The notes: generated from the sequence alone by a model not told the origin. A stretch of DNA of 43,539 nucleotides from Candidatus Omnitrophota bacterium (GCA_023819315.1 JAMWBQ010000002.1:1-43539), one strand, 5' to 3'. Shown: positions 1 to 43,539, numbered from the stretch's first letter. Translations and numbers: made by a program.

Positions 1-2
1 AT

Positions 3-116
3 TTGAATGGTAAGGTCTCTATAGTGTATAAAGGAAGGAAGTTAAACTATAAAAAGATATCTGAATACAATAAACGAAGAGAGATTACTTTAGAAGAATT
101 TCTTTCAAAAAGATGA
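3..116 (+). mobile_element. 3' end of a probable IS1202/ISNCY-family DDE transposase (5'-truncated by the window)
   Basis: Frame from nt 3 reads LNGKVSIVYKGRKLNYKKISEYNKRREITLEEFLSKR*, resembling the 'L(D/N)GxIxIxYKGxxLxYxxI' C-terminal segment of ISNCY/IS1202 transposases. The stop codon runs into an IR-like sequence. Confidence 0.65.
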
Positions 117-137
117 CATTTTTATGTTGCATTAACA
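114..137. repeat. Putative right terminal inverted repeat of the IS
   Basis: TGACATTTTTATGTTGCATTAACA: GACATTT core and terminal ACA-3', as in IS1202/IS481-like TGT...ACA ends. The left IR is outside the window. Confidence 0.55.
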
Positions 138-152
138 AAGTTTTTTAATTTT

Positions 153-1241
153 ATGGTAAACAAAGGAAGATTAGATAAAATAAAGGTTTATACTGCCGGT
201 AAACCTATAGAGGAACTAAAGAGAGAGAGGAATTTAAAAAATATATACAAGTTAGCTTCTAACGAAATACCTTTTTCTCCCAATTATATAAAAGAAGCTA
301 TTCTAAAAGAGTTGAAAAATATAAATCGCTATCCTGAGAGCAATTGTTTCTATCTTCGTAAATGTTTGAGCGAGAAGTTAGGGGTAAGGGAAGAACAACT
401 TGTATTTGGTAATGGTTCAGATGAGTTAATCATTTTAGCTATAAGAGCTTTAACCTTTCCTAAGAGCAATGTTATCGTAGGTTTCCCTACCTTTCTTATT
501 TATGAAATTCAGGCTAAGGTTAGCGGGATAAAAGTTAAAAGAATTCCCCTGATAAATTACCGTTATAACCTTGAAGCTATGGCTAAGGCTGTGGATAGAA
601 ACACTAAAATTATCTTTATAGCTAATCCCGATAATCCTCATGGTACGTACGTAAATCATAAAGAGGTAGAGAATTTCTTAGATAGTATCCCTAAGGAGGT
701 TGTTGTGTTTTTTGATGAAGCTTATTTTGAATTTGTTTCCCAAAAGGATTTTCCTAATAGTTTGTCTATTATTAAGAAAAGACCTAATACGATAGTTACT
801 CGTACATTTTCTAAAGCTTATGGTTTAGCAGGATTGCGTATCGGTTATGCTATTAGTAGTGGGGAAATTGCTTCCTTGTTAGAAAAGGTAAGAGAACCTT
901 TCAATGTTAACAGATTTGCTCAAGTTTCAGCTATAGAAGCATTAAAGAACAAAGGATTTCTTAGTAAAGTATTGGAGAATAACACTAAGGAAAAAGATTT
1001 TCTATATAGAGAATTCAAAAGCATAGGAATAAGTTTTATAGAGAGTGTAACTAATTTTATCCTCATAGATTTTAAACAGGATACTAAATTGCTTAACGAG
1101 TATTTACTTGAACGGGGTGTAATTGTAAGGGAGTTAGATTCTTGGGGTTTAAAGAATTTTTTTAGAGTTACCATCGGCACACACGAGGAGAATTTAGCTC
1201 TGGTTAGATATTTAAAAGAATATTTAAAAATGAGGAGGTAA
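153..1241 (+). CDS. hisC: Histidinol-phosphate aminotransferase
   Basis: KLASNE, NRYP, GNGSDE, NPDNPHG, DEAYFEF, RTFSKAYGLAGLRIGY PLP-lysine motif. Confidence 0.95.
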   Translation: MVNKGRLDKIKVYTAGKPIEELKRERNLKNIYKLASNEIPFSPNYIKEAILKELKNINRYPESNCFYLRKCLSEKLGVREEQLVFGNGSDELIILAIRALTFPKSNVIVGFPTFLIYEIQAKVSGIKVKRIPLINYRYNLEAMAKAVDRNTKIIFIANPDNPHGTYVNHKEVENFLDSIPKEVVVFFDEAYFEFVSQKDFPNSLSIIKKRPNTIVTRTFSKAYGLAGLRIGYAISSGEIASLLEKVREPFNVNRFAQVSAIEALKNKGFLSKVLENNTKEKDFLYREFKSIGISFIESVTNFILIDFKQDTKLLNEYLLERGVIVRELDSWGLKNFFRVTIGTHEENLALVRYLKEYLKMRR

Positions 1242-1244
1242 ACG

Positions 1245-2261
1245 ATGATAATTGTATTTAAAAAGGGGGCTACTCAAGAAGAGATTAATCATGTGGTTGA
1301 GAGGGTAGAACAGTTAGGTCTAAGAGTAATGGTATCGCAAGGTGTGGAGAGGACAATCTTAGGGGTGATCGGTGAGGAAGATAGAGCAAGGTTACAGCCA
1401 TTTGAAGTTTTCCCCGGTGTAGAGAAGGTTATGCCAGTTTTGTCACCTTACAAGTTGGTTTCTAGAGAATTCAAGCAAGAGGATTCTATAATTAAAATAA
1501 ACAATGAAGTTTCTATAGGAGGTAAAGAAATAATTGTAATTGCTGGACCTTGTGCTATAGAGTCAGAAGAACAACTTTTTAAAGTAGCGGAGGCAGTTAA
1601 ACTGGCAGGAGCAAAAGTTTTAAGAGGAGGTGCTTTTAAACCACGAACTTCTCCTTACAATTTCCAAGGTTTAGGAGAGGAAGGATTGAAGATATTAAAG
1701 GAAGCATCTTTAAAATTTGGTTTACCTACAGCTACCGAGGTTATGGATACAAGAAGTGTAGATTTAGTATCCAAGTACGCTGATATCCTACAGATTGGAG
1801 CAAGAAATATGCAGAATTTTAATCTTCTTAAAGAAGTTGGTCAGACACGTAAGCCGGTAATTTTAAAAAGGGGTTTAAGCGCTACCATTCAGGAGTGGTT
1901 AATGAGCGCAGAGTACATACTTTCTGAAGGGAATTTTAATGTTATTCTTTGTGAACGGGGGATAAGGACATTTGAAAATTTTACTCGTAATACGCTTGAT
2001 TTGAGTGCTGTACCAATAGTTAAAAATTTATCCCATCTACCTATAATCGTTGACCCCTCGCATGCCACGGGCAAATGGAATTTAGTTCTACCTTTAAGTA
2101 AAGCAGCTATAGCTTGTGGTAGTGATGGTTTACTTATAGAAGTGCATCATAATCCTGAGGAAGCTTTAAGTGATGGTCCTCAACAACTTTTACCCGAAAG
2201 ATTTGCTTGGGGTATGGAGGAGCTTAAGAAGTTAGCTAAGGATATAGGAAGGTTAATTTGA
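1245..2261 (+). CDS. aroF: DAHP synthase, type I-beta with N-terminal ACT-like regulatory domain
   Basis: IAGPCAIES, GGAFKPRTSPY, QIGARNMQNF, CERGIRTF, DPSHATG, SDGPQ; SD GAGGAGG upstream. Confidence 0.95.
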   Translation: MIIVFKKGATQEEINHVVERVEQLGLRVMVSQGVERTILGVIGEEDRARLQPFEVFPGVEKVMPVLSPYKLVSREFKQEDSIIKINNEVSIGGKEIIVIAGPCAIESEEQLFKVAEAVKLAGAKVLRGGAFKPRTSPYNFQGLGEEGLKILKEASLKFGLPTATEVMDTRSVDLVSKYADILQIGARNMQNFNLLKEVGQTRKPVILKRGLSATIQEWLMSAEYILSEGNFNVILCERGIRTFENFTRNTLDLSAVPIVKNLSHLPIIVDPSHATGKWNLVLPLSKAAIACGSDGLLIEVHHNPEEALSDGPQQLLPERFAWGMEELKKLAKDIGRLI

Positions 2262-2271
2262 GAGATAAATA

Positions 2272-3114
2272 ATGAATTTTAGAAAGATAAGCATACTTGG
2301 CGTAGGATTAATGGGTGGTTCCTTAGCTTTAGCTTTAAAGGAAAAATTTCCTAAAATTGCTCTCTGGGGATATGCAAGAAATAAAAGCTCTTACGAAAGA
2401 CTAAATAGATTAAATATCGTTGATTTAGTTAGTCAAAGTTTAGAGGAGGTGGTTAGAGATAGTGATTTGGTAATATTAGCTTCTCCTATTAGAGTGATTC
2501 TTAAACATTTAGAAGAGATTGGTTGTTTTTTGAAAAAGGGAGCTATTGTTATCGATTTAGGGAGTGTAAAAAAGGTAGTTATAGATAGAGCTAAAAAGTG
2601 TTTACCAAAAGATGTTAGTTTCGTAGGTTGTCATCCTCTATGTGGGAGTGAAAAAAAAGGAGCCCTGAACGCAAATAAAGACCTGTATAAGAATTCCCTG
2701 TGTATTATTACATCTTTCAATGCCTCATCTCAGATAATTAAAGAGTTTTGGGAAAGTTTAGGGTCAAAAGTATACTTTCTTAATCCATCTTTACACGATA
2801 GGATACTTTCTGATATCTCTCATCTACCGCATATATTATCCTTTTCTTTGACGGAATTGGTTTCTCTTAAGGCAATGAATCTTGCTTCGGGTAGTTTCAG
2901 AGATTTAACTCGTATATCCTCCTCACCTCCTGACGTTTGGGTTGACATATTTATTTACAATGGTAAAAATATTATCAATTCAATTCAGCGGTATATTAAG
3001 ATATTAAGATGGTTTACACAACGTATAAAAGAAAGTAATGAAGAAGAGCTTTTTTCTAAGATAAAAAAAATAAATAAAAAGATAGGTAAGTTAGGAATCC
3101 CTCACTATTTATGA
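2272..3114 (+). CDS. tyrA: Prephenate/arogenate dehydrogenase
   Basis: GVGLMGGSLA Rossmann motif, DLGSVK, GCHPLCGSE, HDRIL..ISHLPH, SFRDLTRI. Confidence 0.92.
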   Translation: MNFRKISILGVGLMGGSLALALKEKFPKIALWGYARNKSSYERLNRLNIVDLVSQSLEEVVRDSDLVILASPIRVILKHLEEIGCFLKKGAIVIDLGSVKKVVIDRAKKCLPKDVSFVGCHPLCGSEKKGALNANKDLYKNSLCIITSFNASSQIIKEFWESLGSKVYFLNPSLHDRILSDISHLPHILSFSLTELVSLKAMNLASGSFRDLTRISSSPPDVWVDIFIYNGKNIINSIQRYIKILRWFTQRIKESNEEELFSKIKKINKKIGKLGIPHYL

Positions 3115-3752
3115 TTATCGCTATAGATGGACCAGCAGGAGCAGGTAAGACTACCATAGCTAAATTATTGGCTAAAAGATTGGGTATCTTATACTTGGAT
3201 ACAGGAGCGACTTATAGGGTTCTTACATTAAAGGCTTTAAAGGAAAATATTCCTTTAGATGATGCCCTTGCTTTGAGAGATACTGCTATAAATTTAAATG
3301 TTAGATGGGAAGAGGGAAAAATTTACCTTGATGGTGAGGATGTAACCGACCAGATACGTTCCCCTAACATAGACAAGAGTATATCTTTACCTGTATCTTT
3401 TAAAGAAGTTAGGGAGGCGATGGTAGAGTTTCAACGTAGACTGGTAGGAACTAATGATGCTGTGGTTGAAGGTAGAGATACTACCACAGTAGTTTTTCCC
3501 AACGCTGACTACAAGTTTTATTTAGATGCATCTTTGGATGAACGAGCACGTAGACGTCACAGCGAGATGATAAATAAAAATATAAGGGTAGAATTAGAAG
3601 AGATAAAGCACCATATAGCAATAAGGGATAGAGCAGATTTAACTCGAGATGTAGGACCTCTTAAGAGAGCTCCTGACGCCATATTGATAGATACTACCAA
3701 TTTAACTATAGAAGAGGTAATAGGGATAATTTTAAGTTATATTAAGAGATGA
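3111..3752 (+). CDS. cmk: Cytidylate kinase
   Basis: IAIDGPAGAGKTT, LDTGATYR, VEGRD, RDRAD. Confidence 0.95.
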   Translation: MIIAIDGPAGAGKTTIAKLLAKRLGILYLDTGATYRVLTLKALKENIPLDDALALRDTAINLNVRWEEGKIYLDGEDVTDQIRSPNIDKSISLPVSFKEVREAMVEFQRRLVGTNDAVVEGRDTTTVVFPNADYKFYLDASLDERARRRHSEMINKNIRVELEEIKHHIAIRDRADLTRDVGPLKRAPDAILIDTTNLTIEEVIGIILSYIKR

Positions 3753-5542
3753 TAGATATAAGCTATATAAGAAACTTCTGTATAATTGCCCATATCGACC
3801 ATGGTAAATCAACCTTAGCCGATAGATTTTTAGAACTCAGTGGGGTTGTAGATAAAAGAAAGGTAAGTGAACAGATGTTGGATAGTATGGAGTTAGAGAG
3901 AGAACGAGGCATAACTATTAAAGCAAAGGCAGTGAGTTTAAATTATTCTTATCAAGGCAAAAATTATGTGCTTAATCTTATCGATACCCCTGGTCACGTA
4001 GATTTTACTTATGAAGTAGCTAAGTCTTTAAGAGCTTCTGAAGGAGCTATACTTTTAGTAGATGCTTCTCAGGGAGTAGAAGCTCAGACAGTGGCTAATT
4101 TTTATTTAGCATTGGAAAACAATTTAAAAATTATCCCTGTTATAAATAAGATAGATTTACCCAATGCTGATGTAGATAGAACGATCAATCAACTACAAGA
4201 TATATTTGGGTTTAAACCTGAGGAGGTCTCCCTTGTTTCAGCAAAAGAGGGTAAAGGAATAGATAGTGTGATTAAAAGAATTATTGAGGAATTACCTCCA
4301 CCTTCAGGTGATAAAGATAAACCATTGAAAGCTATTCTTTTTGATACTGGTTTAGACCCTTATAGGGGTATAATTCTATTTATAAGAATTTTTCAAGGCA
4401 AATTAAGAACAGGTGAGGAGATACTCTTTATGCATAGAAATAGAAGATATAAGGTAGAGGAGTTAGGAGTGTTTACCCTTAATCCTATAAAGAAAGAAGA
4501 ACTGGTTTGTGGAGAAGTTGGTTACCTATACTGTAATATTAAAGACCCGCAGGAAGTTGATACTGGTGATACTATTACTTCTCCTTTAAATCCTGTAGAT
4601 GCACCTTTTGAAGGGCATAAAAAATTAACCCCTATGGTTTTCTGTGGAATATTTCCTTCTTCTCCTGCAGATTACCTGTCTCTTAAGGAAGCAATGGAGA
4701 AGATGAGATTATCTGACCCATCTTTTGTTTACGAGCCAGATAATTTAGGTTCCTTAGGTTATGGGTTTAGGTGTGGTTTTTTAGGACTTCTCCATATGGA
4801 TATTATTCAAGAAAGATTAGAAAGAGAATTTGGATTAGACCTAATTATAACCTCTCCTAATGTTCTTTATAAAGTTAAGACTAATAAGGGAGAATTGATA
4901 GATGTGGAGAGTCCCCATCAATTACCCCCACCAAACAATATCGAGGAGATGTTAGAGCCATTTACTAAGGTTTCGATTATTACACCTTTGGAGTATATGG
5001 AGACAATATGCGATTTCTCTAAATCTCGTCGAGGAAATTTCCTTAATATGGATTACTTAGGTAAAGATAGATTAAATATAGTTTTTGAATTACCTCTATC
5101 AGAGATTATTGTAGATTTTTACGATAAGATAAAATCCATTACAAAAGGTTACGCTTCTATAGATTACACTTTTATTGGATATAGAAAAACAGAAATTGTT
5201 AAAATTGATATTCTTTTCAACAAGAAGAAGATGGAAGCATTCTCTCTTCTGGTAAATAAGGAAAATTCTTATAATAGGGCAAGGGCAGTGGTAGATAAGT
5301 TGAAGGAATTAATTCCCCGTCAGATGTTTGAAGTTAATATCCAAGCAGCTATAGGTTCAAATATTATCGCTTCTGCTAAAATATCTCCTTTAAGAAAAAA
5401 TGTTACCGCTAAGTGTTATGGAGGAGATATTACTCGTAAGAGGAAGTTATGGGAAAGACAAAAGGAGGGTAAGAAAAAGCTTAAGCAGTTAGGTAATATC
5501 CAAGTTCCCAAAGAGGCTTTTTTAGAAGTGCTTAAAGCATAG
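3749..5542 (+). CDS. lepA: Elongation factor 4 (LepA)
   Basis: IAHIDHGKSTLADR, ERERGITIK, DTPGHVDF, GFRCGFLGLLH, KCYGGDITRKRKL. Confidence 0.98.
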   Translation: MIDISYIRNFCIIAHIDHGKSTLADRFLELSGVVDKRKVSEQMLDSMELERERGITIKAKAVSLNYSYQGKNYVLNLIDTPGHVDFTYEVAKSLRASEGAILLVDASQGVEAQTVANFYLALENNLKIIPVINKIDLPNADVDRTINQLQDIFGFKPEEVSLVSAKEGKGIDSVIKRIIEELPPPSGDKDKPLKAILFDTGLDPYRGIILFIRIFQGKLRTGEEILFMHRNRRYKVEELGVFTLNPIKKEELVCGEVGYLYCNIKDPQEVDTGDTITSPLNPVDAPFEGHKKLTPMVFCGIFPSSPADYLSLKEAMEKMRLSDPSFVYEPDNLGSLGYGFRCGFLGLLHMDIIQERLEREFGLDLIITSPNVLYKVKTNKGELIDVESPHQLPPPNNIEEMLEPFTKVSIITPLEYMETICDFSKSRRGNFLNMDYLGKDRLNIVFELPLSEIIVDFYDKIKSITKGYASIDYTFIGYRKTEIVKIDILFNKKKMEAFSLLVNKENSYNRARAVVDKLKELIPRQMFEVNIQAAIGSNIIASAKISPLRKNVTAKCYGGDITRKRKLWERQKEGKKKLKQLGNIQVPKEAFLEVLKA

Positions 5543-5567
5543 TAGATACTTAACATTAATATTAGAT

Positions 5568-6821
5568 ATGCACTATTTTCAATATCGTAATAATGAACTT
5601 TACTGTGAGAAGAAAAAAGTTATAGATATAGCTAAGGAGTTTGGTACACCTCTATACTTGTATTCTTATAGAACGATAACCGAACATTTTGATAAAATCA
5701 AAAGGGCGTTCAGTTGTTTAGATCCTCTTATCTGTTATTCGGTAAAAGCAAACTCCAACCTAACTATATTAAAGATATTAGTAGAAAGGGGAGCGGGTTT
5801 AGATATTGTTTCGGGAGGCGAGCTATTTAGAGCAAGATTAGTTAAGTGTCCTCCTAAACGGATAGTTTATGCTTCTGTAGGTAAGACGGAGAAAGAGATA
5901 AAGGAAGCAATAGATTATGGTATACTTTTATTTAATGTGGAATCTTTGCCGGAATTGGTAAGGATAAATAAGTTAGCAAAATCCTTAAATAAAAAGGTAG
6001 ATGTAGCATTAAGGTTTAATCCCGATATTTCTTCCTCTACTCATAGATACATAGTTACAGGTAAGAAAGAAACTAAATTTGGTATGGATATAGATAGTAT
6101 CAAACATATATTTTCTTCGTGGGATAATTATTCATCTATTAATCTTAAGGGTTTACATATCCATATTGGGTCACAGATTACTCAGGCAGAGCCTTTTATT
6201 CGCGCAATTAAAAGGGTAAAAAATATTATGGACGAATTAGCTAAAGATGGTATCTATTTAGATTATTTGAATATTGGAGGGGGATTGGGAATAGTTTACA
6301 GTGAAGAGAAACCACAGAGTGCACAAGATTTTGCCGATAAAGTTTTACCTTTATTAAAAGGGATGAATTTTAAATTGATTCTTGAGCCGGGTAGATTCAT
6401 CGTGGGTAATGCCGGTATACTGGTAACTAAGGTGATTTATATAAAAGATACCCCTATAAAGAGATTTATAATAGTTGATGCTGCCATGAACGATTTGATC
6501 AGACCAGCTCTCTACGGAGCATTTCATCGTATAGAACCTTTGAGGAAGAGAGCAGATGTTTTTGAGAAAAAATTGAGCGATATAGTGGGACCTGTTTGTG
6601 AAAGTGGCGATTTCCTTGGTAAGGATAGAGAATTGAATGTGAAGGAAGGTGATTACTTAGTAGTTTTTGGTGCGGGTGCTTATGGGTTTAGTATGAGTTC
6701 TAATTATAATTCCCGTCCAAGAGCAAGAGAGGTATTGGTTAAAGGTAACAGAACTTATCTTATAAGGGAGAGAGAAACTTACCAAGATTTAGTTAGGAAA
6801 GAAAGAATAGTTTCTATTTAA
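5568..6821 (+). CDS. lysA: Diaminopimelate decarboxylase
   Basis: YSVKANSN, DIVSGGEL, HIHIGSQI, EPGRFIVG, GPVCESGDF, GAYGFSMSSNYNSRP. Confidence 0.96.
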   Translation: MHYFQYRNNELYCEKKKVIDIAKEFGTPLYLYSYRTITEHFDKIKRAFSCLDPLICYSVKANSNLTILKILVERGAGLDIVSGGELFRARLVKCPPKRIVYASVGKTEKEIKEAIDYGILLFNVESLPELVRINKLAKSLNKKVDVALRFNPDISSSTHRYIVTGKKETKFGMDIDSIKHIFSSWDNYSSINLKGLHIHIGSQITQAEPFIRAIKRVKNIMDELAKDGIYLDYLNIGGGLGIVYSEEKPQSAQDFADKVLPLLKGMNFKLILEPGRFIVGNAGILVTKVIYIKDTPIKRFIIVDAAMNDLIRPALYGAFHRIEPLRKRADVFEKKLSDIVGPVCESGDFLGKDRELNVKEGDYLVVFGAGAYGFSMSSNYNSRPRAREVLVKGNRTYLIRERETYQDLVRKERIVSI

Positions 6822-6832
6822 GTTAAAACCTT

Positions 6833-7678
6833 ATGCCCAAAATTAAATTCTATAAGTTTCAAGCTTCCGGTAACGATTTTGTTCTCATTGATGGAAGAAA
6901 ATTAACTCATCAGCTTAAATGGAGAGTTTTAGCTAAGCAACTATGCCGAAGAAGATTTGGTATAGGTGGGGATGGTTTATTGCTAATTGGGAAATCTAAG
7001 TTGGCGGATTTTAAAATGTCTATTTTTAATCCCGATGGTTCAGAAGCAGAGATGTGTGGTAATGGAGCACGTTGTGTTAGTTTATGGGCTTCATTTCAGG
7101 AGAGGAATAACTTGCCTAAATTTGAAACAAAAGCGGGAGTTATAGAGGCTCAGGTAAAGAGTAAGTTCAATTTAAATAATAGTAAAAATTTTGCTCAAGT
7201 TAAAATAAAGATGACTGAGCCGGTTGGATTAAGGCTCAAGTTTAATTTATCTATTCGCGGCAAAGGTATCAGAGCTAATTATATTAATACCGGTGTTCCT
7301 CATACGATTATCTTTGTGGAAGGTTTGGAGAAAATAGATGTAGAAAATTTAGGGAGAGTTATTCGTTACCATAAGGAGTTTTCTCCTAAAGGGACAAATG
7401 TTGATTTTGTAGAAATACTGAAAGATGATCTTATAAAAATAAGAACTTACGAACGAGGGGTAGAAAAAGAAACTTTAGCTTGTGGTAGTGGAGCGGTAGC
7501 TTCAGCAATTGTTTCCACTTATCAGCAAGAACTTATTAAAAGTAAGTTTACAATAAAGGTGATTACTCAAGGAGGAGAAATTCTAAAGGTTTATTTTATC
7601 AAAAATAGTGATAAAATAGAAGATGTTTGGTTAGAAGGGAAAGCCTATTTTGTTTATAAGGGAGAGGTAGAGATTTAA
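6833..7678 (+). CDS. dapF: Diaminopimelate epimerase
   Basis: GNDFV, NPDGSEAEMCGNGARC, TGVPH, YERGVEKETLACGSGA. Confidence 0.96.
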   Translation: MPKIKFYKFQASGNDFVLIDGRKLTHQLKWRVLAKQLCRRRFGIGGDGLLLIGKSKLADFKMSIFNPDGSEAEMCGNGARCVSLWASFQERNNLPKFETKAGVIEAQVKSKFNLNNSKNFAQVKIKMTEPVGLRLKFNLSIRGKGIRANYINTGVPHTIIFVEGLEKIDVENLGRVIRYHKEFSPKGTNVDFVEILKDDLIKIRTYERGVEKETLACGSGAVASAIVSTYQQELIKSKFTIKVITQGGEILKVYFIKNSDKIEDVWLEGKAYFVYKGEVEI

Positions 7679-7689
7679 AAGGGGGAGTT

Positions 7690-8568
7690 ATGTTTAAAGG
7701 TAGTATTGTGGCATTGGTTACACCTTTCCACGATGATGGTAAATTGGATGAAGAAAGATTAAGATTTCTAATCAACTGGCATATTAAGAATAAAACTGAT
7801 GCTATTTTAATATGTGGTACAACCGGTGAGAGTGCAACTTTGACTTACGCTGAACATAAACGGGTAATAAGTATAGCAGTAGAAGAAGCAAAAGGAAAGT
7901 TTCCTGTTATTGCTGGTGCTGGTTCTAATTCTACCCATGAGAGTTTAGAGTTAGCTAGTTATGCTAAAGAAGTAAAAGCAGATGCTATCTTAGTGATTAC
8001 CCCTTACTATAACAAACCTACTCAGGAAGGTTTATATCAACACTATTCTCTTATCGCTAAGAGGATAAACTTACCTCTGATTATTTATAATGTTCCTTCA
8101 CGCACAGGAATAAATATTTTGCCTACTACGGTGGCTAAATTGTATAAGGAGCATAAGAATATTGTAGGTATAAAAGAAGCAAGTGGCTCTTTAGACCAAA
8201 TAACTCAACTTATGAGCCTTGTGGATAGAAAATTTATTCTTTTTTCCGGTAGCGATGAGATTACTCTTCCTATACTTTCTGTAGGAGGAAGAGGGGTAGT
8301 TTCTGTTTTAGCAAATATAATGCCCAGACAGACTCATAATTTAGTCCATAAATTTTTAGAGGGCGATTGGGAGGAAGCCAAACGTTTACAGTTAGGACTT
8401 TACGAGTTAATCAAAGCTTTATTTATGGAGACTAACCCCATTCCTGTTAAAACTGCCTTAGGTCTTATGGGTATGATTACACCTAAACTGCGTTTACCCT
8501 TATGTGAGATGAACGAGGCCAGTAAGCTTAAATTAGAGGAAGTTTTAAAGAAGTACAAACTTCTATAG
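7690..8568 (+). CDS. dapA: 4-hydroxy-tetrahydrodipicolinate synthase
   Basis: GTTGESATL, PYYNKP, IYNVPSRTG, GIKEASG, ETNPIPVK. Confidence 0.97.
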   Translation: MFKGSIVALVTPFHDDGKLDEERLRFLINWHIKNKTDAILICGTTGESATLTYAEHKRVISIAVEEAKGKFPVIAGAGSNSTHESLELASYAKEVKADAILVITPYYNKPTQEGLYQHYSLIAKRINLPLIIYNVPSRTGINILPTTVAKLYKEHKNIVGIKEASGSLDQITQLMSLVDRKFILFSGSDEITLPILSVGGRGVVSVLANIMPRQTHNLVHKFLEGDWEEAKRLQLGLYELIKALFMETNPIPVKTALGLMGMITPKLRLPLCEMNEASKLKLEEVLKKYKLL

Positions 8569-8577
8569 GAGGCAGGA

Positions 8578-9294
8578 ATGATAAAATTAGGAGTTAGTGG
8601 TGCTTGCGGTAAAATGGGCAAAAGAATAATTGATTTAGCCAGAACCGATAAAGATTTTAAGCTCGTATGTGCTATTGAACATAAAGATCATCCCCAGATT
8701 GGTTCATTTATTGGCGATGTAATGATAGAAACAGGGTTAGATTCATTAAGGTATTGCGATTGCTTGATTGAGTTTACTTCTCCTTTAGCAACTGTTGAAC
8801 ATCTCGATTATTTAGTAAAATTTAGGAAGCCTGCTGTTATTGGTACAACTGGTTTAAATGAGGGTGAAGAAAAAAGAGTTAAGGAAGCAGCAAAATATAT
8901 ACCTATTGTTTTCTCTCCTAATATGAGTGTAGGGGTAAATCTTATATTTAAGATAGTTAGGATAGCTTCTAAGATTTTGAAGAATTATAAAGTATATATT
9001 GAAGAGGCACATCATATCCATAAGAAAGATGCTCCTTCAGGAACAGCAAAAAAAATTGCTCAAATTGTAAAAGAAGAAGGTTTTATCGTTGATTCTAAAG
9101 ATATAAAGTCAATTAGAGAAGATGAGATAGTAGGTGACCATAGAGTAATTTTTGATAGCGAACTTGATAGGATAGAGATTTTTCACTCCGCCAAGACAAG
9201 AGATATTTTTGCTCAGGGAGCACTTTTAGCAGCTAAGTGGGTGGTAGATAAAAAGCCGGGATTATACTCTATGGATGATGTGATTCAAATTTAA
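8578..9294 (+). CDS. dapB: 4-hydroxy-tetrahydrodipicolinate reductase
   Basis: GACGKMG, VIGTTG, SPNMSVGVN, EAHHIHKKDAPSGTA. Confidence 0.96.
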   Translation: MIKLGVSGACGKMGKRIIDLARTDKDFKLVCAIEHKDHPQIGSFIGDVMIETGLDSLRYCDCLIEFTSPLATVEHLDYLVKFRKPAVIGTTGLNEGEEKRVKEAAKYIPIVFSPNMSVGVNLIFKIVRIASKILKNYKVYIEEAHHIHKKDAPSGTAKKIAQIVKEEGFIVDSKDIKSIREDEIVGDHRVIFDSELDRIEIFHSAKTRDIFAQGALLAAKWVVDKKPGLYSMDDVIQI

Positions 9295-9300
9295 ATTATT

Positions 9301-10467
9301 ATGGTCAAAATAGATTTCTCAAATAGATTAAAGAATTTACCTCCCTATCTTTTTGCTGAGATAGATAGGCTGAAAGGGGAGTTGAAAAGAAAAGGGGTAG
9401 AGTTTATAGATTTAAGCATCGGTGATCCAGATATTTTAGCTCCTAAAAAAGTTATCGATATTTTATATTCCTCAGCTAAGAAAAAAGAGAATCAGAAATA
9501 TTCTTTAGATCAAGGTAAACTAACTTTTAGGTTAGCAGTAAAGGATTGGTTTAAACATAGATTTAAAGTTAATTTAGATGAGAGCAAGGAGATTTTACCT
9601 CTAATTGGTTCAAAGGAAGGTTTAGTTCATTTGCCGTTGAGTTTGGTGAATAGAGGTGATTATGTTATCGTTCCTTCACCGGGTTATCCTGGATATAGAG
9701 GGGGAGCTATCCTTTCAGAAGCAAATATTTACGAATTACCCCTATGGGAGGAGAATAGTTTTTTACCCGATTTAGGAAAGATACCTAAATCTATAAGGAA
9801 CAAAGCAAAGTTAATTTATTTAAATTATCCCAATAATCCCACAACCGCTTTAGCCAACAAAGATTTCTTAGAGAGGGTAATTAAATTCTGTTCTCATTAT
9901 GGGATAATTTTAGCTTACGATAATGCTTATTGTGAGATATACTTTGAAGATAAACCGTTAAGTATTCTGGAAATAGAAGGTGCCAAAGATATCGCTATAG
10001 AGTTTCATTCTCTTTCCAAAACATTTTGTATGACTGGTTTTAGAATCGGTTGGGCGTGTGGTAATAGTAATTTGATAGCGGGATTACTAAAAGTTAAGAC
10101 CAATATAGATTCAGGGATATTTTGTGCAATTCAGGATTGTGCAGCATATGCTTTGGAAAAGGAGAGAGATTATATTGATAATCTTAGAAAGATTATAAAG
10201 GAGAGAAGGGACATTTTTGTAAATGGTTTAAAAAGAGGAGGTGCAGAAAATATTTACGCTCTAAGCACTTTTTATGTGTGGGTAAGGATACCTAAAGATT
10301 TCTCTTCTTCAATGGAATTTGTAAAATACCTTATTAAAAGAGGTGTGATAGCTACTGCTGGCGTAGGGTTTGGGAATTATGGAGAAGGATTCGTAAGGTT
10401 TGCTTTAACTGTTAATAAAGATAAATTGAAGAAAGCATTAACCATTATGGGAACCAATAGAAACTAA
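9301..10467 (+). CDS. dapL: LL-diaminopimelate aminotransferase (class I/II PLP enzyme)
   Basis: LPPYLFAEI, LIGSKEG, NYPNNPT, EFHSLSKTFCMTGFRIG; directly follows lysA-dapF-dapA-dapB and completes that pathway. Confidence 0.8.
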   Translation: MVKIDFSNRLKNLPPYLFAEIDRLKGELKRKGVEFIDLSIGDPDILAPKKVIDILYSSAKKKENQKYSLDQGKLTFRLAVKDWFKHRFKVNLDESKEILPLIGSKEGLVHLPLSLVNRGDYVIVPSPGYPGYRGGAILSEANIYELPLWEENSFLPDLGKIPKSIRNKAKLIYLNYPNNPTTALANKDFLERVIKFCSHYGIILAYDNAYCEIYFEDKPLSILEIEGAKDIAIEFHSLSKTFCMTGFRIGWACGNSNLIAGLLKVKTNIDSGIFCAIQDCAAYALEKERDYIDNLRKIIKERRDIFVNGLKRGGAENIYALSTFYVWVRIPKDFSSSMEFVKYLIKRGVIATAGVGFGNYGEGFVRFALTVNKDKLKKALTIMGTNRN

Positions 10468-10494
10468 AGAGAAAATTATTGTTAATATTTATTT

Positions 10495-10938
10495 ATGTTT
10501 ACGGTATTCATTGGTATTGGTTCTAATCTCGGTGATAGATTGAAAAATATTGAGGAAGCGATAAACTACTTAAGGTCTACAGAGGGAGTGATTGTAGAAA
10601 AGGTTTCTTCCTTGATAGAAACCGAACCTGTGGGTGGGCCTCCTCAAGGTAAGTATTTAAATGGTGTTATAAAAATAAAGACAAGTATATCACCTCATAA
10701 ACTTTTAGAAATTTTGAATACCATAGAGTATAGACTGGGAAGAAAGAGAGGTGTGATAAATGGTCCAAGAACTCTTGATTTGGATATTTTACTTTACGGT
10801 GATTTGATTATTCAAGATAAAGATTTAACTATACCTCATCCGCGTATGTGGGAGAGAGAGTTTGTTATCAAGCCTCTTTTAGAGATAGAACCTGATTTGG
10901 GGAAGAGTAAAGGGATTTATGGGAAACTAAGAAATTGA
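10495..10938 (+). CDS. folK: 2-amino-4-hydroxy-6-hydroxymethyldihydropteridine diphosphokinase
   Basis: [33 protein letters not shown]. Confidence 0.95.
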
Positions 10939-10958
10939 TTTTTATCAGGAGGTTAGTT

Positions 10959-11981
10959 ATGGATAAAGAAGATACTTCTGTTAATAAGAAGAAAGCATTA
11001 GAGTTAGCTATAGCACAGATTATCAAACAGTATGGAAAGGGAGCGATAATGCGTCCTAAAGAGGGAGTAAAACTCGATGTTGAGGTTCTTCCTACAGGAA
11101 TAATTTCTTTGGATAAAGCCTTAGGAGTAGGAGGATTACCAAGAGGTAGAGTTATAGAGATTTTTGGTCCGGAATCTTCAGGTAAAACTACGCTCACTCT
11201 AAGCATTATTGCGGAAACACAACGTAACGGTGGAGTATCAGCATTTATCGATGCTGAGCACGCTTTTGATGCTAACTATGCTAAGTTAATTGGGGTTAAT
11301 TTCGATGAACTGTTAATTTCTCAGCCCGATACGGGTGAACAAGCTTTGGATATAGTGGAGACCTTAGTTAGGTCTAATGCTGTAGATTTAATTGTTGTAG
11401 ATTCTGTAGCGGCTTTAACCCCTCGTGTCGAGATTGAGGGAGAGATGGGAGAGGCACAATTGGGTTTACAAGCAAGACTTATGAGTCAGGCTTTGAGAAA
11501 ACTTACCTCAGCTATAAGTAAGTCTCGAACTTGTGTAATTTTTATTAATCAGATTAGAGAAAAAATCGGTGTAATGTATGGTTCACCCGAGACTACTCCC
11601 GGAGGTAGAGCGTTAAAGTTCTATGCTTCGGTAAGAATAGATTTACGTAAAGAGACTAATTTAACTACCTCTGAGGGAGTAAACATTGGTACAAAAGTGA
11701 GAGCAAAAGTAGTGAAGAATAAAGTTGCTCCTCCCTTTAGAACTGCTGAGTTTGAAATCTTATACGATGAGGGTGTTTCTAAGATAGGAGCATTAATCGA
11801 TGCTGCCATTGAGGGAGGGATAATAAAAAAATCCGGTAGCTGGTTCTCTTATCAAGATAAAAACCTTGCTCAAGGGAAAGAACAGTTAAGAAAGATTCTT
11901 AGAGAAGATGCTTCTTTTAAAGAGAAGTTAGAAGAGGCAGTTAAAAAAGTGATGTTCCAGGAAGTTGGTAAGGAAAGTTAA
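10959..11981 (+). CDS. recA: Recombinase A
   Basis: [47 protein letters not shown]. Start moved from TTG 10935 to ATG 10959, which follows SD AGGAGG. Confidence 0.98.
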
Positions 11982-12015
11982 CAATCGTAATCAGTTAAGA
12001 GGGAGGTGTTGAGAT

Positions 12016-13428
12016 ATGAAGAAGCTGATAACGTTGGTTATTGTTTTTATTTGTTTCTCCCCTTTGCTTTCTTCTTCGCAGGATTACTATAGAGATTTAG
12101 AATCTTTATCGATAAAAGTAGCTAATGAGATTGGTAAGTCGGTAGTTTCTATAAAAGCAACGGTTAAACAAAAAGTGATAAGAAGATTCTATTATAATTC
12201 TCCTCGCGGGGGGATAGAGGAAGAGTTCTTTAGGCGTTTCTTTGAGGATTTTTTTGGTGAGATACCTCAAGAGTTTGGAAGAGTTTCTGTAGGTAGTGGA
12301 GTAATTATAGATAGAGAGGGGTATATTTTAACAAATGCTCATGTGGTTTCTGATGCTGATGAGGTAAAAGTTGTTCTTTACGATGGTAGGGAGTTAAAAG
12401 CTACAGTTAAGGGAATTGATCCGAGAACAGATTTAGCGGTAATTAAGATAAACGCTAAGGATATAACCGTAGCTAAATTAGGTGACTCGGATAAACTTAG
12501 GATTGGTCAGTTTGTCTTTGCTTTAGGTAATCCTTTTGGTATATCTACCAACTATGCCAATGCTCAGCCAACCGTTACTTTTGGAGTAATAAGTGCTCTG
12601 CATCGTTTTTTGCCGGGAGCGGGGGGGAGAGATAGTTTAGATGATCTTATTCAGACCGATGCTGCTATCAATCCTGGTAACAGTGGCGGACCATTGGTAA
12701 ATTTAGATGGCGAGGTGATAGGTATAAATATAGCGATTATTACTCGTTCGGGCGGTTACGAAGGGATAGGTTTTGCTATACCGATAAATAAAGCAAAGTT
12801 AGTTTTGGGAAAACTTGTGAAAGGAGAAAAAGTTCTTTATGGATGGTTAGGTGTAAATATTCAGGATTTAAGTCAAGATTTAAGAAATTATTTTGGTATA
12901 AAAGAACAAGAGGGAGTTATTGTAGTAAGGGTATTTAAGAACTCTCCTGCAGAAAAAGCCGGGTTGAAAGAGGGAGATTTAATCCTAAGTTTTGACAATA
13001 AGAAAGTTACTGATACGAGGGAATTAATAAAGTTGGTGTCTATAACTGAAGTAGGTAAAACTGTTCCCTTAAAGATTATTCGCGATGGTAAAGAACAGAA
13101 CTTAGAGATAAAGATTGGAGCTAGGCCCGATGATTTGAGTAGTATAGAGACAGTGGAGAGGACATTTTTTAGGGGGATGGAAGTAGAAGATTTAACTTCT
13201 TTCTGGAGGAATAAATTTAATATTAAGGGAGAGGAAGGGGTAGTTATTGTTAATATCGAAAAAGATTCATCAGCAGAAAAAGCAGGTTTATCTGTAGGAG
13301 ATGTTATTACTATTATAGGTAATAGGAGAGTAAAGAATAAAGAAGATTTTGAAAGAACAATCTCTAATATCCAGGGAGATTGTTTGGTAAAAACTAATAG
13401 AGGTTTTTTTGTTTTAAAGGAAGAATAA
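12016..13428 (+). CDS. degP: HtrA/DegP-family periplasmic serine protease with two PDZ domains
   Basis: Signal peptide; catalytic triad motifs TNAHVV, DLAVIK, IQTDAAINPGNSGGPL; two C-terminal PDZ repeats (SPAEKAGL, SSAEKAGL). Confidence 0.92.
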   Translation: MKKLITLVIVFICFSPLLSSSQDYYRDLESLSIKVANEIGKSVVSIKATVKQKVIRRFYYNSPRGGIEEEFFRRFFEDFFGEIPQEFGRVSVGSGVIIDREGYILTNAHVVSDADEVKVVLYDGRELKATVKGIDPRTDLAVIKINAKDITVAKLGDSDKLRIGQFVFALGNPFGISTNYANAQPTVTFGVISALHRFLPGAGGRDSLDDLIQTDAAINPGNSGGPLVNLDGEVIGINIAIITRSGGYEGIGFAIPINKAKLVLGKLVKGEKVLYGWLGVNIQDLSQDLRNYFGIKEQEGVIVVRVFKNSPAEKAGLKEGDLILSFDNKKVTDTRELIKLVSITEVGKTVPLKIIRDGKEQNLEIKIGARPDDLSSIETVERTFFRGMEVEDLTSFWRNKFNIKGEEGVVIVNIEKDSSAEKAGLSVGDVITIIGNRRVKNKEDFERTISNIQGDCLVKTNRGFFVLKEE

Positions 13429-13887
13429 TTGGAAGAGTTTAATAGCGCTTTAAGTTACGCCTATCTTTTACTAAAGTATAGGATAAGGACATCTAAAGAA
13501 TTATCGTTGAGATTAAAAAGGAGGAATTTTTCTTCAGAAACTATAGATAAGGTTGTAGAGTTTCTTAATAAACAAGGGTACATAAACGATAATGAGTTCA
13601 TAGAGATATTTGTAAAAGATAAATTAAGTAGGGGTTGGGGCAAAAAGAAAATTTTTTTTTCTTTGAAGAGATTGGGGATAGAAGAGAGTATTATTAATGA
13701 GGAGTTAGAAAAAATTAGTCTCGGTGAGTACTCGGCAAAGATTAGAGAAGTTATAAAACGTAAATTAGGTGGGAAGAAAACTTCAGAGATAGATAAGGAA
13801 ACAAAAGCTAAATTGTTTCGCTACCTTATTCAGAGAGGGTTTTCTCTTGAGGAGATAGAGGGAGTTTTAAGTGATGAGCACGAATAG
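13429..13887 (+). CDS. recX: Regulatory protein RecX
   Basis: A..LL.YR.RT..EL...L, GYIND..F, GWGKKKI...L...GI, YLIQRGF; TTG start; lies between recA and alaS. Confidence 0.88.
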   Translation: MEEFNSALSYAYLLLKYRIRTSKELSLRLKRRNFSSETIDKVVEFLNKQGYINDNEFIEIFVKDKLSRGWGKKKIFFSLKRLGIEESIINEELEKISLGEYSAKIREVIKRKLGGKKTSEIDKETKAKLFRYLIQRGFSLEEIEGVLSDEHE

Positions 13888-16498
13888 ATTGAGAAAAGAT
13901 TTTTTAGAATTCTTTAAAAGTAAAGGGCACAAAATATTCCCCTCAGATTCTTTGGTTCCTTTAGATAAGAGCGTGCTTTTTACTTCTGCAGGGATGAACC
14001 AATTCAAACCCTATTTTTTAGGTGAGAAAAAGGACATCAGCCGAGCAACTTCTTGCCAGAAATGTTTACGCACCGATGATATGGATAAGGTAGGTAAGAC
14101 TCCTTACCATCATACGTTCTTTGAGATGTTAGGTAATTTTTCCTTTGGAGATTACTTCAAGCAAGGTGCAATTGAAATGGCTTGGGAGTTTCTTACCCAT
14201 AGGCTAAATATAAAAGAAAAAGACCTTTGGGTATCAGTTTATTACGAAGATGACGAAGCATCTTCTATATGGAAAGAATTTATAGGTGTGCCTGAACATA
14301 AGATTGTGAAATTAGGTGCTAAAGAAAATTTCTGGCCATCCAATGCACCCAAGGATGGACCTAATGGTCCTTGTGGACCTTGTTCGGAAATATTTTTTGA
14401 TAGAGGAAGTGATAAAGGTTGTTTGAAAGAAAATTGTAATCCGGGTTGCGATTGCGATAGATTTGTGGAAGTATGGAATCTTGTTTTCACCCAATTTAAC
14501 CGTGTAGGAGAAAATAAATTGGAGCCTTTGCCTCAGAAGAATATAGATACAGGTATGGGATTAGAGAGAATGGCAAGTGTCCTTCAAAATAAATCTTCTA
14601 ATTTTGAAATAGATATATTCTATCCCCTTGTAGAGCTTACAAAGAATTTGTTAAAAATTGAGGAGATAACTAAAGATAAAAATATTTTAATTAATGCCAT
14701 CGTTGATTATACGCGAGGAGCAACTTTTGCTATAAGTGATGGTGTTTATCCTTCCAATGAAGAGAGAGGATATGTGGTTCGTAAACTTATTAGGAGAGCT
14801 TACTTTAACGGTTACTATTTAGGTATGAGAGAGCCCTTCTTATACAATTTAGTAGAGTTGTATGCTGAGCTATTTAAAGAACCTTATCCCCAATTAATTT
14901 CCCATAAAAGGGATATAGCAGAAGTTATAAGGAGTGAGGAGGAAAGGTTCATCTATGCTTTAGAAGAAGCAAAGAAACAATTGTACTCCATAGTAGAGAT
15001 AAATAAGAAAGAGAATAAAAAGATAATAGATGGAGATATAGCTTTTAGATTTTACGATACTTATGGTTTACCTTGGGAGTTAATTTTAGAGTTAGCTAAA
15101 GAGTATAACTTAGAGGTAGATAAAGATAAGTTTAACCAACTGATGGAGAAACAGAAACAGATTTCCCGGCAAAAGAGTATGTTTATAGATACAATTTTTA
15201 CTTGGGAAGATTATCCTTACGATGATATTACTCAGTTTATAGGTTACGAGGAGTTTACTACTAAAGCAAAAATATTAAGAATAATGAGAGAAAAAAAAGA
15301 GGTAGATGAGCTCTTAGAAGATGATAAAGGTATCGTAGTTTTAGATAGGAGTCCATTTTATCCCCAGTCAGGAGGTCAACTTGCTGATAGAGGGTTATTG
15401 AATACAGATACAGGTCTCTTTTACGTGGAAGATACTATCAAGGTTAAAGATGCCCTGCTTCATATAGGTATAGTAAAGGAAGGTAAGATTACTAAAGGAG
15501 AAGTTAAAGCTTGTGTGGATAGAGAGAGAAGATTAGCTCTTATGCGTGCACATACTGCTACCCATCTGCTTCAATCAGCTTTAAGAGAAATTTTAGGTGA
15601 ACAAGTTACTCAGCAAGGTTCGTTGGTGGATGTAGATAGATTGAGGTTTGATTTTAATTATTTTCAGAGTTTGACTACCGAACAGTTAAATAGTATAGAG
15701 TATAGAGTAAATGAATTTATTTTGCGTAACGATAGAGTAAATAAGAAATGGATATCTTTGGAAGAGGCAAAAAAAGAAGGAGCTTTAGCTTTCTTCAAAG
15801 ATAAGTATGGAGATTGGGTAAGGATGGTTAGCATAGGTGATTACAGTAAAGAGCTTTGCGGAGGAACACATTTAGATTATACATCTCAGGTGGGAGTTTT
15901 TTCAATACTCTATGAGTGTTCAGTAAGCAGTGGCATAAGAAGAATTGAAGCTATCGTTGGTGAAGAGGCGTATAAAAAATTAGCTAATTATAAGAGTTTG
16001 GTAAAAAACTTGGTTTCCCTTTTGAAAGTTAAAGAGGAAGATATATTAGATTCCTTAAATCAGTTGAGAGATGAAAATAGAATCCTAAAAGATAGAGTTG
16101 ATAGTGTAGAAAGAAAACTTCTAAAGTTTCAAGTAGAAGAGGCAATAAAGAATAGAGATATTTACGGTGATACGAATATTTTTGTTTACCAGTTCGAAGA
16201 TAAAAATTACAATCATTTACTTTTTCTCTCCGATATTATTAGAGAAAGATTCTTATCTTCATTTGTCTTTTTAATTTCTTTATACAATGGTAAATATATT
16301 TTTGTATGTGCGGTTACTTCAGATCTTAAAGAGAAAGGAGTAACTCCCGACAAATTCTTAGCAAAATACAGGGAGGAAATTGGTGTTAAAGGTGGAGGTA
16401 AGGAATTGGTTGCCCAGGGAGTATTTGTAAAGCCAGCGGATATATTATCTTGCAGAGAGATAGTGAAAAAATTTTTAACTCACGAGGTTAAGTTATGA
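13874..16498 (+). CDS. alaS: Alanine--tRNA ligase
   Basis: LFTSAGMNQFK, HHTFFEMLGNFSFGDYFK, GPCGPCSEIF, DTGMGLER, HTATHLL, ELCGGTH. Start at ATG 13874 or GTG 13871. Confidence 0.98.
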   Translation: MSTNRLRKDFLEFFKSKGHKIFPSDSLVPLDKSVLFTSAGMNQFKPYFLGEKKDISRATSCQKCLRTDDMDKVGKTPYHHTFFEMLGNFSFGDYFKQGAIEMAWEFLTHRLNIKEKDLWVSVYYEDDEASSIWKEFIGVPEHKIVKLGAKENFWPSNAPKDGPNGPCGPCSEIFFDRGSDKGCLKENCNPGCDCDRFVEVWNLVFTQFNRVGENKLEPLPQKNIDTGMGLERMASVLQNKSSNFEIDIFYPLVELTKNLLKIEEITKDKNILINAIVDYTRGATFAISDGVYPSNEERGYVVRKLIRRAYFNGYYLGMREPFLYNLVELYAELFKEPYPQLISHKRDIAEVIRSEEERFIYALEEAKKQLYSIVEINKKENKKIIDGDIAFRFYDTYGLPWELILELAKEYNLEVDKDKFNQLMEKQKQISRQKSMFIDTIFTWEDYPYDDITQFIGYEEFTTKAKILRIMREKKEVDELLEDDKGIVVLDRSPFYPQSGGQLADRGLLNTDTGLFYVEDTIKVKDALLHIGIVKEGKITKGEVKACVDRERRLALMRAHTATHLLQSALREILGEQVTQQGSLVDVDRLRFDFNYFQSLTTEQLNSIEYRVNEFILRNDRVNKKWISLEEAKKEGALAFFKDKYGDWVRMVSIGDYSKELCGGTHLDYTSQVGVFSILYECSVSSGIRRIEAIVGEEAYKKLANYKSLVKNLVSLLKVKEEDILDSLNQLRDENRILKDRVDSVERKLLKFQVEEAIKNRDIYGDTNIFVYQFEDKNYNHLLFLSDIIRERFLSSFVFLISLYNGKYIFVCAVTSDLKEKGVTPDKFLAKYREEIGVKGGGKELVAQGVFVKPADILSCREIVKKFLTHEVKL

Positions 16499-17709
16499 TT
16501 GCTTTAAAAGATATTCGTGGTTTAAATAAGATTTTGGAGAAAAGGAAGAACCGAAAACAAAGAATTGTAGAAAAAGTAAGTAAAATTATAAAAAGGGTTA
16601 GGGAAGAGGGGGATAAGGCAGTAATAGAATATACGAGAAAATTTGATAAGGTGAAATTATCTCCTAAAGAGTTAAGGATAAGTGAGTCGGAGATAAGTTC
16701 AGCTTTTAATGAGTTGGATTCACAGCTTATATCAGCTTTTAAGTTAGCTATGGATAATGTGTTTAAATTCTATCGTCACCAGGTGTGTAAACCTATAAAT
16801 TTAAAGGAACCCAATGGTAAATTAATTAAAGTCAAATACGTTCCTATTGAGAGATTAGGCATATATGTTCCCTCAGGAACAGCACCTTTAGTTTCTACCG
16901 TTTATATGTGTGCTATTCCTGCTTTAGTAGCAGGAGTGAAAGAGTTGGTAGTAGTTTCTCCCGTCCGTCAGGATAAGAGCGTTAATCCCTTTATTTTAGC
17001 AGTTAGTTCAATGCTTAAAATAAAAGAGATGTATAAGATAGGAGGAGCACAGGCTATAGCTGCTTTAGCTTTCGGTACAAAAACGATAAAAAAAGTAGAT
17101 AAGATTGTTGGACCGGGTAATGAGTTCGTTACTGAGGCTAAGCGACAAGTTTTTGGACAAGTGGATATAGATATGTTAGCAGGACCCTCCGAAGTAGTAA
17201 TTATTGCTGGTAAGTCTACAAGAGTAGATTACATTATTGCAGATTTAGAAGCACAGATAGAACATCATAATGGATTAGGAATAGTAATTACTAATTCTCG
17301 GCGCTTGTTTAACGAGTTAAAGAAAGTAGATACTAAAGGATTCGTTATCAAGGTAAGAAATTTAGATGAGGCGATAGATATAGCTAATAGGATTGCTCCC
17401 GAACATTTAGAGATTTTAACCAGTCAGCCCTCTTCACTTTTAAGAAAGATAAGTAACAGCGGAGCGATATTCTTAGGGGAAAATACTCCTGTAGCTTTGG
17501 GTGATTATCTTGCCGGACCAAGTCATGTTTTACCTACCACTGGTAGTGCAAGGTTCTTCTCTTCACTTTCTCTTAGGGATTTTCTAAAAGAGGTCCATAT
17601 AATAAGTTATACTAAGAAAGCTATAAGTGAGGAGTTTTCAGCATTAGAGAAGATTGCTTCTTTGGAAGGTATGAGTAAGCATATAGAGAGTGTAAAGAGG
17701 AGATTGTAA
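16495..17709 (+). CDS. hisD: Histidinol dehydrogenase
   Basis: [53 protein letters not shown]. Confidence 0.96.
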
Positions 17710-17719
17710 GAGGTGTTTT

Positions 17720-18382
17720 ATGGTTGGGAGAAAGAAGAAGATAAGAAAAGTTATATTTAGAAGGAAAACACAGGAAGTAGATATTAAAGGTGAGTTCAGC
17801 ATAGATGGTAGAGGGAAAGTGAAAGTTAATACAGGTATAGAAGCACTTGACCATCTTCTTACTCTTTTTGCTTTTCATGGTTTATTTGATTTGAAATTAG
17901 AAGCAAAAGGTGATTTGCATCATCATCTCGTAGAGGATATAGGGATTGCCCTTGGTAAAGCTATAAAGGATGCTTTAGGAGATAAGTTTGGTATCAATCG
18001 TTACGGTTCATTCTCTATAGTTATGGATAAAGTATTAGTGGAAGCAAATATAGATATAAGTGGTAGACCAACTCTGCATGGAGTGGTAACAGAGAATTGT
18101 TCATCAGGCATTTTGAGTGTAGAGGATTTTTTAAGAAGTAAAAATCTTATCAACCAGGGGTTTGATAATACCAGCTTTTCCTTTAAACATGCGCAGGAGT
18201 TCTTAGAGGCTTTAGTTAATCATTCGGGAATAAGTTTAATTTACAATATAAAGTCAGGGGAAGGGGACCTCCACCATATATTAGAGGCTTTATTTAAAGC
18301 CCTGGGTAAAGCTATGGATTATGCTACGCAAATCGATCCCCGTCGTAAACAAATTCCCTCCACAAAAGGTATCATTGATTAA
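17720..18382 (+). CDS. hisB: Imidazoleglycerol-phosphate dehydratase
   Basis: RKTQEVDI, TGI..LDHLL, HHLVEDIGI, HHILEALFKA, PSTKG. Confidence 0.93.
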   Translation: MVGRKKKIRKVIFRRKTQEVDIKGEFSIDGRGKVKVNTGIEALDHLLTLFAFHGLFDLKLEAKGDLHHHLVEDIGIALGKAIKDALGDKFGINRYGSFSIVMDKVLVEANIDISGRPTLHGVVTENCSSGILSVEDFLRSKNLINQGFDNTSFSFKHAQEFLEALVNHSGISLIYNIKSGEGDLHHILEALFKALGKAMDYATQIDPRRKQIPSTKGIID

Positions 18383-18991
18383 ATGATAGTAATTATTGAT
18401 TATGGAATGGGTAATTTAAGGAGTGTTTCTAAGGCTATAGCTCATTGGGATGTTAGCTATGTTGTTACCGATTCACCTCTGGTTATAAAAAGAGCAAAGA
18501 AGATTATTTTGCCGGGAGTAGGACATTTCGGTAAAGCGGTAAGAGAATTAAAAAAGAGGAAGATTTTTAATCTCATAAAGGATAAAGTAAGAGAAGGTGT
18601 CCCTTTCTTAGGTATATGTTTAGGAATGCAGTTACTTTTTAAGAGAAGCGAGGAAGCTTTACAAGTTAAGGGTTTAGGACTAATTGAAGGGGAAGTAAAA
18701 AGATTCTCTAAAAAAGGTTTAGTTGTTCCTCATATGGGGTGGAATAGAGTAACTATAGAATCAAATAGAGAGAAATTATTTAAAGATATAAAGAATAATA
18801 GTTTTTTTTACTTTGCACACTCTTATTATTGCCTACCTTACCAGAAAGAGGTTATTTTAGGGTTTACTAATTACGGGATAGAATTCGTTTCTTCTTTAAA
18901 TAAAGGTAATATCTGGGCAGTACAGTTCCATCCTGAAAAGAGTCAAGAGTTAGGGTTAAAAGTTTGTAGAAATTTTATCTTTGAATGTTGA
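18383..18991 (+). CDS. hisH: Imidazole glycerol phosphate synthase glutaminase subunit
   Basis: IIDYGMGNL, LPGVG, LGICLGMQ, PHMGWN, QFHPEKS. Confidence 0.96.
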   Translation: MIVIIDYGMGNLRSVSKAIAHWDVSYVVTDSPLVIKRAKKIILPGVGHFGKAVRELKKRKIFNLIKDKVREGVPFLGICLGMQLLFKRSEEALQVKGLGLIEGEVKRFSKKGLVVPHMGWNRVTIESNREKLFKDIKNNSFFYFAHSYYCLPYQKEVILGFTNYGIEFVSSLNKGNIWAVQFHPEKSQELGLKVCRNFIFEC

Positions 18992-18992
18992 T

Positions 18993-19703
18993 ATGTTGGT
19001 TATACCCGCTATAGATATTAGGAAAGGCAAAGCAGTTAGACTTTATCAAGGAAAAAGAGATAAAGAGAAGGTTTATAGTTTAGATTCTTATAGTGTAGCA
19101 AAGAGATGGAAAGAGGAGGGAGCAAGCATACTTCATATAGTTGATTTGGATGCTGCTTTTGGTGAAGGGGATAATTTAGATTTAATAGGGAAAATTATAG
19201 AATTAGGTGTGGATATACAGTTAGGAGGAGGGTTGCGTTCTTTAAAGAAGATAGATTATGTGATAAGTATGGGAGTTAAGAGGGTTATTATTGGTTCTAA
19301 AGCAACTGAGCCTGATTTTTTAAAAGAGGCAGTCAATATTTTTAAGGATAAAATAGCAGTAGGTGTAGATGTGCTTGATGATAAAGTTATGATCTTGGGA
19401 TGGGATAAAAGAAGTCAATTTAGTTTGCGAGATTACATCCTCTATCTTAAAGATGAGGGAGTTAAATGGATAGTTTATACAGATATTAGTAGGGATGGGA
19501 CCTTAGTAGGGATAGAAGCATCTGGTTTAAAAGATTTAAGAGTTATGGAAGGATTAAATGTTATTTTTTCGGGAGGGATTAGTTCTCACGATGATTTAAA
19601 AATTATTAAAGAAAGAATACCCTTTATTCGGGGAGTAATAATAGGTAAAGCTTTATATGAAGGATTGATAGATTTAAGAGAAGCGATTAAATTGCTAAAA
19701 TAG
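18993..19703 (+). CDS. hisA: ProFAR isomerase
   Basis: IPAIDIRKGKAVRLYQG, LHIVDLDAA, QLGGGLR, TDISRDGTL, SGGI, GKALYEG. Start moved to ATG 18993, just after the hisH stop. Confidence 0.95.
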   Translation: MLVIPAIDIRKGKAVRLYQGKRDKEKVYSLDSYSVAKRWKEEGASILHIVDLDAAFGEGDNLDLIGKIIELGVDIQLGGGLRSLKKIDYVISMGVKRVIIGSKATEPDFLKEAVNIFKDKIAVGVDVLDDKVMILGWDKRSQFSLRDYILYLKDEGVKWIVYTDISRDGTLVGIEASGLKDLRVMEGLNVIFSGGISSHDDLKIIKERIPFIRGVIIGKALYEGLIDLREAIKLLK

Positions 19704-19721
19704 GTTTTACCAAGGGGGAGT

Positions 19722-20069
19722 ATGGATAATCGGAGAAGATTTTTAAGGTTTGAGGTGGGAGATTTCTTAGAAATTAGACCATTGAATGAAACCGGTCGTT
19801 ATGTAGAGGGACAATCTTTTAATCTAAGCATTATGGGTATATGTTTTTCTTCTAAAGAAGAATGGCAAACTGGTCAGGTTTTGCTTATAGATTATTTTAT
19901 AACTAAAGATTTAGATTCAGTAAAACTCAAAGTGGTAGTAGTATGGTCAGAATTTATAGATGAAGAAAAAGGTTATCTTACCGGTGCTCAGATTATAGAT
20001 GTAGAACAAGCTAAAGAGGAACGATTTATTAATTACTATTATCAAAGATTAAAAGAGAAATTTTTCTAA
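19722..20069 (+). CDS. Stand-alone PilZ-domain protein (putative c-di-GMP receptor)
   Basis: RRRFLR (RxxxR) and NLSIMG ((D/N)xSxxG) motifs; 115 aa; ..VVW.. beta-barrel pattern. Confidence 0.85.
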   Translation: MDNRRRFLRFEVGDFLEIRPLNETGRYVEGQSFNLSIMGICFSSKEEWQTGQVLLIDYFITKDLDSVKLKVVVVWSEFIDEEKGYLTGAQIIDVEQAKEERFINYYYQRLKEKFF

Positions 20070-20070
20070 T

Positions 20071-21123
20071 ATGGTAGATGTATTCTTTAAGAGAATAAAT
20101 TATCAACAGTTACTTAAAGAACCGCAAGTTATCTTGGATTTGTTAGAAAAAGCTAATTTTAAAGAGAATATAAAGAAGGATGATTTTTTAGGTATAAAGG
20201 TCCACTTTGGAGAGAGAGGGAATAAATCTTTTGTTAATCCCAATTTTCTCTTACCTTTAGTTAGATATTTAAAAAATTATAAAACAAAGCCTTTTCTTTT
20301 TGATACTAACACTCTATATTACGGTGATAGGATGAACGCTATTGACCACATTAGTTTGGCTAAAGGCCATGGTTTTGATAGGTTGGGTATACCTATAATT
20401 ATTGGTGATGGGCTAAGAGGTAACGATTATGTAGAGGTAGAGATAAATAAAAAACATTTTAATAAGTGTTACCTTTCTCTTATATGGAAAGATATAGATT
20501 TTATTCTCTGCCTATCCCATTTTAAAGGTCATATGCTTACAGGTTTTGGGGGAGCTATAAAGAATTTAGGTATGGGAATAGCGAGTAGAAGAGGTAAGTT
20601 GGCTCAACATTGTGAAATTTATCCTTATATAGATAAAAGTAAATGTAAAGGTTGTGGTATTTGTTTCAATAATTGTCCATCTCAATGTATAGAAAAAGAT
20701 GATGATAAATTTCGTATAGTAAGTAAACTTTGCATAGGTTGTGGTCAGTGTATGAGTTTATGTCCTTTTAGGGCGATAATTATTAATTGGTCAGACTCAT
20801 ATACTCTTATTCAGGAGAGAGTAGTAGAGTATGCTTTTGCTTCTTTAAAAGGTAAGCGCAGCATTCACATAAATTTTTGTGTATTTATTACTAAAGAGTG
20901 CGATTGTATGAATAAAGAGGAAAAAGGCTATTGCCAAGATTTGGGATTGCTTTTAAGTTATGACCCCGTGGCTTTAGATAAAGCAAGTTTAGACCTACTT
21001 ATAGATAGAGAAAAGAGAGATATTTTTAAAGAAATTCACCCCGAAACCCCCTATAGTGAGCAATTCACCTATGCAGAAGAGATAGGTTTAGGAACTACTG
21101 ATTATAGGCTTATAGAAGTGTAA
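20071..21123 (+). CDS. DUF362-family iron-sulfur protein with inserted 2x[4Fe-4S] ferredoxin domain
   Basis: IKVHFGERGN, SHFKGH..TGFGGAIKNLGMG, CKGCGIC...CP, CIGCGQC...CP, ECDC, SYDPVALD. Confidence 0.85.
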   Translation: MVDVFFKRINYQQLLKEPQVILDLLEKANFKENIKKDDFLGIKVHFGERGNKSFVNPNFLLPLVRYLKNYKTKPFLFDTNTLYYGDRMNAIDHISLAKGHGFDRLGIPIIIGDGLRGNDYVEVEINKKHFNKCYLSLIWKDIDFILCLSHFKGHMLTGFGGAIKNLGMGIASRRGKLAQHCEIYPYIDKSKCKGCGICFNNCPSQCIEKDDDKFRIVSKLCIGCGQCMSLCPFRAIIINWSDSYTLIQERVVEYAFASLKGKRSIHINFCVFITKECDCMNKEEKGYCQDLGLLLSYDPVALDKASLDLLIDREKRDIFKEIHPETPYSEQFTYAEEIGLGTTDYRLIEV

Positions 21124-21165
21124 ATATTTAAACTACATTCACTAAGGCGTTAATCGTATTATTAT

Positions 21166-24100
21166 ATGTCTACGATTAAACACAAGCTATCGTTTCCTGA
21201 GGTAGTGATGGTAGAATCCTCTGCAGGGGGTGGTAAGACTTATGCTCTTGCTAAGAGGTATTTAACACTCCTCATTAACCCCTATTTGTCTGCTGATGAA
21301 GTTCCTTTAAAAAATATACTTGCCATTACTTTTACTAATAAAGCAACGGTGGAGATGAAAGGGAGAATTTTAGATTTATTAAAAAAGATAGCTTTAGATG
21401 CTTTTAGTAGTATTGATGAAGAGAAAGATATCTTAGATAATTTAGGAGTAGATAAAGATTTTGCGATGAAAAAAGCGCATAAAGTTTTACACGAGATAGT
21501 TAGGCATTATAATTTCTTTTCTATACAGACCATAGATAGTTTTGTAAATTCTTTACTTTCCGGTTGTGCTTTGCATATTGAACGTTCGGCAAATTTTACT
21601 GTAAAAAAGGATTATACTGAGCTCATTTCTTATTGTCTTGATTTAGCTATTGAAGAGGCTTTTTATAAGGAAGAATTATATAAAATTTTGGAAGAATTTC
21701 TACGGCACTACCTATTTGTAGAGAATAAAAGTGGGTGGTTTCCTAAAGAAGATATAAAGAGATTAATGCAATTTTTATTTTCCTTAAGTAATAGGTATGG
21801 TAAACTTTTCAAGACCTACGAAGGAAATAGTAACGAGATCGTTAAAAAGAAGAAAGTGATTTTAAATAGTATGAAGAGACTTTCTCTTTGTTTACCTTCT
21901 GGCTTAAATGGGCAAATTAAGAGAAGCATCTTTAGTTTCCTTCAAAAGAATAAAGATTTATTCGAAATAAGCGAACTCCCCAAGGCATTCGTTCAATTAG
22001 TCCCACCTATGAATAAAAATTTCTTATCCGATAGTAAATTTGAGAAGAAATGGCGTAGATTATCAAGTATGATAAGAGAATTGGTAGAACTTGATTCTTT
22101 GCTCGCTTATAATCCTTACATTAAGCTTTTTCATAGGATTGTTGAACTTTTTAAAGTAGTAGCCGTTAAGGAAGATGTCATTTTTTTAGAGGAGTTGAAT
22201 AGCAAAACATATCAGCTTTTAGAGGGCAAAGAAATTTCTCTTCCAGAGTTGTATTATCGTTTAGCTGTGCGGTTTAATCATTATTTGATAGATGAATTTC
22301 AAGATACGAGTTTATTGCAATGGAAAAATTTGGAGGCAATGATCGAGGATGCTTTATCGAGGGGAGGCAGTTTGTTTTATGTAGGAGATAAGAAACAAGC
22401 GATATATCGTTTTCGTGGGGGGGAGAGTAATCTTTTTGATGAAGTGAGAAATAGATTTATTCAATTCAACGTAAGAGAAGAACGTTTAACAAAAAACTGG
22501 CGTAGTCAAAAAGAGATAGTGGAGTTTAACAATCTTATATTTTCTCCCGATAACATAGCGGATTTTCTTAAAGTGTCCGGTATAAGTGAAGAGTTAAATA
22601 ACCAGGAGGAAATTATAAAAGAGATAATAGAGAATTTTAAAGATTCCTTCCAGAATTACGATGAAAAAAATAAGTTTGGATATGTAGAAGTGGAAAGATT
22701 AAATGAGGAAGATCGAGAGGAACGTAATGAGTTGATAAGAGATAAAATCGTAAGTTTAATTAGAGATTTAAGAGAAAGATTTAAATATAAAGACATAGCA
22801 GTACTTACGCGAGATAACGATGAAGTTCAATTGATTACCTCTTGGCTTATGGAGGAAAATATCCCTGTGGAGTCGGAGAAAACACTTAATGTAATTGAAC
22901 AACCTCTTATAAAAGAGTTAATTTCATTATTAAAGTTTCTATATTCACCTATAGATGATTTGAGTTTTGCCGGCTTTATCTTAGGGGATATATTTAGGGA
23001 ATTAACTTCTTTATCTTATCAAGAATTAGCTGAATTTATTTTTTCTTCTTATAGAAAACAAAAAATAAATAGCCAATTACCTTTATATCGGTTATTTAGG
23101 GATAAGTATCCTCAACATTGGGATAATTACATTGAATATTTTTTTAAAATAGTAGGGTTTATTCCTCTTTACGATTTAATCGTGCGAATATATCAAAAAT
23201 ATTCATTTTACGATAGGTTTAAAGGTTACGAAGTTTTTTTCTTAAAATTTCTTGAAGTGATAAAGAGTAAAGAGGAGGAGTATAGAGATATAGGTGAATT
23301 TATTGATTATTTAAAGATAGCTCCTAAAGAGGATCTCTACGTTAACCTCGTAGGTAGAGATTCTGTAAAAGTTTTAACCATACATAAATCTAAAGGTTTA
23401 GAATTCGATGTGGTAATTATCCCGTTTTTACGCATAGATATTACTCCCCAGATAGTAAAGGGTTTACATTCCTATATAGACACTACTTCCCTTGAGAATG
23501 TAGGACTTATAAAGATAACTAAAATGCATAGGGAGTACTCTTTTAATTTGAATAAGGTATATATAAATAACTATAAGAATGCTTGTATAGATGAGTTAAA
23601 TACTCTTTATGTAGCTTTTACGCGCCCACGTTATGAACTATACATTTTTATACCTAAGAAGAGTTCGGGTAATTTCAATAAAGCTAACTATCTGATTCCT
23701 GATTTATTTGCCAAATCAGGCAGAAAAATAGTTTACGATAAAGGAGAAGAAAAAACTAAACAAATTCTGATTAAACCACAGAATTTACAACATAAAGATT
23801 GGTGGGAAAAAGTTAGGGAGGAATTTATAGATATTGATTATTTTAAAGATAGGGAGAGGATTTTAAAAGGTGAGATGTTACATTATGCACTTTCTTTTAT
23901 CGATAACCTTAACAAAGAAGATAAAAGTATTCTTATAAAGATGACAATTGGTTCTCTAAGAGCTAAATATCCTTTTGTGTCTGATTTACAAGAGTATGAA
24001 AATATTCTTAATAATATTTTGAATAGCGAGATATTGAAACCGTTTTTTTACATACCTGATGGCAGAGTCTATAAAGAAAAAGAGATAGTTAATCGTTTTG

Positions 24101-24303
24101 GGGAAACCAAGCGCATTGACCGTATGATTATTCGTGGTAAACAAATTTGGATTATCGATTATAAGAGTTCGCAAGAAAATTTGGAAGAACATAAAAAACA
24201 GGTAAAAGAGTATATAGATATAGTAAAAGATATATACCCTAATTATGATGTAAAAGGATTTATTGTCTACCTTGATGAGATAAAAGTTGTAACTATAGAT
24301 TGA
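21166..24303 (+). CDS. addA: AddA/RecB-like UvrD helicase with C-terminal PD-(D/E)XK nuclease
   Basis: SSAGGGKT, AITFTNKA, TIDSF, LIDEFQDTS, VGDKKQAIYRFRG, NWRS, TIHKSKGLEF, LYVAFTRP; C-terminal RIDR...IIDYKS...QVKEY. Confidence 0.85.
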   Translation: MSTIKHKLSFPEVVMVESSAGGGKTYALAKRYLTLLINPYLSADEVPLKNILAITFTNKATVEMKGRILDLLKKIALDAFSSIDEEKDILDNLGVDKDFAMKKAHKVLHEIVRHYNFFSIQTIDSFVNSLLSGCALHIERSANFTVKKDYTELISYCLDLAIEEAFYKEELYKILEEFLRHYLFVENKSGWFPKEDIKRLMQFLFSLSNRYGKLFKTYEGNSNEIVKKKKVILNSMKRLSLCLPSGLNGQIKRSIFSFLQKNKDLFEISELPKAFVQLVPPMNKNFLSDSKFEKKWRRLSSMIRELVELDSLLAYNPYIKLFHRIVELFKVVAVKEDVIFLEELNSKTYQLLEGKEISLPELYYRLAVRFNHYLIDEFQDTSLLQWKNLEAMIEDALSRGGSLFYVGDKKQAIYRFRGGESNLFDEVRNRFIQFNVREERLTKNWRSQKEIVEFNNLIFSPDNIADFLKVSGISEELNNQEEIIKEIIENFKDSFQNYDEKNKFGYVEVERLNEEDREERNELIRDKIVSLIRDLRERFKYKDIAVLTRDNDEVQLITSWLMEENIPVESEKTLNVIEQPLIKELISLLKFLYSPIDDLSFAGFILGDIFRELTSLSYQELAEFIFSSYRKQKINSQLPLYRLFRDKYPQHWDNYIEYFFKIVGFIPLYDLIVRIYQKYSFYDRFKGYEVFFLKFLEVIKSKEEEYRDIGEFIDYLKIAPKEDLYVNLVGRDSVKVLTIHKSKGLEFDVVIIPFLRIDITPQIVKGLHSYIDTTSLENVGLIKITKMHREYSFNLNKVYINNYKNACIDELNTLYVAFTRPRYELYIFIPKKSSGNFNKANYLIPDLFAKSGRKIVYDKGEEKTKQILIKPQNLQHKDWWEKVREEFIDIDYFKDRERILKGEMLHYALSFIDNLNKEDKSILIKMTIGSLRAKYPFVSDLQEYENILNNILNSEILKPFFYIPDGRVYKEKEIVNRFGETKRIDRMIIRGKQIWIIDYKSSQENLEEHKKQVKEYIDIVKDIYPNYDVKGFIVYLDEIKVVTID

Positions 24304-24320
24304 TTTATAATAGATACTCT

Positions 24321-27152
24321 ATGGATAGGATTATAATTTACGATTTAAACGAAGATTTTATAGAGAGAATAACAGAATTTTTATGCAGTAATTTTGTTAA
24401 GGATGGTAACGATTTGAGTAGGATAGCTTGCGTATTTGGAGGAAAACGGCCAGGATTATTCCTTAAGCGAGCTATTTCTAAGAAATTAAAGAGAAGTTTT
24501 TTACCACCCAAAATATTTTCTATAGATGAATTTGTAGATTATACGGTAAGTAAAGATAAAGTTGTTTCAAGAATATCAGAATTAGAATCAGCATTTATTA
24601 TCTACAAACTCGTAAAAGAACATTTCCCTAATCTTTTGATTGGTAAGGATAAATTCAGCGATTTTTTGCCCTGGGCGAGGGAGATAGTTTCTTTTATCGA
24701 GCAGTTAGATTTAGAGGATATCGATAACGAGAAGTTATATCATATTGAAAAAAACGCCGAGATAGGATACGATGTTCCCCCGCTCATTAATCAGTTACTA
24801 ACAGATATAAGCAGATTAAGACAACTCTACCATACAGAATTAGAGAAGAATAATATTTATTCACGAGGCAGACTTTATATGTTTGCTTTAAAAATTGTTA
24901 AGGAGGAAGAATGGGATGAGTTTGATGAAATAATATTTTGTAATTTCTTCTATCTTCACTCTACCCAACGCAAGATATTCTTGGATATTTATAATAAAGG
25001 TAAAGGTATATTTGTATTTCAAGGTTCGCCTGAGGAGTGGTCTGTGTTGAATGATTTTTTTAAAGATTTAGGAGATAAACCAAGAATAAAACCTACCCAG
25101 CCATATAAAGGTAAATTCCCCAATATATATTTCTATCAAGGGTTTGATATGCATTCACAGATTTGTGCAGTGCAAAGTATTCTTAGAGAAAGAATTAGTT
25201 CAAAAGATAGTACGGTTATAGTTGTGCCAAGAGCAGATATGGTTTCTCCTCTTTTAGGATTGATTTCTTCTCTAATCGATGATTTTAACGTTTCTTTAGG
25301 ATACCCTTTAAAAAATACTTCTCTTTATGTCCTATTTAATTTTCTTCATAAAGCGGAGGAAGGTAAGAAGGATAATCGTTACTATACCAAAGATTACTTG
25401 AATATTTTAAAGCATCCTTTGGTAAAAAATCTTAAAATAATTGCTGATTCTTCGCTAACCCGCGTTTTAGTCCATAAGATAGAGGAACTATTGCAGGGAA
25501 AGATAGAGAGTTCTTTGGGAGGGAGTATTTTCTTAAGTTTGGGAGAGATAGAAAGAGAAGAACAGGTGTATTCTCTTACCTTGGAAACACTTGCCAATAT
25601 GGATATAAATATAAGTAGAGATGATTGCAAAAATGTATTGAGGGAAATACACTTTTTATTTTTTAAATCTTGGGATGGTGTTAGAACTTTTAGTAGTTTT
25701 TCTTTGGTTTTAGATAATTTACTTAAAGTTTTGTTAGAAAAAAGTATGTTTGCACAGTTCCCTATTAATTTAAAAGTATTGGAAAGAATCTATTTTATCA
25801 CAGAGGAGTTTAATAGTCTTTCCTTTAAAGATGAGGAATTTGAAATATTGCAGTTATGGGAAATTTTTCATCAGAGGATAGAAGGGGAAGTAATTCCTTT
25901 TGTTGGTTCACCGTTAAAAGGAGTGCAGATTTTAGGTATATTGGAGACGAGGTCTCTTAACTTTGATAACGTAATTATAATGGACATGAACGAGTCAGTT
26001 TTCCCTAAACTCAAAGTATACGAACCATTAGTTCCCCGAGAAGTAATGGTAAGTTTAGGGCTGAACCGTTTAGAAAAGGAAGAGGAGATTCAGCGTTACC
26101 ATTTTATGCGACTGGTTTCTTCAGCCAAGAATGTGTATCTCGTATACGAAGAGAATTCTCAGAAAGAAAAGAGTAGGTTTATTGAACAGATTCTTTGGGA
26201 AAAGCAAAGAGAGATGAGAAAATTAGATATCGTGGATATAGGGGAAATTTATTTTCCTGTGCAGATAGTTAATCAAAGGTTAACTGTAGAGAAATCTCCC
26301 CAGATTGTGGATTTCTTAAAGGGCCATATTTATTCTTCCACTGCCCTCAACACTTACCTAAGGTGTCCATTAAGATTTTATTACGAATACATTTTAGGTT
26401 TAGAAAAAAAAGAGGAATTATTAGATGAACCGGAAGCTTCTCATATAGGACTATTTATACACGAGTTGTTAGAGGAGGAATTTTTACATTTCAAGGGTAG
26501 GAAACCTTTGATAGATAATAAATTCCGCAAAAATTTTTTTAAAAGGATGGAGGAGAAGTTTAATAACGAATTAGCACGTAGGATGAAATCTGATGCTTAC
26601 CTTTTAAAAGAAGTGATCGTTAACAGATTAAATAAATTTTTGGATAACGAAGTTATACGGGATGTTCACAAAATTATCTGCTTAGAGGAGAAACGTTCAG
26701 GTTCAATATCATTTAACGGTAAAGAAATATTTTTTACTTATACTGTAGATAGAATAGATGAGTTTAGTGATGGTAGTATCGTTATTATAGATTACAAAAC
26801 AGGTAGTTCAGAATTGCTACCTAAGAGGTTAACTAATTTGGAAAGTATGAAACTGGATAGAGAATCTATTTACGAGAATATAAGGTCATTTCAACTGCCT
26901 ATTTACTATTATTTCGTATCACAGGAATTTTCTTCTTTTAACGTTAACGCTGAATTGTATAATTTGCGCACCTTGGAGAGGAAAGTATTTATTTCTAAAG
27001 AAGATTATCCTCACAGGGATAAAGTTATGAATATTTGTCTTAGAGCACTTGAGGCGATATTTTCTGAACTGTGGGATTTAAATGTGCCTTTTCAACCGGT
27101 GGAAGATAAACGTAGGTGTGATTCTTGCGATTTTACTTTATTATGTAGGTAA
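24321..27152 (+). CDS. addB: AddB-like inactive-helicase/PD-(D/E)XK nuclease with 4-Cys Fe-S staple
   Basis: VQILGILETRSLNF, KSRFIEQ, YLRCPLRFYY, VDRID...IIDYKTG, FQLPIY, C-terminal CDSCDFTLLC. Start at ATG 24321 or TTG 24300. Confidence 0.8.
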   Translation: MDRIIIYDLNEDFIERITEFLCSNFVKDGNDLSRIACVFGGKRPGLFLKRAISKKLKRSFLPPKIFSIDEFVDYTVSKDKVVSRISELESAFIIYKLVKEHFPNLLIGKDKFSDFLPWAREIVSFIEQLDLEDIDNEKLYHIEKNAEIGYDVPPLINQLLTDISRLRQLYHTELEKNNIYSRGRLYMFALKIVKEEEWDEFDEIIFCNFFYLHSTQRKIFLDIYNKGKGIFVFQGSPEEWSVLNDFFKDLGDKPRIKPTQPYKGKFPNIYFYQGFDMHSQICAVQSILRERISSKDSTVIVVPRADMVSPLLGLISSLIDDFNVSLGYPLKNTSLYVLFNFLHKAEEGKKDNRYYTKDYLNILKHPLVKNLKIIADSSLTRVLVHKIEELLQGKIESSLGGSIFLSLGEIEREEQVYSLTLETLANMDINISRDDCKNVLREIHFLFFKSWDGVRTFSSFSLVLDNLLKVLLEKSMFAQFPINLKVLERIYFITEEFNSLSFKDEEFEILQLWEIFHQRIEGEVIPFVGSPLKGVQILGILETRSLNFDNVIIMDMNESVFPKLKVYEPLVPREVMVSLGLNRLEKEEEIQRYHFMRLVSSAKNVYLVYEENSQKEKSRFIEQILWEKQREMRKLDIVDIGEIYFPVQIVNQRLTVEKSPQIVDFLKGHIYSSTALNTYLRCPLRFYYEYILGLEKKEELLDEPEASHIGLFIHELLEEEFLHFKGRKPLIDNKFRKNFFKRMEEKFNNELARRMKSDAYLLKEVIVNRLNKFLDNEVIRDVHKIICLEEKRSGSISFNGKEIFFTYTVDRIDEFSDGSIVIIDYKTGSSELLPKRLTNLESMKLDRESIYENIRSFQLPIYYYFVSQEFSSFNVNAELYNLRTLERKVFISKEDYPHRDKVMNICLRALEAIFSELWDLNVPFQPVEDKRRCDSCDFTLLCR

Positions 27153-27183
27153 ATTTATTATAGTTTATTTGATAAGGTAGTTA

Positions 27184-27192
27184 TGTTATAAT
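27184..27192 (+). promoter_or_regulatory. Extended -10 promoter for mgtA
   Basis: TGTTATAAT (perfect TGnTATAAT) in the 49-bp intergenic gap, ending 9 nt before ATG 27202. Confidence 0.5.
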
Positions 27193-27201
27193 TGGTTAGC
27201 G

Positions 27202-29763
27202 ATGGGTAAAGATAATATTAAAGCACAAAATTGGGATTTTGATTACATAAGTTGTCCTCCCGATGCTCTCTTTGCCAAGCTAAATACTTCTCTAAAAGGC
27301 TTAACTGAGAAAGAGGTAGATAAACGATTAGAAGAGTATGGTTATAATGAGCCTATTAAGAAGAAGCGTAGGACGGTTCTTTTACAATTCTTTTCTAAAT
27401 TCATTAATCCTTTAGTTATTGTCCTCTTGATAATAGCAGGGTTCTCCATATCTTTGGGAGAGAAGGTTAATGCTATTTTAGTAATTATAATGGCAGTTAT
27501 TAGTGTTTTCCTCTCTTTTATTCAAGAGTATCGTGCGGGAAGAGAGGTAGAAAAATTGAGCCAAATGGTGCGCACCACAGCTACGGTTTATCGTAATGGT
27601 AAGCCCAAGGAAGTAGATATTAGGTATATTGTGCCGGGAGATATAGTTGATTTATTTGCCGGGGATATGATTCCTGCTGACTTAAGAATCATCTCTTGTA
27701 AGGACCTCTTTATTAATCAATCAGCACTTACAGGAGAATCTTTCCCCATAGAAAAAACCGCTGAGCCAATTTCTTCTTCAAAGAAATCTATAGGAGAAAT
27801 CGGTAATATTGCCTTTATGGGTTCAAGTGTAGTAAGTGGGACAGGTTTAGGTGTAGTGGTAAAGACGGGTCCTTATACACAGTTTGGTGTTCTCTCAAAG
27901 AAACTTGCTGATCTCACTTTAGAGAGTAGTTTTGAGAAAGGCATTCATAGATTTACTTGGCTTATGATAAGACTTATGATTATTTTAGTTTTAGTAATCT
28001 TTGCCATAAATGCTTTTACTAAAGGTAACATCATTGAAGCATTTCTTTTTGCTATTTCCGTTGCTGTTGGTCTCACTCCTGAGATGTTACCAATGATTTT
28101 AGCAATTAATCTTTCTAAAGGAGCAATCTCTATGGCAAAAAAAGAGGTTATCGTTAAACGATTAAATGCTATCCAGAATTTTGGAGCAATGGATGTTTTA
28201 TGTACAGATAAAACTGGCACGTTAACTTTAGATAAGATTATATTAGAAAAATATTGCGATGTGGTACGAAAAGAAGATGAAGATGTATTGAGATTTGCTT
28301 ATATAAATAGTTTTTATCAGACTGGCTTGAAGAATATATTGGATAGAGCGGTTCTTAAATATAAGAAGTTGGTGGTAAAAGAGTATAGGAAGGTAGATGA
28401 GGTGCCTTTTGATTTTTCCCGTAAATTGATGTCCGTGGTAGTAGAAAACGAGGGTAAACATAGGATGATTGTTAAAGGAGCACCTGAAGAGATATATAAA
28501 CGTTGTGCCAAATTTGAGCTTGATGGTGAAATTTTTGAGTTAGATGAGAGTAAGATACTCCTTGTGGATTTAAAGAACGAATACGATTCTTTAAGTGCCG
28601 AGGGATTTCGTGTTTTAGCTATCGCTTATAAGGATTTCGAGCAACCAAAGGATAGATATACCAAGGAGGATGAGCAGGGTTTGATTTTGAAAGGTTATAT
28701 AGCTTTCTTAGATCCTCCCAAACCTTCTGCTAAAAAAACTATAGAAACCTTAAAGGGATTAGGTATAGATTTTAAAGTTTTGACAGGTGATAACGAATTA
28801 GTAACTAAGAAGATATGTAGTGAGGTAGGATTGGATATTAAAGGGTTTGCCAATGGTGAGCAGGTAGAGAAACTAAGCGATAAGGAATTACAGGAGTTAG
28901 TAAAAAGCGTTAATATTTTTGCTCGTTTATCCCCTTTCCAGAAAGAAAGGGTGATAAATGCTTTGCATAGGAATAATCATATCGTGGGTTATTTAGGCGA
29001 TGGCATAAACGATGCCTTAGCTCTTAAATCTGCCGATGTGGGTATTTCTGTAAATAATGCTGTAGATATTGCTAAAGAGTCTTCCGATATAATTCTTTTA
29101 AAAAAGAGCCTTCTTGTTATCGTTGATGGAGTTTTAGAAGGTAGAAAGACGTTCGGTAACATTCTCAAGTATATAAAAATGGGAGCAAGCTCAAATTTTG
29201 GTAATATGCTTAGCGTTACAGGAGCAAGTATATTTTTACCTTTCTTACCCATGTTACCTATACAGATACTATTGAATAATCTTTTATACGATATATCCCA
29301 GATAGCTATCCCTTCTGATGAGGTAGATAGGGAATATTTACTTAAGTCAAGGCCGTGGAATGTAAATTATATAAAGAAATTTATGTTGATATTTGGCCCG
29401 GTTAGTTCTTTTTTCGATTTTATAACTTTTGGTGTGCTTTTGGGATTATTTGGTTTTTCCCAGGAATTATTCCGCACAGGATGGTTTTTAGAATCTCTTT
29501 GCACACAAACTTTAGTTATTCACATAATCAGGACGGGTAAGATACCTTTTGTAGAAAGTAAACCCAGTCAGTTCTTGATCTTCACTTCTATATATATTGT
29601 TACTATAGGGTTGATATTGCCATTTTTACCTTTAGGAAAATATTTTCAATTTATCTCTCTCCCTTTGGTATATTTTATAGTTTTATTTTTTATTGTATTA
29701 GCCTATTTATTCTCCGTTCAGATCATAAAAAAATGGTTTATTAAAAAGTATGGGTACGAATAA
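27202..29763 (+). CDS. mgtA: Magnesium-translocating P-type ATPase
   Basis: TGES, AVGLTPEMLP, QNFGAMDVLCTDKTGT, KGAPE, TGDN, GDGINDA, ASSNFGN, TGWFLESL.TQTL. Confidence 0.93.
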   Translation: MGKDNIKAQNWDFDYISCPPDALFAKLNTSLKGLTEKEVDKRLEEYGYNEPIKKKRRTVLLQFFSKFINPLVIVLLIIAGFSISLGEKVNAILVIIMAVISVFLSFIQEYRAGREVEKLSQMVRTTATVYRNGKPKEVDIRYIVPGDIVDLFAGDMIPADLRIISCKDLFINQSALTGESFPIEKTAEPISSSKKSIGEIGNIAFMGSSVVSGTGLGVVVKTGPYTQFGVLSKKLADLTLESSFEKGIHRFTWLMIRLMIILVLVIFAINAFTKGNIIEAFLFAISVAVGLTPEMLPMILAINLSKGAISMAKKEVIVKRLNAIQNFGAMDVLCTDKTGTLTLDKIILEKYCDVVRKEDEDVLRFAYINSFYQTGLKNILDRAVLKYKKLVVKEYRKVDEVPFDFSRKLMSVVVENEGKHRMIVKGAPEEIYKRCAKFELDGEIFELDESKILLVDLKNEYDSLSAEGFRVLAIAYKDFEQPKDRYTKEDEQGLILKGYIAFLDPPKPSAKKTIETLKGLGIDFKVLTGDNELVTKKICSEVGLDIKGFANGEQVEKLSDKELQELVKSVNIFARLSPFQKERVINALHRNNHIVGYLGDGINDALALKSADVGISVNNAVDIAKESSDIILLKKSLLVIVDGVLEGRKTFGNILKYIKMGASSNFGNMLSVTGASIFLPFLPMLPIQILLNNLLYDISQIAIPSDEVDREYLLKSRPWNVNYIKKFMLIFGPVSSFFDFITFGVLLGLFGFSQELFRTGWFLESLCTQTLVIHIIRTGKIPFVESKPSQFLIFTSIYIVTIGLILPFLPLGKYFQFISLPLVYFIVLFFIVLAYLFSVQIIKKWFIKKYGYE

Positions 29764-29781
29764 TGTGGTAAGGAGTTGATT

Positions 29782-30906
29782 ATGTCTATACCTCTTACGG
29801 ACTTAAAGTTACAATATAGGAGTATAAAAGAAGAAATTGATTCTGCTATTAAAAATGTAGTGGCAGAAGGTGATTATATTTTAGGTAAAGAAGTTAGTAT
29901 TTTTGAAGAAGAGTTAGCGAAATATATAGGAGCAAAATTTGCTATTGGGGTAGCTTCAGGAACAGATGCTTTAGTTTTAGCCTTATCTGCTTGTGATATT
30001 AAAAGAGGGAATGAAGTTATTACTACTCCTTTTACTTTTATTGCTACTGCAGAAGCAATATGTAGGGTAGGGGCAAAACCTGTTTTTTGCGATATTGAGG
30101 AGGATACTTACAATATCGATCCTAAGAAGATTGAGTTAAAAATTACAAAGAATACTAAAGCGATTATTCCTGTTCATCTTTATGGTTTACCTTGCAATAT
30201 GGATGATATTTTAACCATTGCTAAAAGTTATAAATTAAAGATCATTGAGGATTGTGCTCAGGCATTTGGTGCAGAGTATAGACACAAGAAAGTTGGGGTA
30301 TGGGGTGATTGCGGTTGTTTTAGTTTTTTCCCTGCAAAAACTTTAGGTGCTTTTGGAGATGGAGGTATGGTAGTAACTAACTGTGAAGAAATTGCTCAAA
30401 AGATAAAGATGCTACGCAATCACGGTTCTACCAATAAGTATTACTATAGTTTACATGGTTTTAACAGTAGACTGGATACATTGCAAGCAGCAATTTTGCG
30501 AGTAAAATTAAGGCACATAGATAATTGGATAGAAAGAAGAAGAGAGAATGCTTTGTATTACAATAATCTTCTTACAGGAAAATCTATCCTAACTCCCCCT
30601 TACGATTTGTTTAACTCTAATACTTTGTATAAGCACACTTTTAACTATTATACCATTAGATTAGATAGTAAGCGTGATTTTATCCAACAGTATTTAAAGG
30701 ATAAAGGTATTTATTCGGCGGTTTATTACCCTTTGAGTTTACACTTACAGGATGTTTACAAAGATTTAGGGTATAGATGGGGTGATTTCCCTGTAGCTGA
30801 AGAGATGCAAAATAAAGTTTTATCTTTACCTATGTTTCCTGAATTAACTCATGCTCAGATAGAAAATATTGTAGAGGTAATAAAAGAAGCTTTAAGAGAT
30901 GATTAA
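29782..30906 (+). CDS. DegT/DnrJ/EryC1/StrS nucleotide-sugar aminotransferase (WbpE-like)
   Basis: SGTDAL, PFTFIATAE, IIPVHLYG, IEDCAQAFGA, FSFFPAKTLGAFGDGG, GFNSRLDTLQAA, LSLPMFP. ATG 29782 follows SD AGGAG. Confidence 0.92.
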   Translation: MSIPLTDLKLQYRSIKEEIDSAIKNVVAEGDYILGKEVSIFEEELAKYIGAKFAIGVASGTDALVLALSACDIKRGNEVITTPFTFIATAEAICRVGAKPVFCDIEEDTYNIDPKKIELKITKNTKAIIPVHLYGLPCNMDDILTIAKSYKLKIIEDCAQAFGAEYRHKKVGVWGDCGCFSFFPAKTLGAFGDGGMVVTNCEEIAQKIKMLRNHGSTNKYYYSLHGFNSRLDTLQAAILRVKLRHIDNWIERRRENALYYNNLLTGKSILTPPYDLFNSNTLYKHTFNYYTIRLDSKRDFIQQYLKDKGIYSAVYYPLSLHLQDVYKDLGYRWGDFPVAEEMQNKVLSLPMFPELTHAQIENIVEVIKEALRDD

Positions 30907-30914
30907 AGATATGA

Positions 30915-30942
30915 TTGCATATTTTTATGGTTAGTTTATAAT
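30915..30942 (+). promoter_or_regulatory. Sigma70-type promoter at the head of the pilus locus
   Basis: TTGCAT (30915-30920), 16-nt spacer, TATAAT (30937-30942). Confidence 0.55.
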
Positions 30943-30971
30943 AAATGTAGGATATAAAAAAAGGGGGGTAT

Positions 30972-31151
30972 ATGGTTATATTATTTATAGTGATAATGGT
31001 TTTAGGAGTTGCTGTGGTGGCTTTTTCTTTTCGTTCTACAGGAGGATTAGATAAAGATAAAGGGGAGTTTACCTTACCTCAAGATGATTCTAAGAACACG
31101 CAAGATGATTTTTCTTTAGAGGATAGACAAGCAAGAGAACAACAATTATAA
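30972..31151 (+). CDS. Small 59-aa single-pass membrane protein (not in ORF track)
   Basis: MVILFIVIMVLGVAVVAFSFRSTGGLDKDKGEFTLPQDDSKNTQDDFSLEDRQAREQQL*; purine-rich SD AAGGGGGG and promoter directly upstream; 20-aa hydrophobic N-terminus. Confidence 0.7.
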   Translation: MVILFIVIMVLGVAVVAFSFRSTGGLDKDKGEFTLPQDDSKNTQDDFSLEDRQAREQQL

Positions 31152-31215
31152 TATATTTATTTGGATTAGGATTAATTCTTTCTTTAGATTTATGTAAATA
31201 GATATTGGGGTAACT

Positions 31216-32937
31216 ATGGGAGAAGAAAAACCGTTAGAAAAAGATATTTTTTATCTTAAATTAGGTGAGATACTTATAAAATATGGAATTATTAACAACG
31301 AGCAATTGCACCATGTTTTAGATATACAAAAGAAGACAGGCAAAAAATTAGGAGAGATTTTAATAGAGGAGGGAATAGCTAATGAACAGATGATAACAGA
31401 AATATTAGCTCAACAACATAAACTTCCTATAATTGATCTTACCAAAGTAGAGCCAAAAGAAATTGTGTTTAACCTTTTTCCCCCTTCTTATCTTAAAAAA
31501 CATAATATAGCCCCTGTAGATGTGGATAGTGATTATGTAATAGTAGCGATAAATGACCCTTTAGATTTTGTAGTTCTACAGGAGTTAAAAAATATGAGTA
31601 ATTATAAGATAAGACCAGTTATGGCAAGTTTGAGCGATATAAAGAATTATTTAGATAAACACTTTGGGGACTTGCGTTCTGTAACAGAAGCAATAAAAGA
31701 GATTTCTACCAAGGATAGTTTAAAAGAGGAAGAGTTACCTTTGGAAGAATTAGAAGCTAAGGCTCAAGATGCTCCCATAGTTAAATTAGTTAATTCTGTA
31801 ATAATGGAGGCAGTGAAACAGAAAGCTTCCGATGTTCATTTTGAACCACAGAAAACAAAGTTACGTATTCGTTTTCGAGTAGATGGTATTCTTTACGAGA
31901 AGATGGTTGTGCCTAAAGAACTTCAGGCGGCAGTAATTTCTCGTATAAAGATTATTTCTGGTATGGATATCGCGGAGAGGAGGAAACCTCAGGATGGTAG
32001 AATTAGTTTAGGTAAAGATGCTCCTGATGTAGACGTAAGAGTATCTACCTTACCCGATATATTTGGTGAGAAAGTTGTGCTTAGATTATTGGATAAGAAG
32101 AGTATTCTAAGACCATTAGAAACGTTAGGGATGAATGAAGAGGAGTTGAGGATTGTTAAGAATCTTATTAGTAAACCTTACGGGATGATTTTGGTTACTG
32201 GTCCTACAGGTAGTGGTAAAACTACTACTTTATACTCTATACTTAATATTCTCAATGATGAGACTCGTAATATCGTTACTGTAGAGGATCCTGTAGAATA
32301 TGAATTAGAAGGGATTAATCAGACTTATATCAATGTGCGCGCCGGCTATACTTTTGCTACCGCTATAAGACATATTTTAAGACAGGACCCTGATGTGATA
32401 ATGGTAGGAGAGATAAGAGACACAGAAACAGCAGAAATTGCTATTCAATCAGCATTGACTGGTCATCTTGTACTTTCCACCCTTCATACTAACACGTCAG
32501 CGGGAGCAATTACAAGGCTTTTAGATATGAATATTGAGCCATTTTTAATAGGTTCAGCGGTTATAGGAGTAATAGCACAGAGATTAGTTCGCGAGCTATG
32601 TCCATTTTGTAAAGAGGAATATGTACCTACATCTTCGCTTTGGGAGTGGATTAATTCGTTACTTCCTGTTTCACAGACAGTTACGCTTGCCAAACCTAAA
32701 GGTTGTGATAAATGTTTTGGTATGGGATATAAAGGTAGGGTTGGTATATTTGAGATTTTTGCCATGGATGATTCTATAAGAGAGTTGGTATTAAAAAGAG
32801 CGACAGAATTAGAAATTGCAAAATTAGCAATTTCTAAAGGGATGGATATTTTAAAAATTTCCGGTTTGAAAAAAGCATTAGCCAAAATAACTTCTTTGGA
32901 AGAGGTTAGTCGTGTAGCTTTTGTGGAGGGTATATAA
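31216..32937 (+). CDS. pilB: Type IV pilus extension ATPase (PilB/GspE family) with N-terminal MshEN domain
   Basis: ASDVHFEP, RFRVDG, DIAERRKPQDGR, GPTGSGKTTT, TVEDPVE, LRQDPDVIMVGEIRD, TGHLVLSTLHTN, CPFC...CDKC Zn site. Confidence 0.92.
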   Translation: MGEEKPLEKDIFYLKLGEILIKYGIINNEQLHHVLDIQKKTGKKLGEILIEEGIANEQMITEILAQQHKLPIIDLTKVEPKEIVFNLFPPSYLKKHNIAPVDVDSDYVIVAINDPLDFVVLQELKNMSNYKIRPVMASLSDIKNYLDKHFGDLRSVTEAIKEISTKDSLKEEELPLEELEAKAQDAPIVKLVNSVIMEAVKQKASDVHFEPQKTKLRIRFRVDGILYEKMVVPKELQAAVISRIKIISGMDIAERRKPQDGRISLGKDAPDVDVRVSTLPDIFGEKVVLRLLDKKSILRPLETLGMNEEELRIVKNLISKPYGMILVTGPTGSGKTTTLYSILNILNDETRNIVTVEDPVEYELEGINQTYINVRAGYTFATAIRHILRQDPDVIMVGEIRDTETAEIAIQSALTGHLVLSTLHTNTSAGAITRLLDMNIEPFLIGSAVIGVIAQRLVRELCPFCKEEYVPTSSLWEWINSLLPVSQTVTLAKPKGCDKCFGMGYKGRVGIFEIFAMDDSIRELVLKRATELEIAKLAISKGMDILKISGLKKALAKITSLEEVSRVAFVEGI

Positions 32938-32938
32938 T

Positions 32939-34147
32939 ATGTCAATTTTTGTTTATAAAGTAAAAGATGAGACTGGTAGAGTATTTTCTGGTGTTGCTGA
33001 AGCAGAGGATATAAAATTATTGAAGAAACAACTAAGAGAAGCAGGTTACTATATTATAAATTTATCTCCTAAAAAAAGTAGAAGGAGTATTTTTTCTAAA
33101 CGAATAACCATGGATGATATTATTATTTTCACCCATCAACTTACATCTATATTAGAGGCAGGATTACCTATACTTAAATCTTTTGAGATTATTTGGAAAG
33201 AGACAGATAATCCTCAGATGCAAGTAGTAATCAGTCAAATACGTAATCGTCTTTCTACAGGAGCAAGTTTCTCCCAGGCGATCAATGAGTTCCCCGATGT
33301 TTTTCCTGTAATGTATCGAGCATTACTACCGGTAGCAGAGACAGGAGCTGGTTTTATACCTATATTGAAACGGATTTCAGAGTATCTTAATAACCAGAAA
33401 GAATTTATAGGTAAAATTAAGAAAGCTACTAGTTATCCTATGTTCGTTTTAGGATTTGCTATTTTGGTGGTTATACTTATGCTTGTAATAGTCGTTCCTA
33501 CATTTCAAAAAGTATTTGCCAAGATAAAAGTAGAACTACCTTATCTTACCCAACTTATTATTAAACTTTCTTTAATTATGCGTAGTTTTATTTTTTGGAT
33601 TATAGTAGGATTGGTTTTTTTAGGGATAATTATCCTTTACAAAAAATTATCTTCTCATCCCCAAGGTCGTCTTTTCCTTGACCGATTAAAATTAAAAATA
33701 CCTATATTTGGTAGGATTTTTTATATAGCATCATTGAGTAGATTGGTCCGTTCTTTGGGATTGCTCTTAGGTAGTGGTGTGCCTGTATCTCAGAGTATAG
33801 AGGTAGCAAAAGCTACGATATTAAATAAAGAGATAGAGAATCATTTGGTTTGGGTTGGGCAAAGAATTACTGAAGGAGAGTATCTTAGCGAAGCATTAAG
33901 AAGTACAAATATTTTCCCTTCCCTTCTCATCGAGATGGTAGCTGTGGGAGAACATAGTGGGTCTTTAGCAGAAATGCTTATAAAAGTTTCTCAGTATTTT
34001 GAGGAAGAGCTGGATAAAAGGATGAATAAATTTCTCTCTCTTCTCGAACCAGCATTAATTATTATTGTGGGAGGGATAGTTATGTTTGTCCTTTTGGCGA
34101 TTTATTTACCTATTTTTAAACTCTGGCAAGGTCTACCAAGAAGCTAA
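32939..34147 (+). CDS. pilC: Type IV pilus platform protein (PilC/GspF family)
   Basis: FTHQL..ILEAGLP, FP.VF, YP.FV, KLKIPIFG, GEHSGSL..ML, LLEPALIIIVG, AIYLPIF. Start moved to ATG 32939 after SD GGAGGG. Confidence 0.92.
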   Translation: MSIFVYKVKDETGRVFSGVAEAEDIKLLKKQLREAGYYIINLSPKKSRRSIFSKRITMDDIIIFTHQLTSILEAGLPILKSFEIIWKETDNPQMQVVISQIRNRLSTGASFSQAINEFPDVFPVMYRALLPVAETGAGFIPILKRISEYLNNQKEFIGKIKKATSYPMFVLGFAILVVILMLVIVVPTFQKVFAKIKVELPYLTQLIIKLSLIMRSFIFWIIVGLVFLGIIILYKKLSSHPQGRLFLDRLKLKIPIFGRIFYIASLSRLVRSLGLLLGSGVPVSQSIEVAKATILNKEIENHLVWVGQRITEGEYLSEALRSTNIFPSLLIEMVAVGEHSGSLAEMLIKVSQYFEEELDKRMNKFLSLLEPALIIIVGGIVMFVLLAIYLPIFKLWQGLPRS

Positions 34148-34157
34148 TAAATTATTA

Positions 34158-34186
34158 TTGCATTTATATATATTTTATGGTATAAA
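34158..34186 (+). promoter_or_regulatory. Sigma70-type internal promoter for the pilin gene
   Basis: TTGCAT (34158-34163), 17-nt spacer, TG-n-TATAAA (34181-34186), then strong SD GAGGAGGTGA. Confidence 0.55.
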
Positions 34187-34208
34187 TAATAAGAGGAGGT
34201 GATTAATT

Positions 34209-34559
34209 ATGAAAAGAGGTTTTACATTGGTAGAGTTATTAGTTGTTCTTGTTATCATAGGTGTTTTGATTGCCATAATTTTACCTAATACTTTGCGGGC
34301 AATTCGTCAAGCAAATACTAAGGAGTGTGCTTCTAATATTCGTGCTATTAACACAGCTATTCAGATGTGTTATACAGAAACAAGAAATTGGGCAAGTTGT
34401 GATACGATTGATGAGTTAACTGGAGGGGGATATTTAGAAGGAACACCTACCTGTCCTTTTGGTGTAGCGTACAATATTATAGGGGATGGTGCAAATGGAT
34501 ATCATGTAGATGAAAGTGCTCATTTTGCTGGCTGGCCACAAGCAGAGACACATAACTAA
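34209..34559 (+). CDS. Type IV pilin (probable major pilin)
   Basis: Class III signal peptide MKRG|FTLVELLVVLVIIGVLIAIILP with Glu5; 116 aa; four Cys; own promoter and strongest SD in the locus. Confidence 0.9.
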   Translation: MKRGFTLVELLVVLVIIGVLIAIILPNTLRAIRQANTKECASNIRAINTAIQMCYTETRNWASCDTIDELTGGGYLEGTPTCPFGVAYNIIGDGANGYHVDESAHFAGWPQAETHN

Positions 34560-34565
34560 GGATTG

Positions 34566-36047
34566 ATGTCAGAAGTTTTTTTAGGGTTAGGGTTAACCCA
34601 GCAGGAAATAATTTATGTTTATCTTGAAAAGATAAATAAAAAAAATTTTGTTTTCACTAAATGGGGTAGATTGGATATCCAATCTACCCTTTTTTCTCCC
34701 TCAGCTATTAACTCAGCTCTCCAACAAATTTTAGCTAAAGATAAATCTTATCCTCAAAAGATATTTATTTCTCTTCTTCGTAACGATATAGTTACTCACC
34801 AACTCGTTTTTCCCAAAATGTCCCATCAAGAGATGGAGGAAATTGTTCCTGGGGAAATTGAGAAGATACCTAATTTTTCCAATAAGGAGTTTGAATATAT
34901 CTATTTCCCTTACGAACCGACAGATAAGAAAATCAAAGTTATATTTGTAGCTATCCTTAAAGAGTTACTTAATTGTATTGTAGAAGGAATAAGACCGTTT
35001 TTAACTTCTATTTCCCTGGAGAGTATAGAAATATCACCCCTAAATTTTCTTAACGTTTTATATAGATTAGATAATCTTTCTGAAGGGATTTTGATAGTTT
35101 TGGATGATAAATGTAGTTATATTTTAATATTTTTGGATAATGAGTGTAAAATTTTTTATGTAAGTAACATAGGGAAATCTGAGTTGTATTTATCTAAAGA
35201 TGAGGAAAGAAAAGTTAATAGTATTGTTTTTTCAAATTGGCAGGAGGAATTGAGGCGATTGTTTAGAGCTTATAGTGTTGAATATAAACGCGATATCCCT
35301 CATAATGTTTGGTTAGTCTGGGATGATAAAGAGGATATACCTTTTGATAAATTATTAAACGAGGGATTAGGTAGCACAGTTAACAGATTAGATATAGAAC
35401 GATTATCTAACATTAAAGTTGAGGATAAAGAGTTGCTTAATCCTATCTACTGTATCGCTGTTAGTTCTTTAATTTCTTATATAAAAAACTATAAGAGTGA
35501 ATTTTCTTTTGAGAAATTGGTTTTACCGCTTAAATTTAAGAGAGAACTTAATAAACTGCTATTTTTATCTATTAGTTACATAATTATTATAGGTTTTCTT
35601 TTAGGTGGAATCATATTTATAAATTCTTTTCGTGAGAGAATTCTTACCAAAAAATTAAAAGAAATAAAGTCTGAAGTAGTTTTATTAGAAAGCAAAGCTA
35701 ATCAGCTAAGTGCAGAAATGAATGAACTTTTAGCTATTAAAGAGCGTTTACTCAATCAAGCTGAAGTAATAAGAGAGATTAATAGAATCTCATGGTCAAG
35801 AGTTTTTGGCGATATTGTGGAAAATTTACCTCAAGAGGTATCTCTAAATTCTTTTAAGGTAGCTAAATCGGGTAGGGTGGAGATAAAGGGAGAAACCTTA
35901 CAGATAGAGTCTGTAGCCCAGTTGATGCGGAATTTAGAAAATTCAAAAGTACTTACTGATCTAAAATTTGATTTTATGCGGAGTAAAGAGAAGGAAGGCA
36001 AGAGAACTTTTTCTTTTGGAATAATTGCGAGGTTGAAAGAAAGATGA
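34566..36047 (+). CDS. PilM-PilN fusion (GspL-like architecture)
   Basis: About 330-aa cytoplasmic PilM-like region, one TM helix (LLFLSISYIIIIGFLLGGIIFI), coiled coil, then PilN-type domain (ISWSRVFGDIVENLPQEVSL..VEIKG..VAQLMRNLENS). Start ATG 34566 or TTG 34563. Confidence 0.72.
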   Translation: MSEVFLGLGLTQQEIIYVYLEKINKKNFVFTKWGRLDIQSTLFSPSAINSALQQILAKDKSYPQKIFISLLRNDIVTHQLVFPKMSHQEMEEIVPGEIEKIPNFSNKEFEYIYFPYEPTDKKIKVIFVAILKELLNCIVEGIRPFLTSISLESIEISPLNFLNVLYRLDNLSEGILIVLDDKCSYILIFLDNECKIFYVSNIGKSELYLSKDEERKVNSIVFSNWQEELRRLFRAYSVEYKRDIPHNVWLVWDDKEDIPFDKLLNEGLGSTVNRLDIERLSNIKVEDKELLNPIYCIAVSSLISYIKNYKSEFSFEKLVLPLKFKRELNKLLFLSISYIIIIGFLLGGIIFINSFRERILTKKLKEIKSEVVLLESKANQLSAEMNELLAIKERLLNQAEVIREINRISWSRVFGDIVENLPQEVSLNSFKVAKSGRVEIKGETLQIESVAQLMRNLENSKVLTDLKFDFMRSKEKEGKRTFSFGIIARLKER

Positions 36048-36727
36048 GAATTATGAAAGGAGTAAGTATTTTTCGTATAAAGTTGTTAGGGGTAATAATA
36101 TGTATTTGTTACACTTTATTTCTTGGTTTTTTTGTAATAAAGAGTAGTTTAAGATGTAAAAGTATAGCTAACAAAGTAAGAGAAGAGGAGAATTTTCTCA
36201 ATGATTTTAGGGATGAAATTAAAAATTTTGAGGAGATTATATATAAGTTAAGGAAGGAGAAAGAAGAGTTTTCTCAGTATCTGTTTAGCGATAAAGATAT
36301 TGCTTCATTTTTAGAGAAGATTTCTTCTTTTGCTAAGGAAAGTAAAGTTAATATCATTAATATGCAGACAAAGAATTTTGAAAAGGTTGAAGAGGTGGAT
36401 AAAGAAGGAGTACTATCTCCTTTAGCAAAAGCAAAGGTATCAGCTAAGAAAGGTTCTCCTAATGATATGGGTAATCTTAAAGATAAGGATAAACGTAAGT
36501 CTTCTAAAGAAATTAGTGGCCCTATTATATCATTTTTGCCTATTGATATGAAGGTTGAAGGAACATTTCAAGATATTGTAAATTTTTTAATTTATTTAGA
36601 GAAATATCGTCAGCTCATCGCTTTACCTGAAATAGAAATAAGATTAAATAAATACCCCCTACTTACTTGTTCATTTGTATTAAATATTTATAGTCTTAGA
36701 GATTGGGAGGAAATAAAAAGAAAATGA
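36044..36727 (+). CDS. pilO: PilO/GspM-like alignment protein
   Basis: N-terminal TM, coiled coil, IASFLEKISSFAKES, LPIDMKVEGTFQDIVNFLIYLEKYRQLI; position after pilMN. Confidence 0.78.
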   Translation: MRIMKGVSIFRIKLLGVIICICYTLFLGFFVIKSSLRCKSIANKVREEENFLNDFRDEIKNFEEIIYKLRKEKEEFSQYLFSDKDIASFLEKISSFAKESKVNIINMQTKNFEKVEEVDKEGVLSPLAKAKVSAKKGSPNDMGNLKDKDKRKSSKEISGPIISFLPIDMKVEGTFQDIVNFLIYLEKYRQLIALPEIEIRLNKYPLLTCSFVLNIYSLRDWEEIKRK

Positions 36728-37167
36728 AAGTTTTTGTTTTATTATTCCTATTATTTTTTATAATCACTGATACGGGATGTAAAAAAGTAAATAAGACAAC
36801 CAGAGTTACCAAGAGAACAGATAAGAGAAGAATAGTTTATCTCTCAGAGACAGATGAACTGGTCAAATCGATTATGCGTCTTCAACCCTATGATTTTAAA
36901 TTTAGCCGTGACCCTTTTAAGCCATTATTAGGGGGGAGTTTAAGCAGATTAAATGTTAATATTGGAGACGAGATAAAGATTATAGGAGTAGTTAGATTAG
37001 AAGGTATCCCTTACGTTTTTATGGAGACTCCTTTTAAAAAGGGAGTATTTAAGAAAGGTGATGTTATTGGCGAATATACAATAGATGATATAGAGATAAA
37101 TAGGATAATTTTAAAGAAGGGAGATGAAAAGTTAGTGGTAAAATTAGGAGGGAATGATGAGGAGTAA
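36724..37167 (+). CDS. PilP-like lipoprotein
   Basis: MKVFVLLFLLFFIITDTGC lipoprotein-like signal, RDPFKP motif, C-terminal beta domain (KIIGVV..KKGDVIG..I..IE...IIL); ATGA overlap with the pilO stop; position before secretin. Confidence 0.7.
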   Translation: MKVFVLLFLLFFIITDTGCKKVNKTTRVTKRTDKRRIVYLSETDELVKSIMRLQPYDFKFSRDPFKPLLGGSLSRLNVNIGDEIKIIGVVRLEGIPYVFMETPFKKGVFKKGDVIGEYTIDDIEINRIILKKGDEKLVVKLGGNDEE

Positions 37168-38530
37168 GATTTGTGTTATTTTATTTATGATTTATATCTT
37201 AACTTTTTGTATATGTGTTTTTAGTAAGGATGAATTGAAAGAAGGGGAATTAATGAAAAAGAGTTCAGATATATCTAACGAGATTGAAACTTACCTTGAA
37301 GAAATTCGTCAACTTTCTCTACAGGGAAGGAAACAACCTTCTCAGCCAGAAATAATTTCTGGTTCAGAAAGGATTATTCAAGCTTACCTATCACCTCATA
37401 TAAAGGATAAAAAGATTGATTTAGAATTTAGTGATGCTAAGCTGGAAAATGTTCTAATAACTGTAGCTGAGGTGGCTGGTTTAAATTTAGTTATTGACCC
37501 TCTAATTAGGGAACAAAAAGTAGATTTACATTTAAAAGAGGTTCCTTTAGAGGATGCATTTAATATAATTTATAGTGCCTATGGATTAGCCTCCTATCAG
37601 GTGGGTAACTCCCTATTCATTTCTACAAAAGAAAATATTAGAAAACAGACAATTATGACCAAAGTGATAAAATTAGAAAACTTAAATGCCCAAGAAGCAA
37701 AAGAGATGATAAAAGATATTGCACGAACAGTTAATATTGGTGAAGAGACGAATACTTTAATCGTTATGGGTAATCCTGAGGAAATAAGTAAGATAGAGAG
37801 CATAATTGCAAAATTAGATAAACCTCAACCACAGGTTATTTTGGAAGCAAAAATTATTGAGATAGATAAGGATGCTTTAAAAGAAATTGGTATCGATTGG
37901 GCTAATTCAGTTACATTAAATCTTCAGGAAAGTCAACGCCAGAAAGCTCTATCCGACCCGGCAACTGCCTTAGAGACACCTTTTAAAATTTATCGCCTCT
38001 CACGCAATGCTATTCAATTTGATACAATTATTAAGATGTTGGAGAATAAAAATAAAGCCCATGTTTTATCTAGCCCAAGAGTAACCACCTTGAATAATAA
38101 AGAATCCACGATTTTTGTAGGTGATTTAGTTCCCTATACGGTTACTACCATTACCAGTGGAGCCACTACTACCGAGGTTAGATTCGCTGACCCGGGAATA
38201 AAACTAAAAATTACGCCTTCTATTATTGAGAATGATTTTGTAGTAATTAAAGTGGAGCCGGAGGTAAGTTATATCTATAGTTGGCGAGGTCCTAACGAAG
38301 AGTACCCCTGGATGAGAACAAGAAAGGCTACAGCTAATGTTAGGGTAAAAAATAACGAAACCTTTATAATGGGAGGTTTAATTACTAAAGAAGAAAGAGA
38401 GAATATTTATAGAGTACCATTCCTGGGTAATATTCCCATCTTGGGAGTACTTTTTTCTTACAAGAAAGATACAGTTATAGATAACGAATTGATAATTACT
38501 GTAACTCCTACCATTATCACCGGTAATTAG
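37154..38530 (+). CDS. pilQ: Secretin (PilQ/GspD family), short form without AMIN domains
   Basis: Signal peptide, N0 domain (IDLEFSDAKL..AEVAGLNLVID), LDKPQPQVILEAKIIE, LSSPRVTTLNN, GIKLKITP, MGGLI, VPFLGNIPILGVLF, ELIITVTP. Confidence 0.9.
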   Translation: MMRSKICVILFMIYILTFCICVFSKDELKEGELMKKSSDISNEIETYLEEIRQLSLQGRKQPSQPEIISGSERIIQAYLSPHIKDKKIDLEFSDAKLENVLITVAEVAGLNLVIDPLIREQKVDLHLKEVPLEDAFNIIYSAYGLASYQVGNSLFISTKENIRKQTIMTKVIKLENLNAQEAKEMIKDIARTVNIGEETNTLIVMGNPEEISKIESIIAKLDKPQPQVILEAKIIEIDKDALKEIGIDWANSVTLNLQESQRQKALSDPATALETPFKIYRLSRNAIQFDTIIKMLENKNKAHVLSSPRVTTLNNKESTIFVGDLVPYTVTTITSGATTTEVRFADPGIKLKITPSIIENDFVVIKVEPEVSYIYSWRGPNEEYPWMRTRKATANVRVKNNETFIMGGLITKEERENIYRVPFLGNIPILGVLFSYKKDTVIDNELIITVTPTIITGN

Positions 38531-38585
38531 TCTAATATGATTATTGGACAAAAATTATATCTAAAATTAGTTAAATGATTATTTG

Positions 38586-39329
38586 ATGATAGAGTATTTA
38601 ATTTTGGAGCAAAGAGAATCAAACCTTATAAGAGATTCTTCCCAGATAGTTTGTGATAATGATTTGTGGGAACACTGTCTTAAAGAGATATGTCTTTTAC
38701 GAGGGAAAGTTTATATGGAAGAAGGTCTCTACGATGAGAGTGTGTTAACTAAGGATGGCGAACTCAGAGAGGATTGTGATCTCTATTCTATCCATATCTC
38801 TGCTTTGGATAACGGTAAGGTAGTGGGGGTAGTTCGTATCACTCCCTTGCGTCAGGGAGAAGAGTTGGAACATATTGAGATAAATTATTTTTTTAAAAAA
38901 TTTAATTTACCCCGACATGCTCACACGTTTAATTATTTGCTTAACCAATTATTTACCAATAATAAAAGAGTAGCGGAGGTTTCTCGTTTAGCGGTTGATG
39001 AGGAGTATAGACGATTCAGGAATGTTCATAGCCAAGTTGGTATGGTTCTTATCACTATGTGCTATTCGTGGGGATTAGAGAACCAGATAACCGATGCTTT
39101 TATCATCCAGGGAAATAAATATTGCACTAGTGACATATACGAAAGATTAGGGTTTAGGATAGTTAGGGATATTGTAACAAAAATACCTTTAGAGCCATTT
39201 TTTGATGGTAGTGATATTTGTCAGCTTATGCATTTAGATTTAAATAACCCCACAGCTCTTTTTATTAAATTCGTAGATAGATTTAAACAAATTTATCAAT
39301 CGGCTAAAATAGTTAAACGCGCAAATTAG
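38586..39329 (+). CDS. GNAT-fold acyltransferase of LuxI/FeeM (acyl-ACP-dependent) type
   Basis: LRGKVYMEEG...DGELREDCDLYSIHI...GKVVGVVRITP and VAEVSRLAVDEEYR match the R..V(F/Y)..E.G / D..D / G..R..P / E.SR.(A/C)V pattern of AHL and N-acyl amino acid synthases; YERLGF is GNAT motif B. Start ATG 38586 or TTG 38583. Confidence 0.72.
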   Translation: MIEYLILEQRESNLIRDSSQIVCDNDLWEHCLKEICLLRGKVYMEEGLYDESVLTKDGELREDCDLYSIHISALDNGKVVGVVRITPLRQGEELEHIEINYFFKKFNLPRHAHTFNYLLNQLFTNNKRVAEVSRLAVDEEYRRFRNVHSQVGMVLITMCYSWGLENQITDAFIIQGNKYCTSDIYERLGFRIVRDIVTKIPLEPFFDGSDICQLMHLDLNNPTALFIKFVDRFKQIYQSAKIVKRAN

Positions 39330-39359
39330 ATTATTACAATCTATAGAAAGGAGTAAGCG

Positions 39360-39752
39360 ATGAATAATATAAAGAATCAAGAACGGAGGAAAAGTCCACG
39401 GTTTACTATATCTTTGCCAGTAAATTATAACTTTAATATTTTACCTAAACGTGGTAGTGTAAAAATACGAGCAAGGTCTAAAGATATAAGTAAAGATGGG
39501 ATCAGTTTTGTTTCTAGCAATCAACCACCAAAATCTTTCATAGATATCCAAATTGAATTATTACCCTCTCCCAAAAATAAGATAGTTAAGAGGGTATCTT
39601 ATAGCTTTATTAAAGCAAAAGTAAAAATACTTCATAGCCAACCAGTATCTAAAGAGGATATAGATATATTTTCTACTGGTGGATGTTTTGTTAAGATGAG
39701 TAAAAAAGATGCAAGTTTACTTAGAGAACTTTTAGAACAGTATCAAAAGTGA
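39360..39752 (+). CDS. Stand-alone PilZ-domain protein
   Basis: QERRKSPRF (RxxxR) and DISKDG (DxSxxG); C-terminal G..F..M...D..LL..LL; SD AAGGAG. Confidence 0.85.
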   Translation: MNNIKNQERRKSPRFTISLPVNYNFNILPKRGSVKIRARSKDISKDGISFVSSNQPPKSFIDIQIELLPSPKNKIVKRVSYSFIKAKVKILHSQPVSKEDIDIFSTGGCFVKMSKKDASLLRELLEQYQK

Positions 39753-39777
39753 GAGAGAAAGAAAAATCATTTTATAG

Positions 39778-39915
39778 ATGTCAAGGAAGATACATCCTGA
39801 TTGTGAAATAGATATAGATTACAATAGAGGAGATGCCTTCTTAATGTTAGCAAAGGTAACCTTAGGGGAATTGTTTTATAACCATATAGTGTGGTTAAAA
39901 GATAGAAAAATTTAA
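39778..39915 (+). CDS. Possible 45-aa ORF of unknown function
   Basis: MSRKIHPDCEIDIDYNRGDAFLMLAKVTLGELFYNHIVWLKDRKI* fills the gap between the PilZ and ACP genes; no clear SD. Confidence 0.3.
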   Translation: MSRKIHPDCEIDIDYNRGDAFLMLAKVTLGELFYNHIVWLKDRKI

Positions 39916-39948
39916 TTTTAATTAATAATGGATTAGGAAGGTAGAAAA

Positions 39949-40209
39949 ATGAGTAGGATGATTCCCAAAGAAATTGAAAAAAAGATAAAAGAGATATTTT
40001 TAAAAGAGAAAGGGATCGAACCCGATAAGATTAAACCCGAGTCTTTATTAGTAGAAGATTTAGGGATAGATTCTTTCTCAGCTATTGAAATTATATATGC
40101 AATAGAAGAAACATTTAAAATAGATATTCCTGGAGGAGCTTTTAAGAATGTAGAAAGATTTAGCGATATAGTTAATTATATAGATAAGCGTTTAAAAAGT
40201 AAAAAATGA
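39949..40209 (+). CDS. Acyl carrier protein
   Basis: 86 aa; LVEDLGIDSFSAIEIIYAIEETFKIDIP with phosphopantetheine Ser in GxDS; SD AGGAAGG. Confidence 0.93.
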   Translation: MSRMIPKEIEKKIKEIFLKEKGIEPDKIKPESLLVEDLGIDSFSAIEIIYAIEETFKIDIPGGAFKNVERFSDIVNYIDKRLKSKK

Positions 40210-40215
40210 TATTTT

Positions 40216-41283
40216 ATGGATAAAGAAAAGATAAAAAGATGTAAACGGTGTGCTTTACCTGAAACTTATCCTGGCGTAAAATTTAGTGAGGAGGGTATTT
40301 GTAATTATTGCTTTTACTACGATATTTATAAAGAGCGGGAGAGTTCGATTAAAATACAATTAAAAAAAGAGTTTTTGAATTTGATAAATAGTTTAAAGAA
40401 AAAGAAAAAAAAATACGATTGTGTAGTAGCATATAGTGGAGGTAAAGATAGTACTTTTCTTTTGTACTTCTTGAAGAATAAATTTAAGTTAAATATATTA
40501 GCTCACACTTTGGATAATTGTTTTCTTTCTCCTCAAGCAGTGAATAATATAAAGGTAATAGTTAAGAGATTAAATATTGCACATATCTCTACAAAAATAC
40601 CCACTGAGTTATTGGTAAAGATATTAAAGTCAGATCTATCTTCTCCCTTGCCCTATCCGAAAGAACTTTTATCTATGATGAGTAGTGTATGCGTTGTCTG
40701 TCAAGGGATGGTTTTTGGCACAACGCTTAAGCAAGCGCAGAAATATAAGGTCCCACTTATGTTTATTGGATATACGCCTGGACAATATCCTATTATTAGC
40801 TTAGAAAATTATTTTAAGGTAAAATCTTGTGTTTATTTTTCCTCACAGGTATACAAAGATGACCCATTGGATATAATAAAGATAGCAAGAGATCCTTTAG
40901 ATGAACGATTTGGTAAAGAGATAGAACCTTACTATTTTAAAAGTCAGTATATTGAAAAAGATGAATTTGTTCCTAGCGTACTCTTCCCCTTTCATGCCCT
41001 TGTAGATTATGATGAAAAGATAATTTATGAAAAAATTTATGATTTGGGATGGAAGAAACCTCAGGATACAGATCCCTGTTCTACAAACTGTTTGTTAAAT
41101 ATGATTGGTAACTATTTCACGATGAAAAGATTTGGTTACCATCCTTATATTGGAGAATTAAGTTTTCTTGTAAGAGAAGGTAAATTATCGTATCAAAATG
41201 CTTTACAGTACGAATATATGGATGAAGCTGGCTTTGCTTCCCATCCCATAGTTAAACAATTAGGCTTGAGTAAATATTTATAG
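40216..41283 (+). CDS. PP-loop (AANH superfamily) ATPase, N-acetyl-sugar amidotransferase / thiotransferase-like
   Basis: N-terminal CKRC..LPETYPG..F...GICNYC, YDCVVAYSGGKDS PP-loop, central CVVC, GW..P.DTDPCSTNCLLN, GYHPY..E....VREG. Confidence 0.8.
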   Translation: MDKEKIKRCKRCALPETYPGVKFSEEGICNYCFYYDIYKERESSIKIQLKKEFLNLINSLKKKKKKYDCVVAYSGGKDSTFLLYFLKNKFKLNILAHTLDNCFLSPQAVNNIKVIVKRLNIAHISTKIPTELLVKILKSDLSSPLPYPKELLSMMSSVCVVCQGMVFGTTLKQAQKYKVPLMFIGYTPGQYPIISLENYFKVKSCVYFSSQVYKDDPLDIIKIARDPLDERFGKEIEPYYFKSQYIEKDEFVPSVLFPFHALVDYDEKIIYEKIYDLGWKKPQDTDPCSTNCLLNMIGNYFTMKRFGYHPYIGELSFLVREGKLSYQNALQYEYMDEAGFASHPIVKQLGLSKYL

Positions 41284-41285
41284 TT

Positions 41286-42833
41286 ATGGATAAGGCTTTA
41301 GATATTACCAACTTAAAAAAGATAGTTAAAATAGCTACTAAATTGTTTGAACCACTTAAAAATTATTTTTTATCACCCTATTCTGTTATTCCTATCCTTT
41401 CTCAAGTTTTAGGATTGAATACCCCTTTACTCGGCACAGGTAGTTCCCCTTATTCTATTTTTTTCATAGCTATTGATTTAGCAAAAGAAAAGTCTTTATT
41501 GAAAGAGGCATTTGAAATACCATTTTCCCAAAAAAGAATTATCGTTGACGAAATTTACGATGTAATAGCACCTTTTCTTTTGGGAGAAGAAAAAAATTAT
41601 ATTCATTTTTTAATTACTACGCGTTATAAAGGATATAATAAGAGCAAAATAAAAGAAAGGGTAGAAATTATTAAAGAATTTCTTTCAATTTTTCCTATGG
41701 ATAACCTCGGTGATTTTGCTCATATAGCCCATTACGGCTATGAGGAAGATTTGAATAGAGAGAACGCTTTTATAAGAAACTTTTCCCAAAGAGAGAAAGA
41801 AGCTTGGTTCCGAGATTCTTATCCCATAGTTAATGAGCTTGTATTGAGAAATAAAAGATTTGAGATTAAAGGATGGATTATTCTTGTGGCAAATTCCACC
41901 GATCAGCTACTTAGAGATAAAGAATTAAGAAAAAGAAAGATTTTTCAAGCTGCTAAGTTAGCTAATGTGTTGGGAGCAAAGATTGTTGGGATGGGGGGAT
42001 TAATAGCTTCTTTTGCTGAAGGAGGATACTATTTAACGGAAAGGTTTAAAGATGTAGGATTTACTACGGGACATGCTTATACGATAGGGAATTTACTTCA
42101 AAATGCAGAGAGAGTGAGTAATAAAGTAGGTTTAATTTTGACTAAAGCAATAGTGGGTATAGTGGGAGCTGCAGGGTCTATTGGTTCTGGTTGTGCGAAG
42201 CTTTTTGTAGATAAAGGTATAAGAAGATTAATTTTAGTGGAAACAACTGGTTTTGCTATAAAAAGAAAGCTTGAAATTTTAATTAAAGAATTAAGAGAGA
42301 TTAAAAAGGATGTAGATCTATTTATTTCAGATGATCTTAACGATATTAAAAGAGCTGATTTAGTAATTGTAGCAACCAATTCACCTTTTTCTATAATAAA
42401 GTCAAAATATTTAAAAGAAGGGGCAATTGTTATAGATGATTCTTTTCCTAAGAATGTATCTAAGAATATTCTTGAGCAACGTAAAGATATAATACTTTTA
42501 GAAGGAGGAGCAGTAACTTTACCTTTATATACAGATATTGATATCGCCAGGAATATGCCAGATTTAATGGATGCTCCTTTAACAAGGTTAATTAGTTGTA
42601 AAGAGGTGTATGGATGTTTTGCTGAAGTTTTGACTCTGGCAATAAGTGGACATAGAGGCAATTATGGTTTAGGAGTAGCTAACCCTAAGTTAGCTAGAGA
42701 TATAATCAATAAAGCGAATAAACTTGGTTTTCAACCTGCTCCTTTCCAATGTTTTGATCACGGAATAGAAGAGGATAGATTCAGAATAGTAAGAAGAATA
42801 ATAAAAAGGAGAATAGATCGTGAATTATTTTAA
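41286..42833 (+). CDS. Acyl-ACP reductase-like NAD(P)-dependent oxidoreductase (COG5322-type) with about 140-aa N-terminal extension
   Basis: FAHIAH, A..LGAKIVGMGG, FTTGHAYT, VGIVGAAGSIGSG Rossmann motif, IVIDDSFPKNV, LEGGAV, YGCFAEVLTLA (cf. catalytic ACFAE of cyanobacterial AAR), A..LGF. Confidence 0.75.
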   Translation: MDKALDITNLKKIVKIATKLFEPLKNYFLSPYSVIPILSQVLGLNTPLLGTGSSPYSIFFIAIDLAKEKSLLKEAFEIPFSQKRIIVDEIYDVIAPFLLGEEKNYIHFLITTRYKGYNKSKIKERVEIIKEFLSIFPMDNLGDFAHIAHYGYEEDLNRENAFIRNFSQREKEAWFRDSYPIVNELVLRNKRFEIKGWIILVANSTDQLLRDKELRKRKIFQAAKLANVLGAKIVGMGGLIASFAEGGYYLTERFKDVGFTTGHAYTIGNLLQNAERVSNKVGLILTKAIVGIVGAAGSIGSGCAKLFVDKGIRRLILVETTGFAIKRKLEILIKELREIKKDVDLFISDDLNDIKRADLVIVATNSPFSIIKSKYLKEGAIVIDDSFPKNVSKNILEQRKDIILLEGGAVTLPLYTDIDIARNMPDLMDAPLTRLISCKEVYGCFAEVLTLAISGHRGNYGLGVANPKLARDIINKANKLGFQPAPFQCFDHGIEEDRFRIVRRIIKRRIDRELF

Positions 42834-43539
42834 TTTATCCGCATTAATAGGAAGTAGCTCGGCAATAGTGATAAGTTTATTTGTATATTTTAAAGACAGG
42901 AAAAACCAAATTAATAAAATATTTGCTGTGTTAAGTATTAGTTCTGGACTATGGGGATTGGGATATTTTTCTGCCATCACTGTTATAGATAAATCGCTTG
43001 CATTATTTTATAGCCGAACGATGCACGCTATAGCTACACTTATTCCCCCCTTTTATTTTCATTTTGTTTTAATTATATCTAATTTTAATGAAAGAGTTAG
43101 AAAAAGATTATTATCTATTATGTATGGATTAGGTTTTGTCTTGTTGTTTTTTATTGGTACACCATGGTTTGTAAAGGATATGAAGCCAAAGCTTATTTTC
43201 CCTTGGTATAGTGAAGCTGGTATCGTATATAATTTCTTTACCATATATTTTTTTATTTTGATAGTTTATAGTTTTATAATTTTATGGCAAAAGATTAAAT
43301 ATTCCTTGGGTAGCAGAAGGATGCAAATTAAATATATATTATTTGCTTCAATATTTGGATTCTTAGGAGGAGCTACTACTTTCCCCTTAGTTTACAATAT
43401 ACCTATTTTACCGATTGGTATTATTTTATTCTCTTTCTATCCTTTAGTAATAGCCTACGCTATTATTAGACACCGGCTTATGGATATAAGGGTAGCGGTA
43501 ACCAAGGCGGGTATATTTTTTATTCTCTACGCAATAGTA
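42820..43539 (+). CDS. Membrane sensor with N-terminal 7TM (HisKA_7TM-like) domain; 3'-truncated by the window and absent from the ORF track
   Basis: GTG 42820 after SD AAGGAG; open for 240 codons to the window end: MNYFNLSALIGSSSAIVISLFVYFKDRKNQINKIFAVLSISSGLWGLGYF...IPPFYFHFV...QIKYILFASIFGFLGGATTF...IAYAIIRHRLMDI; multiple TM helices with the YAI.R..L.DI signature. Confidence 0.82.
   Translation, partial: MNYFNLSALIGSSSAIVISLFVYFKDRKNQINKIFAVLSISSGLWGLGYFSAITVIDKSLALFYSRTMHAIATLIPPFYFHFVLIISNFNERVRKRLLSIMYGLGFVLLFFIGTPWFVKDMKPKLIFPWYSEAGIVYNFFTIYFFILIVYSFIILWQKIKYSLGSRRMQIKYILFASIFGFLGGATTFPLVYNIPILPIGIILFSFYPLVIAYAIIRHRLMDIRVAVTKAGIFFILYAIV

What the first reader, a model, noticed from the sequence alone, without database searches (positions are those of the whole stretch)
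38586..43539. Candidate undescribed ACP-templated lipid-signal synthase plus 7TM receptor system next to the type IV pilus operon
Seen: six co-oriented genes: LuxI/FeeM-like acyltransferase, PilZ protein, ACP, Cys-rich PP-loop ATPase, acyl-ACP-reductase-like enzyme, 7TM sensor. The last four are tightly coupled (gaps of 6 nt and 2 nt, then a 14-nt overlap). No fab genes flank the ACP. Known: LuxI and FeeM enzymes transfer acyl groups from acyl-ACP (FeeM uses its own ACP, FeeL); AAR reduces acyl-ACP to aldehyde; AANH enzymes adenylate carbonyls for N or S substitution; HisKA_7TM domains head histidine kinases and diguanylate cyclases. Inference: a compact pathway builds a modified acyl molecule on a dedicated ACP, senses it with the co-encoded receptor, and relays through c-di-GMP/PilZ to the pilus, i.e. 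a non-LuxR quorum-sensing or host-contact circuit. I do not recognise this gene combination from any described system.
Basis: partly seen in the sequence, partly recalled or inferred. Interest (0 to 1): 0.85.

Follow-up and report, generated by a model that had tools for sequence, protein, structure and literature searches.

The report
Acyl-enzyme cassette coupled to sensor kinase
In an uncultivated Omnitrophota bacterium, a few lipid-handling enzymes with their own carrier protein sit directly in front of a seven-helix membrane sensor, a pairing that recurs in several bacterial phyla and that I found no study of, while the two genes beside them belong to a separate signalling module.

Summary
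The six co-oriented ORFs, their spacing and their family assignments are real. Comparative genomics splits them into two modules. Module A is a FeeM-type acyltransferase plus a PilZ protein. It was found in 1 of 201 sampled Omnitrophota genomes. Elsewhere it lies beside another PilZ, a GAF histidine kinase and a REC-HD-GYP protein, with no ACP or pilus genes. Module B is a specialised ACP, a NASAT-like PP-loop enzyme, an AAR/TAD-like cysteine enzyme and a HisKA_7TM sensor. In relatives it lies in a type II FAS-like cluster that ends in a 7TM-GAF histidine kinase. An AAR-like gene is immediately followed by a HisKA_7TM protein in 40 of 80 loci from several phyla, including Nitrospirota 21/22 and Patescibacteria 5/5. 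All 40 keep the catalytic cysteine. Four of the five 7TM paralogues in this genome have their own ACP upstream. I read module B as an acyl-thioester-processing cassette functionally tied to a membrane sensor kinase; whether the kinase reads its product is inferred, not shown. The six-gene quorum circuit feeding the pilus is not supported. The sensor's output domain is missing because the contig ends in a repeat, and module B is disrupted in the sister species.

The parts
38583..39329 (+). P1, FeeM-family GNAT N-acyltransferase (module A)
   Evidence: Pfam FeeM E 3.6e-8, 33.8 bits, above cut-off. A small family: 17 homologues among 171 candidates. Found in 1 of 201 Omnitrophota genomes.
39360..39752 (+). 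P2, single-domain PilZ protein (module A)
   Evidence: Pfam PilZ E 1.5e-5, above cut-off. RxxxR (RKSPR) and DxSxxG (DISKDG) motifs read from the translation. Orthologue follows P1 in 3 of 3 metagenome loci with flanks.
39753..39948 (.). Largest intergenic gap of the block (196 nt); holds a remnant of a SAM-methyltransferase gene
   Evidence: G001 keeps about 200 nt more here, with a 73-aa ORF carrying a methyltransferase motif-I-like stretch. Similarity to the methyltransferase part of the C132 REC-methyltransferase is weak (E 0.002).
39949..40209 (+). P3, specialised acyl carrier protein (module B)
   Evidence: PP-binding E 9.5e-10. TIGR00517 60.8 bits, below the 70.45 cut-off, whereas the C160 AcpP scores 119.5. 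A DSF serine motif is present.
40216..41283 (+). P4, NASAT-like PP-loop ATP pyrophosphatase with a Zn-ribbon tetracysteine and three further invariant Cys
   Evidence: TIGR03573 135 bits, below cut-off. AF2 model pLDDT 91. Best fold match is the Legionella NASAT 8WEX, TMq 0.60, followed by [4Fe-4S] thiolases. Invariant C9, C12, C29, C32, SGGKDS 74-79, C159, C162 and C292 in 45 sequences.
41286..42833 (+). P5, AAR/TAD-like NAD(P)-binding cysteine enzyme with an extra helical N-terminal domain (residues 1-133)
   Evidence: phmmer to AAR over residues 146-485, with Cys444 aligned to the AAR cysteine in FACFAE; the 6JZZ entry title names it C294. AF2 pLDDT 93.8. Foldseek top hits are the carmabin TAD (E 1.3e-20) and AAR (TMt 0.79-0.80).
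42820..43539 (+). P6, HisKA_7TM sensor, 5' part only (240 aa); the contig ends in a repeat shared with paralogues
   Evidence: Pfam HisKA_7TM E 8.3e-17. The last 116-127 nt are 98-100% identical among C165, C68 and C50. Sensors in the syntenic position in relatives are 7TM-GAF-HATPase_c proteins of 703-725 aa.
31216..38530 (+). Context: type IV pilus genes (PilB with MshEN, PilC, pilin, PilM/N-like, two small ORFs, secretin)
   Evidence: Pfam T2SSE+MshEN, T2SSF, N_methyl, PilN and Secretin.

Best explanation
The block is two adjacent modules, not one six-gene system. Module B (P3-P6) is the more interesting part. A dedicated ACP carries an acyl chain. The AAR/TAD-like enzyme P5 takes the chain onto Cys444 and releases it, either by NAD(P)H-dependent reduction to an aldehyde or by amidation. 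The NASAT-like PP-loop enzyme P4 adenylates a carbonyl of that chain or its product and substitutes nitrogen (or sulphur). The hydrophobic product enters the membrane, where the translationally coupled HisKA_7TM kinase reads it and signals through CheY-like receivers. In this reading the enzyme is the signal-generating partner of the kinase, and the pair reports acyl-thioester or lipid status. Module A (P1-P2) is a separate FeeM-type N-acyltransferase plus a c-di-GMP-type PilZ receptor. Shown: the gene content, the conserved residues, the folds and the conserved gene linkage. Inferred: the substrate, the product, the order of P4 and P5, and that the kinase senses the product.
For: Enzyme features. 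P5 aligns to AAR end to end with the catalytic Cys and the GxGxxG motif. Its fold matches AAR and TAD. P4 has the NASAT tetracysteine motif and PP-loop (motif definition read in passages of PMC10607449), and its best fold match is NASAT. Pairing of P4 and P5. They are adjacent at 49-60% identity in G011, G023 and G014, and P5-clade loci L033-L041 show the same pair, with an ACP called nearby in 4 of those 9. L039 has ACP-P4-P5 followed by an AMP-binding ligase, and L137 has ACP, AAR-like, P4-like and 7TM in a row. Link to the sensor. An AAR-like gene is followed directly by a HisKA_7TM gene in 40 of 80 loci and within three genes in 46 of 80: Nitrospirota 21/22, Patescibacteria 5/5, Omnitrophota 9/17 directly and 15/17 within three genes. 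Gaps are mostly -20 to +20 nt. All 40 kinase-adjacent enzymes keep the Cys and the nucleotide motif. The linked state lies on several deep branches of the family tree, needing at least 9 changes. In the one Nitrospiraceae locus scanned (L054), a FadL/TodX outer-membrane channel gene lies divergently upstream. In this genome, 4 of 5 7TM paralogues have a sub-cut-off ACP 1.0-2.6 kb upstream. Separation of the modules is shown.
Against: Within P5's own clade (10 rows), only the window has the kinase directly adjacent. The others have a nitroreductase and/or an FAD oxidase in between, and the locus looks like a biosynthetic cluster with a regulator at its edge. The window has no enzyme that would load the ACP, and this genome lacks close orthologues of the cluster's KAS, KR and DH genes. 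In the sister genome G001, P3, P4, P5 and P6 all carry lesions, so the cassette is dispensable there. P6's output domain is missing, and HisKA_7TM is also fused to GAF-HD-GYP in Omnitrophota. Seen from the kinase side, the commonest upstream neighbour in this order is a methyltransferase family (8 of 30), against AAR-like in 4 of 30. REC-KAS and REC-methyltransferase fusions suggest signal flow from kinase to enzyme. P4-like proteins also occur without an ACP, next to carbamoyltransferases. Patescibacteria are generally thought to lack fatty acid synthesis (recalled), so the substrate there may not be acyl-ACP.
Confidence: 0.45

Rival explanations
1. The signal flows the other way. The 7TM-GAF kinase senses a membrane or envelope state, as in the DesK logic, and controls a specialised lipid pathway after translation, through receiver domains fused to or encoded beside the enzymes. 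In this reading ACP, P4 and P5 are the regulated output, not the source of the signal.
For: G003 has a REC-ketoacyl-synthase fusion between a 7TM kinase and an ACP. A REC-methyltransferase lies directly upstream of the C132 7TM gene. PilZ-methyltransferase fusions lie beside 7TM kinases. Single-domain receivers follow the kinases in Omnitrophota loci. The related methyltransferase family is the upstream neighbour in 8 of 30 kinase loci.
Against: In Nitrospirota (21/22) and Patescibacteria (5/5) the conserved unit is the enzyme plus the kinase, in that order and tightly spaced. No receiver-fused enzyme was seen among the ORFs called there. P5 and P4 themselves have no receiver domain.
Confidence: 0.25
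2. One reading: all six genes form one circuit. P1 and the ACP-bound pathway build one acyl signal, P6 senses it, and the signal reaches the pilus through c-di-GMP and the PilZ protein.
For: All six genes are co-oriented directly downstream of pilQ. P2 has the canonical c-di-GMP-binding motifs. PilB carries an MshEN domain. In other metagenomes P1 sits with two PilZ genes, and in L117, the one locus scanned with Pfam, also with a GAF kinase and a REC-HD-GYP protein. That is a signalling neighbourhood linked to c-di-GMP.
Against: P1 was found in 1 of 201 sampled Omnitrophota genomes, while P4 relatives occur in 71 of 201. None of the P4-P5 loci examined has P1 or P2. P1 loci have no ACP, P4 or P5 homologue within 8 kb, and no homologue of this window's pilus proteins. 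A decayed methyltransferase gene separates the two halves. In G001 only P3-P6 are disrupted.
Confidence: 0.1
3. Module B is the remnant of an ordinary type II FAS/PKS-like secondary-metabolite cluster, comparable with koreenceine or prodigiosin-MAP chemistry. P5 is the reductive release step, and the kinase is only a cluster-situated regulator or a chance neighbour.
For: Relatives carry KAS-KR-ACP-DH-KAS-P4-P5-(nitroreductase)-FAD amine oxidase. COG5322 domains are proposed as ACP-thioester reductases in KecF (passages of PMC6498172), and the same is said for PigE-like proteins (recalled). PigB-like FAD oxidases fit that chemistry (recalled).
Against: No aminotransferase was found in the loci scanned. 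The enzyme-kinase pair persists in Nitrospirota and Patescibacteria, where my KAS, KR, DH and ACP queries hit nothing in the locus. The ACP-7TM association recurs four times in one 1.9-Mb genome.
Confidence: 0.12
4. In this genus the cassette is decaying and does nothing: a reduced leftover of the ancestral cluster that happens to be still open in G000.
For: KAS, KR, DH and the FAD oxidase are missing at the locus. G001 has a lost ACP start and a frameshift in the ACP gene, a 2-nt deletion in P4, a 1-nt insertion in P5 and a truncated 7TM gene, while pilQ, P1 and P2 are intact.
Against: In G000 all four ORFs are intact and retain every invariant catalytic residue of their families. The same minimal ACP-P4-P5 triad occurs in L039. 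Two of the G001 lesions lie in homopolymer runs and could be assembly errors.
Confidence: 0.08

Closest known systems
Cyanobacterial acyl-ACP reductase (AAR) of the AAR-ADO alkane pathway
   Same: P5 aligns over the whole of AAR, with the catalytic Cys and the Rossmann motif. Fold TMt is 0.79-0.80. An ACP lies next to it.
   Different: P5 scores 72 bits against a cut-off of 450 for TIGR04058. It has an extra 133-residue helical N-terminal domain. Its partners are a PP-loop enzyme and a sensor kinase, not an aldehyde deformylating oxygenase (I did not search for ADO).
Putative terminal amidation domain (TAD) of the carmabin/vatiamide NRPS-PKS (preprint 10.1101/2024.10.28.620694; abstract and sections 5 and 8 read)
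   Same: TAD is the best Foldseek match (E 1.3e-20). It has an invariant Cys beside the NAD site. The preprint notes that stand-alone homologues exist ('Cluster 4') and that a few TAD clusters have a PP-loop NAD synthetase gene next door. P5 is coupled to a PP-loop enzyme with a 2-nt gap.
   Different: P5 is a free-standing protein with an ACP, not the C-terminus of an NRPS. TAD chemistry and its nitrogen source are themselves unproven.
PigE / KecF / TamH-type thioester-reductase domains fused to aminotransferases
   Same: P5 matches the PigE N-terminal region (E 2.2e-31; PDB 4PPM). Relatives of the cluster have type II KAS/KR/DH genes and an FAD amine oxidase, as these pathways do (KecF passages).
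   Different: No aminotransferase domain or gene was seen. A PP-loop enzyme stands in its place.
N-acetyl sugar amidotransferase (NASAT: WbuX, WbpG, LpNASAT 8WEX)
   Same: Shares the tetracysteine CXXCXn[GN]XCXXC and SGGKDS motifs. NASAT is the best structural match.
   Different: P4 is below the family cut-off, 135 against 203 bits. It has three further invariant cysteines. Its neighbours are an ACP and an AAR-like enzyme, not sugar or O-antigen genes. All 120 listed homologues are unnamed or generically named.
FeeM/FeeL N-acyl amino acid synthase and LuxI-type synthases
   Same: P1 passes the Pfam FeeM threshold. Two homologues also carry a precomputed LuxI-family hit.
   Different: P1 itself has no LuxI hit at E 0.1 or better. 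P1 homologues elsewhere have no ACP nearby. It is below cut-off for the exosortase-associated acyltransferase family, 30 against 112 bits.
DSF/Rpf signalling (fatty-acid signal, sensor kinase RpfC, REC-HD-GYP RpfG, PilZ adaptors) and DesK-DesR membrane sensing (both recalled, not tested)
   Same: These are working analogies only. Rpf combines a lipid-type signal enzyme, a sensor kinase, REC-HD-GYP and PilZ, as in the P1 neighbourhood of L117. DesK is a kinase tied to a lipid-modifying enzyme.
   Different: I did not look for an RpfF-type crotonase or a desaturase. The sensor domain here is HisKA_7TM. The enzymes are of unrelated families.

Membership tests
FeeM-type N-acyl amino acid synthase (PF21926) | Profile score at or above Pfam's gathering cut-off | tested here: met
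   33.8 bits against 27.
FeeM-type N-acyl amino acid synthase (PF21926) | Works with a dedicated ACP encoded beside it (FeeL-like; recalled) | tested here: inconclusive
   An ACP lies 620 nt downstream in the window, but 0 of 3 homologous loci have an ACP within 8 kb.
LuxI autoinducer synthase (PF00765) | Profile match | tested here: not met
   No hit at E 0.1 or better for P1. Only 2 of 17 homologues carry a precomputed PF00765 hit.
PEP-CTERM/exosortase-associated acyltransferase (TIGR03694) | Score at or above the curated cut-off | tested here: not met
   30.2 bits against 111.95.
Housekeeping AcpP (TIGR00517) | Score at or above the equivalog cut-off, and a place in the fab cluster | tested here: not met
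   P3 scores 60.8 against 70.45. The C160 ACP scores 119.5 and sits between the fabG-like and fabF-like genes.
Carrier protein (PF00550) | PP-binding domain with the DSx serine | tested here: met
   39 bits against 20.8. A DSF motif is in the translation. One AcpS-type PPTase is present in the genome.
NASAT / WbuX (TIGR03573) | Score at or above the curated cut-off | tested here: not met
   135.1 bits against 203.2.
NASAT / WbuX (TIGR03573) | Tetracysteine motif CXXCXn[GN]XCXXC plus PP-loop SGGXDS (definition from PMC10607449) | tested here: met
   C9, C12, C29, C32 and SGGKDS are invariant in 45 sequences. The definition was read.
NASAT / WbuX (TIGR03573) | Acts on an N-acetyl sugar in a glycan locus | not testable with these tools
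   The neighbours are an ACP and an AAR-like enzyme. A DegT-type aminotransferase lies 9 kb upstream, but no glycan genes are adjacent.
Acyl-ACP reductase AAR (TIGR04058) | Score at or above the equivalog cut-off | tested here: not met
   72.4 bits against 449.7.
Acyl-ACP reductase AAR (TIGR04058) | Catalytic cysteine and NAD(P)-binding GxGxxG in an AAR fold | tested here: met
   Cys444 aligns with the AAR catalytic Cys. TMt is 0.79-0.80. The residues are conserved in 40 of 40 kinase-adjacent homologues.
Acyl-ACP reductase AAR (TIGR04058) | Partner aldehyde deformylating oxygenase | not tested
   I ran no search for ADO.
Terminal amidation domain (TAD) | Located at the C-terminus of a terminal NRPS module | tested here: not met
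   P5 is free-standing. No NRPS domains were found in P1-P6.
HisKA_7TM sensor histidine kinase | N-terminal 7TM domain (PF16927) | tested here: met
   62.2 bits against 28.6.
HisKA_7TM sensor histidine kinase | HisKA/HATPase_c transmitter | tested here: inconclusive
   The gene is cut at residue 240 by the contig end. Syntenic relatives have GAF plus HATPase_c. Contigs C160 and C185 begin with near-identical kinase C-terminal tails. However, GAF-HD-GYP fusions of this 7TM domain also exist in the phylum.
PilZ c-di-GMP receptor | PilZ domain with RxxxR and D/NxSxxG motifs | tested here: met
   25.7 bits against 22.5. RKSPR and DISKDG are in the translation. Binding itself was not tested.

The most novel reading that the evidence does not exclude
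AAR/TAD-like cysteine enzymes are the signal-generating partners of HisKA_7TM sensor kinases. This would be a widespread, unstudied class of two-component systems (Nitrospirota, Patescibacteria, Omnitrophota, some Pseudomonadota and Clostridia) in which an enzyme turns an intracellular acyl-thioester into a membrane-soluble aldehyde, amide or amidine that the 7TM domain reads. In Omnitrophota the class has multiplied into paralogous sensor cassettes, each with its own ACP. The P4-P5 pair could also supply the nitrogen-inserting partner that has been sought for TAD-type terminal amidation.
Probability: 0.3. Interest if true: 0.8.

Novelty: new variant of a known kind. Interest (0 to 1): 0.6.

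Why it matters
HisKA_7TM is a large sensor family, and I know of no ligand for it; the only papers my search found merely list the domain. A conserved, catalytically intact enzyme placed directly in front of it gives a concrete and testable idea of what these kinases read. This includes nitrifying Nitrospira and the host-dependent, ultra-small Patescibacteria and Omnitrophota, whose lipid supply is an open question. The tight pairing of an AAR/TAD-like enzyme with a PP-loop amidotransferase-like enzyme and an ACP also bears on the unsolved chemistry of terminal amidation domains. If the cassette makes fatty amides, amidines or related compounds, that would be a new route to such lipids in bacteria.

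Tried and rejected
- Complex prediction of P5 with the 240-residue P6 fragment gave 'no answer'. I use it neither for nor against binding.
- Sequencing runs: none was listed, and no RNA holder was listed.
- Rfam scan of 38000-43539: only one sub-threshold snoRNA-like hit and no riboswitch.
- Promoter and terminator scan: counts equal to shuffles, so it is uninformative.
- Search for the 3' part of P6 in the genome. No contig continues it; all five 7TM genes stop at contig ends, and only short kinase tails are found at the starts of C160 and C185. G001 breaks at the same places.
- The idea that C165 continues into C185 (the TPR-GAF kinase, the same order as in L117) could not be tested.
- The 350-aa protein between the ACP and the 7TM gene on C68 shows no similarity to the P1 family (hhalign probability 0.3%). 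The 495-aa protein on C50 shows no similarity to the G003 452-aa protein.
- Atlas search on the P5 N-terminal domain: no usable feature hit, and structural TM only about 0.3.
- I could not test whether C159, C162 and C292 of P4 sit together as an Fe-S site. Model coordinates are not exposed, and the PDB profile alignments covered only the N-terminal part. The Fe-S reading rests on recall of the TtuA/NcsA pattern.
- No true WbuX was found in the control genomes for comparison.
- One call failed on a placeholder that was too short.

Full report
WHAT IS THERE. The window is an entire 43,539-bp contig (C165) of a 1.88-Mb, 192-contig genome that is 92.5% complete. Titles of the closest related records name Candidatus Omnitrophota.

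The profile searches give the following.
- P1: FeeM family, above Pfam's cut-off.
- P2: PilZ, above cut-off.
- P3: PP-binding.
- P6: HisKA_7TM, above cut-off (all).
- P4: the N-acetyl sugar amidotransferase family TIGR03573, at 135 bits (cut-off 203).
- P5: acyl-ACP reductase at 72 bits (cut-off 450) and the PigE N-terminal region.

Upstream is a type IV pilus set whose PilB has an MshEN domain. KAS, KR and DH queries find nothing on this contig.

THE CONTIG END. P6 is cut at residue 240. The genome has five HisKA_7TM genes, and every one runs into a contig end. Their 7TM parts are only 30-40% identical. The last 116-127 nt of C165, C68 and C50 are nevertheless 98-100% identical, and C138 and C132 share a second type of junction. 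The middle parts are absent from the bin. Contigs C160 and C185 both start with near-identical C-terminal tails of a kinase ATPase domain. The sister genome G001 breaks at the same places.

So the output domain of P6 cannot be read here. In relatives, the sensors in the syntenic position are 703-725-aa proteins. The G023 copy has 7TM, GAF and HATPase_c. The Atlas also lists 7TM-GAF-HD-GYP proteins in this phylum, so the kinase reading is probable but not shown.

TWO MODULES, NOT ONE SYSTEM. P1 was found in 1 of 201 sampled Omnitrophota genomes, G000 itself, and in G001. The 5.8-billion-protein search returned 17 homologues among 171 candidates. A metagenome scan gave 5 loci. In the 3 with flanks on both sides, P1 is followed by a further small ORF and then by the P2 orthologue (E 1.5e-34 to 3e-38). 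No homologue of the ACP, P4, P5 or this window's pilus proteins was found there.

Pfam on one of these loci (L117; the other two have ORFs of the same sizes) shows this order: three glycosyltransferases, an MFS-HD-GYP fusion, P1, PilZ, PilZ, a TPR-GAF histidine kinase, a REC-HD-GYP protein and an ECF sigma factor. G000 has a 52%-identical orthologue of that TPR-GAF kinase as the first complete gene of C185.

Conversely, P4 and P5 are adjacent at 49-60% identity in G011, G023 and G014 without P1 or P2, and the P5-clade loci L033-L041 show the same pair.

The 196-nt gap between P2 and P3 holds the remnant of a methyltransferase gene, which G001 retains as a 73-aa ORF. In G001, pilQ, P1 and P2 are intact, while module B carries four lesions:
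- the ACP has lost its start codon and has a 1-nt insertion;
- P4 has a 2-nt deletion;
- P5 has a 1-nt insertion;
- the 7TM gene is truncated.

Two of these lesions lie in homopolymer runs and could be assembly errors.

MODULE B, THE ENZYMES.

P3 is a specialised ACP. The AcpP equivalog is on C160, in an rpmF-plsX-...-fabG-acpP-fabF cluster (119.5 bits, against 60.8 for P3). One AcpS-type PPTase is present.

P5 aligns to cyanobacterial AAR over residues 146-485. Cys444 (YGCFAE) lies on the AAR cysteine in FACFAE, the residue mutated in the 6JZZ entry AAR-C294S. The AlphaFold model (pLDDT 93.8) adds an all-helical domain at residues 1-133, for which no relative was found. The best Foldseek matches are the putative terminal amidation domain (TAD) of the carmabin pathway (E 1.3e-20) and AAR (TMt 0.79-0.80).

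The TAD preprint (10.1101/2024.10.28.620694; abstract and sections 5 and 8 read) makes four relevant points. The chemistry and the nitrogen source are unknown. No partner enzyme was found to co-occur consistently. A few clusters have a PP-loop NAD synthetase gene next door. One group of homologues consists of discrete proteins outside biosynthetic clusters.

P4 has the two NASAT signatures, the tetracysteine motif and SGGKDS (definition in PMC10607449, passages read). It also has three more invariant cysteines, C159, C162 and C292, across 45 sequences down to 38% identity. Its model (pLDDT 91) matches the Legionella NASAT best (TMq 0.60), and after that the [4Fe-4S]-dependent thiolases NcsA, TtuA and LarE. 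The idea that the three cysteines bind an Fe-S cluster rests on my recall of those enzymes, and I could not test it. All 120 listed homologues of P4, out of 829 at E 1e-5 or better, are unnamed or generically named.

MODULE B, THE CONTEXT IN RELATIVES. In G023 the order is KAS, KR, ACP, dehydratase, KAS, P4, P5, FAD amine oxidase, then a 7TM-GAF kinase. G014 and L034 have the same order, plus a nitroreductase gene after P5 (scanned in L034). The closest P5 relative is L039 (57% identity, sister at 99% support). It has only ACP-P4-P5 followed by an AMP-binding ligase. L137 has ACP, AAR-like, P4-like and 7TM in a row. L084 has START-AAR, AAR-like, P4-like, a 7TM kinase, a receiver, two KAS genes, an ACP and a dehydratase.

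The window therefore holds a reduced form of the cluster. G000 has no close orthologues of the cluster's KAS, KR and DH genes; the best hits, at 31-49%, include the housekeeping fab genes on C160.

P4 relatives occur in 71 of 201 Omnitrophota genomes at E 1e-10 or better. Of the 29 loci fetched, only 2 have an AAR-like neighbour. Two have an ACP plus an AMP ligase. Many have small membrane proteins and a carbamoyltransferase instead.

THE CONSERVED LINK TO THE SENSOR. I scanned one genome per species of GTDB with a P5 alignment and took the 80 best loci. I called ORFs in them and marked AAR-like and 7TM proteins with profiles built from the first hits.
- In 40 of 80 loci, the first same-strand gene after the AAR-like gene (tandem copies counted as one) is a HisKA_7TM protein. 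In 46 of 80 it lies within three genes.
- In 3 loci the contig ends first, and in 1 locus no AAR-like ORF was called.
- By the record titles: Nitrospirota 21/22, Patescibacteria 5/5, Omnitrophota 9/17 directly (15/17 within three genes), and one each of Rhodocyclaceae, Gammaproteobacteria and Clostridia.
- Bacillota 0/18, Chloroflexota 0/4 and others 0/5 show no such link.
- Gaps are mostly -20 to +20 nt.

In the Chloroflexota-type loci, a receiver protein and a very large ORF with a C-terminal receiver follow the AAR-like gene in 3 of the 4 labelled loci and in the unlabelled locus L081. Pfam on L099 shows these to be REC-GGDEF and a multi-GAF hybrid kinase.

All 40 kinase-adjacent enzymes keep the catalytic Cys and GxGxxG. 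On a quick maximum-likelihood tree the linked state sits on several deep branches. It needs at least 9 changes, compared with 28.8 for shuffled labels. Kin share labels, so this shows clustering, not independence. In the Nitrospiraceae locus L054, a FadL/TodX outer-membrane channel gene is divergent from the pair.

In Omnitrophota a common form is a PlsC-type acyltransferase, a START/SRPBCC-AAR fusion, a 7TM-GAF kinase, and then one or two CheY-like receivers.

Within G000, 4 of the 5 7TM genes have a sub-cut-off ACP 1.0-2.6 kb upstream.
- C68 has two AAR-like ORFs, one of them in pieces, an ACP and an unknown 350-aa protein.
- C50 has a KAS, an ACP and an unknown 495-aa protein.
- C138 has an ACP and a fragmented HMG-CoA-reductase-like gene.

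THE VIEW FROM THE KINASE SIDE. PF16927 matches 59 places in 19 of 26 genomes of the order. I examined 30 of the 59 loci, each with about 1.5 kb of flank. Four of the 30 are from G000 and G001. The gene directly upstream of the 7TM gene is:
- a methyltransferase family, alone or fused to REC or PilZ, in 8 loci;
- AAR-like in 4;
- an FAD amine oxidase in 4;
- a KAS in 2;
- an unknown protein preceded by an ACP in 2;
- something else or nothing in 10.

G003 carries a REC-ketoacyl-synthase fusion between a 7TM kinase and an ACP. These fusions are the main argument for the rival reading, in which the kinase controls the enzymes.

HOW IT MOST LIKELY WORKS. I commit to the following at about 0.45. 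P5 off-loads an acyl chain from P3 through Cys444. P4 performs an ATP-dependent nitrogen (or sulphur) substitution on a carbonyl of that chain. The 7TM kinase reads the membrane-soluble product. The conserved residues, the folds and the gene linkage are shown. The substrate, the product, the order of the two enzymes and the sensing step are inferred. The reverse flow (0.25), the single six-gene circuit (0.10), an ordinary metabolite cluster with an incidental kinase (0.12) and a decaying remnant (0.08) remain open.

WHAT IS KNOWN. Paper searches gave these results:
- HisKA_7TM: 2 census or review papers (listing only).
- COG5322: 3 papers; I read passages of the koreenceine paper.
- 'N-acetyl sugar amidotransferase' with 'acyl carrier protein': 0 papers.
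- 'acyl-ACP reductase' with 'histidine kinase' and 'operon': 5 papers, none on this topic by title.
- Omnitrophota with 'acyl carrier protein': 5 papers, 3 listed, none on this topic by title.

I found no description of an AAR-like/7TM-kinase module or of a P4-P5-ACP triad in these searches.

VERDICT. The parts all belong to known kinds of system. What is new is their wiring, so I rate it a new variant of a known kind, with interest 0.6.

Noticed in passing
G000 contig ends: C165:42820-43539, C68:3886-4654, C50:22282-23059, C138:47510-48534, C132:14020-14745; contig starts C160:1-150 and C185:1-96: All five HisKA_7TM genes break the assembly. Their sensor parts have diverged (30-40% aa identity), but they share near-identical downstream sequence, and two contigs begin with near-identical kinase tails. 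This suggests paralogues with homogenised transmitter modules (gene conversion or recent duplication).
   Followed up: partly
L020 (G003:C1) 5339-6949, minus strand: A response-regulator receiver domain is fused to a complete beta-ketoacyl synthase (536 aa). It lies between a 7TM-GAF kinase and an ACP. I do not know this architecture from the literature (recalled; I did not search for it).
   Followed up: partly
L024 (G000:C132) 7572-9023; L021 16860-18209; L162, L163, L168, L169, L171, L178, L180, L185: One methyltransferase family is the commonest gene directly upstream of HisKA_7TM kinases in this order (8 of 30 loci). It occurs alone, with an extra N-terminal region, or fused to REC or PilZ. 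Its substrate is unknown.
   Followed up: partly
window 39753-39948: The gap between the PilZ gene and the ACP gene holds a decayed methyltransferase gene. G001 keeps a 73-aa ORF and about 200 nt more.
   Followed up: partly
L032 (G001:C86) 2084-5455: In the sister species the ACP, P4, P5 and 7TM genes all carry frame-breaking lesions, while pilQ, P1 and P2 are intact. Downstream there follow an ACP, the 350-aa unknown protein and a second 7TM gene, as on G000 C68.
   Followed up: yes
G000:C138:46038-47506: An ACP is followed by an HMG-CoA-reductase-like gene that is split by a stop and a frameshift, directly upstream of a 7TM gene.
   Followed up: partly
G000:C172:1-11651: A further FAS/PKS-like set (two KAS genes, an ACP, a KR-like gene and several unknown ORFs) lies apart from the housekeeping fab cluster on C160.
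   Followed up: no
L054 7513-13267; L099 7007-16896: In a Nitrospiraceae locus, a FadL/TodX channel gene is divergent from the AAR-like/7TM-GAF kinase pair. In an Anaerolineae locus, the AAR-like gene sits after a hydrolase, a V4R protein and a hexapeptide transferase, and before REC-GGDEF and a 1661-aa multi-GAF hybrid kinase.
   Followed up: partly
window 31216-32937: The pilus ATPase PilB carries an N-terminal MshEN domain, which is known (recalled) as a c-di-GMP-binding domain. The genome also has at least seven HD-GYP-type matches.
   Followed up: no
window 21166-30906: Upstream of the pilus genes lie a UvrD-type helicase plus a PD-(D/E)XK nuclease (an AddAB-like pair), a P-type cation ATPase and a DegT-family aminotransferase.
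   Followed up: no
L019 (G000:C68) 2815-3867; L022 (G000:C50) 8802-10289: Two proteins of 350 and 495 aa, with no Pfam family and no similarity to each other's counterparts, sit between a specialised ACP and a 7TM gene.
   Followed up: partly
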